DNA from: a plasmid
Reading direction: 5' to 3' (one strand)
Sequence record: NZ_CP067423.1
Length of the DNA: 64,000 nt
Part shown: positions 1 through 64,000 of the stretch, piece by piece
Position numbering within the stretch: the first letter of the stretch is position 1
Layout: the number at the start of each line of letters is the position of its first letter
Position numbers and translations under genes: made by a program
The notes under the pieces: generated by a model
Told to the model about the DNA's origin: nothing
The model's database searches: none
What the model saw: the letters and a program-made list of their open reading frames with translations, nothing else

Positions 1-8
1 AGGGCGTC

Positions 9-992
9 ATGCTTAGCCATCGCAATTTGATTTTCGTCTCAAGCAGGGGAAGACGAACACAGTCTCTCGCTCCCGATGATGTCGCCCTGTGTGTCATGCC
101 GATATCTCATTCGTACGGGCTCGTGTTGATGCAAGGCATGTTGTACGCTGGCGCGCGTATGAAAATTATGCCACGATTTTCACTACAGGAGGCCCTAGAT
201 GCTGTTCGCAGCGGAGAGTTGACGGTTTTCAACGCCGTTCCAGCCATGCTGACACGGGTGGTGGCACATGTTGAACAGACGGGCGAAAAGCTCACGCCAA
301 ATAACCTCCGGTACGTCTACACGGGCACCGCGCCGCTCGACCTGTCACTGCGTAAAAATGTCGAACGGCTGTTCGGCGTGGTCTTACAGAACGGATACGG
401 ATTGACTGAAACGTCGCCGACGATCAGCCGGTCTCACTATTCGATTGGCACCGACGACATCCATATTGGTCCACCGATAGAAGGGGTCGAGATCCGGATC
501 GTCGGGCCTGACGGTCTCGATGTCCCAGAGGGAAAGCCGGGAGAATTGCTGGTCCGGGGCCCCAATGTGATGTTGGGATACTATCGCCAGCCGAAAGCGA
601 CCGCCGAAGTTATCGACGAGGATGGCTATCTTCACACAGGCGATATCGTCAGTCGCAACGAACGCGGCGAACTGGTTATTCAAGGCCGATCAAAGGAATT
701 GATCATTCGCTCCGGCTTCAATGTCTATCCTCCGGAAGTCGAAGCCGCCCTGAATGCACATCCCAGCATTCTAAATTCCGCCGTGCTCGGACGTCCTGTT
801 GAGGGAAATGAGGAAATTATTGCCTTCGTTGAAATGTTGCCTGAACGGCAGTGCGAGGTGGATGAGATTAAGTCCTTTCTGAAGAGCCGCCTTGCCCAGT
901 ATAAGCTGCCGCAACAGATTATCGTTATGCACGATTTGCCGGTCGCTCCGAATGGAAAGATAAAGAAGAACGACTTGAAGAAATATCTCTAG
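9..992 (+). CDS. AMP-dependent acyl-CoA synthetase/ligase, C-terminal fragment. The 5' end is truncated by the window edge.
   Basis: The translation shows the C-terminal AMP-binding-enzyme region (TGDIVSRNERGELVIQGRSKELIIRSGFNVYPPEVE...LPVAPNGKIKKNDLKK), typical of the FadD/acyl-CoA ligase C-terminal domain. The reading frame runs off the window start. Confidence 0.8.
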   Translation: MLSHRNLIFVSSRGRRTQSLAPDDVALCVMPISHSYGLVLMQGMLYAGARMKIMPRFSLQEALDAVRSGELTVFNAVPAMLTRVVAHVEQTGEKLTPNNLRYVYTGTAPLDLSLRKNVERLFGVVLQNGYGLTETSPTISRSHYSIGTDDIHIGPPIEGVEIRIVGPDGLDVPEGKPGELLVRGPNVMLGYYRQPKATAEVIDEDGYLHTGDIVSRNERGELVIQGRSKELIIRSGFNVYPPEVEAALNAHPSILNSAVLGRPVEGNEEIIAFVEMLPERQCEVDEIKSFLKSRLAQYKLPQQIIVMHDLPVAPNGKIKKNDLKKYL

Positions 993-1117
993 ATAGTTTG
1001 AGCTGTCGGTTCGACACTTCCTTCCGAAGCGCTCTGGACCATGAGTCCGACCCATATAGTATCTCCGACAAGGTCCGCAATCCCGCAAAAAACTCGATAT
1101 GGAGAACCCGCCTCGCC

Positions 1118-2554
1118 ATGACAACCTTGCATGCTAACCTGATCGATGGAGCTTGGGTCGAAGGCGAAGCCGCGCCGAACATTAACCCCTCCAACACCAA
1201 CGAAGTCGTCGGCACCTATGCGCGTGCTACTCGAGCTGACTCCCAAGCCGCGATCGCCGCCGCTAAACGTACGTTCCCGACATGGTCGCGCACGAGCCCT
1301 TTGGAGCGTCACGCGGTGTTGCGCAAGGCGGCAGACGAAATTCTCGCCCGCAAGGACGAACTCGGCCGACTTTTGTCGCGCGAGGAAGGCAAATCGTTGG
1401 CCGAAGCAGTCGGCGAAACGATTCGTGCGGCCCAGGTTTTCGATTACTTCGCGGGCGAAACGCTACGGCTGGCCGGCGAAACGTTGCCCTCTGTGCGTCG
1501 GGGTGTCGTGGTGGATGTGACGCGTGAGCCGGTCGGCGTGATCGCTATCATCACGCCGTGGAACTTCCCAATCGCCATTCCGGCGTGGAAAATTGCGCCG
1601 GCGCTCTGCTACGGCAACACTGTGGTATTCAAGCCGGCTGATCTCACCCCTGGCTGCGCTTGGGAGCTGGTTGACATTCTCCACCGCGCCGGGCTGCCAA
1701 AGGGCGTACTCAATCTCGTAATGGGCCGTGGTTCGGTCGTCGGCCAGACCATGCTCGATAGCCCCGACGTAGATGCGATAAGCTTCACAGGCTCAGTGGA
1801 GACCGGCCGGCGTGTGGCGGCCTCCTGCGTCGAACACGGCAGGAAGTTCCAACTCGAGATGGGCGGTAAGAATCCGCTGGTCGTGCTCGATGATGCGGAC
1901 CTCAACGTGGCGGTCGACTGCGCCGTCAACGGTGCATACTTCTTAACTGGCCAGCGCTGCACGGCTTCCTCACGGCTGATCGTCACCGAAGGCATCCACG
2001 ATCGTTTTGTCTCGGCAGTTACCGAAAAGCTTAGGAGCCTCGTCGTCGACGACGCGCTCAAGCCGGGAACGCAGATCGGTCCGGTGGTGGACGAGAACCA
2101 ACTCAGTCAGGACGAGAAGTATATCGCCATTGGCCGTGAGGAGGGCGCTAAGCTGGTGTGTGGAGGCGAAAGGCTGAACCGTGAGACGCCCGGCTTCTTC
2201 TTGCAGCCTGCCTTGTTCACCGAGGCAACCAATAATATGCGCATCAGCCGCGAAGAGATTTTTGGTCCCGTCGCGGCGGTAATTCGTGTCAAGAATTATG
2301 AAGAGGCGCTGGAGACCGCGAACGATACGGCATTCGGCCTGTCCTCGGGGATCTGCACGGCCAGCCTGAAACATGCGACGCACTATAAGCGCAATGCCGA
2401 CGCCGGCATGATTTTTGTCAATCTGCCCACTGGCGGCGTCGACTTCCATGTGCCGTTCGGCGGCCGCAAGGCATCGAGCTTCGGCCCTCGCGAACAGGGC
2501 CGCTACGCCGCCGAGTTCTACACGACCGTCAAAACGGCCTATACGCTGGCCTGA
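1118..2554 (+). CDS. NAD(P)-dependent aldehyde dehydrogenase
   Basis: The ALDH family signature is present, including the catalytic Cys region (FLTGQRCTASSRLIV), ELGGKNP-like (LEMGGKNPLVV) and the glycine-rich region FTGSVETGRRV. Start is placed at ATG 1118 (MTTLHANLIDGAW), inside the longer ORF that opens at 998. Confidence 0.85.
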   Translation: MTTLHANLIDGAWVEGEAAPNINPSNTNEVVGTYARATRADSQAAIAAAKRTFPTWSRTSPLERHAVLRKAADEILARKDELGRLLSREEGKSLAEAVGETIRAAQVFDYFAGETLRLAGETLPSVRRGVVVDVTREPVGVIAIITPWNFPIAIPAWKIAPALCYGNTVVFKPADLTPGCAWELVDILHRAGLPKGVLNLVMGRGSVVGQTMLDSPDVDAISFTGSVETGRRVAASCVEHGRKFQLEMGGKNPLVVLDDADLNVAVDCAVNGAYFLTGQRCTASSRLIVTEGIHDRFVSAVTEKLRSLVVDDALKPGTQIGPVVDENQLSQDEKYIAIGREEGAKLVCGGERLNRETPGFFLQPALFTEATNNMRISREEIFGPVAAVIRVKNYEEALETANDTAFGLSSGICTASLKHATHYKRNADAGMIFVNLPTGGVDFHVPFGGRKASSFGPREQGRYAAEFYTTVKTAYTLA

Positions 2555-3071
2555 CGGGCTAATGCCGGTCCGCTTACCAGCCCCGAGGTGCCCGCGCCGT
2601 GACGGCTTCGCCCATGGCGCAGGCCGCTGGAACGATCCCGCCGGGGCGACCTTGCCTCGCTCGGCCGCGCGAGAGTCGAATAACACCTGCCGCGATTGCC
2701 AGGCAGGTACTGGCGGCGCCAATTACTCAGGGAAGAAGCAGCTCGTGCAGCCGGAACGCTTCGTGAGGTCGAAGCATGCTCGGGATCTGCCAAATAATGC
2801 ACTCTGCGATACTACGAGGTCGGCGCCTGAACTAGAGCAAGAGATGTTCCCACGGGCCTCCTAGGAAGCCGTGATAGCGGATCAACCACCAGTTCCTGCT
2901 GTTCGATCAGCCGGCGAAAATTCTGCTTGTGGACCAGACGGCCGGCATGCGCCTCCACCGCGCGCTGCTGCAACTGCAGCAGCGTAAACTGCGGCGGCAT
3001 CAGTTTGAACACGCGTGATCTGGTCGAAAAGCCAGTCGTTCCGGCCGTCTGACTCTAGAGGAATTCGCCCG

Positions 3072-4232
3072 ATGCAAGCCTTCACCTTCAATACGACCCC
3101 CTCGATCGTCTTCGAAGCCGGTTCGGCCAAGCGCTTCGGCGCGATCGCAGGCAAACGGCTGGGCCCGACGGTGCTGTTCGTGACCGATCCCGGCCTGCGC
3201 AAACTCGGCCTGTGCGACGCAGCCATCGCCTCACTGGAAAGCGTCGGAGCGTCGGTTGCGATTTTCGATTCCGTTGAAGCCGATCCTTCGCTGGCGACCG
3301 TGATGAAGGCGGTGGAAAATGGTCGTTCAGCCGGCGCGACCGGCGTCGCAGGCTTCGGCGGCGGCTCGTCGCTCGACGTGGCGAAAGTGGCCGCACTTCT
3401 TCTCGGCTCCGGCGAAGACATCGACGGCGCCTGGGGCGTGGCGCAGGCGAAGGGACCGCGCCTGCCTCTGGTGCTGGCGCCCACCACGGCAGGAACAGGC
3501 TCGGAAGTCACCCCGGTTTCAATCATTACCGTCGGTGACGAGGAGAAGCGCGGCGTGTCCAGCGCTATCATCCTGCCGGACATTGCGGTGCTCGATCCGG
3601 AACTAACGCTGGGCCTGCCGCCGGCAATCACCGCAGCCACCGGCGTCGACGCGATGGTGCACGCAATCGAAGCCTATGCCTCGAAGAACGCCAACAACAA
3701 TCCGCTGTCGAAGATGCTGGCCAGACAGGCCCTGCAACTCATCGGCGCCAGCATCGAAAAAGCGGTGCTTGACGGTAAGGATGTCGAGGCGAGGGGGGCG
3801 ATGTTGCTCGGCTCCATGCTCGCCGGTCAAGCCTTCGCCAATTCGCCGGTGGCCGCCGTCCACGCGCTTGCCTATCCGATCGGGGGGACGTTCCATGTCC
3901 CGCACGGCCTCTCGAACGCACTTGTCCTGCCGCATGTCCTGTGCTTCAACGCGCCCGACGCCGCCCATCTCTACGCCGAGATCGCCACGGACGCTTTCCC
4001 ACGTCTCGCACAAGAGGAAGGTGTGCAGGGGCGCTGCGCGGCGTTCATTGAGGAACTGGCCTCGCTATCGAAAAGACTTGGCCTGCAGCCGCGCCTGCGG
4101 GATGTCGGCATCGGCGAAGAGCATCTGAAAAAGATGGCGGCGGATGCGATGAAGCAGCAGCGGTTGTTGGTCAACAATCCGCGCAATGTCTCGGAGCCGG
4201 ATGCGCTCGCCATCTATCGCGCGGCATGGTGA
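3072..4232 (+). CDS. Iron-containing (group III) alcohol dehydrogenase / maleylacetate reductase-like oxidoreductase
   Basis: The Fe-ADH fold has the motifs GGGSSLDVAKVAA, the metal-binding His region (AVHALAYPIGGTFHVPHG) and an NAD-binding glycine-rich segment. Start is at ATG 3072 (MQAFTFNTTPSIVFEAG). Confidence 0.8.
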   Translation: MQAFTFNTTPSIVFEAGSAKRFGAIAGKRLGPTVLFVTDPGLRKLGLCDAAIASLESVGASVAIFDSVEADPSLATVMKAVENGRSAGATGVAGFGGGSSLDVAKVAALLLGSGEDIDGAWGVAQAKGPRLPLVLAPTTAGTGSEVTPVSIITVGDEEKRGVSSAIILPDIAVLDPELTLGLPPAITAATGVDAMVHAIEAYASKNANNNPLSKMLARQALQLIGASIEKAVLDGKDVEARGAMLLGSMLAGQAFANSPVAAVHALAYPIGGTFHVPHGLSNALVLPHVLCFNAPDAAHLYAEIATDAFPRLAQEEGVQGRCAAFIEELASLSKRLGLQPRLRDVGIGEEHLKKMAADAMKQQRLLVNNPRNVSEPDALAIYRAAW

Positions 4233-4236
4233 GACG

Positions 4237-4602
4237 ATGAGCGAGCGGTCTTCACCCACGTCGCGCAATGCCTACAACGCGTTTCGCACAATCACCACGG
4301 CTGGATGGATAACGACATCTATGGTGACATGAACAAATGCGGTGCATTATTCGCTGTTCGACACTGCGGTGAATGGCTGGCTGATCGGCGAGGGCCTGCT
4401 GGACATCCATGGCGGCGACCAGATTGGGCTCGTCGTCGAAACCGGGTGCCGCTATTTTTCTGAACTTGCTTTCCCCGATAAGGTAACGGCCGGTATCCGC
4501 GTCGCCAGGCTCGGAACGTCCTCCGTTCGCTATGAGGTTGCCCTGTTTCGGAATGAAGAAGAGATCGCCGCGCTGAAGGCTTCTTCGTCCACGTCTAGCT
4601 AG
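4237..4602 (+). pseudogene. 4HBT/YbgC-type hotdog-fold acyl-CoA thioesterase, apparently disrupted by frameshifts
   Basis: The middle-to-C-terminal thioesterase region (YSLFDTAVNGWL...IGLVVETGCRY...VRVARLGTSSVRYEVALFRNEE) is in frame 4342..4602. The expected N-terminal HGHVNN-like segment (HHGWMDNDIYGDM) lies in a different frame upstream, so at least one frameshift is implied. Confidence 0.35.
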
Positions 4603-5043
4603 GGAAGGAGGTCGGCAACGCTCCTCACTGTGCGGTCAGAATACCGGCACCAGGGAGACATCTCCAAGACGCCGTCAGCTTGTCAGCAATCAGTCTGCTT
4701 GCCGTCCCCGGGCCCAGCAATCGCAGAAGCTACCCCACGCTCCAGTTTACCCGGAATGGCGCTGTTGTAGGGGTCAGAACAAGCACCGCAATCAGATCCA
4801 CGTTCACTTCGTGGCCCTGGTCCCGTTTTCTGGTTCTCCTCAGTGTTTTTGGAGGGAGTATCTTCCATTGCGTACGGCTTGTGTCCGAAGCCTCCGTCGA
4901 GGCTGATTGGTTCAACTTCCGACGAACGTGGACTGCCCCCGACCAGCCGTCAACGTCTCCGGCGACATGAAGTTTTTGTTCTTCGCATCTGCACAAAATT
5001 GTGCCAAACGCCCTCAGGCGGTTAACGTAAGGGAAGGAATGCC

Positions 5044-5889
5044 ATGAGCGCGACAGGTGAAGTGAAGGCCCTGACGCCCCCCGATATCGTGTCACACAAG
5101 GGTGGGACGCCGCTGGTTTGTCTCACTGCCTACACGACACCGATGGCGAGGCTTGTCGATACCACCTGCGATATCGTGCTTGTCGGTGACAGCGTTGGCA
5201 TGGTGCTGCACGGCTTGCCGTCCACGCTGGGCGTCACGCTCGACATGATGATCATGCACGCACAAGCGGTGCGCCGTGGCATCGAGCGGGCACTGATGGT
5301 TGTGGACATGCCGTTCGGGTCCTATGAGGAAGGGCCCGAACAGGCCTTTCGCAATGCCGCCCGGCTGATGGCCGAGACCGGCTGCGCCGCCGTCAAGCTC
5401 GAGGGCGGCGAGAGTATGGCGGAGACGATCCAGTTCCTGGTCGCGCGCGGCATTCCGGTGATGGCGCATGTCGGCCTGACACCACAGGCAGTCAATACTT
5501 TTGGCGGCTACAAGGTGCAGGGGCGTGGCAACGATGCGGAACGCATCTTGCGCGATGCCGACGCGGTTTCAAAAGCCGGCGCGTTTGCCGTTGTGCTGGA
5601 GAAGGTGCCGGAAGCGCTCGCTCGCAGGATTACCGCCGACATTGCCATCCCCACCATCGGTATCGGCGCCTCGTCAGCCTGTGACGGCCAAATCCTGGTG
5701 GTCGACGACATGCTTGGCATGTTCACGGACTTCCGGCCGAAATTCGTCAAGCGCTACGCTGAACTCGGGGAGCGGGCACAAGCCGCGATCGCAGCCTACG
5801 CAAACGAAGTGCGCGAGCGGCGCTTTCCAGGTGCAGAGCATGTCTTTCGCGATCAGCCCAAAACGATCAAGGGTGGAGAAGCGGCATGA
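5044..5889 (+). CDS. panB: 3-methyl-2-oxobutanoate hydroxymethyltransferase (ketopantoate hydroxymethyltransferase)
   Basis: The full-length PanB pattern is present ([15 protein letters not shown]...[14 protein letters not shown]...VVDMPFGSY...AVKLEGG). It overlaps panC by 4 nt (ATGA). Confidence 0.9.
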
Positions 5890-6752
5890 ATGTTCCGATT
5901 GTCAGGGCCGTGGCGGATCTTCGCACGATCGTTGCGGGATGGCGTCGCGAAGCAGCCAGCATTGCTGTGGTGCCCACTATGGGTGCCTTGCATGAAGGGC
6001 ATCTCAGCCTGGTGCGTGCCGCGCTCGAAAAGGCCGACCGGGTGATCGTGACGCTGTTCGTCAATCCAAAGCAGTTCAACAGCGCAGCCGATCTTGCCGC
6101 CTATCCGCGTACCGAGGTGGAGGACGCTGCAAAGCTGGCGCCACTGGGTGCGCATCTGCTTTACGCGCCGGACGCTGCTGAAATCTATCCGGAGGGTTTT
6201 GCCACCGCGGTTTCGGTCGGCGGCGTCAGCGAGGGCCTGTGCGGCGCGTTTCGGCCGGGTCATTTCGATGGCGTCGCCACCGTCGTCGCCAAACTGTTCC
6301 TGCAGACCGGAGCCGATCTCGCGTTTTTCGGCGAGAAGGATTTCCAGCAGCTTCATGTGGTTCGCCGCATGGCGCGGGATCTGGACATTCCGATCACCGT
6401 CATCGGCTGTCCGACAGTCCGCGAAGAAGACGGGCTGGCGCTCTCTTCGCGCAACGTCCGGCTCTCACTGGCGGAGCGACTGGCTGCACCGAAGCTCGCG
6501 TCGATTCTGCACACAGCAGCCGGACAGATCGCCAACGGAGCGCCGGTCAGCCTGACACTGGCTGAGGCGCGCGCTGCCATCCTTTCGGCAGGCTACCGGG
6601 AGGTGGAATATCTGGAATTGCGAGCAGACGCCGATCTTCGGCCTTTGAACGCACTTTACTGTCCCGCGCGTCTGCTGGTGGCCGCCTGGCTCGGCAACAC
6701 ACGACTGATCGACAATGTCGAAGTTGTTCCCCTGCTGTCGCTTAGCAGTTAA
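5886..6752 (+). CDS. panC: Pantoate--beta-alanine ligase (pantothenate synthetase)
   Basis: The PanC signature is present ([34 protein letters not shown]). It is translationally coupled to panB. Confidence 0.9.
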
Positions 6753-6823
6753 CCGAAAGAATGCGCCGGTTTGGTTCGGGTTGACCATTTAATCATGAGA
6801 ATATGGGCTGCGGGATTCTCAAA

Positions 6824-7399
6824 TTAACTGCAATTGCAGGGAAGGCCTCGGCCGGTGGGCTTGAGCAGTTCGCCCTGCGGCTTGGTTAAACGGAGCCAGT
6901 CCGCCCAGTTATCTGGCTGGAGCACGACCACCTGACGATCATGGTAGGGCGCGACGTCCGGCCCTGGACTCGTCGTCAGCATCGTGAAGGAGGCTGGGTG
7001 ATTGCCCTGGGCCTCACGCCATAGCCCGGCGATGGCCATGAAGGGGGCTCCGATCAGGCTGAAGCGATGTTTGGTTTTGGGGTACTTCTTGCCGGTGAAT
7101 TCGTAGAATCCCGATGCCGGGATCAGGCAGCGCTTGCTGTCGGCGAAGTCTCGCCCTTCCGATCTAAAATTGAAGACCGGCCCACCCCTGGGCCCCGATG
7201 GCGGGAAGCTGAAGTTCATCTGGACGAGTTCGATCATGTCGCCGGCCGCACGCATGACCGGTCCCATATCGTTGATCCTGATATCGTCCGCCTGGGGCAG
7301 ATCGAGTTCTGTCTGTTGCGTTGGTATCTCCAGCTCCAACGCCTGCATCATCTGGCAGTATTCAACCCAGCGAACGTGTTGCTCATAGGCATTGCACAT
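6824..7399 (-). CDS. SOS-response-associated peptidase (SRAP / YedK, DUF159), an abasic-site processing protein
   Basis: The N-terminus is Met-Cys (MCNAYEQ...) and the conserved SRAP core is present (LIPASGFYEFTG...FMAIAGLW...FTMLTT). Size is 191 aa. Confidence 0.8.
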   Translation of the reverse strand: MCNAYEQHVRWVEYCQMMQALELEIPTQQTELDLPQADDIRINDMGPVMRAAGDMIELVQMNFSFPPSGPRGGPVFNFRSEGRDFADSKRCLIPASGFYEFTGKKYPKTKHRFSLIGAPFMAIAGLWREAQGNHPASFTMLTTSPGPDVAPYHDRQVVVLQPDNWADWLRLTKPQGELLKPTGRGLPCNCS

Positions 7400-7488
7400 C
7401 CGGTAAGGATAGCGTGAACTTCAAAATCTTTCGAGGGGTGGGGCGTCTTCCTCCGGAACCGGACTGTCGGCGAAGCTGAAGCCCCGCG

Positions 7489-7854
7489 GTGCGGGTCTTC
7501 ACCCTCCGGGCGTCCATCCCTGACGCGGGCAGGGGCATTCGTGCAGTTGGGGGGAGTGCTTCTGAGATGCTGAGGGCGATTTTGGCGTGGGTAGAGAGGC
7601 GGCGTGCGATCCGTCGCCGATGGCGGGAAGACGCCAGGCGCCTCGTCCGTCTCCACGGCCCGACTGCCTATTATGAGGCACAACGGCTTGCCGCAACATC
7701 CCGCGCGATCGAAGACGGCCAGTTCCTCCACTGGGCAAAGGTAGCTGCCGAGGTGGCGCGGATAGAACCGTCGGCCGAGATGGATATCGACGTCGTCCGG
7801 TCGATTGTCGATCACGAACTTCGTCATCGAGTTCATTCGGATCCTGAGCCATGA
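7489..7854 (+). CDS. Hypothetical basic protein; the start is uncertain and may lie at an internal Met
   Basis: This is an ORF only, with an Arg-rich segment (RRRAIRRRWRED). No recognisable domain was found. Confidence 0.3.
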   Translation: MRVFTLRASIPDAGRGIRAVGGSASEMLRAILAWVERRRAIRRRWREDARRLVRLHGPTAYYEAQRLAATSRAIEDGQFLHWAKVAAEVARIEPSAEMDIDVVRSIVDHELRHRVHSDPEP

Positions 7855-8150
7855 CACGAAGAGGCGGGTCGCCGCGACAATACTGAGGGCACGTCAAGCC
7901 CGGTCTCTGCAATGGCTCTCTGCTACCGGGAAGGATGCGACTGGGTGCGGATCCATCCACGCGCAGGTCCGCCCCCGCTTGCTGTGCTGGCTTCCTGGTC
8001 CAGGTCCGTCCTCCTCCAATCAACCCACAAGGGGTCCGCTACGCGAGCGTGCGGCCGCTGCGGCTTCGCCTGCGCGGTGATTGCGGCCGGGCCCCGGACC
8101 CGACGGGCACCAGAGCGGGGATCGGCCCCGCCCATGGACGGAGCCCTTCA

Positions 8151-8336
8151 ATGTCGCACGATCTTTCACTCGCACAGAACCATGCCTGGAACCTCGCCCG
8201 CACCCTGATGGTGCCGGTTATTCTCTTCAAGGTCGACGACGAATACGGCGTCATGCCCGCCGACGAACTCGACGACGCCGAAATCGAGCCGCTCTTCGAA
8301 TACGATCCCTACCAGGGCGGTCGGCCGGCTCATTGA
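8151..8336 (+). CDS. Small acidic hypothetical protein (61 aa)
   Basis: The internal Met start is MSHDLSLAQNHAWNLARTL... The ORF lies immediately upstream of the DUF3991 gene. Confidence 0.3.
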   Translation: MSHDLSLAQNHAWNLARTLMVPVILFKVDDEYGVMPADELDDAEIEPLFEYDPYQGGRPAH

Positions 8337-8619
8337 GCCGGCCTTCCTCGCGCGCCAAGCGCCCGGCCGTCTGAAGGCCGGGTTGCGCGTCGCATCGTCC
8401 TTTCCCTGCTGGTGGCGGGACGCCACGAGCCCTTATTGGGACGAGGTTTTGCCGCTTGCGCCGGGAAGCCCGCAAGGGAGGCTGCGCCGCCCCGGCAAGC
8501 CGGTGCGCCCCTGCGGCCTTCCGGCTTCGCGGCCGACCTCGAGGCCTGCCGGAAAGGTAGACAAACAGATCTGGACAAGGAAAGGGCCGGACGCCCCGCG
8601 GCGCCGGCGGGATTGACCC

Positions 8620-9612
8620 ATGGAGCAGCATGAAATCGAGACATTGCGAGACAAGGTGCCCTGCGCCGCCGTGCTCGAGCGCGAGGGCTGGACGGTGGAC
8701 GTCAAGGAGAGCACCACACGCGCCGTGAAGTACCGGCGCGGGGCAGGCGAGATCATCATCGTCATCCACAATGGCAGGGGCTGGTTCGATCCACTCTCGG
8801 ATGCCAAGGGCGACGTCTTCACCCTCGCCGGTCACCTGGCCGGTATCGCCTTTCCGGCGGCCGTCGAGGCGGTTCGCAGTCTCGTCGGCTATGTTCCGGC
8901 CACGCCGTCCTGGAATTGCCCGAAGCGCACAGGCATTCCACTTTCGATCACCGACCGATGGCGGCGCCGACGACCTCCAACCATCGGGTCTCGCGCCTGG
9001 CGATATCTGGCAGATGAGCGTGCGATCCCAGTATCCATTCTGCAGGCCGCTATCGCACAAGGCCTGCTGCGCGAGGGGCCGAGCGGCAGCATCTGGACGG
9101 CGCATGTCGACCAAACCAGGCAACTGATCGGTTGGGAAGAACGCGGCCCCCAGTGGCGCGGCTTCTCCACCGGCGGCAGCAAGCAACTGTTCCGTCTCGG
9201 CAACGAGGCTGCGCTTCGGCTCTGCGTCACCGAGGCGGCGATCGACGCCATGAGCCTTGCCGCACTCGAGGGCATGCGTGCCGACACCCTCTACGTCAGC
9301 ACCGGGGGCGGGTGGTCGCCCGTCAGCGATAACGCGATCCGGTCGATCGCCTCGAACCCCGACATATTGATGGCCGCAGCCACCGACAACGATCGGCAGG
9401 GCGAGATCTATGCCCGTCGTTTGCAGGAGATCGTGCGTGAGACTGGGTGCCGGTACGAGCGGCTGCGGCCATCCACGCAGGACTGGAACAGCGATCTGAA
9501 AGGACAGGGGAAAGGAAACCCGGGAGTGGAAGGGGATATCAGAGCGGAATCGCTGCCGCATGCCCGGCCGTCGCGTCAAGGGAAGCTGCGCCCGGCTGGC
9601 GCCGGCCCTTGA
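8620..9612 (+). CDS. DUF3991 + Toprim domain protein (primase-like protein of conjugative elements)
   Basis: The N-terminal DUF3991-like pattern is present (VLEREGWTVDVKEST...KYRRGAGEIIIV...GWFDPLSDAKGDVFTL). The C-terminal Toprim-like acidic motifs are present (LCVTEAAIDAMS...AATDNDRQGE). Confidence 0.75.
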   Translation: MEQHEIETLRDKVPCAAVLEREGWTVDVKESTTRAVKYRRGAGEIIIVIHNGRGWFDPLSDAKGDVFTLAGHLAGIAFPAAVEAVRSLVGYVPATPSWNCPKRTGIPLSITDRWRRRRPPTIGSRAWRYLADERAIPVSILQAAIAQGLLREGPSGSIWTAHVDQTRQLIGWEERGPQWRGFSTGGSKQLFRLGNEAALRLCVTEAAIDAMSLAALEGMRADTLYVSTGGGWSPVSDNAIRSIASNPDILMAAATDNDRQGEIYARRLQEIVRETGCRYERLRPSTQDWNSDLKGQGKGNPGVEGDIRAESLPHARPSRQGKLRPAGAGP

Positions 9613-9724
9613 CCCGCCGGACCGGAGAGGCGGCCGCGGGAATGGGTGATGAGAAGGCATGAAGGTGATGATCCGGTCGGATGGACAGGATCGCGCTTGA
9701 TGCCGACGGACGACAGGAGCCGCC

Positions 9725-10330
9725 ATGATCACCCAAACTTCCTTCCGCAAGGTCTTCGAGGGCGTCGCCACGCGCCAACAGATGTTCCATATGTTCGATC
9801 GCCATGGCCCGGCGCCGATGAGCAAGGCACGCCTCACCGGCCGCCTCTATGACGGCGAGTGGTTCGAGATCGGCCGGGCCGAGCACGACTACATGTTCGA
9901 GATCCTGCCGCCGCTCTGGATTCGCGGCGACATGTTCGCAATGCGCGAGTTCATGACCGGCTCGATCACCAGCGTCTTCTTCGCACTCTCGATCGATGGG
10001 CGGCCACGCTACTTCCACGCCTATTGCGATATGTCGGCCAAGGGTTCGGCCGAGCGCATGCGCGATGTGATCATCGAGCGGGAATCCCGCCCCGTCCGTG
10101 CCATGACGCGCGCGGAGCGGCTCGACCATATCTGGAGCACGACCCATGCCGACTATCGCGGTTATGCGGGTGAGCGGTGGCCCGAGGCCGACCAGGACAA
10201 GCGAACCGTGCTGGTCTATGGCGGCGGCCAAGGGACGGTCCTGAAGCTTCTGGACGATCTGACCGCCCCCGAGATCAGCGCCAAGCTGCCGGTCCATCTC
10301 CGCTACCTGCCCGCCGCGATTGCAGCCTGA
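9725..10330 (+). CDS. DUF1419-like conserved ICE/plasmid protein
   Basis: The call rests on pattern memory of conserved element proteins (FRKVFEGVATRQQMFHMFDRHG...EWFEIGRAEHDYMFEILPPLW). No enzymatic motif was recognised. Confidence 0.55.
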   Translation: MITQTSFRKVFEGVATRQQMFHMFDRHGPAPMSKARLTGRLYDGEWFEIGRAEHDYMFEILPPLWIRGDMFAMREFMTGSITSVFFALSIDGRPRYFHAYCDMSAKGSAERMRDVIIERESRPVRAMTRAERLDHIWSTTHADYRGYAGERWPEADQDKRTVLVYGGGQGTVLKLLDDLTAPEISAKLPVHLRYLPAAIAA

Positions 10331-10342
10331 TCGGAGGCTGTC

Positions 10343-10741
10343 ATGTTCACATTTCCTATTCTCGGCGTTCGCAAGGTCATCGAGCGCGGCATCGCCGATG
10401 CCGCCGTCAATGGGGGATTTCGCAATCCCTACTACGGCATCAAGCCCGGTAAGGATGAAAAGCCGGGACTTTGGCTGGTCGGCGATCAGGGCGTCTATCT
10501 CCTCTCCAACGGCAAGCTCGCCGAGGGTGAGCGCGCCCTCGTGATCTATTCGGATGAATGCCACCCGGTCGGCAATCCCGACTGGTGGCACTACAAGAAC
10601 CGGCATTTTGGTGGTGACGACGGCATCGAGTTCCTCGACGCTGAAAGACTGATCCCGCTGTTCGACCGGAACACGCGCTGCACGCATCTGCGCGTGCAAC
10701 TGACCGAGACGGACGTCTCGCTGTCGCTGATCGCCCGCTAG
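10343..10741 (+). CDS. DUF3085-like conserved ICE/plasmid protein
   Basis: The protein is 132 aa (GLWLVGDQGVYLLSNGK...DWWHYKNRHFGGDDGIEFLD). The call rests on pattern memory of the leading-region gene set. Confidence 0.5.
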   Translation: MFTFPILGVRKVIERGIADAAVNGGFRNPYYGIKPGKDEKPGLWLVGDQGVYLLSNGKLAEGERALVIYSDECHPVGNPDWWHYKNRHFGGDDGIEFLDAERLIPLFDRNTRCTHLRVQLTETDVSLSLIAR

Positions 10742-10826
10742 CCCATCCCACAACCCCGTCAGCGTTTCGCGCGGCCGCACACGCGGGTCGCGTGATCGCG
10801 CTCGCCATAATCCCAGGAGATATCCC

Positions 10827-13800
10827 GTGTCCCACGACGACCCCTTCACGCTCGACCTGTTCGGCAATACCGCACTTTCCTCAGGTCTCGGCCTTGGCGT
10901 GACCGCCTTTTCCGACAGTGCGGCCAACGATCCGGACGATGACGACCCGGCCCCGCATTCTCCCACGCCTGCCGTGCCCGCCACGGCGGATGCTCAACTC
11001 TTGCGCCGGGCGCCCAATGGCGAGAACTTCCATCTCGCCGGCACGCGCGGTCTCGCCAAATCCTGGCGGGAGCGCGCCCGCGACAACATCGCGGCGATCC
11101 GGCTCGCCGCCTCGATCGTCGATGAGCAGCGTCCGGCCTCGGTCGACGAGCAGGCCGCGCTGATCCGGTTCACCGGCTTCGGCGCTTCCGAGCTCGCCAA
11201 CGGCGTGTTTCGTCTCCCAGGCGAGCTTGAGTTTCGCGAGGGCTGGGCGGACATCGGCGCCGACCTCGAGGACGCGATCGACGGCGGCGACTACGCGTCG
11301 CTCGCCCGCTGCACCCAGTATGCGCACTTCACCCCCGAATATATCGTCCGGGCCATCTGGTCGGGCCTGCAGCGGCTCGGCTTTCGCGGCGGCCGTGTGC
11401 TCGAGCCCGGTGTCGGCACCGGACTGTTTCCGGCGCTGATGCCGGCGGCGCTACATCCCGTCACCCATCTCACGGGCGTCGAGATCGATCCGGTTACCTC
11501 CCGGATCGCCCGTCTGCTGCAGCCGCGCGCCAAAATACTCAATCAGGATTTCGCGCGGGTCGATCTGCCGGCGCATTTCGACCTGGCGATCGGCAATCCT
11601 CCCTTCTCCGACCGCACCGTGCGCAGCGACCGCGCGTTGCGCGCGCTCGGCCTGCGCCTGCATGACTATTTCATCGTGAAGGCGGTTCGGGCGTTGAAGC
11701 CCGGCGGGCTGGCCGCCTTCGTGACCTCGAGCGGCACCATGGACAAGGCCGATGGCCGTGCACGCGGGACGATCGCGGCTGCGGCCGATCTTGTCGGCGC
11801 CATACGTTTGCCAGGGGGCAGCTTCCGTGCCGATGCCGGAACCGATGTCATCGTCGACGTCCTCTTCTTCCGCAAGCGCAAGGACGGAGAGGTGGCGGGC
11901 GATCAAGGCTGGCTCGATCTGGCGGAGGTGCGACCACTGAGCGAGGACGACGGGGGTATCCGGGTCAATCGCTGGTTCGCCGAGCACCCCGATATGGTTC
12001 TTGGCGAACATGCGCTGCGGCGCGGCATCTACGGTACCGACGAGACCTATACCTGCCTACCGCGCCCGGACGTCGATCTCGACGCCGCGCTCGCGACCGC
12101 GATCCAGGCGCTTCCAGAAGCCATCTATGACGGCAAGCCGGAAGACTGCGGTCCCGACGTAGACGACAGTGGCGACGACCCGGCATCAACTGCGACTATG
12201 CCGAACGGCGCGACCGCTCGTGAAGGCAGCTATTTCATAGGCAAGAACGCCGCCCTGATGCAAATGGTCGACGGCGAGGCCGTGACCATCACCGTCAGGA
12301 AGGGACGGGGAGGGGACGGCGTCTCCGACAAGCAGGCCCGCATCATTCGCAAGCTGATCCCGATCCGCGACGCCGTGCGCGAGGTGCTGAAACTCCAGGA
12401 ATTCGACCGGCAGTGGAAGCCGGCGCAGGTCAAGCTGCGCATTGCCTGGTCGAACTTCGTGCGTGAATTCGGGCCGATCAACTTCACCACCGTCTCGACC
12501 ACCGAAGACTCAGAAACCGGCGAAGTGCGGGAGACGCATCGCCGTCCCAATCTCCAGCCCTTCCTCGACGACCCCGACTGCTGGCTGGTAGCATCCATCG
12601 AGGACTACGACCTCGAGACCAATACCGCCCGGTCCGGCCCGATCTTCACCGAGCGCGTCATCGCGCCGCCGCCGCCGCCGATCATCACGTCGGCCGCCGA
12701 TGCCCTCGCCGTCGTGCTCAACGAACGTGGCCATGTCGACGCCGATCACATCGCGGAATTGCTGCATCGCGATGTCGCCGATGTCGTTGACGAGTTGGGG
12801 CAGGCGATCTTCCGGGATCCGACGTCCGGTTCCTGGCAAACCGCCGATGCGTATCTCTCCGGCGCCGTTCGCTCCAAGCTCGCTGCCGCCGAGGCCGCCG
12901 CTGCGCTCGATCCAGCCTTTGCCCGCAATGTCGAAGCGCTCAAGGGCGTCCAGCCCGCCGATCTCAGGCCCTCCGACATCACCGCCCGCCTCGGCGCACC
13001 CTGGATTCCGGCGACCGACATTGTCACATTTGTCAAACAGACGATGGATGCCGACATCAGCATCCATCACACGCCCGAACTTGCATGCTGGACGGTCAGT
13101 GCGCGCCAACTCGGCTGGAGCGCCGCCGGCACGACCGAATGGGGCACGCATCGTCGCGATGCCGGGCAGCTGCTGTCCGACGCGCTCAATTCCTCCATCC
13201 CGCAGATCTTCGACACGGTGAAGGACGGCGACACCGAACGGCGCGTCCTCAATACCGTCGAGACCGAAGCGGCCAAGGAAAAGCTGCAGAAGATCAAGAC
13301 GGCGTTCCAGAAATGGATCTGGAGCGATCCGGATCGCACTGACCGATTGGCGCGGCTCTACAACGACACCTTCAACAACATCGCGCCGCGAAAATTCAAC
13401 GGCGACCATCTCCTGCTTCCAGGCGCCTCCGGCGCCTTTTCTCTTTATGGGCACCAGAAACGGGCGATCTGGCGCATCATCTCGGCTGGCTCGACCTATG
13501 TCGCCCACGCCGTTGGCGCCGGCAAAACGCTCTCGATCGCGGCGGCGATCATGGAGCAACGCCGCCTCGGGCTGATCAACAAAGCCATGCTGGTCGTTCC
13601 CGGCCACTGCCTGGCGCAGGCGGCCCGCGAGTTTCTGGCGCTCTATCCAAATGCCCGGATTCTGGTCGCCGACGAGACCAATTTCGTCAAGGAGAAGCGC
13701 CATCGCTTTCTGTCGCGGGCGGCAACCGCAAATTGGGACGCGATCATCATCACCCATTCGGCGTTCCGCTTCATTTCGATTCCCTCGGCTTTCGAGCAGC

Positions 13801-15959
13801 AAATGATTCAGGACGAGCTCGAGGCTTACGAGGAGTTGCTGACCAAGGTCGACCGCGAGGACCGGCTTTCCCGAAAGCGCATCGAGCGCATGAAGGAGGG
13901 GCACAAGGAGCGGCTGGAGGCGCTGTCGAGCCGCAAGGACGATCTGCTCACCATCTCCGAGATCGGCATCGACCAGATCATCGTCGATGAGGCGCAGGAG
14001 TTCAGGAAGCTCAGCTTCGCCACCAACATGTCGACGCTGAAGGGCGTCGATCCCAGCGGCTCGCAGCGGGCCTGGGACCTCTACGTGAAATCCCGATTCG
14101 TCGAGACGAGAAATCCGGGCAGGACGCTCGTGCTCGCTTCCGGCACGCCGATTACCAACACGCTCGGCGAAATGTTCACCGTGCAGCGGCTGATGGACAA
14201 TGCTGCTCTCGCAGCGCGCGGACTGCACGAGTTCGACGCCTGGGCGTCCACCTTCGGCGACACCTCGACGGAACTCGAGCTGCAGCCGTCCGGCAAATAC
14301 AAGCCGGTCACGCGCTTTGCCCAGTTCGTCAACGTCCCCGAGCTGATCGCCATGTTCCGGTCCTTCGCGGACGTGGTGCAGCCCGCCGACCTGCGGAAAT
14401 ATGTGAAAGTTCCGGAGATCGCCGGCGGCAAGCGGCAGATCATCACGGCGGAGCCGACCACTGCCTTCAAGGCCTATCAGCGTCACCTCGATGATCGTAT
14501 CAAGGCCATCGAAGAGCGCGAGGGTCCGGCGCAGCCCGGCGACGATATCCTGCTCTCGGTCATCACCGATGGCCGCCATGCCGCGATCGACCTGCGCCTG
14601 GTCATGCCGGCCATGGACAATGAGGATGACAACAAGCTCAACGCGCTTGTCCGAAACACCTTCCGCATCTGGCAGGAGACGGCCGAGAACGAATATGTCC
14701 GCAAGGACGGCAAGCCCTTCGACAAGTCCGGCGCCGGCCAGCTCATCTTCTCCGATCTCGGCACCATCAATGTCGAAGCCTCCCGCGGCTTCTCGGCCTA
14801 TCGCTGGATCCGCGACGAGCTCGTCCGCCTCGGTGTGCCGCCGTCGGAAATCGCCTTCATGCAGGACTTCAAGAAGTCGGAGGCCAAGCAGCGGCTGTTC
14901 AACGAGTTCAATGCCGGCAAGGTCCGCATCCTGATCGGGTCGTCCGAAACCATGGGCACCGGCGTCAATGTGCAGGCGCGGCTGAAGGCGCTGCACCATC
15001 TCGACGTTCCCTGGCTCCCCTCCCAGATCGAGCAGCGCGAAGGCCGCATCATCCGCCAGGGCAATCAGCACGACGAAATCGGACTCTATGCCTATGCGAC
15101 GCTCGGTTCACTCGACGCCACCATGTGGCAGAACAATGAGCGCAAGGCCCGGTTCATCGCGGCGGCTCTATCGGGCGACACGTCCATTCGCCGCCTCGAG
15201 GATATGGGCGAGGGGCAGGCCAACCAGTTCGCCATGGCCAAGGCCATCGCATCGGGCGATCAGCGCCTGATGCAAAAGGCAGGGCTTGAGGCCGAGATCG
15301 CCCGTCTCGACCGGCTCCATGCCGCCCATATCGACGACCAGCACGCCATCCGCCGCCAGGTCCGCGACGCGGAGCGCGAGATCGAGCTTTCGAGCCGGCG
15401 CATCGCCGAAATCGGAACGGACATCGCGCGTCTGGTGTCGACCGCTGGCGATGCCTTCACAATGACCGTCACCGGAACCTCCTTCACCGAACGCAAGCTC
15501 GCCGGCCGCGCCTTGATGAAGGAGATCCTCACCCTTGTTCAGCTCAGCCAAGAGGGCGAGGTCGTCATAGCCGCGATTGGCGGCTTCGACCTGGAGTTCT
15601 CAGGCGAGCGCTTCGGCCGGGACGGGTATCGCTACACCACGGTGCTGATGCGCTCCGGCGCCGACTACGAGATCGACCTTGCCGTCACGGTCACGCCGCT
15701 CGGCGCGATTGCTCGCCTCGAGCATGCTCTGTCGAACTTCGAGGGCGAGCAGGATAATTATCGCTGTCGGCTGGAGGATGCCCGCCGGCGTGTAGCCTCC
15801 TATCAGCCACGTATTGGCGAAACTTTCGCCTTCGAGGCCGAGCTTGAACTGAAGCGGGAGCAGTTGGCCGATCTCGAAGCCGATCTCGCCGCCAGCACGG
15901 ATGACGGTCCCGGCGTTGTGGTAGGGGCGGCTGATCATGCGACCCGCCAGGCGGCATGA
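10827..15959 (+). CDS. Large N6-adenine DNA methyltransferase / SNF2-type helicase fusion protein (orphan methylase-helicase of conjugative elements)
   Basis: GTG start. The N-terminal amino-MTase catalytic motif NPPF (AIGNPPFSDRTV) and AdoMet-binding segment (VLEPGVGTGLF) are present. The central/C-terminal SF2 helicase shows Walker A (AVGAGKT) and a DEAQ box (IIVDEAQEF) plus helicase C motifs. Length is 1710 aa. Confidence 0.85.
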   Translation: MSHDDPFTLDLFGNTALSSGLGLGVTAFSDSAANDPDDDDPAPHSPTPAVPATADAQLLRRAPNGENFHLAGTRGLAKSWRERARDNIAAIRLAASIVDEQRPASVDEQAALIRFTGFGASELANGVFRLPGELEFREGWADIGADLEDAIDGGDYASLARCTQYAHFTPEYIVRAIWSGLQRLGFRGGRVLEPGVGTGLFPALMPAALHPVTHLTGVEIDPVTSRIARLLQPRAKILNQDFARVDLPAHFDLAIGNPPFSDRTVRSDRALRALGLRLHDYFIVKAVRALKPGGLAAFVTSSGTMDKADGRARGTIAAAADLVGAIRLPGGSFRADAGTDVIVDVLFFRKRKDGEVAGDQGWLDLAEVRPLSEDDGGIRVNRWFAEHPDMVLGEHALRRGIYGTDETYTCLPRPDVDLDAALATAIQALPEAIYDGKPEDCGPDVDDSGDDPASTATMPNGATAREGSYFIGKNAALMQMVDGEAVTITVRKGRGGDGVSDKQARIIRKLIPIRDAVREVLKLQEFDRQWKPAQVKLRIAWSNFVREFGPINFTTVSTTEDSETGEVRETHRRPNLQPFLDDPDCWLVASIEDYDLETNTARSGPIFTERVIAPPPPPIITSAADALAVVLNERGHVDADHIAELLHRDVADVVDELGQAIFRDPTSGSWQTADAYLSGAVRSKLAAAEAAAALDPAFARNVEALKGVQPADLRPSDITARLGAPWIPATDIVTFVKQTMDADISIHHTPELACWTVSARQLGWSAAGTTEWGTHRRDAGQLLSDALNSSIPQIFDTVKDGDTERRVLNTVETEAAKEKLQKIKTAFQKWIWSDPDRTDRLARLYNDTFNNIAPRKFNGDHLLLPGASGAFSLYGHQKRAIWRIISAGSTYVAHAVGAGKTLSIAAAIMEQRRLGLINKAMLVVPGHCLAQAAREFLALYPNARILVADETNFVKEKRHRFLSRAATANWDAIIITHSAFRFISIPSAFEQQMIQDELEAYEELLTKVDREDRLSRKRIERMKEGHKERLEALSSRKDDLLTISEIGIDQIIVDEAQEFRKLSFATNMSTLKGVDPSGSQRAWDLYVKSRFVETRNPGRTLVLASGTPITNTLGEMFTVQRLMDNAALAARGLHEFDAWASTFGDTSTELELQPSGKYKPVTRFAQFVNVPELIAMFRSFADVVQPADLRKYVKVPEIAGGKRQIITAEPTTAFKAYQRHLDDRIKAIEEREGPAQPGDDILLSVITDGRHAAIDLRLVMPAMDNEDDNKLNALVRNTFRIWQETAENEYVRKDGKPFDKSGAGQLIFSDLGTINVEASRGFSAYRWIRDELVRLGVPPSEIAFMQDFKKSEAKQRLFNEFNAGKVRILIGSSETMGTGVNVQARLKALHHLDVPWLPSQIEQREGRIIRQGNQHDEIGLYAYATLGSLDATMWQNNERKARFIAAALSGDTSIRRLEDMGEGQANQFAMAKAIASGDQRLMQKAGLEAEIARLDRLHAAHIDDQHAIRRQVRDAEREIELSSRRIAEIGTDIARLVSTAGDAFTMTVTGTSFTERKLAGRALMKEILTLVQLSQEGEVVIAAIGGFDLEFSGERFGRDGYRYTTVLMRSGADYEIDLAVTVTPLGAIARLEHALSNFEGEQDNYRCRLEDARRRVASYQPRIGETFAFEAELELKREQLADLEADLAASTDDGPGVVVGAADHATRQAA

Positions 15960-15986
15960 ATGGAAACCCGCTTTCCCGCCCTAAAC

Positions 15987-16562
15987 CTAAATGCGGTTCT
16001 TGAGATCTTCGAGGCTGGCAAGCTGCTGGCGCCTGCTGGCGACGGCTTCGCCAAGCAGCGCCCCAAGCTTGTCGTTGTACGCCTCGATCTGCTTTGTCGA
16101 GGTTTCCACATATTCGCGCAAGAGCTGCTCCTGGCGATCGATCTCCCGCTTCAACGTCTCGGCGTCGTTCCGACCTGACATGCCGATAATGACCCGCCGG
16201 TTGCTGATTTCGCCATGAGGCAGGGTGGTTGAGTATGGATTGGTCCGCAACCTAAACAGGCCAGGGTCGCCGGAGAACGCGAAGCTACGAGTTGCACGAA
16301 CTCCGTCGATCTCCACCATCCCGTCAAACATGTCGTGGACCCGCACGCGTGCCTCCTGCGCGTCCTTTTGTGGATTGTCGAAGTCCACCTTTAGCGGGGC
16401 GACACGAGCCTCGGGCAAAAGGGCGTGCACGATCTCCGCGTCAGACTTGATCAAGTCCACCCTGCTGACTTTCTGGCGGACGTGGTTGCCGACTGCGCCC
16501 TCCTGTGCGCGCAGGTACCGGTCGAGCGACTCTTCGAGAAACAGTACGTTGCCGATGATCAT
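15987..16562 (-). CDS. Hypothetical protein, the last gene of the minus-strand nuclease cassette
   Basis: No domain was recognised. An internal ATG at 16562 (MIIGNVLFLEESL) avoids overlap with the upstream gene. The longer ORF runs to 16658. Confidence 0.4.
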   Translation of the reverse strand: MIIGNVLFLEESLDRYLRAQEGAVGNHVRQKVSRVDLIKSDAEIVHALLPEARVAPLKVDFDNPQKDAQEARVRVHDMFDGMVEIDGVRATRSFAFSGDPGLFRLRTNPYSTTLPHGEISNRRVIIGMSGRNDAETLKREIDRQEQLLREYVETSTKQIEAYNDKLGALLGEAVASRRQQLASLEDLKNRI

Positions 16563-16611
16563 CGGACCTCCTATAGGCGCCGCGTAACGCGTGTTGCAGA
16601 TTGATCGGGAC

Positions 16612-17565
16612 TCACGAAAGCGCCTTGCGCAATGATCGAAGGAGCGCCTCGGCGTCATCGATCTTTTTCAGGATGTCGGGGTCGCCCTTGAGATCCTGCA
16701 ACGTGGTCCAGGGTACCCCCTTCATCGCTTCAACCGCGGCCTCCAGATCCCCGGACAATCCGCCCTTTGGCTTCTTCTCGGTGGGTCCCAGACGCAACAT
16801 TGCAGAATCGAGATCCCCCGCGTCGCTGAGGAAATGCGCGCGTGCCACCGGATCGGGGAGGATCGATCGTAGTTTGCGCAGGTCCTTGGAGTTGGTTATG
16901 CGCTTGTCGTTCACCTTCTTGACGACGGCGTCGACGATGCTGGGAGTGAACAGCTTCTTGCTGACGCCCATCATCTCACGCGCCCAGGTGATGGCGGCGC
17001 TTGGGTCGCGAAGGCTGGTGAACTTCTCCGACAGCTCGAAAATATCGACCAGTTTGTCCAGTTCCCGAACGGTGATTCCGAGTATGTTCGCGGCGCTGGC
17101 GCGTCCCATCAGGTCGACAAGGCGGTAGGCCACCATTTCCTTCTCTTTGGCGTCCCATTCCTTGCGCTGCCGATGGATATAGATCCACGCGCGAAGCCGA
17201 TCCTCGTCACTCAGTGTGCGGTCGGTAACCTCGATGGGAAGCTGGCGGAATTCTTCTTTCCCCTGTTCTACCAAGGCCCGCGAATTCGTCCACCGGCGAT
17301 CGCCATCGATGATGCGAAACTTTCCGGGGAAATCGGGATGGGGTTCGACGAGTAGTGGCTCGAACAAACCGCCATTGGCTTCGATCTGCCGTTGCAGTTC
17401 TTCGTCAACCTTAGGCCCGAGCCTCGGCTGCTTGTCATTGGGAAGGATGGAGTCGATGTCAGCCTTCGTGCGGTACGTCCGAAGAACGGTACGATCGAGC
17501 CGGCGCTCCTGGAGGTTAACGACGTTGTCGCGTTCGCGACCCGCCATCGGGACGGGGTTATTCAT
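16612..17565 (-). CDS. ParB N-terminal-domain / DUF262-like nuclease-NTPase domain protein
   Basis: The ParB/Srx-type motif FRIIDGDRRW is present, cf. DGQQR of DUF262 and GERRW of ParB. The start is chosen at the Met with a GGAG-like RBS (17565). The ORF extends to 17613. Confidence 0.55.
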   Translation of the reverse strand: MNNPVPMAGRERDNVVNLQERRLDRTVLRTYRTKADIDSILPNDKQPRLGPKVDEELQRQIEANGGLFEPLLVEPHPDFPGKFRIIDGDRRWTNSRALVEQGKEEFRQLPIEVTDRTLSDEDRLRAWIYIHRQRKEWDAKEKEMVAYRLVDLMGRASAANILGITVRELDKLVDIFELSEKFTSLRDPSAAITWAREMMGVSKKLFTPSIVDAVVKKVNDKRITNSKDLRKLRSILPDPVARAHFLSDAGDLDSAMLRLGPTEKKPKGGLSGDLEAAVEAMKGVPWTTLQDLKGDPDILKKIDDAEALLRSLRKALS

Positions 17566-19165
17566 TATCCTGCTCCCACACCCCCGCCGTGCCGATGATC
17601 GTATCGATCTCATTACTCAGCTCAGCGCGCACTTTCTGCACCGACCGAATGAGCTCGCCCTGACGCTTCCAGACAGATTCGTGCGCCTTCTTTTCCTTTA
17701 CCTGGATGTCGAGCAGGTCGTCCGTGTGAGTGTCGATCCGGGCAATCAGATCGGTACAGCGCTCCGAGGTAATGAAGTCATAGAGCGCAGCCGTCTTCTG
17801 GGTCTTCTCCTCACCGCTCATGCGCAGAATATGGGTCTGCACGATGTGGTGGCGGATCAGCTGAACCAGAGCGACAACGCGGGCAGGATTGGCTAGCAGA
17901 ACGCCATCCTGATGGTGCAGCTGCCGCGCGCCGGCGGGAAACTTGCTCGTCGAAAGAATGGCATGTTCCGCCTTGGCTGCCATTTGGTCGGTTGCAAGCT
18001 TGCTGACGAAGTCGTTGCGCCATGCGCCATGGTTCTTCGAGTCGTAGATGATGGTGCCGCACTCCTTGCCGTTGTGAATGACGACATGGATAATGTCGGC
18101 ACCGGGCTGCCCTTTGTTGACGCGGTCGATCCTGTCGCCCTCGAACTCAGCCTTCAGAGCTTCGAACAGATCGACCTCGGCGCCCTCGCCAAGCTCCTCG
18201 TTGGTCTTCTTGTCGAGAGCCCGAGTCAGCTCCGCCACCTTCGCGGACAGCTTGAGCTTTTCCTCAAACGCGAGAGCCTTCTCGGCATTGACGGCCGCAG
18301 TCTGAGCGAGCTCGAGCGCCTCGCGCTGTTCTTGGAGGCGCTGATCCAGCAGGGCTTGATGATCGGCGAGCTGCTTCTCGACCGTAGCCGCTTTGGCTTC
18401 CGCGTTCTTCCTCGCCTCTTCAAGCTCAGTGAGCCTGCTTTGGGCGGCCACAGCGGCAGCCTCAGAAGCTTCCGAACGGATTTCGATCTCGCGCGCCGCT
18501 GCGGACTCTGTCAGCGCCGTGATCTTCGCTTCCGTTTCAGCTGTAATGGTGTCGAGCTGTGCCTTGAGGCTCGTCCCGGCCTCTTCAGCCTTCAGCCTGG
18601 CGGCCTCCGCAGACGCGACCCGCTCGTTGGCCGCCGCTTCAGCGGCGACCTTGGCCTCTGCCCGAATACTGTCCTGCTTCGCAAGGGCCTCCTGCCGGAC
18701 CGCCTCGATAGCGGCGCCGCGCTCCTGCTGTTGCTGGGCAAGCCGCTCCTCGAGAGCGACCCGCATCTGTTCGGCATTCTGCTTTTCGGCCTCCGCTTGC
18801 GTCACGCGGCTCAACAGGAGATCCTGAGCCTCTTTGCTTGCGAGTACCGTCGCCGCGATCGCCTCCTGGGCTGCGGCCTCGGCGGCCTTGCGGCCCTCTT
18901 CGCGGGCGAGGACGGCTTTGGCGGCGCCGTCCTTGTTGGCCTTGTCAACGGCATCGGCCTTCTCGCGGGAAAACTGCTCCTGAAGGCGAGCCGAGAGTTC
19001 CTCCGCAGTTTTCTTCTGCCGCGTCTCGATCCGCGCTTTAATCTCATCCATCTGGTCGTGCGGGATCTGCTGTTCACACAGCGGGCAAACCTCGTCGTGA
19101 TCGTGCAGGAACGACGACGAGGGAACAGGAGTCGCCTTTAGAAGGGGTGATGCTGACGCGGCCAC
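17558..19165 (-). CDS. Zn-finger / long coiled-coil / C-terminal PD-(D/E)xK-like (DUF2130-like) protein
   Basis: The N-terminus has HDHDEVCPLC (an H-x-H-x3-C-x2-C metal site). It is followed by about 250 aa of Ala/Glu/Lys/Gln-rich heptad-like sequence. The C-terminal domain carries a candidate D...(D/E)xK site (GADIIHVVIHNG...IIYDSKNHG). Confidence 0.55.
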   Translation of the reverse strand: MAASASPLLKATPVPSSSFLHDHDEVCPLCEQQIPHDQMDEIKARIETRQKKTAEELSARLQEQFSREKADAVDKANKDGAAKAVLAREEGRKAAEAAAQEAIAATVLASKEAQDLLLSRVTQAEAEKQNAEQMRVALEERLAQQQQERGAAIEAVRQEALAKQDSIRAEAKVAAEAAANERVASAEAARLKAEEAGTSLKAQLDTITAETEAKITALTESAAAREIEIRSEASEAAAVAAQSRLTELEEARKNAEAKAATVEKQLADHQALLDQRLQEQREALELAQTAAVNAEKALAFEEKLKLSAKVAELTRALDKKTNEELGEGAEVDLFEALKAEFEGDRIDRVNKGQPGADIIHVVIHNGKECGTIIYDSKNHGAWRNDFVSKLATDQMAAKAEHAILSTSKFPAGARQLHHQDGVLLANPARVVALVQLIRHHIVQTHILRMSGEEKTQKTAALYDFITSERCTDLIARIDTHTDDLLDIQVKEKKAHESVWKRQGELIRSVQKVRAELSNEIDTIIGTAGVWEQDNE

Positions 19166-19282
19166 ATTGACCTCCGGGGTTGCTAGAAACTGGGACCTAT
19201 TTTCTCCTACTTGATCCTGAAGTCAAGTACTGATATTTTGTTGGATGTGGGCTCGCATCAGGCGCGCTCCGGAAAGGCAATC

Positions 19283-19471
19283 ATGACAAAGACTTTCAAG
19301 CCGGGGCATGCTGCCCCGCGTTCTGGACAATACGGGATTCTCGGGCCCCGTGGTGGAGACACCGGCAAAGAGCGCACCGTTACGCGCGGCGAGCCGATGC
19401 CGCCGACGCCGAAGTCCGGCCAGACCTACAAGTTGGTCGATGCGACCCGGAACAAGAGCGGTCGCCCGTGA
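19283..19471 (+). CDS. YjzC-like small protein (62 aa)
   Basis: MTKTFKPGHAAPRSGQYGILGPRGGDTG...TYKLV matches the YjzC-family pattern (FKPG..AP.SG.Y). An AT-rich promoter-like region and a GGAAAGG RBS lie upstream. Confidence 0.45.
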   Translation: MTKTFKPGHAAPRSGQYGILGPRGGDTGKERTVTRGEPMPPTPKSGQTYKLVDATRNKSGRP

Positions 19472-19505
19472 TCCGAAAAGAACGGCGACCTTCTTTGGTC
19501 GCCGT

Positions 19506-20285
19506 TCATGCTGCCTTCGCCACGCGCGGGTCGAGGTCGAGACCGCAAACCCAGTTCGCCCATGATTTTGCGAAATGGAGGAAGGCTTCCTCAGTCGTCA
19601 CCAGAACGCGATAGGTTTCAGCCTGCTCGCGTTGTTCAGGTGTTTCCTCGTAACGGGACAGGAAGGCCATATAGACCATCCGGTTTCCAGCAATCTCCTG
19701 ACCGTTCTTGTCGAGATAGATGATATTGCCGTGCGCCAAGGCGTTGCGAAGCACGCGAAGAACCTCGCCGGCCTTGCGATTCTCGATGGTGTTCGCATCA
19801 TCGGAAAGTGGATGCCTTCCTTCCTGATCGTGCCAGCCATGCACTTCATCAACGGAATTGACGATGCGCGATTGCCGCCATGCTCCTACGTCCGGCGCAG
19901 ACTGCCAGAACGGCGCCTCAAAGAATTTGGTTTTTTCGAGCGTCTTGAGGCTTTTCACCAGATCGACGTCGCGCTCTCCATCAACCAGGACATGCGATGC
20001 CCGCATACGTTCGTAGGGAATTGTAAGGATCGCCGCTGCCGCCAGCAGACCGAACGAGCCGAGCAAATCGTGCTTGCGCGCAGGTTCTTCCAGCAATTCG
20101 ATCAATTGTAATGCGCGTTGCGGATATTCGATGGCAAATCTGTCCGGTACGCCCATGTGTCCTCCTAGCCAAATGGCTTGCGATCGTAGCCGCGGAAATT
20201 CGCTAAAGCAGCCGTTCCGTTCCAGGGATCTGATGATCGCTTCTAGCGTCCTGCTCATTCCAGAAAGCGACAGGAACGGCGACAT
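19506..20285 (-). CDS. HEPN-domain protein (Rx4H motif)
   Basis: The C-terminal region contains LRVLRNALAHGNIIYLD, a canonical HEPN R-x4-H motif. The start is uncertain: ATG 20393, 20285 or 20258. A strong hairpin at 20339-20357 argues for one of the downstream starts. Confidence 0.5.
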   Translation of the reverse strand: MSPFLSLSGMSRTLEAIIRSLERNGCFSEFPRLRSQAIWLGGHMGVPDRFAIEYPQRALQLIELLEEPARKHDLLGSFGLLAAAAILTIPYERMRASHVLVDGERDVDLVKSLKTLEKTKFFEAPFWQSAPDVGAWRQSRIVNSVDEVHGWHDQEGRHPLSDDANTIENRKAGEVLRVLRNALAHGNIIYLDKNGQEIAGNRMVYMAFLSRYEETPEQREQAETYRVLVTTEEAFLHFAKSWANWVCGLDLDPRVAKAA

Positions 20286-20585
20286 TCTCGGTTCTTGCGA
20301 GACGATCAGCAAGCAGCCGCAACCAATTGGCAAAATAGGGAGGGAAAGAAACCCTCCTCGCGGATCGGCCGCACCGCTGACGCCTGCGCTCAACCGCCTG
20401 GCTCGCGATCCCGGCCGCGTCGTCCTTCGCAGGGCTGATTAGCCCCGCTTGGCTTGCCGGGCAGGGATGCTCGACAGGCAGTTGCACCGGCCCGTCCGCT
20501 CCGCGGGCCGGGGGATGTCTTCAGAAAAGAAGACGGAGAAGGACCCGCGATCGGCGGTGTCCGCAACCCGAAACGGAGCATCCCA

Positions 20586-22307
20586 ATGGAACTGAAGTTT
20601 GTCGATCCGCGCGCGCTCAAGGAGAATCCCGACAAGGCGCGGCGCTCCAAATCGAGCCCGCAGGCGGACGCCCTGTTGCTGGCCACGATCAAGGTTGTCG
20701 GCATCGTGCAGCCGCCTGTCGTCGCCCCCGAGACCGAAGGCGGCAACGGCTTTGTCATCGATGCCGGGCATCGTCGCGTGAAGCAGGCAATCGCGGCGGG
20801 CCTCGAGGAAATCGCCGTGCTGGTGATCGAGCGCGCGGAGGACGGTGGCGCCATGCGATCGCTGGCCGAGACGCTCGCCCATGAGCAGCTCAATCCCGTC
20901 GACCAGTGGCGGGCGATCGAGCGCCTGGTTGCGCTCAACTGGACCGAGGAGGCGATCGCCATCGCGCTGGCATTGCCGGTTCGCCAGATCAAGAAGCTGC
21001 GGCTTCTGGCGAACGTCCTGCCATCAATGCTCGATCAGATGGCCAAGGGCGACATGCCCGATGAGCGCCAGCTTCGCACCATCGCTTCCGCCGCACTCGA
21101 GGATCAGAAAGAGATCTGGAAGAAGCACAAGCCATCCAAGGCCGACCCGCAGGTCTCATGGTGGGCTGTCGCGCAGGGTCTGACCAAGACCCGCATGTTC
21201 GCAAAACATGCCAGTTTCGGGGATGATCTGGCACATGCCTACGGAATCGCCTGGGTCGAGGATCTGTTCGCCCCGGCAGACGAGGACAGCCGTTATACGA
21301 CCGACGTCGACGCCTATCTTGGCGCCCAGCAGGAATGGATGGCCAACAACCTTCCCAAGCGCGGCGTCATCGTCGACGCGGGCCAATGGGGCGACGCCAA
21401 GCTGCCACCGAAGGCCGAGCGAGTTTATGGCAAGGCCGGCAAGTCCGATCATACCGCGATGTATCTCGACCGCGAGGGCAAGGTGCAGACGGTCGCCTAT
21501 CGCATGCCCGAGGCAAAGAAGCCGAAGGGCAAGGGTGATGCAACCGACGCCGCAGGTACAGACACGGGGCTGGTCGCTCCCAAGGCCCGTCCGGACGTGA
21601 CGCGCAAGGGGATCGAGATGATCGGGGACTTCCGCACCGATGCGCTGCACGAGGCGCTCGCCCGCGCGCCAATCGAGGAGGACATGCTGATGGCGCTGCT
21701 CGTTCTCGCCTTCGCGGGCAGGAACGTCTCCGTCGATTCCGGTTCCTCGGGCACGGTCTACGGCCACGCGCGGCTGGAGCGTCATGCAGCCCTTCTTTTC
21801 GGGGAAGACGGCAGGCCCGTATACGATCGTGAGACGCTCAACCAGGTCGCGCGTAAGGTCCTGATCGACGTCCTCTCATGCCGGGAGAACAGGACCAACA
21901 GCGGCATCGTCGCTCGGGTCGCCGGCGATACCGTCGGCGCCGACGGCTTCCTGCCGAACATGGGCACGGACGAGTTCATGTCGTGCCTGTCGCGGCCGGC
22001 GCTGGAGGCGTCCTGCAAGGACACGCCAGTCCTGCCGCGTGCCCGCGTCAAGGACACGCGCGCAGCCCTCGTCGAGCACTTCAAGGAAGGCCACTTCGTC
22101 CATCCCTCGGCCCTGTTCGCGCCCGACGTCGCCGAGCTGACGAGCTGGACGGCCCGGTACGCCGCGCCGGACGAGGCTGACGACGACACCGCGCGGGAAG
22201 TCGATGAGCTCGACGGTGATCAGACCGGGGCGACGGCAAACGAGCATCCGGTCGATGACGGCCACACCGTCGAAGAAACTGAAGCCTGGCGCGTCGCCGC
22301 CGAATAG
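20586..22307 (+). CDS. ParB-like nuclease domain protein of the ICE/plasmid leading region
   Basis: The N-terminal ParB/Srx domain is present (VQPPVV...GNGFVIDAGHRRVKQAIAAGLEEIAVLVIE). Start is at ATG 20586 (MELKFVDPRALKENPD). The long C-terminal region has an acidic tail. A rho-independent terminator follows. Confidence 0.75.
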   Translation: MELKFVDPRALKENPDKARRSKSSPQADALLLATIKVVGIVQPPVVAPETEGGNGFVIDAGHRRVKQAIAAGLEEIAVLVIERAEDGGAMRSLAETLAHEQLNPVDQWRAIERLVALNWTEEAIAIALALPVRQIKKLRLLANVLPSMLDQMAKGDMPDERQLRTIASAALEDQKEIWKKHKPSKADPQVSWWAVAQGLTKTRMFAKHASFGDDLAHAYGIAWVEDLFAPADEDSRYTTDVDAYLGAQQEWMANNLPKRGVIVDAGQWGDAKLPPKAERVYGKAGKSDHTAMYLDREGKVQTVAYRMPEAKKPKGKGDATDAAGTDTGLVAPKARPDVTRKGIEMIGDFRTDALHEALARAPIEEDMLMALLVLAFAGRNVSVDSGSSGTVYGHARLERHAALLFGEDGRPVYDRETLNQVARKVLIDVLSCRENRTNSGIVARVAGDTVGADGFLPNMGTDEFMSCLSRPALEASCKDTPVLPRARVKDTRAALVEHFKEGHFVHPSALFAPDVAELTSWTARYAAPDEADDDTAREVDELDGDQTGATANEHPVDDGHTVEETEAWRVAAE

Positions 22308-22337
22308 GCCGCCAATCCACTTCCTCCCAACCCACCC

Positions 22338-22375
22338 CGCCGCCGGCAATCGCGCCGGCGGCGGTTCTGTTTTCA
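22338..22375 (+). terminator. Rho-independent terminator after the parB-like gene
   Basis: CGCCGCCGGC-aatcgc-GCCGGCGGCG is a 10-bp GC stem. It is followed by gttctgtttt. Confidence 0.6.
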
Positions 22376-22400
22376 TCAACAGCACCACTGGAGAAACAAT

Positions 22401-22874
22401 ATGTCCGCTCAATTGATCTACGATCTCGTGCCGCTCGGTTCCATCATCCGCTACTCCGACGGCACACCGCGCCCGCCCGAGCGTCATCGCAAGAAACTCT
22501 CGGCATGGGAGAGCGCCAATAGCGGCGGCCGCCTGATCCGCAAGACGCCAGCCCGGCAGACCGGGCAGTATTCGTCGCCCGCGCATTTCACGCTGCATGA
22601 AGGCGATTATGGCAGCGGCGGTGTCATCGTCCTGCGCGTCCACAAGAGCTTTTCGGTCGATTGCGGCTCGAAGTTCGTGGTGATCTCCCGACCCGCACCG
22701 GGCTCGGTCCAGGTCTTCGATCGCGCCGGCGAGGGTGCCGAACTCGTCTATCTCGCCGCCAACCGGCAGGACGCGGAGACCTGGCTGCAATCTCATCGGT
22801 ATCCTAACGCGGTGCTCGAGGACGTATCGGCCGATACCGCGGCGGCCGACGCCGTCGAGGGGAGGGCGGCATGA
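22401..22874 (+). CDS. Hypothetical conserved element protein
   Basis: The ORF has a good RBS (GGAGAAACAAT-ATG) and is translationally coupled (ATGA) to the next gene. No domain was recognised. Confidence 0.5.
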   Translation: MSAQLIYDLVPLGSIIRYSDGTPRPPERHRKKLSAWESANSGGRLIRKTPARQTGQYSSPAHFTLHEGDYGSGGVIVLRVHKSFSVDCGSKFVVISRPAPGSVQVFDRAGEGAELVYLAANRQDAETWLQSHRYPNAVLEDVSADTAAADAVEGRAA

Positions 22875-23503
22875 ACGCGACTGCTCAAACCGAGGCAACG
22901 ATCGACAACACCTCCGGATTCCCGGAGGTGTATTACGGGCGAACGAGCGATGGCCTCTTCGCGGCACTGGTTGGGGAGAACGCTTTTGCGATGATCCCTG
23001 CCTACAATGGCGGACGCTATCTCGGCCATGCATGGAAGCTGCCTCTGCCCATCTCCGAATGGAAACAGTCCAGCTTCTATGGTCACGGCGGGCAGCTCGA
23101 CGGCAAAGCGGCGTTCCGCGCCCGTGTCGAGGAGAACGCCCGACATCAGGCACAATTGCGTAGACTGGCCCGCCGCAGCATCCCGGCTCGGCAAGCAACC
23201 CCATGGGGGCTCTCGGATCATGCCACGCACTATGCCGAAGGCGTCGTCTGCCATTCGACCCCGAGCCATGGCGGGTTCCATCTCGACCCCGACCGCAATG
23301 CCCACATCCATCCCCTTCTGAGAAGCGCCGACGGCTTCTACGAGGAGGATTGCTGCTGGGCGGCCGTTGCGCAGGCCTTTCCCGATCTTTTCACCGATTT
23401 CGAGAAACGTTGCGCCGAAGAGACCATCCGGCACTGGTATCCCGAGGCCTGGCCGCGATCCCTCACGTCCACACCTAAACGATTGCGGGAGGCCGCCTCA
23501 TGA
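22871..23503 (+). CDS. Hypothetical conserved element protein
   Basis: It is coupled to its flanking genes by 4-nt overlaps. No motif was recognised. Confidence 0.5.
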   Translation: MNATAQTEATIDNTSGFPEVYYGRTSDGLFAALVGENAFAMIPAYNGGRYLGHAWKLPLPISEWKQSSFYGHGGQLDGKAAFRARVEENARHQAQLRRLARRSIPARQATPWGLSDHATHYAEGVVCHSTPSHGGFHLDPDRNAHIHPLLRSADGFYEEDCCWAAVAQAFPDLFTDFEKRCAEETIRHWYPEAWPRSLTSTPKRLREAAS

Positions 23504-23886
23504 CGATTGCAGAGCACATCGCCATAATGGCGCGCATGGAAGCTGCCCGCCGGGAGACGCATGCCCATCTCGGGCTGATCGAGCGGCAGATTGCGGCGCG
23601 CGCGGAGCGCCTGATGACCACCTTCCGCGCCAGATCACGCGATTACCGGAAGTCCAGGTCGACATGGAGCCATGCCGACGAGCAGCTCTACCGGGCCACG
23701 CTATCGGAGCTGAACTTTTCCCGTCACCGCGAGGTCGATGGTCTGTCGCGCAAGCTCGCCCGCCAGGATGCGGCGATCGCCGCCTTCCGTCGCCGGCACG
23801 GGTTCTCGGAGGTCGATCCGGAGCTGGATATGGCGGTCCTCCGCGGCCTGATCCTTCGCAGCGCGTCTCCATGCGCGGTTTCGTGA
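23500..23886 (+). CDS. Hypothetical protein
   Basis: It is the third member of the translationally coupled trio. It is basic and predicted helical. Confidence 0.4.
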   Translation: MTIAEHIAIMARMEAARRETHAHLGLIERQIAARAERLMTTFRARSRDYRKSRSTWSHADEQLYRATLSELNFSRHREVDGLSRKLARQDAAIAAFRRRHGFSEVDPELDMAVLRGLILRSASPCAVS

Positions 23887-24338
23887 GCCCCGACCTGCGA
23901 TCAGGAGGGCAGCCCTGTCCGAAACCGTGTGGCGGGCTGTGCGGGTAACGGGGCAATATCCGGGTAGGGCCTGCGGCGACTGTCCGGCCGTGATGCCGGC
24001 GAAGCGGATTGATCTGTCGCACTTCCTCGCGCGAGCCAATTCATGGAAACGACCCCGTGCCGGTCTTCCCGGCGGGTTTGCTGCGGTCTGAACCGGCGGC
24101 TGACCCCTTCAAGGCCGCTTTGCGCCGCGATGCGGCCGGAGCCCGCCGGTCTCGACAAGGCTGGCCCGCGTTCCGCGCAGGGCTGTTAGCCCCGCTTGTC
24201 CGCAAGCCAACCTTGCTCGCCTGGCAGGCCCCGGACCCTGAAGCGTCCAGTTTCCGCCGGTTCTCTTTGACCGCACCCGCAGGGAAGACCGGCACGGGGC
24301 CGGATCGCCCGAAGGGCATCGCTAGAAAGGATTGCTTC

Positions 24339-24926
24339 ATGTCCAGTTCAACCCGCTCCACCAAGACCAAGGCTCGCGTCGTCCAACTCCGCAAGGGCAC
24401 CACCCTCGAAATGGTGCGCCTGTGCTGCCCGGATGCCAACCAGGCCGCACTCATCTCCGAGAGCTTCGGGCTCGCTGTCCTCGACAGCGACGGTATCCGG
24501 GACTTCCACGAGCGCACCCTGATCGAAAGCGCCGACACCCTCTCCGACGGCCTTTCCGAGAAGGCCATGCAGATCCATCTCCAGCGGATCGTCGGTTCCC
24601 ATGTCGGGTCTGCCTACGGGGCGGGGCAGTTCTATTCCAAGGCTGTCACCGAGGCCAAGGACGCGACCGCCCGGCTCGCCAACGACATGCGCGATGAGGA
24701 TCGCGACGGCCCGGTCGGGTTCGACAGCGCCGCCCAGCGCAAGCGTGAGTTCGCCGCCGACATGGGTATCCAGGCCCACGCTCTGCGCATGGCCGCCGAG
24801 GGCGTGGTCGCAGCCTACGAGCACATCGTCGGCGAGAGCTGGAAGCCCTACGAGCGTCAGGCCGAAAATCCCGGCCAGGCCGTCAGCCGGCAGGCCGCCG
24901 ACCTGCAGATGGCCGCTCTCGGATAG
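24339..24926 (+). CDS. Hypothetical protein (195 aa)
   Basis: Start is at ATG 24339 (MSSSTRSTKTKARVV). A copy of the conserved palindromic motif lies about 140 nt upstream, and a GGCGGAGC-ttcg-GCTCCGCC stem-loop follows the stop. Confidence 0.5.
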   Translation: MSSSTRSTKTKARVVQLRKGTTLEMVRLCCPDANQAALISESFGLAVLDSDGIRDFHERTLIESADTLSDGLSEKAMQIHLQRIVGSHVGSAYGAGQFYSKAVTEAKDATARLANDMRDEDRDGPVGFDSAAQRKREFAADMGIQAHALRMAAEGVVAAYEHIVGESWKPYERQAENPGQAVSRQAADLQMAALG

Positions 24927-25003
24927 GGGCCGCGGGCGGAGCTTCGGCTCCGCCCATCCTCGGGGGCTCCCACCCTTGGGATCGCCCGCCGTTCGAACGC
25001 CAT

Positions 25004-25327
25004 CTATCCCGAGGAGTATCGTCTCGAGGTTGAGGGACTTATCGAGGCATGGCGGCCGGAAGTGTGGGCCCGTTCGACAGAATCCCGCCTCGGCTGATAG
25101 CCTCGCATCCTCTTAGCTCGCAACAGGTCGAGGAATAGGCTGACCGCATCTAGCTCGTTGTCGAACGAATGCTGGACCGTTCGGCCTCGTGTTCCGATCC
25201 GGCCCCACCGGCGAACGAGGCGGGTCTGGCCGAACAGGGTCTCCTCGATCGACAGCGCGTAGAACCGCGCCATCCTCCGGTCCGGGTCTGTGCGTTCGAC
25301 ATAGAGATGGTATGGCTGCGCGATCAT
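25004..25327 (-). CDS. WGR-domain protein
   Basis: The WGR signature is LFGQTRLVRRWGRIGTRGRT...KRMRGY. The start is assumed at the internal Met (MIAQPYHLYVE). The ORF extends to 25381. Confidence 0.55.
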   Translation of the reverse strand: MIAQPYHLYVERTDPDRRMARFYALSIEETLFGQTRLVRRWGRIGTRGRTVQHSFDNELDAVSLFLDLLRAKRMRGYQPRRDSVERAHTSGRHASISPSTSRRYSSG

Positions 25328-25711
25328 GCTGAGCAGAATCGCGCAGCCGGAATCCGTCGTCCAATGACAGGTTTGAATCACTGGGAAGGGATCGATTTAT
25401 TCCCGTGATAGGTGGCGGGAACTTCAGCAGGTATAGGGCGGCCTTACCCGCGTCCGGCTTGCGCGGGACCGGGAGACGGAGGGAAGCAGGAAGACGCATG
25501 GCGCGGCCGGCGCAATCGCGGCCGTCACGATTGGTGGTCCTGCTCCGGTCCTCGTTCCGCGAAACGGCGAAGCCGTCCTCCACTGCCGTTCCGGCCCGGC
25601 TGCGACCTCTCTCATTCTTCCGATTCATCCTCCGGGTTCGCGGACCTGCGGTCCTCTCGCGGGCGGACCTCGTGACGGCCGCGATCGGCGCGGCCTCGAA
25701 TGGAGGTTCGA

Positions 25712-26638
25712 ATGATGAACAGGAAAGACAGCAAACCCCGCGTCGACATCTACGCGAAGATCACCGACCGCATCGTCGCGGATCTCGAGAAAGGCGTCCG
25801 CCCATGGGTAAGACCCTGGAGCGAAGCCAACACCGCCGGCCGCATCACGCGACCGCTGCGGCATAATGGAACGCCCTACCAGGGCATCAACATCATCCTG
25901 CTCTGGTCGGAGGCGGTCGCACGCGGCTTCGCTTCGCCCATCTGGATGACGTTCAAGCAAGCGATCGAGCTTGGCGGGCATGTCCGCAAGGGCGAGAGCG
26001 GCTCGACCGTCGTCTATGCCAGCCAATTCACCAAGACCGAAACCGACGAGCGCGGCGATGAGGTCGAGCGCGGTATCCCGTTCCTTAAGGCCTATTCGGT
26101 CTTCAACGTCGACCAGATCGAGGGATTGCCGGACCACTATTACGGTGCGCCGCCGCCGGTGACCGATCCCGTCACGCGCATCGCCCACGCTGATGCGTTT
26201 TTTGACGCGACCGGCGCCAGGGTCGTCTATGGCGGCGCCAAGGCATTCTACGCGCCCTCGTCCGACCACATCCAGCTCCCAGTCTTCGAGAGCTTCCGCG
26301 ACGCGGAATCCTTCGTTGCCGTCAGGGCGCACGAGACCATCCACTGGACAGCTCCGGCCCACCGGGTCAACCGCGATCTCAGCCGCTACCACAAGGATCG
26401 TAGCGAACGCAGTCGCGAGGAGCTGATCGCCGAACTGGGGGCGGTTTTCCTCTGCGCCGATCTCGGCATCGTACCGGAGCTCGAGCCGCGGCCTGACCAC
26501 GCCAGTTACCTCGCGTCCTGGCTCGAGGTGCTCTCCAACGAGAAGCGCTTCATTTTCTCGGCCGCCGCGCACGCTCAACGCGCAGCGACCTACCTGCACG
26601 ATCTTCAGCCGGCGGCCAGGATTGCGGAGGCGGCCTGA
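25712..26638 (+). CDS. ardC: ArdC-type antirestriction protein (N-terminal ssDNA-binding domain plus C-terminal zincin-like metalloprotease)
   Basis: The ArdC N-terminal domain is present (YAKITDRIVADLEKGVRPWVRPW...GTPYQGINIILLW...PIWMTFKQA). The C-terminal HExxH motif is HETIHWT. Confidence 0.85.
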   Translation: MMNRKDSKPRVDIYAKITDRIVADLEKGVRPWVRPWSEANTAGRITRPLRHNGTPYQGINIILLWSEAVARGFASPIWMTFKQAIELGGHVRKGESGSTVVYASQFTKTETDERGDEVERGIPFLKAYSVFNVDQIEGLPDHYYGAPPPVTDPVTRIAHADAFFDATGARVVYGGAKAFYAPSSDHIQLPVFESFRDAESFVAVRAHETIHWTAPAHRVNRDLSRYHKDRSERSREELIAELGAVFLCADLGIVPELEPRPDHASYLASWLEVLSNEKRFIFSAAAHAQRAATYLHDLQPAARIAEAA

Positions 26639-27057
26639 TGCCAGGGCCCGACCGTTGCCGTGCGGGAACTCTGCCGCTGGCCGGTCAATGACGGGAGGTC
26701 GGGATGGGGATGGCACCTCTCGCCGCGCGGGGATCCGCAAGGTGATGCCGATGTAGGGACGTCCGTCTTCATTCCGGTTGTTTCTGCTACGGGCACGCCC
26801 AACTGCGTCCTCGATGTGGCTGGTCTGACCGAAGGCCGATCTCGCTGCGCTCGGTCTCGCTCTCATCCCCGCAACGGCTGGTCTCGACTTTCTTCCCCTG
26901 ACGGCTTCGCCGCCATTCCGCGCGGATCAAGAAAGTCTCATCCTGCCGCCCTCCACTGACGTTCCGGCCCGTTGGGTGCCGGTCGATCGCCTCCGGTCTG
27001 TCGACCGCCATCGAGGTCGCGGCGGTCGCGGCCCGAGAAATCAAAGGAATGAGACAA

Positions 27058-27369
27058 ATGGCTACCATCGGCACCTTCACCTCCACCGGCACCGGCTTCA
27101 ACGGCGTCATCAAGACCCTCAACCTCAACGTCAAGGCCAAGCTGGTCCGCGTCGAGAACCCTTCCGACAAAGGTCCGCACTTTCGCATCTTCGCGGCAGC
27201 CAACGTCGAACTGGGCGCCGCCTGGCAGAAGACCTCCAACGAGGGCCGCGACTACCTTTCGGTCAAGCTGGACGATCCGAGCTTCCCCGCTCCGATCTAT
27301 GCCACCCTGGTTGAGGTGGAAAGCGAGGAAGGCCTTCAGCTGATCTGGTCCCGACCGAACCGGGACTGA
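27058..27369 (+). CDS. DUF736 domain protein
   Basis: The DUF736 signature is [30 protein letters not shown]...GPHFRIFAA. Confidence 0.75.
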
Positions 27370-27450
27370 GGCTCCCGCCAGAGGGCTCCGCCGCAAGGCG
27401 GGGCCTTCAGCCTTCCACCGACGAGCAGCCACAACCGAAAGGAACCATAC

Positions 27451-27645
27451 ATGACGACTACCAACCGCGCCGAAGCGAAGGCCCTTCATCCTCAGGACAT
27501 CGCCGTCTGGCCGGACGGAACATGGGCCGAACTCGGCGACGTCTGGAACGGCGAATACGGCTTCATGTCCGACGACTACGAGGTCGTGCCGCTCGAGGAC
27601 CATGCCCGTCTGAAGGCCCTCGGCATCGACGGAGAGGTGCTGTGA
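27451..27645 (+). CDS. Small hypothetical protein (64 aa)
   Basis: The ORF has an RBS (GAAAGGAACCATAC-ATG) and a terminator immediately downstream. Confidence 0.4.
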   Translation: MTTTNRAEAKALHPQDIAVWPDGTWAELGDVWNGEYGFMSDDYEVVPLEDHARLKALGIDGEVL

Positions 27646-27667
27646 CCGGCGCCACTGCACGCCCTCG

Positions 27668-27695
27668 CCGCCCCGGAGCGGGGCCTTCTGCTTGA
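27668..27695 (+). terminator. Candidate rho-independent terminator
   Basis: GCCCCG-gag-CGGGGC is a stem-loop. It is followed by the T-rich cttctgctt. Confidence 0.45.
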
Positions 27696-27803
27696 CGCCA
27701 CGGTCAAATGGAATGGCCAGCCTTAGCGGCGAAAGGACTGCCGAGACTGGCTTTCGAGCCGAATTTCGGCTATACAAAAGAGCAAGTTACAGGAGCCTGA
27801 AAC

Positions 27804-28094
27804 ATGACCGCAACGCTAATGGAAAGCCCCGTTGTCGCGGATCGAGCACACGCGTTGCGGCTTGCCAAACAGGTCATCAAGACCCTCGACCCGAAGCCGC
27901 TTGAGCCCATCGTCGCAGCGATGCTGACCGACGGCCACAAGGCCGCGCTTTCGGCAATGGCCGTGTCGCGAGATGAGCCGAACCTGTTCGAACAGTTCCT
28001 CGTCCTGTGTGAAGAGGCCGGGCGGTTGAGCGAAGCGGATTGCGATCAGCTGGGCGAAGCCTATGTCGAAGCGAGGCGTGCCCGTGCCGCTTGA
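27804..28094 (+). CDS. Small protein upstream of, and translationally coupled to, the Fic gene (possible cognate partner or antitoxin)
   Basis: The protein is 96 aa. Its stop overlaps the Fic start in an ATGA arrangement. No [ST]xxxE[GN] inhibitory motif was found. Confidence 0.4.
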   Translation: MTATLMESPVVADRAHALRLAKQVIKTLDPKPLEPIVAAMLTDGHKAALSAMAVSRDEPNLFEQFLVLCEEAGRLSEADCDQLGEAYVEARRARAA

Positions 28095-29479
28095 TGAGTG
28101 ACCCCTATCTTTACCCGGGCACAACAGTCCTCATCAATCATTTCAACATCAGGGATCAGGCCAAACTCGACAGCAAGGAGCGTCGGGAGACCCTGAAGAC
28201 GTTGAAGGGTCTCTACGACAATCCGGTCAAGGGCGAATTCGACCTCGCGCACCTGCTGGAAATACACCGGCGCGTCTTCGCGCCGGTGTATCCGTTCGCC
28301 GGCGAAATCCGCCGCATCGATATGGTCAAGGCCGAGGAGAAACTGGGCGGCGGCAGTGTCGAGTACGCGCCGTTCCATCTGGCGCGTCTCCAGGCCGAAC
28401 ACTGCCTGAAGCAACTCAATGCCCGCGACTGGTCGGGTCTCATGGACCTGTCGCGGCCGGAGGACATGGCCTCATTTGCAGGCATGGTTGTCGACCTCTG
28501 GAAGGTCCATCCGTTCCGGGAAGGCAATACGCGCACGACCATGACCTTCATGCACCAGTTTGCGGCGGCCAAGGGGTTCGCGCTCGACCGTGAGTTGATC
28601 CGTACCAATGCTGAATATGTCCGCCATGCGCTGGTGGTCGGCACCCATGGCGAAACTCATTATCTGACACGCATCCTGACCGACGCGCGCCAACGCGAAC
28701 ATGCGCGCGAGCAGAGCCAGGCGCGCATGGGGAACCAAAGCCGCACTGACATTGGACAGTCGGAGCGGGCTGTACTGCTTCCCGGCCGTACCCTTGCCCC
28801 GGAAGTTCTCAAGGCCGAGCTGCAAGAACGGATTGCCGCTTCCGAAAGCGCCACCGAGGCTATGAAACGCCTTATCACCACGGCAAAGGCGGTATTTGCC
28901 GACCACGGGCCGGTGGTGGAAATTATCCGGAATGCCGCTCTTGAGGGCGAGATCGGCAATCGGCAGGTGATTTCGGAGTTGCGGGATGCTCCGGAGCGTT
29001 TCGGGCCGCTTGCCGGAAGGGACGCTATTCTTGCGAGCCGGCAGGAGCGGGAGGCACACCGGCAAGCGATCGCTGCAAAGCGCACGCTTCGCGGGATCGC
29101 CGAGAGTTACCTCAAGATCGTGTACGGAATCCGGCAGACGATGCAGCAGCAGCGTCATGATGAGGTGCGGCGGGCCAGCGTGGAGGTCCGGCGGCCAAGC
29201 GGCGAGCTCCTGAGCGCGATTGATAGGGGTGATGCGCTGTCGCCCGAGCTCAAGGTCGAGCTGCGGCAGACCACGAGCGCATTCGAGCGCCGTTTCGGCG
29301 ATGATCTGGCCGCATTGCGCTCGGGCAAGAATCTCGGTCCACTTGCCACCAGGCACGGCGTCGACGAGAAACGGCTCGAGGAAGCGACAGGCGTACTGAA
29401 GGCGCTCGACCGAGCCCAGGCTCAGGAGTGCACCAGGGCACAATTACGGTCTCTCGATAGGCACGGCCCCACCCGATAA
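28094..29479 (+). CDS. Fic/Doc-family protein (filamentation induced by cAMP; probable AMPylase-type toxin) with a long C-terminal extension
   Basis: The Fic core motif HPFREGNTRTTMTF is present. It is an HPFx[DE]GNxR variant with T replacing the second G. The N-terminus is typically Fic-like (MSDPYLYPGTTVLINHFNIRD). Confidence 0.8.
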   Translation: MSDPYLYPGTTVLINHFNIRDQAKLDSKERRETLKTLKGLYDNPVKGEFDLAHLLEIHRRVFAPVYPFAGEIRRIDMVKAEEKLGGGSVEYAPFHLARLQAEHCLKQLNARDWSGLMDLSRPEDMASFAGMVVDLWKVHPFREGNTRTTMTFMHQFAAAKGFALDRELIRTNAEYVRHALVVGTHGETHYLTRILTDARQREHAREQSQARMGNQSRTDIGQSERAVLLPGRTLAPEVLKAELQERIAASESATEAMKRLITTAKAVFADHGPVVEIIRNAALEGEIGNRQVISELRDAPERFGPLAGRDAILASRQEREAHRQAIAAKRTLRGIAESYLKIVYGIRQTMQQQRHDEVRRASVEVRRPSGELLSAIDRGDALSPELKVELRQTTSAFERRFGDDLAALRSGKNLGPLATRHGVDEKRLEEATGVLKALDRAQAQECTRAQLRSLDRHGPTR

Positions 29480-29756
29480 TCCCATGCCGTCTGGAACGTG
29501 GCATTCAGCTGTGCCGGCCGGCCCGCCGAGCGCGGTCGTTCAGCCCTCTTTGGACCTCCCCTTGTGGGGGACATCTGTCGTACGTTTTCTCGATCTGAAC
29601 GAGCAGGCAGCGCCATGCGCCGTTTCTCCACAACCCAACCTTTGCGCTGCAGCTGAAGTCGACCGTTTGCGGACCAAGACAGCGGAGGATTACCGGAATT
29701 CCGTTCCATGACGCCGGACTCTAAGCTAAACCTCACCAGAGGGCGGGAGGACGAAG

Positions 29757-30620
29757 ATGATGGTGGGGTTAGATTTTGTCGCACTAGACGTAGAAACAGC
29801 GGATAGCAGCTTTCCAGAAAGTATCTGCCAAATGGGCTTCGTGATTGTTCGCGAAGGGCGCATCGTCGAGACTTTTACGCAGACCGTAAATACACATCAT
29901 CGGTTCGGGTGGTGGCAACAAGCCAATTTGTCGATCACCGAAGAGGACATTGATCGAGCTCCGCCGTTTTCTGAGATCGCTCGATCGATTGCGCATCTGA
30001 TGTGTGGGGCGGTCTTTAGTCATACACCCTATGACCGTTTCGCGGTCGGTCGCGCTTGCGACGCGTGCGGGCACAGCTTCGCAGAGACTACTTGGCTTGA
30101 TAGTGCGCAAGTCGTGCGACGAGCATGGCCGGAAAAGTACGGGAAGACGGGGTACGGATTGAAGAATGTCGCGGCCGATCTAGGCATTGAATTTCTGCAC
30201 CATGACGCTGGCGAAGATGCGCGGGCTGTGGCGGAAATTGTCATTCGAGCGAGCCTAGAGTGCTCACTAGATGTAGCCGGATGGGCAGAACGGGTCCGAA
30301 GACCAATCTTAGGCAATTCAAGCGCAAAAACCGACCTACGTCGGGACGGCAACATTGATGGACCGCTGTATGGCGAGGTTGTCGTCCTCACAGGGGGCTT
30401 CGATTTGCGGCAGGAAGAACAGGCCAATTTGGCCGCCTATGCAGGCTGCGAGGTGGAAAATAGCGTTACCAAGAAAACGACGTTGGTCGTCGTGGGTGAT
30501 GATCGTTTCGCGCGTGGGGAACGTTCCGGCAAGTGGAGAAGGGCCGAGGAATTGGCGGGCCAAGGCATTCCTATTCGGGCCATGTCTGAATCCGATTTCC
30601 GCGCGCTCATTGCAGATTGA
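29757..30620 (+). CDS. DEDDh 3'-5' exonuclease (DnaQ-like) fused to a C-terminal BRCT-like domain
   Basis: The Exo I motif is LDVETAD and the Exo III motif is HHDAGEDARAV. The C-terminal GEVVVLTGGF...TKKTTLVVVGD... resembles a BRCT fold. The region has lower GC than its surroundings. Confidence 0.7.
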   Translation: MMVGLDFVALDVETADSSFPESICQMGFVIVREGRIVETFTQTVNTHHRFGWWQQANLSITEEDIDRAPPFSEIARSIAHLMCGAVFSHTPYDRFAVGRACDACGHSFAETTWLDSAQVVRRAWPEKYGKTGYGLKNVAADLGIEFLHHDAGEDARAVAEIVIRASLECSLDVAGWAERVRRPILGNSSAKTDLRRDGNIDGPLYGEVVVLTGGFDLRQEEQANLAAYAGCEVENSVTKKTTLVVVGDDRFARGERSGKWRRAEELAGQGIPIRAMSESDFRALIAD

Positions 30621-30938
30621 ACGGCACACGCCTTCCGCAAGTCTTGAATCGGCGTGGGCGAGGAAGAGGACGACGGGGTTCAATGACCGCACGCCACCCC
30701 GAGCGGCCGTGCAGCGTCACGCTGGTGCTAAAATTTAGCGTACGAGCTCGGCGGTTTAATGGCCCAGAAGCTGACCTTTGACCGGTTCGGTGTTGACCTT
30801 CAGGTTCCGACTGATATCCGCCCCCTTTGGTCGGCGCTTAGAATCTGCCGGCCTGTGCCTGCTTCACACGATTGATCATACGCAGCGTGTCAGTATGACC
30901 GGCGTCGGCGGGAATACCGCGGCAACGGTTGACTCCAT

Positions 30939-31211
30939 TTAGCCCGAAGCGTCTACGGATGAGAGTTTCCTGATCTCGGCAAGGTCATCGTCTGTCTTGC
31001 GCAGAATGAGTTGGAAGCACGCATCGCACACACGCCGTTCAGTCGAATAGGCCTGCCCAAGCTTTGGAATCTCGATGCAGGTTGTTCCCATGACGAGGTC
31101 GTCGTGGCAGCGATAGCATTTGCTGAGGCGTTTGACGGGAGTCCGCTTGGGGCGGCCGTTCGTGCCTCCAATCAGCGAAGGCGTTGGCCCTCTAGGATTC
31201 GATTTTGTCAT
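30939..31211 (-). CDS. Small Zn-ribbon protein
   Basis: Two CxxC/H pairs are present (CYRCHDD...CDAC). It lies immediately downstream of, and overlaps, the helicase gene. The start is uncertain; the ORF runs to 31244. Confidence 0.4.
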   Translation of the reverse strand: MTKSNPRGPTPSLIGGTNGRPKRTPVKRLSKCYRCHDDLVMGTTCIEIPKLGQAYSTERRVCDACFQLILRKTDDDLAEIRKLSSVDASG

Positions 31212-33222
31212 ACTCCGCCTTCGCTTTGCGAACGCGCCTGACAAGCACTTGCAGCAGGTCGTCCAGGTTATCGAGGACAGAACGGAATTCTTCTGTTGTC
31301 GCCTGCTGCCTCTCTTTGCCCAGGCGTTTTTGCATTTCCTTGTTCACCATCATCAGCGCACAGATGTAGTTGTTCCTGCCGGTGAGCTTCAAGGATTTGT
31401 ATTTGTAGACCATCTCATTGCCGGTCTGTTTAAGCTCAACATGATTCAGCAACACGTTTGCGAGGCGTTTAGCCTGCTCCTGCATGCGCTTCCTGGCCTC
31501 TTCCCACTCACGCTGTGGCTGGACCATGAAAGGTGCCGTGGCCGACCTCTTTCGCATTGGAGACTGCTGCGCGAGCCGAACCATTTCCTCAGCCTTGCTG
31601 TCGTCGAGGCCGAGGAGCTTCAAACGTTCCCGTAGGTCCGCGACGATCTGCGTGTCCTCGACCGACGTGAAATCTTCTTCCCACAAGGAATCGACGACCT
31701 CACCGTGGACGACGACCTGGTCGCCCGCACGAAGCCGCGCGCTACCGTCGAGCACCCCTTGCGGTACCTCCGGTTCGTCGCCGCCAATGACCTTGTCCCA
31801 GAACGCCTGGTCGTCGTTCTCGAACTCCTTGAATTCCTTCAGGCGTGCGTCGAGGTTCATGCCCAGATGGGTGACGATATGGCCGACATTGTCTGGATGA
31901 CCCGGATCGTTCTGCACAACGACCCGCATTATGCGCCCGACAAACTGGATGTAGGGCGCCAATGACCGGAACGGGCGGAAGATCGCTGCAACGCTCAATT
32001 TGGGATGGTCGAACCCCTCGCCAAGCATCTGCACCTGGATGATACAATCGAGTGAGCCGTTGCGCAGTGCCGCAAGAATGGCCGCCTGCTCATCCTCCGT
32101 CTGCTTGCTATGGATAACGTCGGCGTTGAAGCCGCGCTCCTGATACAGCGAACGGATTTCCCGCGCATGATTGATGGAGCACGCGACTGCGATGAGCTGG
32201 TGCTGCGTCCCGCTTTGTCTAAGCTCATCGAGCTTCTGCAAACTGCTATCGACGATGTGCTTGTTGCACAGCCTAGCAAGCGCCACGCCGCGGCTGAACC
32301 ATTCTTCCTCCTTGAGCTTCAGCACCTCGTCCAAGGTGTACGTTCGCCCGCCGGCGTCGGAAAATCCGAGCTCAATGGTCGACGGAGCGACGTAACTTGC
32401 CTTGAGGCGCTTGATATAGCCTTTCAGGGTGGCGTTGCGGAATGGATACCGGAACACCAATTCGCCATCGAGTTCCTGGCGATCGCCCCGGAATGGGGTC
32501 GCCGTAAGCAGGATGACCTTGGCGTTTGGAAAACGCTCGATGACTTTCTGCCAGCTAGCGGCCGCGCTGTGGTGCGCCTCATCAACTATGATCATGTCGA
32601 AAAAGTCATCGGGAAACTGGGTCAGCCACTTATCGACGTTGGTCGCGAGCTGATGGACGTTCGTGATGACGATATGGGACTTTGTTGCTATCGAGATGTT
32701 GCCGCTATCCAGCGTACATGCCAACGGACCAGACAACATCTGGTCAGCGCTGAGCACACCCGCTTTCCGCCAGAAGCATTTCTGCCGGTTTGTGATGTCC
32801 ATCGCTTCGTAAAGCCCGTCCTTGATGGTGAGGTTGGGCGCGATAACAATGACCCTGCCCTCGGAGAGTCCAAACGGCAGGAGAGAAGCCAGGCCGGTCT
32901 TGCCGCATCCGACCGGAACCTGGAGGATCGCCTTATTCTTTCCCGCCCGGAAGAATTCATAAGTGCGCAGATAGCCTTCGCGCTGTGGGTCGCGGAGGTG
33001 GTCGTTCCCGTCGATGACGAATTCAGCGTCCAGGAAGAACGACTGCAGGGGGCGGGCGGTGCGTACCCACTGGTCGAGCCCGCTCTTTTCGAAGATCCAT
33101 TTCTTGCCGATCTTCCGCGCCGGGATGCGGTTCTCGCGCGCCATCGCATACAGCGCGGTCTTGCCCATTCCTAAGTAGATCGCGGTCTCTTCAAGAGAGA
33201 GCCAACCGTCAGTATCCGTCAT
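31192..33222 (-). CDS. Excisionase/MerR-type HTH domain fused to an SF2 (DEAD/DEAH, ResIII-like) helicase
   Basis: The N-terminal HTH_17-like segment is LSLEETAIYLGMGKTALYAMARENRIPARKIGKKWIF. Walker A is VGCGKTG, the DEAH box is IIVDEAHHS, motif III is LLTATP, and the helicase C region has a QxxGR-type motif. The gene has lower GC than the backbone. Confidence 0.75.
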   Translation of the reverse strand: MTDTDGWLSLEETAIYLGMGKTALYAMARENRIPARKIGKKWIFEKSGLDQWVRTARPLQSFFLDAEFVIDGNDHLRDPQREGYLRTYEFFRAGKNKAILQVPVGCGKTGLASLLPFGLSEGRVIVIAPNLTIKDGLYEAMDITNRQKCFWRKAGVLSADQMLSGPLACTLDSGNISIATKSHIVITNVHQLATNVDKWLTQFPDDFFDMIIVDEAHHSAAASWQKVIERFPNAKVILLTATPFRGDRQELDGELVFRYPFRNATLKGYIKRLKASYVAPSTIELGFSDAGGRTYTLDEVLKLKEEEWFSRGVALARLCNKHIVDSSLQKLDELRQSGTQHQLIAVACSINHAREIRSLYQERGFNADVIHSKQTEDEQAAILAALRNGSLDCIIQVQMLGEGFDHPKLSVAAIFRPFRSLAPYIQFVGRIMRVVVQNDPGHPDNVGHIVTHLGMNLDARLKEFKEFENDDQAFWDKVIGGDEPEVPQGVLDGSARLRAGDQVVVHGEVVDSLWEEDFTSVEDTQIVADLRERLKLLGLDDSKAEEMVRLAQQSPMRKRSATAPFMVQPQREWEEARKRMQEQAKRLANVLLNHVELKQTGNEMVYKYKSLKLTGRNNYICALMMVNKEMQKRLGKERQQATTEEFRSVLDNLDDLLQVLVRRVRKAKAEYDKIES

Positions 33223-33715
33223 ACATCCTCACAATCTGATATCTAGCGATAGCAAACGACAGATAGAATTGCAAAGGAAATCGGCGGTGGTAGTTGTCGC
33301 CCGCATTTGAAGGCGCCACAGTGGGTTTTAGCCTGGGCAGGAGCGCCACTTGTGCCCAACGCCTGGTTTCGAGCCCCCGGATGAGTGGCATTGGATCATG
33401 GGTCACGTTGCTGGCCGTTCGACAAAGGTCAGCAACTGTCCGAATGCCGAAATCCGAGTCCTTGCCGGGACCCAGCCACGTCGGTTTTTGTCGTGATGCT
33501 TGAATGATGATCCCCCTTCGTCAGCGAGAATAGTTGCGTGAACAGCCGCCCGTCATGCGGCCAAGGCACAGAGTCCCGTGCCGTCCCTGTTTTCCACCCC
33601 GCCCAAGGCGGGGCGAAGCGAAGCGGAGCAGGCGAGGGGGCTGAACGCGCTTCCCACATTGCGCCGAAGAGAAGCCCCCGAGCTTGTGGTAAACGGGGGC
33701 GGGACGGCTGCCGTT

Positions 33716-35647
33716 TCAGGATCCAGCTGCTCCCGTCTTCGGTTGGAAATTGCTCTTGCCGACGAGCGCCGCCATTTCCGGACGGCGGAAGTAGATGGCG
33801 CGACCGCAACGTAGCGGCGGATTACCGCCGGTGAGGATGATCTGCTCATCGGCGCGCATCTGGGTGACTTCATGCGGCAGGATCAGCGGGCGTTGCGAGA
33901 GCTGTTGGGAGCGGGTGCGGGACGAACCCATGTCGCGCGAGGTGCGGCTGACGTGGTTCACCTCTACCGTGGTCATCCCGCAGCGCTCGGAAATGTACTT
34001 CGCCGTTTCCGGATCATTGATCGCCGAGAACGACACCCAGGAAGCGGACTCGAACCATTTGCTGGTCGCGTCGCGCCCACCAAAGGCCTCCCGCATCTGC
34101 CCGAGCGACTGGAACAGCATCAGGAGTGTGATGCCATATTTGCGGCCGGCGTCGCGGGCGGTTTCGACGATGCGCATGTAGCCGAGGCGGGCGGCCTCAT
34201 CGAGCAGGAACAGGGCGCGCTCTTCGAGATCGCCATTGCGATTGTAGATCGCCTTGAGGAACGCTCCGATGACGACGCGAGCCATACCGGGGTGATTTTC
34301 CAAGGTAGACAGATCGACATTGATGAACACCGTCGTGCGCCCATTGGCGATGTCGTCCGTCCTGAAAGTGTTGCCCGACACGATGGCCGCGTAGCTGTCG
34401 TAGGAGAGCCAGTGCGTCTCCTTGGCGGCGGTCGCATAGACGCCGGAGAAGGTTTGCGGCGTCATGTTGATGAAGGGGGCGATGACCTCTTTGACGAACC
34501 GGGAGGTCGAGCTTTGATAAAGATCGGCGAGCTTTTCCTTGAGCGTTTCTTCCGGCTCGGCCAGTCGCGCGCGGACGATGCGCAGCGATCGTTCGCGCTT
34601 GGTATCGTCCGGATCGGACAGCATCACGTCGGCGATGACGCCGGTGATGAGCTGTTCGGCCGAGACGCGGAAGAAATCGTCGGCGCCGGAGGTGACGCGT
34701 GGTTTTTCCGACATCAGCCACGCCGCCACGGAGGCAATGTCTTCCTCCGGCGCATTGCCGAAGCGGCCGATCCAGTCGAGCACGTTGAACCCGATGTCGG
34801 GTCGTTTCGGATCGAGAATGAGCACGTCCTGACCATGCGCTTCGCGATGGGCGGCGACCATCGGCGCAATCTCGGTCGAGGGATCGAGGATGATCATCGA
34901 GCCCTTGAACTTGAGCGCCGTCGGCACGACCACGGAGGTGGTCTTGTAACCGCCGGAACCAGCAAAGACGATGCCGTGCGTCGAGCCAAATCCGCAGTCG
35001 AAGCAGACGAGCGGTGATTTTCCGCCCTTGCCCCACGTCTCCTTGCGGCGCGGATCGAAGTTGACGCCGGCGACGGAATCCTCGTCGACGCGATAGCGCT
35101 CACCGATGACGATGCCACCGCTTTCGGGAAAGAGTCCTGCGATTGTGGCGCTGTCCATCCAATGGCTATCGCCATGGATGGCGCGACGGCCGGAGAGCCG
35201 TTTCGGACCCGTCGCGCCAAAGACGGCATTGCCGCGCAGCGCAACCCGCAATCCGAACATGCCGGCGACGAAGGCCGTCGCCGCGCCGCCGATAGTGTAA
35301 AGGTCAAGTAAGGAAAACAGCGTTCCTTGCGGCACCTGGCTGGCGAAATCGGACAGGCGTAGCGTCTCCGAAATGGCGGCGAACGCGGCGGCGGCAACCC
35401 CGCCGATCAGGACGCCGAGGCCGGCCGACTGAATGGCAAGTGAGCCCTTGGCGGCAAAGAGGAAAATGACGCCGATCGCGGCCGCGGCGGCGTAGGGGAC
35501 GACAAGGCCGCCGCGCCCGAGGGTCTGGTAGCTTTCCGGCGAAGTGCCGAAAGCGGCGAGCCAGGACTCAATCCCCTGGAGCCCCAGAACGGCTCCCAAC
35601 ATCATCATCGCCGGTGCGGTCAGCAGCATCAGTTTCTTCGCTGTCAT
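33716..35647 (-). CDS. traG: Type IV coupling protein TraG (VirD4 family)
   Basis: TraG/VirD4 motifs are present (HGIVFAGSGGYKTTSVVVPTAL, ILDPSTE, FLLDEAARLG). Start is chosen at MTAKKLMLL (35647). The ORF extends to 35755. Confidence 0.9.
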   Translation of the reverse strand: MTAKKLMLLTAPAMMMLGAVLGLQGIESWLAAFGTSPESYQTLGRGGLVVPYAAAAAIGVIFLFAAKGSLAIQSAGLGVLIGGVAAAAFAAISETLRLSDFASQVPQGTLFSLLDLYTIGGAATAFVAGMFGLRVALRGNAVFGATGPKRLSGRRAIHGDSHWMDSATIAGLFPESGGIVIGERYRVDEDSVAGVNFDPRRKETWGKGGKSPLVCFDCGFGSTHGIVFAGSGGYKTTSVVVPTALKFKGSMIILDPSTEIAPMVAAHREAHGQDVLILDPKRPDIGFNVLDWIGRFGNAPEEDIASVAAWLMSEKPRVTSGADDFFRVSAEQLITGVIADVMLSDPDDTKRERSLRIVRARLAEPEETLKEKLADLYQSSTSRFVKEVIAPFINMTPQTFSGVYATAAKETHWLSYDSYAAIVSGNTFRTDDIANGRTTVFINVDLSTLENHPGMARVVIGAFLKAIYNRNGDLEERALFLLDEAARLGYMRIVETARDAGRKYGITLLMLFQSLGQMREAFGGRDATSKWFESASWVSFSAINDPETAKYISERCGMTTVEVNHVSRTSRDMGSSRTRSQQLSQRPLILPHEVTQMRADEQIILTGGNPPLRCGRAIYFRRPEMAALVGKSNFQPKTGAAGS

Positions 35648-35858
35648 TATCGAATATCGCCTTTCCGATTGCGGCCAATCGAGCGCGCTCGGTTGCGTCG
35701 CTGAGCCGCGCAGCCGCATCGATGAGGGCGCCGAGAATGACGGCGCGATCCGCACTGCGAAGTCCCGCCTTCACGACGAGACCGCCGAGCTGGATCTTCT
35801 CGCGCGCATCCTTCTTCCGGGCTTCCGTTTGTGACGCCCGGTAGCGGCGCTCATGCAT
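35568..35858 (-). CDS. traD: Conjugal transfer protein TraD (Ti-type)
   Basis: The TraD core IQLGGLVVKAGL...ILGALIDAA is present. An acidic tail overlaps the traG 5' end in another frame. Confidence 0.6.
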   Translation of the reverse strand: MHERRYRASQTEARKKDAREKIQLGGLVVKAGLRSADRAVILGALIDAAARLSDATERARLAAIGKAIFDNDSEETDAADRTGDDDVGSRSGAPGD

Positions 35859-36099
35859 CAGGAGCGCCCGTTTGAGAGCGAGCAGCCGGCCCGGAGGTCT
35901 TCTGTTTCGTCCCCGCTTGAAATCGCTTTGCCATCTCTTCGAAGCCTGTGACCAGCTCTGTGTCGGATGCGTTCACTTCGCCTAATCCGGCCTTCAGCGC
36001 GAGCCGGCCGATGCGTTCGGCCTCCTTGGTTTCGGCAAGCTTCAGCTGCTCCTGTAGGCGTTCGATTTCCTCGCGGATACGGGAAGAGGGTCGTCTCAT
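35851..36099 (-). CDS. traC: Conjugal transfer protein TraC (Ti-type oriT accessory protein)
   Basis: Start is at ATG 36099 (MRRPSSRIREEIERLQEQLKLAE...). It lies divergent from traA across the oriT region. The ORF extends upstream to 36615, which is probably spurious. Confidence 0.7.
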   Translation of the reverse strand: MRRPSSRIREEIERLQEQLKLAETKEAERIGRLALKAGLGEVNASDTELVTGFEEMAKRFQAGTKQKTSGPAARSQTGAPDA

Positions 36100-36346
36100 C
36101 GGCGGGGTTCTCCGGTTTCGTAGATGGTCATTGCGATGCGGAGAATCGCATTTGACGTGCGCGCAGCGCACCCTGCGAAAAACCACAGGTAGGCGAAGCC
36201 TATGCATTGCGGGAAGAATCCCGCCGTTCGGAAGAACGGTCCAAGGGCGCAGTAATACGTTGCTAGCAACGTTCCCGCGTCCGGCCCTGGATGGGCCGCG
36301 CTCGACCGAACAGCATTCGCGTTCGGATCGAGAGAGCACCTGCCCT
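36100..36346. promoter_or_regulatory. Candidate oriT / divergent traC-traA promoter region
   Basis: This is the intergenic region between the divergent traC and traA genes. It holds two adjacent inverted repeats: GCGAT-gcggaga-ATCGC (36133-36149) and GTGCGC-gca-GCGCAC (36157-36171), followed by ccctgcg. Confidence 0.4.
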
Positions 36347-39300
36347 GTGGCGATCACGCACTTCACACCCCAATTGATCAGCCGCGGCGAAGGCCGCAGT
36401 GCTGTTGCGGCGGCTGCGTATCGCCATTGCGCCCGCATGGAGAACGAGCGCGAGGGCAGGGTGGCAGACTTCTCGCGCAAGCCCGGAATGGTCCATGAAG
36501 AGTTTGTGTTGCCGGGCGATGCGCCGGACTGGGCAAGGGCGCTTATTGCCGATCGCTCGGTTGCCGGCGCGTCCGAAGCCTTCTGGAATAAGGTGGAGGC
36601 GTTCGAGACCCGCAAGGACGCTCAGCTCGCCAAGGAGTTCATACTGGCGCTGCCGCGCGAGCTGACCGCCGAGCAGAATATCGCAATGATGTGCGAGTTC
36701 GTCGCGGAACATGTGAGCACGCGAGGGCTGGTTGCGGACTGGGTTTACCATGACGCGCCGGGCAATCCGCATGTGCATCTGATGACGACATTGCGCCCGC
36801 TGACGGAAGACGGTTTCGGCGGCAAGAAGGTGCTTGTCATCGCAGAGGACGGACGGCCGGTCAGGTCGAAATCCGGCCAGATCGTTTACAAGCTCTGGGC
36901 CGGTGACAAGGCGGACTTCCTCGCTATGCGCGAGGCCTGGTACGCCGCGCAGAACAAGCATCTGGAATTGAACGGCCATGACATTCGCGTCGATGGCCGC
37001 TCCTATGCCGAGCGTGGCATCGACCTTGAACCGACTTCGCATATCGGTGTTGCCAGCAAAAACATTCAGCGGCAAGCGGAGGCTGAAGGGCGCGCGGCCA
37101 GGCTTGAACGGCTCGCATTGCACGAGGAAACGCGGCGCGAGAATGCGCGCCGGATAGAGCGCCGGCCGGAGATCGTGCTGGAGGCGATCGCGCGCGAGAA
37201 GAGCGTCTTCGACGAGCGCGATGTCGCCAAATATCTGCACCGCTATGTCGATGATCCCGGCCAGTTCGCCAACTTGCTGGCGCGCGTCATGGGAAGTCCG
37301 GAGGCCGTGAGGATTGAAGTCGAGGGCGTCGATCCCGAGACCGGCGAGCGATTGCCGGAGCGTTTTGCGACGCGCGACATGATCCGCATTGAGGCCGAGA
37401 TGGGGAACCAGGCCGAGCATCTTGCGACGAACGGCCGGTTCGGCGTCTCAATCAGCGCGCGCGCCGAAGTCGTTGCCGGCCATGCGCAGATTTCCGACGA
37501 GCAGAGCTTCGGCCTGGAACGCATCACTGGTAACGAGCGCCTCGCCATCATCGTCGGCCGCGCCGGCGCCGGCAAGACGACGATGATGAAGGCCGCGCGC
37601 GAAGCATGGGAGGCTTCCGGCTATCGTGTTGTCGGCGGTGCGCTCGCGGGCAAGGCCGCCGAGGGGCTGGAGAAGGAGGCGGGCATTGCGTCGCGAACGC
37701 TCGCGTCCTGGCAGCTCCAATGGGAGGGGGGCCGCCTTCACCTGGACAACAGATGCGTGTTCGTCATGGACGAGGCGGGCATGGTGTCGTCGCGCCAGAT
37801 GGCCGACTTCGTTTCTGCTGTTGCCCATGCAGGCGCCAAGCTCGTTCTTGTCGGCGATGCCGACCAATTACAGCCGATCGAGGCGGGCGCTGCGTTCCGC
37901 TCGCTTGCCGATCGCGTCGGTTATGCCGAGCTCGGCACGATCTACCGCCAGCGTGAGCAGTGGATGCGCGATGCCTCGATGGATCTTGCCCGAGGCAAGA
38001 TCGGGGCGGCGATCTCCGCCTATAAGGGGAAGGGACGCCTGGTCGGAATGGAGTTGAAGGACCAGGCGGTCAGCGCGCTCATTCGCGACTGGATTGCCGA
38101 CTACGACCCGAACCGGTCGAGCCTGATCCTTGCGCATCTTCGCCACGATGTGCGGACACTGAACGAGCTGGCGCGTGGCGCGCTCCTCGAGCGCGGATTG
38201 ATCGAAGACGGCCATGCCTTCCGCACGGAAGACGGCATGCGGAACTTCGCGGTCGGCGACCAGATCGTGTTCCTGAAGAACGAGGGTTCGCTTGGCGTCA
38301 AGAACGGCATGATCGGCCGCATTGTCGAGGCCGAGACGGGCCGTATCGTGACCGAGATCGGAGACGACAGACGGCGCGTCGAGATCGACCAGCGGTTCTA
38401 TCGCAATGTGGATCATGGCTATGCGACCACCATCCATAAGTCCCAAGGCGCCACCATCGATCGGGTGAAGGTGCTGGCGACCCTCTCGCTCGACAGGCAT
38501 CTGACCTATGTGGCGATGACCCGGCACCGGCATGACGCAAAACTCTATTTCGGACGACGCTCGTTCGAGAAGGCGGGCGGGCTCATTCAGAACCTGTCGA
38601 AGCGCGGGGCCAAGGACACGACGCTCGATTTCACCGGATCGAAGCTCTACGAGCAGGCGCTTTCCTACGCCAACAGCCGCGGCCTCCACGGCGCGCGCGT
38701 GGCGAAAGCCCTTGTCGAAAACCAGCTCCGTTGGATCAGGGAGCAGCGCGATCGGCTCGAGACGGCCGCCGCCAGGCTCGCAAGCTTCATCGGGCGGTTC
38801 GGCCGTGCCGCCGATCGTCAGGCAGCGGCTGCCGCGACTGCCTCTCCCGTTTCCCAGCCCTGGGTTCGCGGCCTCGCGACCTGGGCGCAATCCATCCCGC
38901 AGCTCGTGGAGGCCAAATTGCAATCAGACGCCACACTCACCCATGCCTGGACCCAGCTTCGAGACCGCGTCACTCAAGTCTATGAGAAGCCCGATGGCGC
39001 GATCGATGCGATGAACCTTTCCACAATCATGAGCGCCAATGTAGCGGAAAGGCAGGCAGCGCAAAGCCGCATCGTCGACCAGCTCGGTCGCGATCCGGAA
39101 GCCTTCGGCGCGATGCGCGGCAAGACCGGCATGTTTGCCTCATCGGACGCGAAGGCCGAGCGGCAGCGGGCCTTGAACAACGTTCCGGCACTCAAGGACA
39201 ATATTGCCCGATATGTGCGGCTGCGCGCCGAGATCGGAGATCTTCGCACCGTCGAATTGTCACGCGAGCGCGATCGCAGCCGGGTCGACATTCCTGCATT

Positions 39301-39649
39301 GTCCGGATCGGCGCAGGGCGTGCTTGACCGCATCCGCGATGCGATCGATCGCAACGACCTTTCGGCCGCGCTCGGTTTTGCCCTTGCTGACAAAATGGCG
39401 AAAGCAGAGATCGACCAGCTCAACAAGGCGCTCGACCAGCGGTTTGGGGAACGGGCATTCCTTGGCTCGAAAGAGGCCAAAGGGCCGGCCTATGATGCAG
39501 CCGCGGCACAAGTCGCCGAGGGCGACCGCTCGAAACTGGTGGCAGCCTGGCCGAGCTTCAGTGCCGCCCAGCGCGTTGCGGCCTATGAGCGGGCGCAGAA
39601 GGAGACGCGGGCTCAGAGCCAGGTCCGCGATCAGGGCATGAGCCGATGA
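36347..39649 (+). CDS. traA: Conjugative relaxase/helicase TraA (MobQ-type relaxase N-terminus plus RecD/TraA-like helicase C-terminus)
   Basis: GTG start (VAITHFTPQLISRGEGRSAVAAAAYRHCARMENERE), matching the Ti TraA/MobA relaxase motif I. The HxDxxxPHxH-like motif is YHDAPGNPHVHLM. The helicase Walker A is GRAGAGKTT. Confidence 0.9.
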   Translation: MAITHFTPQLISRGEGRSAVAAAAYRHCARMENEREGRVADFSRKPGMVHEEFVLPGDAPDWARALIADRSVAGASEAFWNKVEAFETRKDAQLAKEFILALPRELTAEQNIAMMCEFVAEHVSTRGLVADWVYHDAPGNPHVHLMTTLRPLTEDGFGGKKVLVIAEDGRPVRSKSGQIVYKLWAGDKADFLAMREAWYAAQNKHLELNGHDIRVDGRSYAERGIDLEPTSHIGVASKNIQRQAEAEGRAARLERLALHEETRRENARRIERRPEIVLEAIAREKSVFDERDVAKYLHRYVDDPGQFANLLARVMGSPEAVRIEVEGVDPETGERLPERFATRDMIRIEAEMGNQAEHLATNGRFGVSISARAEVVAGHAQISDEQSFGLERITGNERLAIIVGRAGAGKTTMMKAAREAWEASGYRVVGGALAGKAAEGLEKEAGIASRTLASWQLQWEGGRLHLDNRCVFVMDEAGMVSSRQMADFVSAVAHAGAKLVLVGDADQLQPIEAGAAFRSLADRVGYAELGTIYRQREQWMRDASMDLARGKIGAAISAYKGKGRLVGMELKDQAVSALIRDWIADYDPNRSSLILAHLRHDVRTLNELARGALLERGLIEDGHAFRTEDGMRNFAVGDQIVFLKNEGSLGVKNGMIGRIVEAETGRIVTEIGDDRRRVEIDQRFYRNVDHGYATTIHKSQGATIDRVKVLATLSLDRHLTYVAMTRHRHDAKLYFGRRSFEKAGGLIQNLSKRGAKDTTLDFTGSKLYEQALSYANSRGLHGARVAKALVENQLRWIREQRDRLETAAARLASFIGRFGRAADRQAAAAATASPVSQPWVRGLATWAQSIPQLVEAKLQSDATLTHAWTQLRDRVTQVYEKPDGAIDAMNLSTIMSANVAERQAAQSRIVDQLGRDPEAFGAMRGKTGMFASSDAKAERQRALNNVPALKDNIARYVRLRAEIGDLRTVELSRERDRSRVDIPALSGSAQGVLDRIRDAIDRNDLSAALGFALADKMAKAEIDQLNKALDQRFGERAFLGSKEAKGPAYDAAAAQVAEGDRSKLVAAWPSFSAAQRVAAYERAQKETRAQSQVRDQGMSR

Positions 39650-40179
39650 CGAGACATTGCAGGGCGCTTGCGATCATCGGCGCCGGCGCCGTGCTTCTCG
39701 GTTCGATGGCGGCAGCCTTTGCATGGGGCGGCTATCGCGTGAACTTCACGCCCTCCTATCCGCTTGGCCTTTGGCAGATAGAAACGCTGGACCGCCCGGT
39801 TGCGGTCGGCGACAGAGTGTTCATCTGCCCGCCTTCCGGTCCTGCCGTCGATCTCGCCCGCGAGCGCTTTTATCTGCCCAGAGGTCGTTGCCCGGCCGGA
39901 ACAGCGCCGCTCATCAAGACCGTGGTCGCATTGGCCGGACAGTCCATCCGCGTCGAGGGCCAGGTCATCATAGATGATGTGCCCTTGGCAGCTTCGACCG
40001 TTCACGCACAGGACACCGAGGGGCGGCCGATGAAGCCCTGGATGGGCGGCATCGTGCCCAAGGGCGAAGTGTTTCTTCATTCCGATTTCGGTGGTTCCTA
40101 TGATTCAAGATATTTTGGGCCGCTTCCTGCCGACGGCATCCTCGGCCTCGCACGGGAAATCCTCACCTTCACGCCGTAG
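39646..40179 (+). CDS. traF: Conjugative signal-peptidase-like protein TraF
   Basis: It is an S26/TraF-family protein (WMGGIVPKGEVFLHSDFGGSYDSRYFGPL). It is translationally coupled to traA. Confidence 0.85.
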   Translation: MTRHCRALAIIGAGAVLLGSMAAAFAWGGYRVNFTPSYPLGLWQIETLDRPVAVGDRVFICPPSGPAVDLARERFYLPRGRCPAGTAPLIKTVVALAGQSIRVEGQVIIDDVPLAASTVHAQDTEGRPMKPWMGGIVPKGEVFLHSDFGGSYDSRYFGPLPADGILGLAREILTFTP

Positions 40180-41323
40180 CCTTCTGCAGGCCATTCTATT
40201 CGCCGCCGGCGGCGCTGCCACCGGAGCGATAGGGTGGAGTGGGCATCCGCTCACCTTCGCCCTCGGCATAGCCTTCCCTGCGCTTTGGGCCCTCGCTCCG
40301 TCGCGCACGGTCGCGGCCCTGGTCGCGCTGGCGCATTTTCTCGGCGCATCGCGCGGCCTGCCGGAGGGCGCTTCGATCTTTTTCGGGGCGCAGCTCACCA
40401 TCGGCCTTGGCCTCTGGCTTGCCGCCTCGCTCATGTTCGTTGCCGTCCACACTGCACTCTGGACGTCGCGTGGCGGCTGGCGCCAGCCACTTCGCTACGC
40501 GATAGCGGCCGTCCTTATGAGCGTGCCGCCGTTCGGGACCGTCGGTTGGGCACATCCGATCACCGCAGCTGGAATTCTCTTCCCGGGCTGGGCCTGGTTC
40601 GGCCTTGCCGCAACCGCCGCCCTGTTGATCACGATGACGACCCGCCTATGGCCGATTGCGGCCGGCGTTGCAGCCCTCGCCTTCGCCTGGTCCGCCTTTA
40701 ATTGGACGCTTCCGGCCGAGCCGGAAGGCTGGCGGGGCATCGACACCAGGTTCAGGTTCGAAGCTTCGGGCCAGTATGCCGACTACCGTCAGCAGGTCTC
40801 GACGATACAGCTGGTCGAGGCCGCCGCCAGCGACGGCGCGCGTGTCGTGATCCTGCCGGAAAGCGCCATGGGCTTGTGGAGCGCCACCACAGAGCGGCTT
40901 TGGACCCGCGAGCTTTCCAGCCTCGACATCCTGGTCAATGGCGGTGCGGCGATCGTCGATCCCGTCGGCTACGACAATGTGATGATCGGGGTTTCGGGGA
41001 AGGGCGCGGATATCCTTTACCGCGAGCGCATGCCGGTCCCGGTCTCCATGTGGCAACCCTGGACGACCGGCGGGGCGCACGCGCGGTTGTTCGCCAATCC
41101 GGTCTTCGAGTTCGCCGGGCTGAGGGTTGCGCCGCTGATCTGCTACGAACAGCTCATCATCTGGCCCGTCATCCAGTCGATGCTTTTCGCGCCGGACGCG
41201 CTTGTCGCAACCGGCAACGCCTGGTGGACCGGCGACACCAATATCGTCGCCATCCAGCGGTCGAGCGCGCAGGCGTGGGCTTCGCTGTTCGGCCTGCCGC
41301 TGGTGATGGCGTTCAACGAATAG
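40091..41323 (+). CDS. traB: Conjugal transfer protein TraB (Ti-type)
   Basis: It is a multi-pass membrane N-terminal half followed by a soluble half, sitting in the traAFBH position. The ORF start overlaps traF by 89 nt, so the true start may be downstream. Confidence 0.7.
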   Translation: MVPMIQDILGRFLPTASSASHGKSSPSRRSLLQAILFAAGGAATGAIGWSGHPLTFALGIAFPALWALAPSRTVAALVALAHFLGASRGLPEGASIFFGAQLTIGLGLWLAASLMFVAVHTALWTSRGGWRQPLRYAIAAVLMSVPPFGTVGWAHPITAAGILFPGWAWFGLAATAALLITMTTRLWPIAAGVAALAFAWSAFNWTLPAEPEGWRGIDTRFRFEASGQYADYRQQVSTIQLVEAAASDGARVVILPESAMGLWSATTERLWTRELSSLDILVNGGAAIVDPVGYDNVMIGVSGKGADILYRERMPVPVSMWQPWTTGGAHARLFANPVFEFAGLRVAPLICYEQLIIWPVIQSMLFAPDALVATGNAWWTGDTNIVAIQRSSAQAWASLFGLPLVMAFNE

Positions 41324-41334
41324 GATAGGGAACC

Positions 41335-41937
41335 ATGATCGATGCCGAACTGATCCAGCAATGTGCCGATCCCAGCCTCAAGGTCGAGATCGTGCAAAAA
41401 TTCATCGAGGAGGCCGGCGGTGCCGACCATCTGACCGTCACCGTTAGGGCAGGGGAGCGCATCATCCTTGTACCGAAACCATCGACCGAGTACGAGGCGA
41501 TGCAACTCATCCAGCAGAATTTGGGTCAGTCGATTGTCAGGGTAGGAGTGACTCAGTACCCGGCCGGCCTCGGCATTCAGGACATCTCCGAGCTCAGCCC
41601 GGACCTACTCGATTCCTGCAAGAACATTGGCATGGGCACCGCGCTCTTTGCCAAGGTCTATCGCATCGTCGCCAAATGGTATGGAGCACCCGCCCAGGAG
41701 GTCCTTGAGGAGGCGATATTCGCCTACAAGACCGGGTGGTTCGACGGAAAGCAGGTGTTCTATGAGTCCGACCCCGGCGAAACCGAGCTTGCCGAGCCGC
41801 AGCCAGCGGAGCAGGGCGCTCGGGTTGCGGCAGAGAGCACCGGCCCATCGGAGCCGCCTTTTTCGGAGGAAGATCCGAACAAGGCCGGTATCCGCATCGA
41901 TCTCTCCGGAATTAGCAGCAACAATAAAGAGCAATGA
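41335..41937 (+). CDS. traH: Conjugal transfer protein TraH (Ti-type)
   Basis: The call rests on the position after traB and on size (200 aa; MIDAELIQQCADPSLKVEIVQKFIEEAGG). Confidence 0.7.
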   Translation: MIDAELIQQCADPSLKVEIVQKFIEEAGGADHLTVTVRAGERIILVPKPSTEYEAMQLIQQNLGQSIVRVGVTQYPAGLGIQDISELSPDLLDSCKNIGMGTALFAKVYRIVAKWYGAPAQEVLEEAIFAYKTGWFDGKQVFYESDPGETELAEPQPAEQGARVAAESTGPSEPPFSEEDPNKAGIRIDLSGISSNNKEQ

Positions 41938-42320
41938 GTATCCACGTCGTCGTCACCATCATGCTTTGCGTACTGTCGTGCGAACCGGCCGAAATCCGTG
42001 TCTGGGACGGGGACTCCCTGCGGCTCGGGATGACGCAGGAGTCCGAGGCGATCCGCATCTTCAACATCGATGCGCCGGAGATTGAGGGGCAGTGTGCCTA
42101 TGAAAGCGATCTGGCGCAGCGTTCAAAACATCGACTGGCGGAGTTGTTGCAGGGTCAGCGCGTCGAGGTCCTGCGCCAAGGCACGGACCGCTATGGCCGC
42201 ACGCTTGCGAGCGTGAGCGTCAACGGCAGGGACGTCGGCGACATTCTCGTCAGTGAAGGCCTCGCCAGAATCTGGAGCGGCCGGCGCGAGCCGTGGTGTT
42301 TAGGCGATGCTGGCGGGTAG
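41934..42320 (+). CDS. Thermonuclease (SNase-like) family protein
   Basis: SNase-type residues are present (RVWDGDSLRL...IRIFNIDAPE...DRYGRTLASVSVNGRDVGDILVSEGLA). An N-terminal hydrophobic signal is present. It is coupled to traH. Confidence 0.75.
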   Translation: MSIHVVVTIMLCVLSCEPAEIRVWDGDSLRLGMTQESEAIRIFNIDAPEIEGQCAYESDLAQRSKHRLAELLQGQRVEVLRQGTDRYGRTLASVSVNGRDVGDILVSEGLARIWSGRREPWCLGDAGG

Positions 42321-42404
42321 CCAGCCGAGCTCTCGCGGATTTCGCAGTCAGTCAAGATGCGCCGCTAATGTAGGACCATCCGTAGATGACCGCATTTAGG
42401 TGAG

Positions 42405-45400
42405 TCAGCGCCGATAGATATCCAAATCCGGAAATGTTGGACTGCCAGGGGTCCAGAACTCCACGCTATCGGCGTGCATCTCGTAGAATTCGCGGTCTAC
42501 GGTGATACGCACCGCATGCGGTAAAAATCCATCGACGAGGCGGTAATCCTTCTCGTCGAGATGAACAGCTTCTGTCCCGAGCGGCAGCAATATCGGCCTG
42601 TCCAAAACGGCACGGAGATTGGAAAGCGTTATGGCCGGATCAAGACGGACCGGCACCTCGAGGTCTTCATCCGCGAACTCATCGAGGTTGAGGGCAGAAT
42701 CGTCCCCTGCAGATATCGCATTTTCGAGCGCCTGAAGAGCATCATTGCGCTTGGCGTCAGGGGCGTTCGAGGTGGACAAGACCGATTCTTCGATGAGCCG
42801 TGGCAAGCGCGTGAGGATTGGTTGAAGCCCGCCTACAACCTTTTCGAAGATCGAAATGCGACTGCGCAGCGCGCGATAGACGTCGGCCTCGACCGTATCT
42901 TCGTAGTGCAGGTTGATGATCCGAATATCAGAAAACCGCTGACCGAGGCGATCAATGCGCCCGATCCGCTGTTCAACGCGCATCGGATTCCAAGGCATAT
43001 CGTAATTCACCAAAGCACCACAGAACTGGAAATTCAGACCTTCGGCAGCTGCGTCGGTGCACACCAGGACTTCGGAACGGCCTTCCTTGAAGCGCCGTTT
43101 GACATCGTCGCGCGTGATCAACCTCCAAGTGCCATCGGTGTTGCGCACTTCACCGCCGCGACCGGAAAAGCACATCACCGAGTTTCCGGCGCCGACAAGC
43201 AGGTCCCGAAGATAATCCATCGTGTCCGTGAACTGGGTGAACACCATCACCTGCGGATAGCCGCTGCCCTTGAGCTCGGCCAGAACCTTCGAAAGCTCGA
43301 TGGCCTTAGTGTCGGTCGGCAGCAGTGTGATATCAGCCACGATAGTTTCGATGGTCGCGATCTCTTCGAACGCGAGGGCGCGTCGCTCGTCCTCTGACAC
43401 AGTTTCGATATCTATTTCTTCGCCGGCCTCGACTTGGTCGGCGACGTCCTCATCGATCCTGGCTTCATCGGCTGCGGTGAGAAACCCTCCTACACCACCT
43501 TTTCGCTTCTCCATCGTCTGCCGAAGGGCATGGAAACTTGACGCAAGGCGCCGGCGATAGATCGTCATCACGAATCCCACGGCGTTGCGGGCATCAGGCG
43601 CCGCGGCATTGTATGTCTCGGAAATGTAGGTTTCGACCTGCTGGTAGAGGTCGCCTTCCTCTACCGACAGCGGAATGAAGCGGTCTTCGACTTGCCGCGT
43701 TGCGATGGCAGCCGACATCTTGCCGGCCTTGAAGTATTTGCGCAGCAATTCGCGTGTGTGGCGCGAAACGAGCGCGCCGACCGGTGTCGATCGCTTGATG
43801 ATCGCAATCGCCGTGCGGCGTTCTTCCGGCGAAAGCTGCCGGCGCGGTATCGAAACCAGATCGCGCAGCGCTTGGAGGACTTTCCGGGTCTTCAGTCCGC
43901 TCAGCCGGGTCTGCCGTTCCGCATCCGCCCGCGAGACTTCTCCAAAATGGGCCTCGTTCGCCCGGAAGAGCGCCGAAAGCCAATCGAGGCTTTCGTTGGT
44001 TACAGGTTCCTTCGCGACTTCTGAGAAGAAGCGGACGAAGGCATCCGGTGTCCATTCAGGCGGCAGGCCTAACAGGTCGAGCAAATCCCAGAGTTCCGTG
44101 GCGTGGACCTGCAAGGGTGTTGCGGTAAGGAGGATTAGCCCGTCCGTTCGACGCCGCAACGACCGCATCAATTGGAGAAGCCGGTTCGGGCCTTTGGCTT
44201 GCGGCGTTCCAGCGCCCTTCGTTCGGGCGTGATGCGCTTCATCAAGGACAACGAGATCCCACGGATCGGCCGCTTCCAGAATTTCGCGTTGTCGATCCTG
44301 GCGCCTCGCGAGATGGCTCGACATGATCACGAATGGCTCACGATGCCACGCCTCGCGAGACACCGGCTTTTCGAAATCATGATCCCGCGCCGGCGACCGA
44401 TACCACGTCAATTTCTGGCCATCGTAGATCGGCCAATTCAGGTTGAACTTTTCGCGTAGTTCGATCTGCCATTGCTTGCAGACGTTCTTGGGCGCGAGGA
44501 CCAGCGCGCGCTTGATCCTGCCCGCCAACCAAGCTTGGCGAAGCAGCAGCCCGGCCTGAACCGTCTTCCCGAGACCAACTTCATCGGCAATCAGAAGCTT
44601 CGGCGGCCAGTTGTCATAGAGGCGATGATAGGCGCGGATTTGATGCGGCCAAGGCACGACCGCGGAAGTCGCTTCGCCCACGCGATCGCCGCCGATGGCT
44701 TGAACGGCAGCGTTGGCGATCTTTTCCCAAACGGCCTGGCGTTCTTCATCGATCGAAACACTTGGCCCCGGCCCAATAGTGATTGGCTCATCATCATGGG
44801 CCGGTCCTTGAGTCGGTCTGGGTGCCGATGGTCCCGTCGATTGGTCGTCGTGTTCAGCGAGGCGCTTAGGCAATTTTTCGGGGTCGGGCAGGAAGGTCAG
44901 CAGTTGCTCGCGCAGCGCCGTTGGCACATCAAGCGTGATCGCCCGGCGGGCGCGGTCAGCCCAGAGCTTCGCGAAGCTTGCTTCTTCTTCGTCAACGCGC
45001 GGGCCGTCATTCCACGACGTGAAGGCGTTGAAGCTTTCCCAGTTCCGCGTCCAACCGAATTCGGTTTCGTTGATGCTACCGTTGAAGGCCATCCGATCGC
45101 CGGTCTTGTCCTCGATGATGCCGGTCTTTTCGTGAAAGATGCTGTCGTCGCGGATCGGCCGGCGGTCGAGGTCGCAGGGCACGGCAAGCTTCACATCGAG
45201 AAAGCTGTTGGCCACCATCCAGGCGACAAGTTCGAGGGCATCGATCGTCCGCGGATCGGCCGTCAAGATCGGCATCTTGATTAGCGTCCGTTCAACGGCG
45301 TCGCGGAGAGATTCGCCGCGCTCGATGGCCGCAACCTCTTCTTCGCCGAGAGTGCAGCCGACGATCAGGCGCATCCGCCCATTATTGACGATTAGCCCTT

Positions 45401-45563
45401 CGACGCCCCGGGCAGCAAGCGCCAAGGCGCGTGCCGAGAAATAGCCTGTAAGGCGATCGTATCGAGTGGCCGAGCGCAACGCAGGCACATAGAATAGCCG
45501 GACGAGGTCACCATCGTCCGGTGTATATTTGAGGCGCCATGCGGTGTCGCGCAGAAGCGTCAA
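42405..45563 (-). CDS. PLD-family (HKD) nuclease domain fused to an SNF2-family helicase
   Basis: The N-terminal HxK(x)4D motif is HEKTGIIEDKTGD. The SNF2 ATPase shows GLGKT, a DEAH box (VLDEAHHAR) and LLTATP. The helicase C domain is present. Length is 1052 aa. Confidence 0.8.
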   Translation of the reverse strand: MTLLRDTAWRLKYTPDDGDLVRLFYVPALRSATRYDRLTGYFSARALALAARGVEGLIVNNGRMRLIVGCTLGEEEVAAIERGESLRDAVERTLIKMPILTADPRTIDALELVAWMVANSFLDVKLAVPCDLDRRPIRDDSIFHEKTGIIEDKTGDRMAFNGSINETEFGWTRNWESFNAFTSWNDGPRVDEEEASFAKLWADRARRAITLDVPTALREQLLTFLPDPEKLPKRLAEHDDQSTGPSAPRPTQGPAHDDEPITIGPGPSVSIDEERQAVWEKIANAAVQAIGGDRVGEATSAVVPWPHQIRAYHRLYDNWPPKLLIADEVGLGKTVQAGLLLRQAWLAGRIKRALVLAPKNVCKQWQIELREKFNLNWPIYDGQKLTWYRSPARDHDFEKPVSREAWHREPFVIMSSHLARRQDRQREILEAADPWDLVVLDEAHHARTKGAGTPQAKGPNRLLQLMRSLRRRTDGLILLTATPLQVHATELWDLLDLLGLPPEWTPDAFVRFFSEVAKEPVTNESLDWLSALFRANEAHFGEVSRADAERQTRLSGLKTRKVLQALRDLVSIPRRQLSPEERRTAIAIIKRSTPVGALVSRHTRELLRKYFKAGKMSAAIATRQVEDRFIPLSVEEGDLYQQVETYISETYNAAAPDARNAVGFVMTIYRRRLASSFHALRQTMEKRKGGVGGFLTAADEARIDEDVADQVEAGEEIDIETVSEDERRALAFEEIATIETIVADITLLPTDTKAIELSKVLAELKGSGYPQVMVFTQFTDTMDYLRDLLVGAGNSVMCFSGRGGEVRNTDGTWRLITRDDVKRRFKEGRSEVLVCTDAAAEGLNFQFCGALVNYDMPWNPMRVEQRIGRIDRLGQRFSDIRIINLHYEDTVEADVYRALRSRISIFEKVVGGLQPILTRLPRLIEESVLSTSNAPDAKRNDALQALENAISAGDDSALNLDEFADEDLEVPVRLDPAITLSNLRAVLDRPILLPLGTEAVHLDEKDYRLVDGFLPHAVRITVDREFYEMHADSVEFWTPGSPTFPDLDIYRR

Positions 45564-48505
45564 GCAGCCTCCTCTGTGAAGAGCGATAGCTGTTGGGGCT
45601 CATCAACCTTGTCGGAGAAGGCGAGACGACGCAGCTTCTCAAGGGCGTCGAAATCATCGGCCGCCGATTTTGCATCGCCGGTGGCAACATCGAAGCCGAC
45701 AAAGTTACGCGAGGGTGGCAGAACTTCCAGCACGGCTTCGAGAGCGGCCAGAAATTGGGAATCGCCATCGATCCCCGCATCCTTGAGAAGATCGAAAGCC
45801 GCTTCTAGGGTTCGCGTCCTGCCACGATGGGCGGCATGGTGGATCGCGTCGATCATGGCGCGCGATCCGTCGGCGGGGCCGAGTGCATTTTTGGCAGCGC
45901 GCGTGGCGCTATCCCAGAGCTTGATATCCGAGCCCTTCTTTTCGCAGACCTTGCCAATCAGTTGGCCATCGAGATCGGCGCCCACTGCACGGGCGAGCCG
46001 CAGGCCTTCATCGTAGCTAAACACCGGCGCCTTAAACGCGTCCCAGGCCAGCACAAACCACGAGGTGGTCGCATCGAGATCGCCACGTCCCTTGGTATGG
46101 GTGAGCTGGTTCAACCGCCACGTCTTGACCTCGCGACGTGCGGCATCGAGCGCGTCTTCCGGCGTCACCGCGTAGGGATCGAACTCTTCCTCGAATAGTT
46201 CGGCCTGCTTGCGGCGTCTCTTCGCCAGCGGTTCGGGTCGCGGTGTCCCGCGCTTCAGCGGCCAATGGCGCGAGAATTCTTCCAGCGCGGGCCCGAAGGA
46301 CGCGAGATAGAGATCGACGCCGGTAATCCCGGCCTTCTGGAATTCTTCAACCCGGGTGCGGACGGCCTTGGCCACCAGCGGCTCGACATCTTCCCAATAG
46401 GTCGTCTCGTCGCCCTGATCTGCCGGGCGCGGGCGGCAGACGAGGAAGATTGTGGAGTTGGCGGCGGCCTTGTCCTTGATATGGAGAGAGCCTTCGGCCT
46501 CGGTATTCACCGGCCAGGAGGCGGTGATAATGAAGCCCGCTTCGATCAATCCCTTCGTCAACGCATCCCACGCACTTGTGTCCTTGTGCGTGAACATCAC
46601 GGTCATGATGCCGTTCGGTTTCAGCACTCGCCGGCTTTCCGCGAAGATCGCGGCCATCTTTTCCTGATAGTCGCGGTTCGCGAGCGCGTCGGCGCCCTTC
46701 TGGCCTTTGAAATGGGCCTTGTTGGCGACTGCTTCGGATTGCTTGTCGGTAAGGCGTCTTGTGAAAAGCTCGGGCGCAACTAGCCCCGCGGTGCGCTTCA
46801 GCCACACATAGAAGAAGTCGGACAGCTCCGCATACATAACGTTCGCGCCATAGGGTGGGTCCATCACGACAGCATCGACTGAGCCGTCGGCAATGTGATC
46901 AAGAGAAGAGCCGGACTTTGACGAGATTACAACTTCGGCCGGCGCTACCTTTTCTCCTCCAAAGAGTGGTCCATCTTTGGACCCTGTAGGTGTCGATAGC
47001 TCTACAAGCTCCTTGATACATTTCGCGGTCTGTTCGATAGCCCAATCATAACCAACACTATCCGTGGTAATGACCATTTCGGCATACGACCATTTGAACG
47101 CAAAATCATGGCGATCAAAGGTGTTGACCATGATTTCGCGATTGCCGTGCCACCGTGTCATTCGAGAGTTGTAGTCGCGGAGTTTATCGAGGCTGAAGCT
47201 GAGATAGATGTAGGCGGCCCGGCGAACATCAGTCAGACGACCGGCGAGTCTGTCTTCCTCAACCATGTCACGAAAAATCTCGGATGCCAGTCCATGACCA
47301 AGAAGCTGGCGTGGCGAGAACATATCCCGCCAAAGCGGCATACCATACTGACGTGGTCGATCGTCATTTGTGTCCGAAGGGAATGCTTCGCTTGGGATGA
47401 CATCAAGCGCCTCCCATTCTGGAAGCTTCCTATCTATTTGGGCGGCAATATCCGCCTCGATGCTGTCTTCCGTGCGAGGAGCTCGATAACCCCTTTCCCA
47501 TCTCGGCTTGCCAAGCTTCCCAGACTTGAGCCTAGTTTCGATGCGCCGCTTGAATACGACGGTGAACAGTTGATCGCCCATTCCTTCGGCTTGTGCCTGG
47601 CGCTTGACCTCGTCGCCATCGATAACGCGGGCGCAATCTGGAAAGGGACAAGTGGCGTCGCCATCGGAAACGGTTCCAGCCGAATGCTCTGAAATGTTAG
47701 TCACGATCTCGAATGAGCAGAAGCGACCAGTGGTCCCTGGTCCAATGCCCAAATGGGGCTTCAATCGAACCCCAAGGCCGGCCCCATTCAAGCGCCAGTT
47801 CGGAGAGAGCGGTATCGTTCCCGCGCAGTACGGGCAGGAGATCGTGCGTGCCCAAATATAATTGGTCGCAACGCAGTTCTTCTCCGGCTCAGGCGGGTAT
47901 GCCGAACGAAGGAGGACCTCGCGTCGCGCGACGAATTTCTTTGAGATTTCATCAAACTCGTCCAGAAGTTTCACGCCGAAACGCTGCGGAGTTTCTACTG
48001 TCGCCTTCAGAATCGTAGCTGCTACTGGGTTGAGATCGTTGGCATACGACTTAAAGCCCATCCGACTGCTCTCGAACGGAATACTTCCGCCGCCCGCCGT
48101 CGGATCGAGGACAGATATGTTGCTTCCAATCTGCCTTCGGATTGCAGCCATTTCCGATGGAGAAGGTGAATATGAGAAAGCGCGCTTGTAAGTGTAGGCC
48201 TCGCCTTCAAATCGTTCGCCAATCCGCTTTGCCCGGTCGATCCGTCGGCGCGACGCCATTGGATCACCGTGAATGCCCAGAACATGGAGAAAGGCATCGT
48301 GGTCGGCATTGGCTGGCAACAACGAAGCCAACACGGCAGCCCGGGACGCAACCAAAGGGCGCCTCGCCCACCAGACGTGCAAGCGGTTGGGAGCAGGGAA
48401 CGGCGTCATTGGCGTGCGTTCCCGAAGACTCTCAATGCCTATTTCAGCGATCGGCAACCAACGTTCAATCAGCCGCACATCCGACATACGCTCATCTTCC
48501 ATCAT
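45560..48505 (-). CDS. DUF1156-family protein with a predicted adenine-specific DNA methyltransferase domain
   Basis: The N-terminal DUF1156 signature is LIERWLPIAEIGIESLRERT...PFPAPNRLHVWWARRP. An MTase-like DPPY motif (VVMDPPYGANVMY) and an SAM-binding-like segment (VLDPTAGGGSIPFES) are present. Confidence 0.75.
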   Translation of the reverse strand: MMEDERMSDVRLIERWLPIAEIGIESLRERTPMTPFPAPNRLHVWWARRPLVASRAAVLASLLPANADHDAFLHVLGIHGDPMASRRRIDRAKRIGERFEGEAYTYKRAFSYSPSPSEMAAIRRQIGSNISVLDPTAGGGSIPFESSRMGFKSYANDLNPVAATILKATVETPQRFGVKLLDEFDEISKKFVARREVLLRSAYPPEPEKNCVATNYIWARTISCPYCAGTIPLSPNWRLNGAGLGVRLKPHLGIGPGTTGRFCSFEIVTNISEHSAGTVSDGDATCPFPDCARVIDGDEVKRQAQAEGMGDQLFTVVFKRRIETRLKSGKLGKPRWERGYRAPRTEDSIEADIAAQIDRKLPEWEALDVIPSEAFPSDTNDDRPRQYGMPLWRDMFSPRQLLGHGLASEIFRDMVEEDRLAGRLTDVRRAAYIYLSFSLDKLRDYNSRMTRWHGNREIMVNTFDRHDFAFKWSYAEMVITTDSVGYDWAIEQTAKCIKELVELSTPTGSKDGPLFGGEKVAPAEVVISSKSGSSLDHIADGSVDAVVMDPPYGANVMYAELSDFFYVWLKRTAGLVAPELFTRRLTDKQSEAVANKAHFKGQKGADALANRDYQEKMAAIFAESRRVLKPNGIMTVMFTHKDTSAWDALTKGLIEAGFIITASWPVNTEAEGSLHIKDKAAANSTIFLVCRPRPADQGDETTYWEDVEPLVAKAVRTRVEEFQKAGITGVDLYLASFGPALEEFSRHWPLKRGTPRPEPLAKRRRKQAELFEEEFDPYAVTPEDALDAARREVKTWRLNQLTHTKGRGDLDATTSWFVLAWDAFKAPVFSYDEGLRLARAVGADLDGQLIGKVCEKKGSDIKLWDSATRAAKNALGPADGSRAMIDAIHHAAHRGRTRTLEAAFDLLKDAGIDGDSQFLAALEAVLEVLPPSRNFVGFDVATGDAKSAADDFDALEKLRRLAFSDKVDEPQQLSLFTEEAA

Positions 48506-48981
48506 TTCGCTGGGTCAGTGAGCAGGATGCGGAGCGCAGTCAGCACGCGGCGCGGATTCTTGCGGTGAACCGACATGCCGAGCCAATAGCCAGCTTCTTC
48601 CTTGCCCATTACCTCGATGCCCTCGGCGACGAGGCGCATGTTGTCGCGGTTACGCATTGGGGCGAGCGTCCGGAACAGCAGCGCGAGGCGCAGCGCGGTT
48701 TCTTCCGACAAAGCCGATCCCATGCCCTCGATCGGCAGGAGATCAAGGCGGATGCCGCTTTCCTTCAGGCGCTTGAGTACCCGGTGTTCAGCCAGTTCGA
48801 GATTACGTCCGCGAAGGCCCGCAAGGCGGATCGGAGCGGTGATCTGTGGAGTCACAATCGATGGCAGTTGCCAGACTTCAACCTCGGTATCGCCAGGGCC
48901 ATGGCGACGGGCGCGCAGTTCGTAAACGGGCTGGGTTTTCGACACCATTATGAATTCGTCCTTGCGGCGCGGCACATTCAT
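48502..48981 (-). CDS. Small protein of the DUF499/DUF1156 operon (possibly DUF3780-like)
   Basis: The protein is 159 aa. It has 4-nt coupling overlaps with both flanking genes. The domain call is tentative. Confidence 0.4.
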   Translation of the reverse strand: MNVPRRKDEFIMVSKTQPVYELRARRHGPGDTEVEVWQLPSIVTPQITAPIRLAGLRGRNLELAEHRVLKRLKESGIRLDLLPIEGMGSALSEETALRLALLFRTLAPMRNRDNMRLVAEGIEVMGKEEAGYWLGMSVHRKNPRRVLTALRILLTDPAK

Positions 48982-51900
48982 GACTTCACCTCCGCCGTTG
49001 CTTCGACATACGCAGCCGCGCTCGCAAAGCGCGTCAGCTTTTCGATGAATTTGTCCGCGGCATCCCCATCCAGCGCGAGCCCGTTTTCGAAATCAAACGA
49101 AATACTGGTTTGCAGATCGGTCTCCTTCGCCGCCCTGAACTGAGGTTCGAGGTAGTCCTTCATCGTCGACGCATCTTGCGCCACGCCGCTGAATTCGAAC
49201 TGCATCTCGCTGTCTTGCGTTGTGATGAAGCTGCCCGTGAGCTTCACCGACCGTTTTGTTCCAGCGACGGTGTTTGCGATCGGGATCAGCTTGAAGGCGT
49301 CACCATATTCGAACAGGCGGATCACCACGCGATCTACCTTTTCGAGCTTCGCGGTCTTGGCTTGTTCGATCACCTTCCGTAGTGCTTCCTTCAAGACGCC
49401 CTCGGCGGTGAACACTTTGGCATTTGCGACGGCAGCTCCATCCGGGCCACCTTGTGGTCGTTCGCCGAAGCCGACCGCCGAGCCTTCGCCCGGTGCTCCG
49501 CCGATCGGCGGGAGCGGCTCGCCCGAAATCGAAGCGCCAGTTCCGGCCGATGCGGGTTGGGCCGCCGACGCGGGCGCCGGCCGAGGCCACACGCCCTTGG
49601 TCTTGGCGAAGTCCATCGTGAAGATCGTCGTTTCTTCATCGATGTTGATCGACGGCATCGGATCGCCTTGCCCGGCCAGGAGATCGCCGCGCTTGTAGAC
49701 ATAGACGCCTTCCTCGATGCCCTTTCGGACCGCCTTGCGGAACACGTCATCCGACAGGAGGATCGAGAGTGAGGGGTCGCGGCGGAATTCGTCGCGAAGA
49801 TCGCGCGTCGTCATCTGCCCTTTCTTCAAGGGTGTGCGGTCGCGGATGTAGGAGGGGGAATCGGGCGAGTCGGAAGCGTCTCGAACCTTGTTCTGACTTT
49901 GCAACTGGCGAACGACCTGAAGCTGGCCTGATCCTGGGCGCTCGGAGGCATTCTGAATATCGATGACCGAATGCGCTAGCTGCACCGAGCCCGTGCCGCT
50001 CAGCGCATTGCGCGAGGGGTAGAGGATGTGGCGATAGCACTGCTGGATCGCTATAGCCGCCTCTGTCTCGGACTTCTTCTCGAGTTCGAAGACCTTAGCT
50101 TGCTGGTGCTCGGCAAGTTCCTTGACGCGCTCGGGCCGCTTAAGCTCCTGAAGGGCCAGGCGGCGCACGATCGCGCGCTTCATCTCGTTCACTTTGGTTT
50201 CGTCCGCGACGACAAAAACCAGATTGTTCCGCAGGGACCGCAGGCCGTTGCCGTCGGCGCCCTTGCGCTCAAACATGCGTCCCACGATCTCGGGCATCTC
50301 GCGAAGATCGGCGCCGATTTCCAGCGCGTCGTGAGAAAGCAGCACAAGCCGCGGCTTGCCGTCCGATACGTCGTCCGGGACATCCCATGGCCCGCCGGGG
50401 AAAGGCACGAGGTCGAAGGATTGGCCGCCGAAGATCGCCTTTGCCCTGTCCACAAGCTGGGTGCGCGCCTCACCGGGATCGATGTTCTTCTCCTCCCGAC
50501 CGATGACCTGCGTTAGGTTGGCTTCGGCGTTGAAGCGCAGCGGTGCGTTCGGCCGATCATCGAGATAGGCGGATTCCGCGCGAAATTTCGTCCTCGCATC
50601 GTCGATGAAGGAAAGGTCCGCTGCAGGGCTGAGGATCGAATAGCGCAAGTGGTCGGCTGCGACGCCCTTAAGGTCGTTGTTGAACGCGAGGGTGTGGATG
50701 AAGATTGTGCGGGCGACGTAGGTGCCATAAGGCAGCAGGCCCTTGAAGTTTTTCGCGTCCAGCTCTTGGGCCAAAGCCAGTTTCTCGGGCGGCCCAGCAA
50801 TGTCATTGAGAATCGCCGGCACAAAGGCGCCTTGCTGCAGCCGCGTCGTGAATTCCCGGCGAATGACATCCGATCCCAGATCGACGTGATGCAGGTGGAT
50901 CGCGGACGCATCGGAAGGACGGCTTGCCCAGACGGTCGCAACGGTCTTTGCCAGAATGCGCAGCATTCCACGCACGCGTTGAAAGCCGCCGAGCGTGGCC
51001 GTTTTCCCGGTGAGCGTATCCAGAACGTCCGGGTGAAAGGGATAGGTCTGCGCGAATTCTGCGCTGGTGGTCGAGCGCCTGGCTTCTTCCGATAAAATGT
51101 CGCGATGGATGCTCCAAAGTTCGCGATAACCGTTGATCACTTCCGTCGCGCGGGAATCGTCAATCGACGCAAACAAGCGGCGTCGGATGACCTTTGCGGT
51201 TTCATCATCCCGTGTCGGATTGAGGTTGGTCGCCTTCCGGCCGGAGACGCTTTCGAGTTCCGACATGGCGCTGGCGAGGAATTCGTTCTCGTCGGCGAAG
51301 GCGTCCACGCCCTTGCCGTCGGATCGAACCGCAAGGGTATACACGATTGCCGCGTGCGGGGTGCTCTCGATCGCGGTCAGCAGCGCCTTGAGGAAGGCGG
51401 TCAGTTGATCGCGCCCACCCATGCCTTGAACTCGCCGAAGGTACTCGCCCAGCTCATCGAGAACGACGAGCACTGGATCGGAACCGAATAGTTCCTTTAT
51501 GGTGTCGGCACCCGGAGCAATTCGCTGCTCGTCTGATCGGCGCACGATCTCGTATCCAGCCTTCCCAGCCAGCTGGTAGGCGATCTCGCCCCAAGGCGTG
51601 TGGGCGCGGATTCCCTCGCCCATCGGCCGACCGTTCGCCGGATCGGCATTCTCGCCATCGAAGGCTGCAACGCGGACGGCCTGGGTTGGCACGAGGGTTG
51701 GATCGAGGAATTCCGCGGTATTCGAGACACCCTGCATCCCTGCTGCTGCGTGTACAAGGGCAATCAGGCCGTGCGTCTTACCGCCGCCGAACGAGGTATC
51801 GAGGCGGAAAACAGCTGACACGCTTTCCCCGCGGCCAGACAGTCGGCCACAGACGTTGACAAGAAGCTCTTTCAGCCCCTCGGTGGGATAAGTGTTCGTG

Positions 51901-52046
51901 AAGAACGTTGGAGCGTCGGTGTAGTCGCGCGAGGCGCGACCGGTCAGGACATTCGCGAGATTGGCCGCATAGTCGCTGTCAGCAATTGTTCCCTTTTCCA
52001 CGTCCTCGCGAGGCCTGCAAAGCTCAAATACATTTGGAATTGTCAT
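48978..52046 (-). CDS. DUF499-family predicted ATPase
   Basis: The N-terminal DUF499 pattern is LANVLTGRASRDYTD...FFTNTYPTEGLKELL. A P-loop-like segment is FGGGKTHGL. Length is 1022 aa. Confidence 0.75.
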   Translation of the reverse strand: MTIPNVFELCRPREDVEKGTIADSDYAANLANVLTGRASRDYTDAPTFFTNTYPTEGLKELLVNVCGRLSGRGESVSAVFRLDTSFGGGKTHGLIALVHAAAGMQGVSNTAEFLDPTLVPTQAVRVAAFDGENADPANGRPMGEGIRAHTPWGEIAYQLAGKAGYEIVRRSDEQRIAPGADTIKELFGSDPVLVVLDELGEYLRRVQGMGGRDQLTAFLKALLTAIESTPHAAIVYTLAVRSDGKGVDAFADENEFLASAMSELESVSGRKATNLNPTRDDETAKVIRRRLFASIDDSRATEVINGYRELWSIHRDILSEEARRSTTSAEFAQTYPFHPDVLDTLTGKTATLGGFQRVRGMLRILAKTVATVWASRPSDASAIHLHHVDLGSDVIRREFTTRLQQGAFVPAILNDIAGPPEKLALAQELDAKNFKGLLPYGTYVARTIFIHTLAFNNDLKGVAADHLRYSILSPAADLSFIDDARTKFRAESAYLDDRPNAPLRFNAEANLTQVIGREEKNIDPGEARTQLVDRAKAIFGGQSFDLVPFPGGPWDVPDDVSDGKPRLVLLSHDALEIGADLREMPEIVGRMFERKGADGNGLRSLRNNLVFVVADETKVNEMKRAIVRRLALQELKRPERVKELAEHQQAKVFELEKKSETEAAIAIQQCYRHILYPSRNALSGTGSVQLAHSVIDIQNASERPGSGQLQVVRQLQSQNKVRDASDSPDSPSYIRDRTPLKKGQMTTRDLRDEFRRDPSLSILLSDDVFRKAVRKGIEEGVYVYKRGDLLAGQGDPMPSINIDEETTIFTMDFAKTKGVWPRPAPASAAQPASAGTGASISGEPLPPIGGAPGEGSAVGFGERPQGGPDGAAVANAKVFTAEGVLKEALRKVIEQAKTAKLEKVDRVVIRLFEYGDAFKLIPIANTVAGTKRSVKLTGSFITTQDSEMQFEFSGVAQDASTMKDYLEPQFRAAKETDLQTSISFDFENGLALDGDAADKFIEKLTRFASAAAYVEATAEVKS

Positions 52047-52089
52047 GCCTACCCCAACCCCGATTTGACCGCCGGCTTAGACCGATCGG

Positions 52090-52314
52090 TCACCCTCCGC
52101 GAAGCTCGTTCTTCTTGAGCCAAGTCTCGATCGCTTCATTTGCGATCGCCGATGCCGTCGATTCGCGATCAACAGCAGCTTTTTTCAGATCCTTGATCAC
52201 GTCGCTGTCCAGATGAAGCAGCATTTGTCGCTTCTCTTTGATGATGGGCTTGCTAGTACGTGCCTTTATGCGACCCGTCATCCCGTTCACCGCGCTATGA
52301 TAGGAACCTATCAC
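52090..52314 (-). CDS. Ribbon-helix-helix (CopG/Arc-type) DNA-binding protein heading the DUF499 operon
   Basis: RIKARTSKPIIKEKRQMLLHLDSDVIKDLKKAAVDRESTASAIANEAIETWL is an RHH beta-strand plus two helices. An alternative start lies at 52281. Confidence 0.55.
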   Translation of the reverse strand: MIGSYHSAVNGMTGRIKARTSKPIIKEKRQMLLHLDSDVIKDLKKAAVDRESTASAIANEAIETWLKKNELRGG

Positions 52315-52429
52315 CTCAGTCTAGAGTGACGGCCTATCTAAAACAATTGTCGAATTGCTCGGGACAGCCTTGCCAATCCGTTTTCACGCTGTGTTCCACC
52401 GAAATTCCCAGCAGCATGCCTGGTGATGA

Positions 52430-53254
52430 TCAGGCGCCGTGTCGAGGATGGCCGTTCACCGCGCAACTTACCGACACAAAGAATCCTCTCAATTGGGGCT
52501 TCTGTGCCGGGCGAGCCGTCATAAGTGTGGGCTGTTTGCCGTCGATCAGTAGGGCATGGTCGCCGGAGCGGAAGCGCAGCGCGCCGTTCAGGTTGGCAAG
52601 GCCGATGAATAGCGGCCGAAAACCGTGGCCGCGTTCCGCCTGGTGTTCGTACCGCGAGATGCCGTCGGTGAGCGTCAAGCGCAGCGCTTCGCCGTGATCA
52701 TTGAGCCTAGCATAGGCCGCGTTGCTGCGCAGGCTATTCAGAACTCCGATGCCGCGATCGGATGATATGAACTCAAATTTTCCCTTTGAGGCGCGGAACG
52801 CGACGATGCCGCTCTGCGGCTCTTGCGCATGCTCGTAGATGTTGCTGTGAAGCTCGCCCATGGCGGCAGTGAGCTGGGCGGCAATGGCCTTGGGAAATCC
52901 TTCCGCCGTTGCAGCTTGCTGGGCGGCTAGACCGAAGGTCGTCCATGCGTTGATGTCGTGCGGCGTGGCGGTGCTTAGGAAGCCCGCGCGCCGCGTTTGC
53001 GGGCAGACCCACTCTCGCGTGCCGTGCCTGATGGCGTCCAGCATCGGACCAAAAAGATTTGTGGTCAGCCAGAGGGCAACGTGCGGTGCGGGAAGTAAGC
53101 CGTCGTCGGCAAGGTTCGAGAGTTCGAAGAGCGGGCCGATCTCGGACGCGGTGAGCGCGGGAATGGCGGCCTCGTTCAAGCGGCCCCGCGCGGCCGCGAA
53201 GGCCAGCCCGTCGAGCATCCTGAAATCCAATATCGCGGGCTCGGTTTCCGTCAT
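52430..53254 (-). CDS. GHKL/HATPase_c-type ATP-binding protein (anti-sigma-factor-kinase-like)
   Basis: The N-box is ELHSNIYEHAQ, G1 is SSDRGIGV and the G2-like segment is ERGHGF. Confidence 0.55.
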   Translation of the reverse strand: MTETEPAILDFRMLDGLAFAAARGRLNEAAIPALTASEIGPLFELSNLADDGLLPAPHVALWLTTNLFGPMLDAIRHGTREWVCPQTRRAGFLSTATPHDINAWTTFGLAAQQAATAEGFPKAIAAQLTAAMGELHSNIYEHAQEPQSGIVAFRASKGKFEFISSDRGIGVLNSLRSNAAYARLNDHGEALRLTLTDGISRYEHQAERGHGFRPLFIGLANLNGALRFRSGDHALLIDGKQPTLMTARPAQKPQLRGFFVSVSCAVNGHPRHGA

Positions 53255-54423
53255 CCGGCCATCGGCGCCGATTCAGCCGAACGTGAGGAGGCGATCAGAT
53301 CGCCAATCCACGCGTCGGTCGCCTGCCAGTTCGCTTCAAGCAGATGGTCGACATGGGCCCCCTGTGCTGTCGGCGCGCCTCGCCAGCCAAGGGCAGCGTT
53401 GCCCTTGGGATAGGCCTGCTGGCGCATCATCGTCTTCATGAACACTGACGTGTCGAGAACGGTGATCCCCGAAAATGCGCGGGCAATCACCGGCAGGACG
53501 TCGGTGCCTCCGCGTACGATGATGTGCAGCGGGCGGCCGACGGCCCGGGCCAATCCTGCCAGCCAAGCCGCGTGCTGCTCGCGCCGCCCGGACCAGCCGG
53601 TGCCCGTGGTGAACTCATAGGCGATATGGGTGACCTCAGGCCGGGCGGCGAGGAAGGCGATCCAGTGGGCAAAGTCTGCTTCAGTGCGCCCGTTGACATG
53701 GAGCGCGGCCGGCAGGCCCTCGCGCAAGAACTCTTCATGGACGATCGCGATGCGCTTCATCGCGTGCAAGTCGTCCCACCGCGGCCGGTCGATGAACAGG
53801 CTGTAGTTCGGCGTCGTCACCATGCCGACGCCGGCGGCGATGAGGGCTTGGATGATCGGCCGGCGGCCGGCTTCGCCGAGCCCCCACCAGCGCTCGAGCG
53901 GGCGGTCGATGTCAGTACCGGTCAGCATCACCGACGCCTGATGGCCAATGCCGAATGCCTCGCCGAGCGCGTCGCGGCTCACAAAGCGCGGTAGGCCGGT
54001 ACGCCGGTCGAACATACGGTAAAGCGGAAGCGCTACGGTCGCGGCAGTGGGCGGCATGCTGCGCGCGGTGGGGTGATAGATGACTGGGACAAGGCGGGGC
54101 AGGCCAACCGCATTGAGCAAAGGGGCGCGTGGCACGCTATAGAGGTTGAAGCCGCCGATTTCACGGTAGCGATCGGCGAAGTCAGGATGGTTGCGGCAGA
54201 CGCGGTCGCAACCTTCCGGATTGCCGCAGCAGAACTGCAGGCAGTCCATGAAGGGCGTGTTCAGCCGCAGCCCGCCGCAAATCTCCTTCTCCGGGCAGGT
54301 GGCGCAGCCGAGGGCTGCGCTCGCCACTTCGGGATCGTGCCAGAGGCGGCGCTCGCGACGCGGATTGCGCCGATGGCGGGGTGCCTGCGGCTTGACTTTA
54401 GCGGGATCGGAACGGGTCAGCAT
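53251..54423 (-). CDS. Cys-rich hypothetical protein (390 aa)
   Basis: The N-terminal cluster is CATCPEKEIC...CLQFCCGNPEGCDRVC. No family was recognised. It is coupled to its flanking genes by 4-nt and 7-nt overlaps. Confidence 0.5.
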   Translation of the reverse strand: MLTRSDPAKVKPQAPRHRRNPRRERRLWHDPEVASAALGCATCPEKEICGGLRLNTPFMDCLQFCCGNPEGCDRVCRNHPDFADRYREIGGFNLYSVPRAPLLNAVGLPRLVPVIYHPTARSMPPTAATVALPLYRMFDRRTGLPRFVSRDALGEAFGIGHQASVMLTGTDIDRPLERWWGLGEAGRRPIIQALIAAGVGMVTTPNYSLFIDRPRWDDLHAMKRIAIVHEEFLREGLPAALHVNGRTEADFAHWIAFLAARPEVTHIAYEFTTGTGWSGRREQHAAWLAGLARAVGRPLHIIVRGGTDVLPVIARAFSGITVLDTSVFMKTMMRQQAYPKGNAALGWRGAPTAQGAHVDHLLEANWQATDAWIGDLIASSRSAESAPMAG

Positions 54424-54764
54424 AGTGAGATCTCCGCGACCCCTGCGATGGGATGAACATCCAGCACCGTGCCCTTGGCTATGCCGCAGGAGGCGGCCAC
54501 GGCCAGTACGAGTTCCGGCGCGGGATTGGTGAAGCGCGCGACATCGCTCATGCCTCGTCGGGCGATCAGCGTCCCGTTCTTGTTTTCGACGGTAAGCTGG
54601 TCCCCGGTGCTGAGCCTGGCGTTGCCGATGATGTCGGCTTCCGCCGTCCTTGCGGCGCTATCGGGGACGCGTGTGAACAGGTCGGCCGTCGCGAGCTTTA
54701 CCCGTGCGCGGTCCCACGCCTTCTTGAAGCTCGGCGCCGCCTTTTCGATGAATTCAGCCCCCAT
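54417..54764 (-). CDS. Small hypothetical protein (115 aa)
   Basis: It is an operon member. No motif was recognised. Confidence 0.4.
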   Translation of the reverse strand: MGAEFIEKAAPSFKKAWDRARVKLATADLFTRVPDSAARTAEADIIGNARLSTGDQLTVENKNGTLIARRGMSDVARFTNPAPELVLAVAASCGIAKGTVLDVHPIAGVAEISLC

Positions 54765-54769
54765 GGTCT

Positions 54770-55339
54770 CTACACTCCTTCAAACAGCGGCCGATAGCGC
54801 TTGGCGCGGCCCTGGCTCGTTTCGATGACGAGGCCAAGAGATGCGAGGGAAGCCAGCCGGTTATTCCAAGCCGTCGTGTGTTTTACCCCCTCGCTCTTGC
54901 CGTACTCGCGCATCAATGCGCCGGCGTCAGTCTCGCCGTGCTCGTGAACAAGGTCGAAAGTGAGCCTTTGCTTCGGATCAAGTTCACCGAGCGGGGCGGC
55001 CATTGTTACTGCGTCCGCCTCATCCAGCGCGCACAACATCAATACATCTCCGCGGGGCATCAGCAACTCCAGCAGCTCTTCACGCACTGTATCATTGGCA
55101 TTGGCGACCACCGGATAGAATTTCGAGCGTCGCCCCCTGACAATATCGCGGAAGGCAAGAACGCTCTCGCGCAGAAAGCTAGCCGTCGCGACCTCGATGC
55201 CGGTGAAATCGAGAAAGACCGGCTCCGGGTTTGCTGGTTCGGCGGCCGACGTATTCAAAAGCTCGTTCAGCGCCGACCTGCCGTTCAGCGCCCCGGCGAG
55301 GACGTCGCTGCCACCAATGGCCAGCATGTCGATCTTCAT
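54770..55339 (-). CDS. STAS-like (DUF4325-like) domain fused to a C-terminal winged-helix domain
   Basis: The STAS-like N-terminus is PVFLDFTGIEVATASFLRESVLAFRD. The C-terminal wHTH-like segment is LASLASLGLVIETSQGRAKRYRP. The start is chosen at ATG 55339 with a GAGGAA RBS. The ORF extends to 55390. Confidence 0.5.
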   Translation of the reverse strand: MKIDMLAIGGSDVLAGALNGRSALNELLNTSAAEPANPEPVFLDFTGIEVATASFLRESVLAFRDIVRGRRSKFYPVVANANDTVREELLELLMPRGDVLMLCALDEADAVTMAAPLGELDPKQRLTFDLVHEHGETDAGALMREYGKSEGVKHTTAWNNRLASLASLGLVIETSQGRAKRYRPLFEGV

Positions 55340-55649
55340 AGAATCACGTTCCTCACGTTGTTCACGTGAGATAGATAGTGAGTGCTGCATTCGGAGTCAA
55401 TGGTCCGGTGGAATGCTGCCTACCCGCGTGTTTTTGGGGGCAAGGTGTGAGCAGAAATTGCTATGGTCGCATCACTCGAGGATCGTCCGCCGCGACGACG
55501 AAGGCAATTTCAGGCGGCGACAGAGAAACCAAGTCAGGAACGGTTATTCGGCGAAGCAATCGCGGTGGACGTCGAGATTTATGACCGGAACGGGCGGCGA
55601 AAGGTTCATAGGTCGACGCCTAAAGGCACTTTGACAACTTGCTGCGTCG

Positions 55650-55862
55650 CTATTTTAGGCCCTTTATATCGACCGTTGCGACCGCCCGTCCATTTCGGCC
55701 AACCACTTTTACCTCGATCTCGCGATGCTCCGGTTCTTCGGCGATTTCTGACACGATCTGGCGTGCCATGGCGATCGCTCGAGCGTCGTCATCGTGGGGC
55801 TCACCTTTTCGGTCGGGATATTCCACGTCGTCGCTAAAGATGTGGAAATAGTAGCGGGGCAT
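55650..55862 (-). CDS. Small MPRYYFHI-type protein (DUF6894-like)
   Basis: The N-terminus MPRYYFHIFSDD is characteristic of a small protein family common in Rhizobiales. Confidence 0.4.
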   Translation of the reverse strand: MPRYYFHIFSDDVEYPDRKGEPHDDDARAIAMARQIVSEIAEEPEHREIEVKVVGRNGRAVATVDIKGLK

Positions 55863-56043
55863 TCATCCTCCTTCGCGGCACGCGGGGTCATCGAGCCATG
55901 CGCTCGCGTCGTTGAAATATTCGCTCGCGATGACGGTGCGCAGAAATTTTAACCGGTCACGGTAGCGGCCCGCCTTCGCGGGCCCAAGCACGCTCTCCAT
56001 GGATGTTAGAGCATCGGGATGTTGAAAGGACTTTCCTCCCGTG

Positions 56044-56670
56044 TCAGTCAACAGCGGGGTTGAACTTGAGAAACACGCGGTCATCCCATGACGAGATGTT
56101 CCAGCGATACGCTCCACCGAAGAGCCCGGGCGTTTCGTCGGCATTGGTCTCAATGACCGTGCCGGACACGGTCACATTCAGCGTTCCGTTGGGCACAATG
56201 GCGATCTGATCGAGCTCGGCGCGGGCCCGGTCCGGGATCTCCGGGGTACTGACTTCAATGGTTGCGTCGTCCATGCGCCGAATGCTCAAGAAATTGTCGG
56301 CTTGCGACTTCGCCCGCGTGTTGGGGACGCCGATTGCGGACCCGTTTGCATCCAACTCACCGGTGAGATTGACGATGAGATCGAAGCGCCCTTCCCCGGC
56401 GTAGGTGAAGCTCTCAAAGCCGGGCATTCGAGCCGCCTTGCGCTCTTCCGCCCGCATCCGGTCCTCTTCCTGTTCTGTGAGCACGTGGCCGTCGGCAAGC
56501 GCCTTAACGACACGGGGATCAGCGAGGCGGGTTTCGACACGCATGTCGTACTCGTACCCCTCGAGCACGATGGTGGCGTCGATGGTTTCCAGCACGAGGC
56601 AACCGGTCAGAAACACTCCAACCGCGATAGCCGCGGCGGCATTGCGGGCGAGCGAAAACAGCTTCGCCAT
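56044..56670 (-). CDS. Lipoprotein of unknown function downstream of trbI
   Basis: A signal peptide with an LTGC lipobox is present (MAKLFSLARNAAAAIAVGVFLTGC). Confidence 0.5.
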   Translation of the reverse strand: MAKLFSLARNAAAAIAVGVFLTGCLVLETIDATIVLEGYEYDMRVETRLADPRVVKALADGHVLTEQEEDRMRAEERKAARMPGFESFTYAGEGRFDLIVNLTGELDANGSAIGVPNTRAKSQADNFLSIRRMDDATIEVSTPEIPDRARAELDQIAIVPNGTLNVTVSGTVIETNADETPGLFGGAYRWNISSWDDRVFLKFNPAVD

Positions 56671-57977
56671 CAGCGATAGGCTCCCGGGAAAATGATGTCC
56701 TGCTCCACAATTATGTTGAACCCATAGCCCGGGCGGATGGTGAGGGTCGGCTGGACATTGAGATTCCGGGAAATGGTTTGATCCGCTACCCGCCCGAAGC
56801 TTTCCGCGAAATTCCTTCGTGCCGCATCCGAGGCGGTGTCCTGCGTCGCAAGGGTCGAGCTTTCCGGCACGGCCATGTCGATGCCCGTCCCGATCAATGC
56901 GATGAGGATCGCCGAGCCAAAGGTCTGCAGGTATTTGTTGTCGACCTGGTCGCGGAAGCCGCCATAGCCTTGCGCGTCGACGCCGGCCATGCCACCGATC
57001 TGCAGTGTCGATCCATTCGGGAAAATGAGATCGGTCCAGATCACCAGCACGCGACTTTGCCCGAACGAGACATTGGAGTCGTACCGGCCGAAGAGCTTGG
57101 CCCCTTGTGGCACCAACAGCCGGTGGCCGGTCGCACTGTCATAGACGTTCTGGCTGACCTGGGCGGTGATACGGCCGGGAAGGTCGGAGTTGATGCCGGT
57201 CACGAGCGTTGCCGGGATCACCGAGCCGCGTTTGAGCTCAAAGGGCGACTGCTGCGGTACGACGCGGTTCGGCAGGTAGCCGAGATCGGCAATGTTCTGA
57301 TTGAAGAAGTCTGCCTTTCCGGCCTGATTGTTCGGATCGGCCTGTTGCCCGGCGCCGCCAGCGCGCAGCGCAGCCGCATAGAGATCGGCCATGCCGGCGC
57401 GATCGCCAAGCGCCCCCTGCCCCGTTGTCGATTGTGGCGTTCCCGTTTGTGCGGCTTGCCCTACGTTACCGATATCGATCGCGATTGGGCTGTCATAGGC
57501 GGCATCGTCGGCCTGGAGCCGGGCCATACGCTGCTGATGCAGCAAGCGAAACATCTGCTCGTCCTGTTCCCTTTGCAGCCGCTCTCGCCAGTCGGCTTCA
57601 CTTTCGACCGGCGTCGCCTGTTGCTGTTGCGGTGTTGTCGGCTGGCGCTGGAAAGGATTGGTGGATTGCGGCTCGTCTTCCGCCAGTTCGACCGGCTGCA
57701 CCACCTGGATCTGCTGCGCGGGGCGCGGCTCCTCGATCACGCCATCCGAAACGCCGCGCTTGAGCTGGTCGGCGAAATCGGTCGCCGGCGCGCCGGTCGA
57801 GGTATCGAGCGGGCCCCCACTCCGGTTGAGGCCGCGGATCGAGAGGCCCCAAATGATAACGCCGAAGAAAAGGACGACCAGGCCGATGAAGAGAAAGACC
57901 GGCAGCTTGTTCAAGCGCCGGATTTTGGGCTTCTCGTCGCCGCCTTCGGCGCCGGGAGAGAGATCGAGCGAACTCAT
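56670..57977 (-). CDS. trbI: Conjugal transfer protein TrbI (VirB10 family)
   Basis: It has a TM segment, a Pro/Gln-rich linker and a VirB10 C-terminal domain (GSVIPATLVTGINSDLPG...RVLVIWTDLIFPNG). Start is at MSSLDLS (57977). The ORF extends to 58052. Confidence 0.85.
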   Translation of the reverse strand: MSSLDLSPGAEGGDEKPKIRRLNKLPVFLFIGLVVLFFGVIIWGLSIRGLNRSGGPLDTSTGAPATDFADQLKRGVSDGVIEEPRPAQQIQVVQPVELAEDEPQSTNPFQRQPTTPQQQQATPVESEADWRERLQREQDEQMFRLLHQQRMARLQADDAAYDSPIAIDIGNVGQAAQTGTPQSTTGQGALGDRAGMADLYAAALRAGGAGQQADPNNQAGKADFFNQNIADLGYLPNRVVPQQSPFELKRGSVIPATLVTGINSDLPGRITAQVSQNVYDSATGHRLLVPQGAKLFGRYDSNVSFGQSRVLVIWTDLIFPNGSTLQIGGMAGVDAQGYGGFRDQVDNKYLQTFGSAILIALIGTGIDMAVPESSTLATQDTASDAARRNFAESFGRVADQTISRNLNVQPTLTIRPGYGFNIIVEQDIIFPGAYR

Positions 57978-57987
57978 GGCTCCCCCC

Positions 57988-58449
57988 TCAGGTCGTACGC
58001 TGCATGACAGACAGCGGGCTTGTCGGTGTCGCGCCGGTCGCCGACATCGCATAGGAGCGGGTCAGCTCCACCGAAGGCGTCGAAATCCGGGTCATGACGG
58101 CGCCCTCGAACGTGTCGATGACATAGGCGAGCGGGATCATCGTGTCGCCGGAGGCCTCCTGGTTCGAAGCAACGGCATAGCCCCAGCCGCGCAGCGACTC
58201 TTCGAGCGCGAGGCCGAATGCGGAATCGTCGGGCTTGATGACGATCGTCCCGGTGCCCGGGCCAACATGCTCGGCGAGCTTGGAGACCATGTCGCCGGCG
58301 ACGGCCGCAGCCGCGGCCGGCGATAGATCGGCGGCATCGGCACTGACGGTCGGCGTGAAGTATCCTCCCCCCGTGGTGGTGCATCCGGTTGTTGCGCCGG
58401 TGAGAAGAACGAGTGCCAGAACACGGGAAAGTCGGTGGATGGCGCGCAT
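57988..58449 (-). CDS. trbH: Conjugal transfer lipoprotein TrbH
   Basis: The lipobox is LTGATTGC. The call also rests on position between trbG and trbI. Confidence 0.65.
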   Translation of the reverse strand: MRAIHRLSRVLALVLLTGATTGCTTTGGGYFTPTVSADAADLSPAAAAAVAGDMVSKLAEHVGPGTGTIVIKPDDSAFGLALEESLRGWGYAVASNQEASGDTMIPLAYVIDTFEGAVMTRISTPSVELTRSYAMSATGATPTSPLSVMQRTT

Positions 58450-58451
58450 GA

Positions 58452-59291
58452 TCAGCCCCTCCTCGAAATGGTGATCTTCTGCTGGCGGGAGCCGACGCCG
58501 GAAAGCAGCACGGCGCGATCGAACACATAGTCCACGATCATCATCGTGCCGTTGAGCCGGTAATTGACGATACGGTTTTCGCCGCCCGAGACGACGAACA
58601 GCACCGGCGCATCGCCGCTCATCATCTGGCCGGGGAACTGAATGTAGGTCTTGGCGCCATCGGTGTAGACGCGGGTCGGGCGCCAGCGGGCCTGTCCGCT
58701 GATAGTGAAATTGAAGCTCAGGTTTTCGGCCGGGACGCCGGCGCCGGGAATGATGCTCGCCTCGACGCGCGCGTTGAGGGCATCGAACTTGGCCTGCACG
58801 TCCTCGGGATATTCGAAGGCAACGCGGGCCATGTAGTCGCGATGATGCGACCTGAGCCGGATGTGGTAGGTGCGCCGCGATGTCGTCACCACCATGGACG
58901 TCTCGAGCCCGGGTTCCGAAGGCTTGACGATCAGGTGGATTTTCTGGCCTTCGGCCGAGCCGGAGGTTGCCGGCTCGACCTTCCAGCGAACCGTGTCGCC
59001 CACCAGCACGTCACGCACGGCTTCTCCGGCCTGCAGCTCGATTTCGCAGAGCTGGAGGGGCGAGCAAACGACGGACGGCTGCGTTTGGCCGTAGAGGTAA
59101 ATGACCTTGCCGTCCGGCCCCCGCGTCATCACCGCGGCCGTGCCCTGCCACTGAGTGGAAAGTCCGGTTCCCCGCGCTTCGTTGCCGCTGAGGCCCTGCT
59201 GATCGGCCGCAACGGCGACATTGAGGGCGAACGTGCCCAGCAACAGGGTTGCCGCACACACGCCCGCGTGCATTTTCTTGAGGTTCAACAT
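58452..59291 (-). CDS. trbG: Conjugal transfer protein TrbG (VirB9 family)
   Basis: Start is at ATG 59291 ([10 protein letters not shown]...). A signal peptide and the VirB9 pattern are present (RTYHIRLRS...[11 protein letters not shown]). Confidence 0.85.
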
Positions 59292-59314
59292 TACTCTTAC
59301 TCCGCGAGCGTTTC

Positions 59315-59977
59315 TCAAAGCTGGGCTGTCCAATCGAAATCCTCGAGGTAGAGGCCGATCGGGTTCAGACGAATGACCGCCTCGTCCTGGGGCGGCGAAA
59401 GAGTCACGGTGGCGATGCCGCGAAAGCGGCGGGTGCGTAGTTCCTTGCCCGCGCGGTCGCGCTCGATCTCGCTCCAGTCGACCTGGTAGCTCTGGTTCGA
59501 GAGGGCGACGACGTTGTTGACCTCGATCGAGACCGTCATGGTGCGGGCGCGATCGAAAGGCGAATTGTTGCGGAACCAGTTGTTGACCTTCTCGGTCGCC
59601 GGGTCCTGCTGCTTCAGCATCGCGTAGGTGCGGTCGATATATCCCTTCTGCACGGTCGCATCCGGGGTGATCGACCGGAAGTTCGACACCCAGGCGCCGA
59701 GCATCGAGCGCACAACGCGCTCGTCGGCATATTCGATCTGCGCGGGGAAGCCGGCCAGGACAGCCGCGCCGAGCTTGTCGACCTCGACCACATAGGGAAC
59801 GAGCTTGACTTGTGTCGACTGATAGAGGGCATAGCCGAACCCGATCACCGCCATGCTCATCGAAAGCAGGCCGACGGTGCGCCAGGCCGAGGCCGCGCGC
59901 ATGTAGCTGCCGTAGCGCTCGTTCCACTCATAGCGGGCGGCCAGATACGGATTGTCGGGGTATTTTCGCTTCGCCAT
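59315..59977 (-). CDS. trbF: Conjugal transfer protein TrbF (VirB8 family)
   Basis: It has an N-terminal TM segment and a VirB8-like domain ([11 protein letters not shown]...[15 protein letters not shown]). Confidence 0.85.
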
Positions 59978-60006
59978 CTAGCCTCGCCTGATACGGCCGG
60001 CCGACC

Positions 60007-61182
60007 TCACGAGTCGGCGTCCATCTTTTTGTTTGAACTTCTGGAACTGGTGCCCGGATTGGTGCCTTGGCGCAGCTTGTCGTTGGCAAGGCCGAGGGTC
60101 GAACCCATCTTGGCGCCGGGGATGCCCATCAACTTGTCGGTCGCCGCGGAGCCGACCGCGCCACCCGCGGCTTTCAACCCGGCCATTGCAGCCGCGCCAC
60201 GCGATGCGCCGGCTTGCGATGCCGCCGAGGCGGCAGCCATCCCACCTTTGACGACGCCGGCGCCGCCGGCCGCCATGCCAGCACCGACCGCCGCGAACCC
60301 GGCAACCTGGACACCGCTGCGGATGGCTTCCATGCCGTTGCCGACGGAAACGCCCTGGACGACGCCCTGAATGATGTTCGGCACGTACATGGAGATCATG
60401 AAGACGACGACCGAAATGCCCGCGATCGTCAGGGTAGTGAGGAATTGATCGTCGGAAGCCGTATCGTTCGAAAGGCCGATTAGCACCTCGGAGCCGATGC
60501 GCGCGATCATCACGAGGCCCATCAGCTTCATGCCGACTGAGAAGGCGTAAACGAGGTAGCGGACTGCGAAATCCTTGGTAAAGGACGAGCCACCAAGGCC
60601 AAGCATGATCATGCCGGCGAGCAGACCGACATACATTTCGACCAGCACGGCCACGAAGATCGCCGCTACGAGGGCAAAGCTGATGACAACGACGATCATC
60701 GCGAAGACCGAGGCCATGGCGAGGGCATTGTCCTCCCAAAGGCCGAACCGGGCGTTTTCCGAGAGTTCGGATGCCACTTTGACGCCGGCATTGAAGACGT
60801 CGGCCGGCGAAGCCGAACCGCCATCCGCGCCGATCTGGAACAGGCTATCGACAACCGACTTGGCCAAGGCCGGACCCTGCTGCAGAACAAAGAGGAAGAA
60901 GCCGATGAAGAGAATTCTCCGCACAAGCTCTGCAAACCATGTGTCGAGCGATGGCGCCTGGATCGCGAGCCAGATCGCCGCGATACCCACTTCTATGCCG
61001 GCCAGTATCCAGAACAGCGAGGTTGCCGCATCGATGACGGTGTCCTGCCAGCCCTGCGATGCGCTGGCGACCTGGTTTTCGAGATCGGTCAGGATCGAAC
61101 CGTCCTGCGCAAAGGCCGGATCGACCATGGCAAGCCCGGCGATCATCAGCCCAGCCAATCTCAAAAGCATCGAAGCGCGCAT
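60007..61182 (-). CDS. trbL: Conjugal transfer protein TrbL (VirB6 family)
   Basis: It is polytopic with a Gly/Ala-rich C-terminal tail. The call also rests on position. Confidence 0.85.
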   Translation of the reverse strand: MRASMLLRLAGLMIAGLAMVDPAFAQDGSILTDLENQVASASQGWQDTVIDAATSLFWILAGIEVGIAAIWLAIQAPSLDTWFAELVRRILFIGFFLFVLQQGPALAKSVVDSLFQIGADGGSASPADVFNAGVKVASELSENARFGLWEDNALAMASVFAMIVVVISFALVAAIFVAVLVEMYVGLLAGMIMLGLGGSSFTKDFAVRYLVYAFSVGMKLMGLVMIARIGSEVLIGLSNDTASDDQFLTTLTIAGISVVVFMISMYVPNIIQGVVQGVSVGNGMEAIRSGVQVAGFAAVGAGMAAGGAGVVKGGMAAASAASQAGASRGAAAMAGLKAAGGAVGSAATDKLMGIPGAKMGSTLGLANDKLRQGTNPGTSSRSSNKKMDADS

Positions 61183-61185
61183 GAC

Positions 61186-61446
61186 TCAGTTGTCGCCCCA
61201 GCGGGGCGCCATCTGCTGGCCTCCCGACGTGGGGTAGTCGTCGGGATTTGCGTTGAAAAAGTCCTTTGCCCGCTCGGCGGCTTCCTCGCGTGCCGCCGCT
61301 TCCTGCTCGGCAAGTTCGACCTGGCGCTCGAGGAGCGCCTTCATTTCCGGATCGGCGTTCGGGATGAACACATAGGATGCCGCGCCGCCCGCAAGGGCGG
61401 CAACGATCGCGATCGCGACGACGACGGGGAGTTTGAGCGTTGCCAT
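61186..61446 (-). CDS. trbK: TrbK-like small membrane protein (entry exclusion)
   Basis: It is 86 aa with a single TM segment, and it lies between trbJ and trbL. Confidence 0.5.
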   Translation of the reverse strand: MATLKLPVVVAIAIVAALAGGAASYVFIPNADPEMKALLERQVELAEQEAAAREEAAERAKDFFNANPDDYPTSGGQQMAPRWGDN

Positions 61447-61450
61447 GGGG

Positions 61451-62239
61451 TCACCACCGAGGCTGCATTTGTTGGCCGCCGGAGGTGGACGGAGCGGTAG
61501 AGCCGAAAAATGCGTCGCGGCGAGCCTGAGCGAGATCCTTTTCAGCCTGCTCCGACTGATACCAGGTGCCCATCATGGTCATCTGCTGGGAGACGAGGCC
61601 GCGAAGCTTCTGCATCTGCTCGACCTGCTGCGTCGCGATCTGATGCCCGACCTGCAACGCCTTCATCTGGCCATCGGCGGACTCCGATTGGGAGCGCAGT
61701 TGCGCCATGGTGGATTCTTCGGTCGCAAACTGATCGGCCGTGAGGCCAGCCGCCGCCAGTGTTCCACCGATGGTGTCACGGTTGGTGTCCGACCAGGACT
61801 GATAGCTCGACGAGAAATCCTGCCCGTTCGGAAGACCGTTCTGGAAATCGGTATAGCTCTGGAAGCGCTGCTTGAGCACATCGTCAAGGTTGCCCATCGA
61901 GAACGCCATGCCCTGCCCCTGCTGCACGATGCCTTGCAGGTTGGCGAGGTCCTGTTGAGCCTGCCCCCACACATGATCGGGAAGCTGCATGGTGTTCTGC
62001 AGCATGTTCTCGTAGATGCGAATCTGGTTTGCGATCTGCTCCACCTGGTTGGAGATCTGCGTCACCTGATTTGCGATCTGCTCGGCGTTCTGTCCGCCGA
62101 GCGCGATCAGTTCCCCATTGTTGAGGATCTGCGTAAACTCGGTCGCGCCGGTGAGCGCCCCGCTGGCTTGGGCTGGCGCGGCAAGGCTGACAGCGATCAG
62201 GACGCTTGCGAGAGAACTAGGCAAGAAGAGCTTCGGCAT
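61451..62239 (-). CDS. trbJ: Conjugal transfer protein TrbJ (VirB5 family)
   Basis: Start is at ATG 62239 (MPKLFLPSSLASVLIAVSLAAPAQA, a signal peptide). The coiled-coil Q-rich body is typical of TrbJ. Confidence 0.8.
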   Translation of the reverse strand: MPKLFLPSSLASVLIAVSLAAPAQASGALTGATEFTQILNNGELIALGGQNAEQIANQVTQISNQVEQIANQIRIYENMLQNTMQLPDHVWGQAQQDLANLQGIVQQGQGMAFSMGNLDDVLKQRFQSYTDFQNGLPNGQDFSSSYQSWSDTNRDTIGGTLAAAGLTADQFATEESTMAQLRSQSESADGQMKALQVGHQIATQQVEQMQKLRGLVSQQMTMMGTWYQSEQAEKDLAQARRDAFFGSTAPSTSGGQQMQPRW

Positions 62240-64000
62240 TTTCGATACCTCTTTGCTTGAGCCAGTGGACGGGCCATTCGTCGCCGTGGTGGACGCGCAG
62301 CTCATCGATGCGCTTGATGTCGTCCTTTCCGGACGCGCCGACGAAAGACAGGGTGATTGGCCCGAGGGCCATGTCGAACAGACGCCGCCCGTCAGGCGAA
62401 GCGACGTAGTATTCGCGCTTCGGAAGAGCGGTTGCGACGATCTCGATTTGCCGCTCATTGAAGCCAATACGCTCATAGAACTCGCGTGTGCCGCTTTCGC
62501 GTGCCGCGCCATTGGGCAGGCAAATCTTGGTCGGGCAGCTTTCCTTGAGCACGTCGATGATGCCGGACTTTTCCGCGTCAGAAATCGACTGCGTTGCCAG
62601 AACGACGGCGCAATTGGCCTTGCGCAGCACCTTCAGCCATTCGCGGATCTTCTCGCGGAACGCTGGATGGCCGAGCATCAGCCAGGCCTCATCGAGGATG
62701 ATGAGGCTGGGGGCGCCGGTCAGGCGCTTTTCGATGCGACGGAACAGGTAGAGCAGGACCGGCACGAGATTGCGGTCGCCGAGGTTCATCAATTCCTCGA
62801 TCTCGAACGTCTGGAAATCCGAGAGGGTCAGGCCATCCTCCTCGGCATCGAGCAGATGCCCCATGGGACCGTCGACTGTGTAATGACGCAGCGCGTCCTT
62901 GATCTCCCGCATCTGCACACCCGACACGAAATCGGAGAGCGACCGGCGCGTCGAGGCGGCCATGAGCGCGATCTGTCTGGCGATCGCGTTGCGATGATCG
63001 GGGGTGACTTTCACACCCTGCAGCTCGACAAGGGTTTCCAGCCATCCGGCCGCCCAGGCCTTGTCGCCATCGTCGTCCAGTTGGGAAAGCGGGCAGAAGG
63101 TCAGCGCCTCCCCTGCTCCAACATCGTAGTGATCGCCGCCAACAGCCACCGTCAGCGGGTACATCGACTTGCCCTTGTCGAAAGCGAAGAGCTGTGCTTG
63201 CCGGTAACGGCGAAACTGTGCCGCGATCAGCGCCAGAAGGGTCGACTTGCCCGATCCGGTCGGACCGAAGATCAGGGTATGACCCACGTCGCCGGAATGG
63301 AGGTTCAGGCGGAACGGCGATGATCCGCTTGCGACCTGCATCAGCGGCGGCGAGCCGTCGGGATAGAACGGGCACGGCGCAACCGGTGAGCCCGACCAGA
63401 CCGAGTTGAGCGGCACCAGATCGGCAAGGTTGCGGGTATTGATCAGCGGTTCGCGGATGTTGGCGTACCAGTTGCCGGGCAGACTCCCAAGGAACGCCTC
63501 GGTGACGTTCAGCGTTTCGATGCGAGCGGCAAAGCCTTCGGCCTGGATCAGCCGGCGCACGCCTTCGGTCTTTTCGCGAAGGCGCGCCTCGTCGTCGTCG
63601 AACATGATAATGACCGGCGTATAGTAGCCATAGGCGACAAGCTGCGAATTTGCCTCGGCAATGGCGTCTTCCGTCTCCGCCACCATCAGCGCAGCGTCCT
63701 GATCGATCGCCCCCGAATTGGTCTGGAAAAGCTGGTCCATGAATGGCCGGACCTTCTGCAGCCACTTCTTGCGCGTGCGCTCGAGCCTTTGGCGGGCCTC
63801 GATCGGATCGAGAAAGACGAAGCGGCTCGACCAGCGATAGGTGAGCGGCATCAGGTCCAGAGAATTGAGAATCCCTGGCCAGCTCTCGGCCGGAAAGCCG
63901 TCTATCGCCACGACCGCCAGATAGCGGTTGTCGACCAGCGGCGAGAGACCGTGATGGAATTCGGCCGTGACGACGAAATCGAGATACATCGGAATGTCGG
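62217..64000 (-). CDS. trbE: Conjugal transfer ATPase TrbE (VirB4 family). The N-terminal part lies beyond the window end.
   Basis: Walker A is GPTGSGKST and Walker B is LIILDEAW. About 590 C-terminal residues are visible, and the frame is open to the window edge. Confidence 0.85.
   Translation of the reverse strand, partial: DIPMYLDFVVTAEFHHGLSPLVDNRYLAVVAIDGFPAESWPGILNSLDLMPLTYRWSSRFVFLDPIEARQRLERTRKKWLQKVRPFMDQLFQTNSGAIDQDAALMVAETEDAIAEANSQLVAYGYYTPVIIMFDDDEARLREKTEGVRRLIQAEGFAARIETLNVTEAFLGSLPGNWYANIREPLINTRNLADLVPLNSVWSGSPVAPCPFYPDGSPPLMQVASGSSPFRLNLHSGDVGHTLIFGPTGSGKSTLLALIAAQFRRYRQAQLFAFDKGKSMYPLTVAVGGDHYDVGAGEALTFCPLSQLDDDGDKAWAAGWLETLVELQGVKVTPDHRNAIARQIALMAASTRRSLSDFVSGVQMREIKDALRHYTVDGPMGHLLDAEEDGLTLSDFQTFEIEELMNLGDRNLVPVLLYLFRRIEKRLTGAPSLIILDEAWLMLGHPAFREKIREWLKVLRKANCAVVLATQSISDAEKSGIIDVLKESCPTKICLPNGAARESGTREFYERIGFNERQIEIVATALPKREYYVASPDGRRLFDMALGPITLSFVGASGKDDIKRIDELRVHHGDEWPVHWLKQRGIENAEALLA

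Follow-up and report, generated by a model that had tools for sequence, protein, structure and literature searches.

The question raised by this locus is whether a cluster of nuclease-like genes, lodged between two backbone genes of a conjugative plasmid, works as one multi-nuclease system or is an assembly of unrelated modules. We analysed the cluster within a 64,000-nucleotide stretch of DNA, hereafter the window. The window belongs to pMDW3, a Ti-type conjugative plasmid of Aminobacter (100% identity; traA/traG/trb genes), and not to an ICE as proposed in a preliminary description of the sequence. That description also took the cluster to be an insertion, possibly cargo of a defence type, and here the comparison with plasmid pAt12D1 agrees. 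In pAt12D1, the gene for a 1700-aa methylase-helicase and the backbone ParB gene are adjacent, separated by 366 bp, and the cassette is absent. In alignment and blastn searches, backbone homology stops near window position 15790 and restarts at about 20357, and GC content is 0.57-0.64 inside the insertion versus 0.63-0.68 in its flanks. Positions 15960-20356 are extra DNA relative to pAt12D1, a horizontally acquired block on the leading-region side of pMDW3 whose genes are of the defence or conflict type. At the gathering threshold, Rfam returned no match in any part of the window; the sequence covered includes a conserved stretch of 230 bp that precedes the backbone ParB gene. The insertion comprises these features:

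15960-20356, no strand: 4.4-kb insertion (mini defence island), from the methylase-helicase stop (15959) to the conserved region upstream of the 573-aa backbone ParB gene
15987-16562, minus strand: p191 (191 aa), a stand-alone homologue of the PDC-S54 N-terminal domain
16612-17565, minus strand: ParB317 (317 aa), an orphan ParB/Noc-type protein and second gene of the central pair
17558-19165, minus strand: DUF2130 coiled-coil nuclease (535 aa, predicted), overlapping the ParB317 gene by 8 bp
19192-19226, minus strand: predicted promoter-operator of the DUF2130-ParB operon (promoter scan and sequence)
19283-19471, plus strand: YjzC-like gene (62 aa), divergent from DUF2130
19506-20156, minus strand: HEPN216 (216 aa), a distant member of the pEK499_p136-like HEPN group, with R137-N-A-L-A-H142

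The preliminary description listed four minus-strand open reading frames within 15987-20393. All four are present, with gene starts corrected to follow PGAP and homologue lengths, and so are the motifs quoted for them (RNALAH in the HEPN protein, DGDRRW in the ParB protein, HDHDEVCPLC and YDSK in the 535-aa protein). The inventory had nonetheless overlooked a fifth gene, the YjzC-like/phrog_3202 gene. As this gene lies on the plus strand between the HEPN gene and the remaining three, the four do not form one operon.

The description further read the four genes as a single cooperating multi-nuclease system for defence, abortive infection or counter-defence. Such a system would fit their sharing of one 4.4-kb insertion and one strand, an arrangement that recurs in sister plasmids and metagenomic contigs, and one Mesorhizobium island contains homologues of HEPN216 (50% identity) and p191 (62% identity) at a distance of about 5 kb. 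The recurrences, however, belong to the same plasmid lineage at 96-100% identity, and the four genes occur all together in pMDW3-type plasmids only. We recovered 80 genome loci with ParB317, and none (0/80) has a homologue of the HEPN gene or the 191-aa gene within 10 kb, meaning that co-occurrence of the four is essentially not found elsewhere. Even in the closest relative, a Pelagibacterium locus with the same backbone and a DUF2130-ParB317 pair 95-98% identical to ours, the place of the HEPN gene is occupied by a 499-aa gene. The plus-strand gene and a separate promoter also divide the HEPN gene from the rest, and in other genomes HEPN216 and p191 each have conserved partners of their own. 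Judged from gene content across genomes, the one-system reading is largely refuted, and we consider it very improbable. On balance, we favour a composite cargo of three independent modules, with a probably autoregulated DUF2130-ParB317 pair as a putative defence or abortive module at its core. The four genes should not be treated as a unit, as joint cloning would confound three unrelated modules.

The outermost of these modules, p191, had been described as a protein of no recognisable domain. It does match a known profile, that of the PADLOC single-gene defence candidate PDC-S54 (E 2.8e-24), over positions 5-196 of 410. Full-length relatives of p191 match PDC-S54 positions 1-407 with E values of about 1e-122 to 1e-138, and p191 differs from the candidate in lacking the whole C-terminal half; its homology is therefore to one domain, and it is not itself a PDC-S54 gene. 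The AF2 model (pLDDT 91) is a small alpha/beta domain followed by a 57-residue C-terminal helix, with no effector domain, and a Foldseek search of this model against the PDB gave zero matches at E<=0.001. Elsewhere, relatives of p191 occur as fusions with TIR, HEC-07-like or PDC-S54 C-terminal domains, upstream of a HamB-like helicase, or next to other partners. Another stand-alone homologue adjoins DUF2958 and ArdC in a Hyphomicrobium element. The PDC-S54 N-terminal domain is thus a module that occurs together with TIR, HEC-07-like and Hachiman-type helicase partners, which is relevant to the way in which candidate systems of this kind are assembled. Within the insertion, p191 is probably an adaptor or sensor remnant; action with a partner in trans is less likely.

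HEPN216, at the other end, is assigned to a family for which ties to RM, Pgl and further defence settings have been described (Anantharaman et al. 2013, PMC3710099). Its 46 homologues show no variation at R137, N138, A139 or L140, and H142 is at least 90% conserved. The RNxxxH motif is shared with pEK499_p136 HEPN proteins and Abi_C-associated modules, and the product is presumably an RNase. Membership of the family is distant. The top Pfam match, PF18736, scores 13.4 bits and is below its gathering cutoff of 26.6; the same profile matches 30 of the 46 homologues, again below threshold (best E 6.6e-4), and UniRef labels homologues with 75-76% identity as pEK499_p136 HEPN. Support for the fold is weak; a Foldseek search of the HEPN216 model against the PDB gave zero matches at E<=0.001. 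HEPN216 homologues elsewhere pair with an overlapping Abi_C gene. In the window, tblastn detected no remnant of an Abi_C partner, and HEPN216 is an orphan here, unlike its homologues.

We turn to the central pair. The DUF2130 protein has an N-terminal CxxC knuckle (C27, C30), an Ala/Glu-rich region of about 260 residues, which we read from its composition as a predicted coiled coil, and a C-terminal PD-(D/E)XK domain. The assignment made in the preliminary description, DUF2130-like PD-(D/E)xK, is confirmed by a Pfam DUF2130 match (PF09903) far above cutoff (88.9 bits vs 26.7, E 4.4e-25, residues 305-499), and DUF2130 is listed among the PD-(D/E)XK families (Steczkiewicz et al. 2012, PMC3424549). 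In a 64-row family alignment, E330, D357, D375-S376-K377 and the CxxC are each at least 95% conserved. An N-terminal HxHx3CxxC metal site had been suggested; its CxxC is conserved across the family and the remaining residues of the motif are not. A sequence search against solved structures returned nothing for this protein, so its predicted nuclease activity rests on motif conservation. The nuclease domain evolves more slowly (dN of about 0.2-0.5) than the coiled coil (0.6-0.9), with dS saturated. A Rad50-like apex zinc hook was considered and rejected, as the CxxC lies at residues 27-30, the N-terminal end of the protein; the Rad50_zn_hook profile scored 14.7 bits against a cutoff of 24.3 (E 0.028). 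Separately, solo DUF2130 genes are found in other conjugative backbones, near DUF736 and ArdC.

ParB317 had been called ParB/DUF262-like. The first half of this label stands, as the protein has a canonical ParB/Noc N-terminal domain and an HTH region; the second half does not. The three boxes of the CTPase fold are present (Q46-P47-R48; G88-D89-R90-R91-W92; H131-R132-Q133-R134), and their residues, with Box III taken as R132-Q133-R134, are at least 95% conserved in the family alignment. Pfam ParB_N falls just short of its cutoff (25.5 vs 26.3 bits) and NCBIfam ParB models also match below cutoff. Residues 37-211 align to Caulobacter ParB (6t1f) and Noc (7ng0), and QPR, GDRRW and RQR align to 7ol9 as well. 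A DUF262/GmrSD-like reading was rejected: there is no DUF262 Pfam match and no PADLOC match, and GDRRW is of the ParB/Noc type. The cassette had also been said to encode three nuclease or NTPase folds, an overstatement where nucleases are concerned, since nothing marks ParB317 as one and it looks like an NTP-switch DNA-binding protein.

ParB317 is 61-98% identical across several phyla. Recent horizontal spread was rejected as the source of this identity, given the saturation at synonymous sites and a nucleotide identity of no more than 66-76%. Its dN is 0.10-0.19 in proteobacterial and acidobacterial comparisons and 0.33 in the most distant one. Immune proteins are not usually under purifying selection of this strength, which a housekeeping-like or regulatory role would explain equally well.

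The DUF2130 gene lies directly upstream of ParB317 in about 76 of the 80 loci, while every other gene family besides these two occurs in at most 5 of the 80. In lineages ranging from Alphaproteobacteria to Acidobacteriota and Actinomycetota, the two genes stay together as a compact 2.6-kb module with its own promoter-operator. In a blastn comparison of the window with the loci, nucleotide homology begins and ends inside the two coding regions in most loci. Gene content around the pair varies, and includes QatABCD, type I RM with AbiE, Wadjet, a CBASS cyclase with patatin, ThsB-TIR, HipA, DarT, SIR2, dCTP deaminase, integrases and IS elements. No ParA/CbiA family is among the 25 commonest flanking-gene families per set, and in the window no such gene adjoins the pair. 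Most occurrences are on chromosomes, at differing positions, and 4 of 72,556 plasmid records carry the pair; a pattern-limited search of IMG/VR found no relatives of ParB317. In R. ruizarguesonis, DUF2130 is truncated by an IS5 element and the ParB gene beside it is still intact, a configuration that is compatible with toxin-antitoxin (TA) and other readings alike and is not diagnostic. The suggestion that the cassette is not a named system holds for this pair. PADLOC-DB v2.0.0 gave no match at E<=0.1 for either protein, and we found no paper on the pair: the literature on DUF2130 and COG4487 gives the PD-(D/E)XK classification only, and the pair is not described in the ParB/CTPase/defence literature, the PNAS 2025 ParB-fold survey or the Menshen paper.

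Upstream of the pair, the predicted promoter-operator combines TTGACT, a 16-nt spacer and GAAAAT with AGGA repeats at about 10-bp spacing, ending in TAGGTCCC. The corresponding family consensus is the palindrome TAGGWCCTA, and 47 of 77 loci, some of them from Actinomycetota and Acidobacteriota, share this architecture. The 9-mer occurs 76 times in 1.37 Mb, with 52 occurrences just upstream of DUF2130, and has a single copy in the window. In Thermoanaerobaculia loci, the same repeat also forms arrays at many other intergenic sites, a pattern that may reflect a wider function in regulation or DNA organisation. On the other side of this region, the YjzC-like gene matches phrog_3202 (E 3.3e-11) and, below cutoff, Pfam YjzC (E 2.2e-4). 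Of the 80 genome loci, 10 have it in divergent orientation to DUF2130, as do loci L011-L016 and L107-L109. We count it with the DUF2130-ParB module as an accessory gene; it is confined to the alphaproteobacterial branch, and is often the first of a set of variable cargo genes. Downstream of it, on the same strand, are genes for a 140-aa protein and a ThsB-TIR protein in L108, and for 243- and 437-aa proteins in L011.

Taken together, our best reading, drawn from sequence and neighbourhood, is that DUF2130-ParB317 may be a conflict module in which a ParB switch controls a nuclease; gene neighbourhood is what suggests a role in defence. In this model, ParB317 dimers would use the HTH to occupy the TAGGWCCTA/AGGA repeats and would repress their own operon. 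As a CTP- or NTP-gated clamp, ParB317 would sense or load on DNA that is invading, replicating or end-containing, and would then recruit or license the coiled-coil PD-(D/E)XK nuclease, leading to DNA cutting. The nuclease may dimerise through its putative CxxC zinc site. The outcome would be defence against phages or plasmids, or abortive infection. That the pair represents a new kind of immune system, with an HTH-type ParB CTPase clamp that acts as DNA sensor or loader for a zinc-linked coiled-coil PD-(D/E)XK nuclease and is self-repressed at a TAGGWCCTA operator accompanying it across several phyla, is a tentative proposal. If true, it would be the first canonical ParB-CTP switch in immunity and would extend this switch from DNA segregation and regulation to the control of a nuclease. 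The pair would then also be a very tractable model, since its operator is defined, its NTP boxes are conserved and its catalytic residues are clear.

Other roles for the pair have to be weighed against this proposal. Two overlapping genes with a palindromic operator over their own promoter, scattered on mobile DNA among TA and defence genes and present here on a large low-copy plasmid, could be a TA-like addiction module, with the nuclease as toxin and ParB317 as antitoxin and autorepressor, that stabilises islands or plasmids and for which defence is secondary. Yet both proteins are far bigger than those of typical type II TA systems, and a ParB NTP-switch fold with three conserved boxes is more than an antitoxin needs, and we regard this role as rather unlikely. 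A non-immune role, in which ParB317 is mainly a KorB-like regulator or DNA organiser for cargo control or segregation and DUF2130 an accessory DNA-processing factor, would suit the extreme purifying selection on ParB317, the partition-protein annotation of its family, the Thermoanaerobaculia arrays of the 9-bp unit and an operator whose divergent promoter region is turned towards the cargo genes headed by YjzC as well. It is harder to square with the missing ParA family among the flanking-gene families listed, the rarity of the pair on plasmids and its mostly chromosomal, variable positions, and the single operator copy in the window. The neighbouring cargo is, moreover, wholly variable, and conservation of the nuclease residues along with the pair is strict. 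We judge this role unlikely, more so than the addiction module.

Position on the plasmid suggests yet another function, in anti-defence or establishment, with p191 as an effector-less decoy of the host's PDC-S54 or TIR sensors or with the pair protecting or processing incoming DNA. The cassette sits among the leading-region genes ArdC, backbone ParB and methylase-helicase, 16-20 kb from oriT on the traC/traG side, and ArdC is also near the Hyphomicrobium p191 homologue (with DUF2958) and the solo DUF2130 genes of other conjugative backbones (with DUF736). The cassette genes, however, oppose the uniformly plus-oriented leading genes of the backbone, an orientation that would argue against early expression from the transferred strand, and the pair is overwhelmingly chromosomal, beside defence systems and rare on plasmids. 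We consider such a function improbable, and prefer the ParB-switch-controlled nuclease module.

How this module relates to known systems is best seen from its two proteins. With the CTP clamps ParB, Noc and KorB (ParABS; RK2 KorB), ParB317 shares Box I QPR, Box II GDRRW, Box III RQR and the HTH, as well as a conserved palindromic site near its own gene. Chromosomal ParB recruits SMC. ParB317 differs from ParABS in having no ParA partner and, as its obligate partner, a PD-(D/E)XK nuclease; its predicted site is TAGGWCCTA with AGGA repeats in the operon promoter and not the 16-bp palindrome parS, and the protein is found at variable chromosomal positions in defence islands. It fits 'orphan ParB' as the term is used in PMC12704722. 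GmrSD, SspE, DndB and Menshen NsnA (PMC12065111) combine a DUF262 ParB-superfamily NTPase as DNA sensor with a nuclease effector, and a ParB-fold, NTP-binding DNA sensor acting with a nuclease in defence islands is what we propose for ParB317. Their DUF262 branch, however, has DGQQR and QRxxxW motifs, ParB317 has no DUF262 match, and the nuclease here is a separate coiled-coil DUF2130 protein. That protein in turn resembles the Rad50/SbcC zinc-hook proteins, Lamassu (LmuB with a nuclease) and Wadjet (JetABCD) in its predicted long coiled coil, its CxxC and a predicted nuclease that would act against foreign DNA. Unlike them, it has no ABC/SMC ATPase head and no PADLOC match, and its nuclease domain is fused to the coiled coil; its CxxC is N-terminal and not, as in Rad50/SbcC, at the apex of an antiparallel coiled coil.

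pMDW3 of Aminobacter sp. MDW-2 and two sister plasmids match the window at 100% identity. pMDW3 carries traG, traC, traA, traF, traB, traH, a trb operon and a traI/traR-like pair, a gene set that marks it as a Ti-type conjugative plasmid rather than the ICE of the preliminary description. PLSDB/MOB-suite types pMDW3 as 'non-mobilizable' despite its annotated TraA relaxase, TraG and full trb operon. The cassette lies 16-20 kb away from the traC-traA (oriT) region, on the traC/traG side, with genes for ArdC, a 573-aa ParB and a 1710-aa methylase-helicase as neighbors, and it is reasonable to infer that this site belongs to the leading region. On Agrobacterium pAt12D1, the backbone order is DUF3991/toprim, DUF1419, DUF3085, a 1700-aa methylase-helicase, ParB and ArdC, with a gap of only 366 bp between helicase and ParB genes. 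Homology to the backbone stops near 15790, still inside the 3' part of the helicase gene, and restarts at 20357. The short gap in pAt12D1 and this break together bear out the proposal that the cassette is an insertion. Backbone genes here are all on the plus strand and the inserted genes on the minus strand (the YjzC-like gene listed below excepted), and the GC content of the insert is slightly lower than that outside (0.57-0.64 vs 0.63-0.68).

On the minus strand, a terminator-like hairpin (20339-20357) falls exactly on the insertion boundary. Beyond it, about 230 bp of non-coding sequence (20357-20585) directly 5' of the 573-aa backbone ParB gene is 82-88% identical at the nucleotide level to Agrobacterium, Aminobacter niigataensis and Pelagibacterium plasmids. 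This stretch has no Rfam match and may act as a regulatory element of the leading region, for instance a single-strand promoter. In one metagenomic sister plasmid (L115, 6629-11834), an IS66 element (tnpA, tnpB, tnpC) just beyond p191 has cut the methylase-helicase down to 804 aa, and the cassette boundary is therefore a site of ongoing rearrangement. Elsewhere in the window, at about 42405-52046 (18067-27708 of the pMDW3 record), minus-strand genes for SNF2-related, DUF1156, 159-aa hypothetical and DUF499 proteins form a block that we take to resemble a DISARM-type defence system. If so, the plasmid carries more defence cargo beside its tra genes.

All four minus-strand ORFs first described, and every motif quoted for them, are present in the sequence; a fifth, plus-strand gene was overlooked.

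Genes of the inserted cassette (PGAP annotation)
15987-16562, minus strand: p191, 191 aa, start backed by homologue lengths
16612-17565, minus strand: ParB317, a predicted ParB-type DNA-binding protein, 317 aa
17558-19165, minus strand: DUF2130 protein, a predicted coiled-coil PD-(D/E)XK nuclease, 535 aa
19283-19471, plus strand: YjzC-like protein, 62 aa
19506-20156, minus strand: HEPN216, 216 aa, start backed by homologue lengths

The DUF2130 gene and ParB317 overlap by 8 bp. The YjzC-like gene runs on the opposite strand, so the HEPN gene forms a transcription unit of its own.

A scan for ParB317 restricted to one genome per species returned 80 loci with 61-98% identity, spread over Alphaproteobacteria, Acidobacteriota, Actinomycetota, Myxococcota, Verrucomicrobiota, Nitrospirota, Spirochaetota and Chloroflexota. 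By tblastn, about 76 of these have a DUF2130 gene immediately 5' of ParB. Two loci (L055, L056) have only a weak N-terminal match, with a long DUF2130-cluster ORF abutting ParB; one (L071) has a partial match, and one (L072) is a 1.2-kb contig too short to hold the gene. Genomic copies of the pair occur in at least 143 species genomes. The YjzC-like gene was found by tblastn at 10 of the 80 loci and homologues of HEPN216 and of p191 at none, and clustering of all flanking ORFs gave no other family in more than five loci. Outside pMDW3-type plasmids and near-identical metagenomic contigs, the four genes do not occur together. In the closest relative, from Pelagibacterium, the pair is 95-98% identical within the same backbone, and a 499-aa gene takes the place of HEPN216. 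The observation of ORFs, motifs and an insertion was largely correct, and the single four-gene system drawn from it is not upheld. The region amounts to an ordinary patchwork of cargo genes; that it is not one system we regard as very probable. Within it, one undescribed module of two genes is unusually well conserved and merits tests of its own, apart from the other cargo genes.

The two remaining minus-strand genes have separate associations. Across 46 homologues of HEPN216, R137, N138, A139 and L140 never vary and H142 is at least 90% conserved; 30 of the 46 have a sub-threshold match to PF18736 (pEK499_p136 HEPN), the name UniRef gives to homologues of 75-76% identity. Searched against the PDB, the predicted HEPN216 model (pLDDT 89) had no match at E<=0.001. 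On Rhizobium leguminosarum chromosomes and a Shinella plasmid, a 298-aa Abi_C gene follows the HEPN216 homologue with a 4-bp overlap. By tblastn no Abi_C homologue lies in the window, so HEPN216 is an orphan here. The protein first listed as having no recognisable domain, p191, does match one, the N-terminal half of the PADLOC candidate PDC-S54. Modelled at pLDDT 91, p191 consists of a small alpha/beta domain and a 57-residue helix, with no PDB match. Homologues (21 clusters by word-indexed search, 1348 representatives by profile search) either stand alone (~190-205 aa) or form the N-terminal domain of longer proteins, including full PDC-S54 proteins, TIR fusions (P0325, P0347) and a HEC-07-like fusion (P0351). 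Plasmids of Bosea and Rhodopseudomonas carry a 201-aa homologue 5' of a HamB-like helicase (~1040 aa), adjoining TIR and caspase genes, and other stand-alone copies have varied neighbors, such as an ArdC/DUF2958 leading region or an E2/E1/JAB island. From these varied fusions and partners, p191 is a modular, defence-associated domain, here without an effector.

The DUF2130 protein matches Pfam DUF2130 (E 4.4e-25, residues 305-499), a family (COG4487) classed as PD-(D/E)XK with function unknown (PMC3424549). In an alignment of 64 rows (the query and 63 homologues), E330, D357 and D375-S-K377 are each at least 95% conserved, as is the N-terminal C27-x-x-C30. Of the HxHx3CxxC metal site originally proposed, the CxxC is family-wide and the two HxH histidines, common among proteobacterial and acidobacterial members, are not. 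Distant solo DUF2130 genes (~425-431 aa, 25-30% identity in the nuclease domain) are common on rhizobial plasmids without a ParB317 partner, as on Bradyrhizobium pUSDA123-1 (L122, 4458-5732) and on pMLa (L121, 5428-6723), where the gene sits between a ParA gene and DUF736/ArdC-like leading-region genes.

ParB317 has a Pfam ParB_N match just short of the cutoff (25.5 against 26.3 bits), with NCBIfam ParB, RepB and Noc matches also under their cutoffs, and its alignments to Caulobacter ParB (6t1f) and, over residues 37-211, to Noc (7ng0) take in Box I QPR, Box II GDRRW, Box III RQR and the HTH region. No DUF262 signature was found in ParB317, and PADLOC models match neither member of the pair. 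A 2025 survey of the ParB-CTPase fold reports many orphan ParBs on mobile elements and does not describe the pair (PMC12704722). The best 120 clusters of the ParB317 family are 83-99% identical across many alphaproteobacterial genera. Between loci, dN is 0.10-0.19 for ParB317 (0.33 in the most distant comparison), ~0.2-0.5 for the DUF2130 nuclease domain and 0.6-0.9 for its coiled coil, with synonymous changes at saturation (dS at least 1.4 or undefined). Low dN with saturated dS indicates old divergence under strong purifying selection and rules out recent spread as the source of the high ParB317 identity. On Rhizobium ruizarguesonis plasmid p4 (L002, 7956-9231), IS5 has left only the last ~110 codons of DUF2130, and a 314-aa ParB (86% identical) is still intact beside it, next to a hypothetical gene and an N-6 DNA methylase gene.

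Upstream of DUF2130 we observed a recurrent layout: TTGAC, 12-17 nt, TAGGAnAAAA repeats, TAGG(A/T)CC(T/C)A, then an RBS and start codon. The strict pattern is present at 47 of 77 loci, Actinobacteria and Acidobacteria among them. The candidate operator 9-mer occurs 76 times in 1.37 Mb, 52 of them in this spot, and once in the 64-kb window. Two Thermoanaerobaculia loci with the pair also have tandem arrays of four to five copies of the 9-bp ATAGGACNN, which shares the core of the candidate operator upstream of DUF2130.

Candidate operator and arrays
19192-19226 of the window, minus strand: candidate promoter-operator (TTGACT, 16 nt, GAAAAT) with candidate operator unit TAGGTCCC
2612-2649, 5182-5301, 12760-12798, 15846-16086, 17342-17390 and 20590-20709 of L093: ATAGGACNN arrays
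16791-16838 of L095: ATAGGACNN array

The arrays stand at numerous intergenic positions besides that of the candidate operator, frequently in inverted pairs, and may be extra predicted binding sites of a ParB317-like protein; the same genome has unrelated 7-bp arrays. In several alphaproteobacterial loci, the YjzC-like gene is divergent from DUF2130 and leads co-directional variable cargo (140-aa and ThsB-TIR genes in L108, 4818-6268; 243- and 437-aa genes in L011, 5924-8272), which would have its operator region in common with the pair. In the window, unlike in L108 and L011, the YjzC-like gene is convergent with the HEPN gene.

The pair forms a unit of two genes whose NTP-box, HTH, CxxC and nuclease residues are conserved, and it lies amid variable defence genes, with a conserved cis element in many loci. 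Its flanks include QatABCD downstream; type I RM with AbiE, or a 63/243/437-aa set, upstream; Wadjet nearby; ThsB-TIR; an Eco57I-like RM enzyme beside an integrase; a CBASS cyclase with patatin, KAP NTPase, HipA, DarT and SIR2; and dCTP deaminase, Abi_2, Vsr, IS elements and integrases. Neighbors are highly variable, and housekeeping genes are among them too. Most copies of the pair are chromosomal, with contigs reaching 5 Mb; only 4 of 72,556 plasmid records have it, and a pattern-limited search of IMG/VR did not detect it. Besides defence or conflict, the pair might serve as a TA-like addiction module or in plasmid establishment or anti-defence, or ParB317 might act as a KorB-like regulator of adjoining cargo. 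Of these readings, defence or conflict is most likely but unproven. Under the defence reading, ParB317 would bind the operator and repress its own operon, and an NTP-gated ParB317 clamp might detect, or load onto, particular DNA. It could then recruit or license the coiled-coil nuclease, which may dimerise via a common Cys4 zinc site, with defence or abortive infection as the presumed outcome. The overall explanation, of a composite insertion around this core pair, we hold with modest confidence, and the specific proposal that the pair is a defence system more tentatively.

The proposed sensor-plus-nuclease logic of the pair is similar to that of the DUF262 systems GmrSD, SspE and Menshen (PMC12065111), but ParB317, with no profile match to these, is a different branch of the ParB superfamily. 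Its fold matches that of ParB, Noc and KorB, whereas ParA is absent from the flanking-gene families counted (the 25 commonest per set) and its associated site is unlike parS. Though the pair lacks the ATPase head of Rad50/SbcC, Lamassu and Wadjet, its combination of coiled coil, CxxC and nuclease recalls theirs.

Follow-up and report, generated by a model that had tools for sequence, protein, structure and literature searches.

The region considered here, positions 29480 to 33715, lies in a window of 64,000 nucleotides (the whole stretch of plasmid DNA that was analysed, from sequence record NZ_CP067423.1), which is 100% identical to the Aminobacter sp. MDW-2 plasmid pMDW3 (NZ_CP060200.1). The features of the region and of its two flanking genes are as follows:

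28094-29479, plus strand: Fic
29757-30620, plus strand: exonuclease with BRCT domain (Pfam RNase_T 2.3e-8, BRCT 1.4e-4)
30621-30938: spacer on which the exonuclease and small-protein genes converge; cassette similarity ends at 30944-30964
30939-31244, minus strand: small Cys4 open reading frame, likely true start ATG 31211
31192-33222, minus strand: helicase with HTH_17, ResIII and Helicase_C domains (Pfam)
33223-33282, minus strand: cassette promoter/operator; similarity to other loci stops at 33274-33282
33283-33715: non-coding, from the cassette promoter to the traG stop, no annotated gene
33716-35755, minus strand: traG

A preliminary description of this DNA had read the region as a lower-GC patch and an independently acquired insertion. 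Windowed GC bears out the patch: 29480-33715 is the lowest-GC stretch of 4.2 kb in the window, with 57.6% GC vs a mean of 62.0% (standard deviation 2.0 among same-length stretches), and only 0.7% of stretches are equally low, a real and modest drop. GC3 is uneven across the islet, from 0.556 in the exonuclease, the lowest in the region, to 0.637 in the small gene and 0.742 in the helicase; for comparison, ArdC, DUF736, Fic, traG and traA range from 0.73 to 0.82. As for the insertion, related Ti-type plasmids carry ArdC-DUF736-(BID protein)-WGR-traG with neither the exonuclease nor the helicase at this place, which speaks against syntenic backbone and supports a segment that is foreign to the rest of the plasmid. 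A single insertion did not hold up: there were at least two acquisitions, and the expected direct repeats flanking the islet were not found.

The limits of the imports can be read from a blastn comparison of the window with ~80 homologous loci from many phyla, in which the alignment runs only from 30944/30964 to 33274/33282, covering the helicase, the small gene and ~60 nt upstream. In none of these ~80 loci does the exonuclease lie less than 10 kb from the helicase homologue, and the earlier grouping of the three genes into one module has to be abandoned. Since the exonuclease is never near the helicase elsewhere and has stand-alone contexts of its own, the two must have been acquired separately. 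In all likelihood, two unrelated imports make up the islet, the exonuclease being independent of the cassette; both would have entered the plasmid, a conjugative one of the Ti type, in the variable stretch of cargo that separates DUF736/Fic-BID from traG. The spacer at 30621-30938, which gave no Rfam match, marks the junction between them. Beyond the cassette, similarity to a Pelagibacterium plasmid backbone starts again at 33571, and a terminator-like hairpin of traG lies near 33592-33612.

It is highly unlikely that the three genes form a repair or processing unit of the MrfAB kind, or that a RadD-like repair helicase works here with the exonuclease-BRCT protein. The helicase, the zinc-binding protein and the DEDDh exonuclease do stand side by side in the window, and MrfAB includes a DEDDh 3'-5' exonuclease beside an SF2 helicase with a Zn domain (PMC12458937); moreover, JGI pipelines label the helicase "RadD", and RadD is among its nearest structures. 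However, the exonuclease lies on the opposite strand, convergent with the other two genes and different in GC3, the NCBIfam RadD score is 74 bits for a cutoff of 720, DUF1998 gave no match and DrmA only one of 6.9e-3, and the helicase occupies variable islands and mobile elements, not conserved core-genome positions. The trio as a functional unit is largely refuted by synteny.

The exonuclease gene encodes 287 aa and, as had been described from the letters alone, combines a DEDDh (DnaQ/RNase T-type) 3'-5' exonuclease domain with a C-terminal BRCT, both predicted from Pfam. It is a member of a large family of DnaQ-BRCT proteins, and its homologues stand by themselves in unrelated settings, some of them in core-like chromosomal neighbourhoods. 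The NCBIfam PRK06195 and PRK06063 types share its two-domain architecture, and its DEDDh motifs are intact, but it scores below every NCBIfam equivalog cutoff (98.7 vs 373 bits). The nuclease half also matches the N-terminal half of the PADLOC candidate PDC-S48 (1.6e-20), but only over the first 180 positions of that 411-aa protein. It is an ordinary DnaQ-type exonuclease, a separate acquired gene outside the helicase cassette.

The cassette itself, 30944-33282 (~2.34 kb), consists of two genes and their own promoter. Its helicase has 676 aa, with HTH_17 at residues 7-55, ResIII at 75-245 and Helicase_C at 329-434 according to Pfam; the motifs for which it was first noticed (Walker A GCGKTG, DEAH and LLTATP) can all be found in its translation. 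These domains are followed by a conserved C-terminus of ~240 aa with no known domain, whose profile found no match in the PDB. PADLOC and NCBIfam gave only partial, sub-threshold matches to the helicase, among them the motor matches mREase_IV (3.2e-17) and PbeA (9e-16) and a PsyrT match of 3.9e-4 over Helicase_C only. The closest solved structures are SauUSI (7clg, 2.4e-12), RadD, HsdR and XPB, and Foldseek of a predicted model, itself poor (pLDDT 60), places RadD and archaeal XPB as the nearest folds at 1e-10. Taken together, these matches support a core that groups with restriction- and repair-type SF2 motors (SauUSI, HsdR, PbeA, RadD, XPB) and not with housekeeping RecQ/RecG proteins; a RecQ/RecG grouping would have spoken against the first reading. 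Hachiman HamB, one of the families proposed for a profile search, gave no match.

The small partner (30939-31211, minus strand) has 90 aa, compared with 83 aa in most relatives, and shows an N-terminal motif, PRGPTPSLIGGTNGRPKR, a C-terminal helix and a treble-clef-like Cys4 zinc finger formed by C32, C35, C62 and C65; C45 is also conserved, and the Cys residues are invariant. Its AF2 model has a pLDDT of 83. It matches no Pfam family, the FYVE matches being sub-threshold, and its fold matches to zf-PARP/LigIII/C1 are weak and not significant. The small frame, absent from the PLSDB genes listed for this record, overlaps the 3' end and stop of the helicase by 20 nt, in line with the overlapping CxxC/CxxC protein noted at the outset. 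Its co-occurrence with the helicase, likewise proposed as a check, proved extensive: the small gene follows the helicase in 85 of 92 loci, with the same ATG and the exact 20-nt overlap in 56 of 75; its product is always a stand-alone protein. The divergence of the two proteins is correlated (rho 0.88), and the pair is kept in relatives only 30-43% identical from Paracoccus, Rhodococcus, Salmonella, Xanthomonas and Acinetobacter. These data show a real, strictly conserved pair, and we infer a complex of helicase and partner.

Upstream of the helicase, a near-consensus, sigma-70-like promoter has its -35 element TTGCAA at 33274-33269 and its -10 element TATCGC at 33251-33246, separated by a 17-nt spacer. 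Three boxes phased at 10 bp, TGTCGTTTG (33261-33253), CTATCGCTAG (33252-33243) and ATATCAGATTG (33242-33232), overlap it; the corresponding family consensus is TTGACA-N17-TATCAT with the boxes TGTCATTTG, CTATCATTTG and ATATCAAATG, and three phased TATCATTTG boxes overlap the promoter in 73 of 79 loci. The box motif stops ~17 nt upstream of the start codon and occurs once in the 64-kb window. HTH_17/excisionase-type domains (Xis/TorI/AlpA families) typically bind phased direct repeats. Divergent members of the family have different phased repeats, and this co-variation points to autorepression of the cassette by the fused HTH, which would bind the boxes. The HTH-less Salmonella homologue that we examined has no separate upstream region, because the gene overlaps rep. 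We consider it very probable that the cassette is an autonomous, autoregulated gene pair.

The same repeats could be read as iteron-like loading sites through which the helicase is recruited to a plasmid origin as a replication helper. Three direct phased repeats do resemble iterons, and enterobacterial plasmids of 5.9 kb carry the HTH-less homologue across the 3' end of rep, with the small gene after it. Nevertheless, the boxes lie across the -10 element of the gene they precede, as expected of an operator, a single site is present in the window, and a neighbouring rep was seen in that plasmid group only, not on the Acinetobacter, Xanthomonas, Peribacillus and Leptospira plasmids or at chromosomal loci; such a role is very improbable.

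The helicase has more than 4000 relatives, and proteins 65-96% identical occur in Alpha-, Beta- and Gammaproteobacteria, Bacteroidota, Planctomycetota, Nitrospirota, Acidobacteriota, Chloroflexota and CPR lineages; a homologue from a Methanolobus MAG is 54% identical. The cassette has evidently spread horizontally across phyla. Among INPHARED phages there was no close homologue, and in IMG/VR only two contigs carried one, at the contig end in both, so that the pair is nearly absent from phages. Among 149 immediate neighbours, 107 Pfam families are represented, and none of these recurs in more than three loci in a raw tally; they include MTases, REases, SMC_N/AAA_21, resolvases/integrases, ArdC and DUF932, with PADLOC matches to MADS mad2/mad3, PsyrT, AriA and CapP. 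One relative adjoins Hachiman and a type ISP system, another locus BrxC/D-like, Cas3-like and Gabija-like genes, and single loci Shedu or a dCTP deaminase; non-defence contexts include metabolic genes with IS3 and the inside of an ICE T4SS cluster. These surroundings support a pair that is often found in defence or mobile-element islands.

The phage-defence reading given beforehand is retained in part. The island contexts and the restriction-type motor speak for it, the exonuclease is not a component, and defence is a plausible interpretation only. A defence or conflict role, for a self-regulated module without a nuclease, has in our estimate slightly less than an even chance. Very strong cross-phylum sequence conservation, which arms-race genes do not usually show, argues against it, as do the non-defence contexts and the lack of a recognisable effector domain. 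This locus is one of several that also lie among leading-region-type genes (ArdC, DUF932, ParB-like), which an establishment or anti-defence role would fit equally well: the pair would help incoming plasmid or ICE DNA survive or become settled, for instance by displacing restriction or other surveillance complexes or by helping to convert and replicate the transferred strand. An autorepressed strong promoter would give the entry burst known from acr-aca operons and leading-region genes, the cassette has no nuclease, and phages nearly lack it. It adjoins traG here, on the side with ArdC, DUF736, ParB-like, DUF3991-toprim and large MTase-helicase genes, ArdC and a MobQ relaxase in Paracoccus p2, and DUF932, RadC, DUF3577 and AcaB in one ICE, and it lies near ArdC in Xanthomonas and, at another locus, within the T4SS cluster of an ICE. 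Yet transcription of the cassette leads away from oriT, on the traG strand (assuming a transfer direction in which the relaxase gene enters last), with ArdC, DUF736, Fic and the exonuclease on the opposite strand; it is also present in CPR genomes, in chromosomal islands without conjugation genes nearby and on small non-conjugative plasmids, and its neighbours are often host-type defence systems. We regard an establishment or anti-defence role as rather unlikely.

A selfish, addiction-like pair, in which an unbalanced product is harmful, autoregulation and coupling hold the ratio and loss is costly, is less probable still. The predicted autorepression by a domain fused to the first gene, the gene overlap, promiscuous transfer and the presence of the pair as main cargo of 6-10 kb plasmids, with HipAB and RelE modules adjacent on small plasmids, would suit it, but a 676-aa ATPase is atypical as toxin or antitoxin, no known toxin family is similar beyond the PsyrT match to Helicase_C, and the helicase is extremely conserved along its whole length, which suggests that it performs an enzymatic task on some universal substrate.

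Our overall best explanation, a composite islet with a self-regulated, nuclease-free pair acting as outlined next, we hold with about even confidence. HTH_17 at the helicase N-terminus would bind the phased boxes and repress its own operon, so that expression would start high when the cassette reaches a new cell and then stay low. The small zinc-finger protein, translationally coupled through the overlap, would most likely bind the conserved C-terminal region of the helicase and serve as a sensor of, or an adaptor to, a DNA structure or foreign factor; the XPB/RadD/HsdR-like motor would then translocate on or unwind foreign DNA that is invading or being replicated. Lacking a nuclease, the motor may strip or remodel replication complexes, or hand the DNA to host nucleases.

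Neither protein showed a nuclease domain, or any other effector domain that could be recognised, with Pfam, PADLOC and the C-terminal profile. No PADLOC 2.0 system or candidate matched the whole cassette, NCBIfam has no specific model for it, and we found no paper describing the pair, in agreement with the first failure to match the set to a named system; the pair thus appears nameless among known systems. The YprA-family helicase systems (DISARM DrmA/DrmB, MrfAB, Druantia, ARMADA) are found in defence islands too, but the cassette lacks their DUF1998/OB-CON module, its small protein is of 83-90 aa without a Pfam match, and only its own family has the fused HTH and the operator; compared with DISARM, it also lacks a methylase or nuclease partner, the DrmA profile match being the marginal one given above. 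Hachiman (HamA nuclease and HamB helicase) is likewise a two-gene, helicase-centred system of defence islands and plasmids, whereas the cassette has no HamA/DUF1837 nuclease and its zinc-finger partner carries no catalytic motif. SauUSI (type IV), HsdR (type I) and PbeA give the best motor-domain sequence matches, which suggest a dsDNA translocase; only the motor aligns (residues ~190-434 of the cassette helicase), and their PLD or PD-(D/E)xK nuclease and target-recognition domains are absent. RadD, with its zinc element, and XPB, with its separately encoded partner, both recall the cassette; however, its helicase falls far below the RadD cutoff and is borne on mobile elements and not core, and its partner is a small zinc finger instead of the Bax1 nuclease. 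The closest parallel in regulation is with acr-aca operons, R-M controller (C) proteins and Xis-type HTH_17 circuits, where an HTH acts on repeats overlapping its own strong promoter, as predicted here; in contrast to these, the HTH of the cassette is fused to the very enzyme it would regulate.

Every open reading frame (ORF) named in the preliminary description of this DNA was found in the window, and those of the islet (29480-33715) and of the genes that bound it are as follows:

28094-29479, + strand: Fic protein
29757-30620, + strand: 287-aa protein with Pfam RNase_T and BRCT domains (the exonuclease)
30939-31244, - strand: small Cys-rich ORF without a Pfam family, whose start is likely the ATG at 31211 (hence 30939-31211)
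31192-33222, - strand: 676-aa protein with Pfam HTH_17, ResIII and Helicase_C domains (the helicase)
33716-35755, - strand: traG

A 9-kb query (window 27000-36000) is 100% identical to pMDW3 of Aminobacter sp. MDW-2 (NZ_CP060200.1), and two sister plasmids match it at the same identity. The drop in GC content that had been claimed for the islet is real and modest: it has 57.6%, where equally long stretches average 62.0% (sd 2.0), and this is the lowest value in the window. GC3 is uneven within the islet: the exonuclease gene is clearly foreign by this measure (0.556), while the helicase gene (0.742) differs little from the backbone genes (0.73-0.82). Related Ti-type transfer regions follow the order ArdC, DUF736, a few small genes that sometimes include one for a BID-domain protein, WGR and traG, and both the exonuclease and the helicase are absent at the same position in the Pelagibacterium, R. 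leguminosarum and Allorhizobium Ti-type plasmids, which indicates that the interval from DUF736 to traG is a site of variable cargo. Atypical composition and absence from related backbones, by which a horizontally acquired islet is recognised, were thus both found. Flanking direct repeats, sought at 29.48 and 33.7 kb, did not appear; the search, direct or inverted, returned just short matches at chance level, and an Rfam scan of 27.0-36.5 kb gave nothing relevant.

The comparison of the window with about 80 loci encoding close relatives of the helicase divides the islet in two. In essentially every locus, nucleotide similarity starts at 30944-30964 and stops at 33274-33282, so that the shared span is limited to the helicase gene, the small ORF and some 60 nt upstream. 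The exonuclease gene does not lie within 10 kb of the helicase gene in any of these loci. Together, these limits and this absence indicate that the exonuclease gene and the pair arrived separately. The islet, first described as one independently acquired insertion, is therefore foreign to related backbones but composite, its two parts having separate histories; the exonuclease drops out of the proposed three-gene module, and a repair or defence unit made of all three genes is now highly improbable. For this plasmid, three things that formerly looked like one are separated: a VbhT-like Fic-BID module, a DnaQ-BRCT exonuclease and a helicase cassette.

The exonuclease itself has an RNase_T domain (Pfam, 35.2 bits, cutoff 24) and, in its translation, intact DEDDh motifs (DVETAD, YD and H-x4-D), that is, the acidic residues of Exo I, II and III and the histidine that define this class. 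The BRCT assignment (PF00533, residues 203-263) is marginal by score, 22.4 bits for a cutoff of 21.3, and is backed by matches to the BRCT region of LigA and by precomputed BRCT calls in relatives. About 1900 relatives share this architecture at 285-295 aa. The protein falls under every NCBIfam equivalog cutoff, including that of the PRK06195 "DNA polymerase III epsilon" model (98.7 bits, cutoff 373), and the match to PADLOC PDC-S48, an unvalidated candidate, has E = 1.6e-20 with its best stretch confined to model positions 5-180 of 411, the nuclease half. Close relatives reside on plasmids and islands in unrelated contexts, adjoining a thermonuclease in one, a type ISP enzyme and orphan methylases in another, and a TIR protein in a third; distant ones (45-47% identity) have core-like neighbourhoods, for example ilvC/leuA/recJ or the ribosomal proteins L21/L27. 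We treat the gene as a stand-alone copy, borne by a mobile element, of the ordinary DnaQ-BRCT family. It is oriented towards oriT, as are ArdC, DUF736 and Fic, and early expression from the transferred strand would suit it if the traCDG side is leading, the polarity assumed here.

An 85% identical exonuclease-BRCT homologue (locus L108, 6164-9362) adjoins the integrase of a P4-like (DUF3987) island and is flanked by a second RNase_T-domain gene and by an AAA_12 + MTES_1575 helicase; such positions in satellites often hold defence cargo. A thermonuclease-family gene follows traH in the window (~41934-42320, + strand), and another is directly upstream of the homologue in Paracoccus aestuarii (L007, 4015-5864), a recurrence that may be coincidental.

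Upstream of the islet, the Fic protein carries a C-terminal BID domain (Pfam Bep_C_terminal, 4.9e-8) and matches NCBIfam VbhT at 1.4e-28, below the cutoff; on these matches it is a VbhT-like Fic toxin, which the T4SS could translocate. A 96-aa ORF without a family match (27804-28094, + strand) precedes and overlaps fic and may encode the antitoxin. Allorhizobium pAtS4b has a BID-domain protein at the position equivalent to fic. The region 8600-27400, entirely on the traG side of oriT, holds a gene set of the leading-region type, which includes DUF3991-toprim, DUF1419, DUF3085, two ParB-like proteins, DUF2130 and WGR, together with:

10827-15959: 1710-aa fusion of a methylase and an SNF2-type helicase
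25700-26638: ArdC
27049-27369: DUF736

A GC-rich, hairpin-forming 24-mer resembling CCGCCGCAAGGCGGGGCCTTCAGC occurs in three copies (27388-27411, 27668-27691 and 27932-27955) at intervals of 264-280 nt, each behind one of the small genes that follow DUF736. These hairpins are probably terminators; the first overlaps a weak, sub-threshold Rfam match to BjrC68 (E = 0.075). On the other side of traG, the window contains a complete Hma defence system (42405-52046, - strand):

42405-45563, - strand: HmaA-like SNF2 helicase
45560-48505, - strand: HmaB DUF1156 methylase
48502-48981, - strand: 159-aa ORF without a family match, between HmaB and HmaC
48978-52046, - strand: HmaC DUF499 ATPase

The gap between HmaB and HmaC is the position used by Payne et al. 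to find new defence genes (bioRxiv 10.1101/2024.01.29.577857).

The small ORF is real and forms one unit with the helicase gene. By tblastn, it lies directly downstream in 85 of 92 loci; the other seven are truncated contigs or distant relatives with a small gene of their own. An ATG aligned to window position 31211, with the same exact 20-nt overlap with the helicase 3' end, is present in 56 of 75 loci, giving a true product of about 90 aa in the window and 83 aa in most relatives, and the divergences of the two proteins from the window pair are tightly correlated (Spearman 0.88). The small protein has an invariant N-terminal motif (P-x-G-x-x-PSLIG-x-x-x-G-x-P), four invariant cysteines (C32, C35, C62 and C65), a conserved C45 and a C-terminal helix. 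We read it as a zinc finger of treble-clef type; PARP-like sensing of DNA nicks or ends is a lead, the zf-PARP class being defined here by C-x2-C-x28-30-H-x2-C ligands, PF00645 and a significant fold match. Its family is a small one, with 118 clusters (50% identity) in a set of 1.84 billion representatives, and a search of that set for domain fusions returned stand-alone proteins and gene-calling artefacts only. The gene tables of the window record and of its two nearest plasmid relatives (Rhizobium sp. B21/90 and Paracoccus aerodenitrificans) omit the gene; those of PLSDB are incomplete, and other pipelines call an 83-aa hypothetical protein. Surveys relying on annotated proteins may consequently miss the pairing.

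A wider helicase subfamily lacking the HTH (33-40% identity) also keeps a small downstream partner, with a C-x5-H...C-x2-C pattern on Salmonella, Xanthomonas and Acinetobacter plasmids and without cysteines in Peribacillus and Leptospira. Small mobilizable enterobacterial plasmids carry a rep-helicase-partner operon in which a C..H..C..C gene overlaps the helicase homologue; on a 5.9-kb Salmonella plasmid (L006, 1-2918), the HTH-less homologue overlaps the end of rep. This coupling on 5.9-kb plasmids would fit a replication helper, a role we consider very unlikely as the coupling does not generalise to the other plasmids examined. At nine alphaproteobacterial loci (L003 8279-8743, L035 12275-12751 and seven more), a Cys/His-rich ORF of 154-158 aa, with no Pfam match and absent from the window, follows the pair on the same strand and, within one clade, may serve as a third component that is optional.

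The larger protein is an SF2 helicase, with ResIII (92.8 bits, cutoff 22.5) and Helicase_C (52.2 bits, cutoff 23.5) above their Pfam gathering scores and motifs I, II, III and VI in place; GCGKTG, DEAH, TATP and QFVGRIMR are invariant among 41 relatives. Its residues 7-55 are an HTH_17 domain (PF12728, 44.8 bits, cutoff 27), and it also matches the excisionase-type TIGR01764 (35.8 bits, cutoff 28.8). By sequence, the motor comes closest to SauUSI, RadD, HsdR and XPB, and by fold to RadD and XPB, the fold comparison being a coarse Foldseek ranking, the only use made of an AlphaFold model that is poor (pLDDT 60, shallow alignment). Its score of 74.1 bits is far from the 720 of the RadD (YejH) equivalog NF053632 of NCBIfam. 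The conserved C-terminal ~240 aa belong to no Pfam family and, in profile searches, had no PDB match better than E = 0.12. Neither protein has a nuclease domain.

Alignment of the upstream regions across loci reveals a near-consensus sigma-70 promoter (TTGACA-N17-TATCAT) ahead of the helicase gene, overlapped by three boxes with 10-bp spacing, TGTCATTTG, CTATCATTTG and ATATCAAATG, the last two forming a 20-bp palindrome around GATATC. We see this motif in 73 of the 79 loci, in lineages as distant as Proteobacteria and CPR bacteria; it stops about 17 nt ahead of the start codon. The window copy (33232-33275) has a degenerate middle box and is the single occurrence in 64 kb. Under its own rules, a sigma-70 scan of the islet came back empty, as the promoter is degenerate in its window copy and shows up only when loci are compared. 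The fused HTH_17 would bind the boxes and repress its own operon, a model suggested mainly by the co-variation of repeats and HTH in divergent members: an Omnitrophota locus has three AAATGATACT repeats upstream of the -35 element, and Rhodococcus, whose HTH sequence differs, has three AATGTTGT repeats. The HTH-less Salmonella homologue examined overlaps rep and hence has no upstream region of its own. Because the promoter-operator is conserved across phyla, the regulatory model can be tested directly, and a construct for cloning is already at hand.

Relatives of the helicase number more than 4000. Those that are 65-96% identical come from isolates of Paraburkholderia, Parapusillimonas, Thioalkalicoccus, Rhizobium, Xanthobacter, Thauera, Luteimonas, Chryseolinea (Bacteroidota) and Planctomicrobium (Planctomycetota), and from MAGs of Nitrospirota, Acidobacteriota, Chloroflexota, Melainabacteria, Omnitrophota and several CPR lineages; a Methanolobus MAG has a copy with 54% identity. 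Since DNA identity falls to 66-75% while protein identity holds at 65-85%, the distribution seems to reflect transfers that are old and recurrent, with strong purifying selection, and not a single recent sweep. Phage genomes essentially lack the pair, and only two IMG/VR contigs have it, both at contig ends; a phage origin was rejected on these results.

The 149 nearest neighbours at about 75 loci fall into 107 Pfam families, none found in more than three loci, so there is no conserved third component. They are rich in restriction-modification and defence genes (MTases, AlwI, HNH, SMC_N/AAA_21 and, by PADLOC, MADS mad2/mad3, PsyrT, AriA and CapP) and in mobile-element genes (resolvases, integrases, transposases, ArdC, DUF932 and a coupling protein). 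Individual loci adjoin Hachiman and a type ISP enzyme; BrxC/D-like, Cas3-like and Gabija-like genes beside ICE genes; Shedu; or a dCTP deaminase and a Tn7 TnsA-like gene. Elsewhere the pair is found within an ICE T4SS cluster, or has metabolic genes and an IS3 element as neighbours. What these results show is a two-gene cassette that is complete in itself, moves horizontally, has a conserved control region of its own and sits in variable defence and mobile-element islands.

We infer a complex of the helicase with its partner and, as a separate point, a role in conflict with foreign DNA. A nuclease-free defence or interference module ranks first, as a tentative choice, on three grounds: the genes around the pair, a motor of restriction type and the absence from phages. 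The main rival is that the cassette serves plasmids and ICEs in establishment or anti-defence. The ArdC, DUF932 and ParB contexts fit it, as does the burst of expression on entry that an autorepressed strong promoter would give; the orientation of the cassette in the window and its occurrence in CPR genomes and on small plasmids that are not conjugative weaken it, and we regard it as rather unlikely. Within the defence reading, it is possible, with somewhat less confidence, that the pair is an unnamed nuclease-free anti-phage or anti-plasmid immune system with its own promoter-operator, in which the treble-clef, possibly PARP-like, zinc finger would sense DNA structure on invading DNA and the XPB/RadD-like motor would then block its replication. 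Such an immune system, with a range that extends from Proteobacteria to CPR bacteria and to a methanogen, would rank with the best conserved and most widely exchanged of its kind.

The preliminary description could match its set of genes to no named system. For the pair, no name or model was found in Pfam 2025, PADLOC 2.0 (with candidates) or NCBIfam 2026, the PADLOC and NCBIfam matches to the helicase (mREase_IV, PbeA, RadD and DrmA) all being partial and sub-threshold, and full-text searches of the literature on helicases, zinc fingers and HTH domains in defence or plasmids turned up no account of it. Hachiman, suggested earlier through HamB, combines a HamB-type helicase with a HamA (DUF1837) partner, and neither model appears in the PADLOC or Pfam matches of either protein. 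An MrfAB-like helicase-exonuclease pair, which needs conserved adjacency with a DEDDh exonuclease, was rejected on the count of 0 in about 80 loci. A SauUSI-like type IV enzyme has an N-terminal PLD nuclease, a helicase and a C-terminal target-recognition domain, whereas our helicase covers profile positions 318-553 of 945 only and aligns with 7clg only across residues 325-545 of that structure. Type II toxin-antitoxin systems have two small overlapping genes, autoregulation and a toxic product neutralised by the other; the pair resembles them in its gene overlap and probable operator but has atypical gene sizes, and addiction seems improbable. The nearest concept is that of DISARM and YprA-family systems, in which an SF2 helicase works with a separately encoded zinc module (PMC12458937). 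They are defined by a YprA-like helicase, a fused or adjacent DUF1998 zinc module, and methylase and nuclease partners; in the pair, DrmA matches only at E = 6.9e-3, DUF1998 has no match in 44 members of the small-protein family even at E <= 10, and no third gene is conserved. Because these defining features were tested and differ, we file the pair as new within the helicase-centred conflict modules, with a predicted function. If that function is defence or conflict, the two genes with their 60 nt of control DNA amount to a compact, portable module of 2.3 kb. It would act without a nuclease, a rare trait for a system built on a helicase, and evidently functions in widely different kinds of cell.
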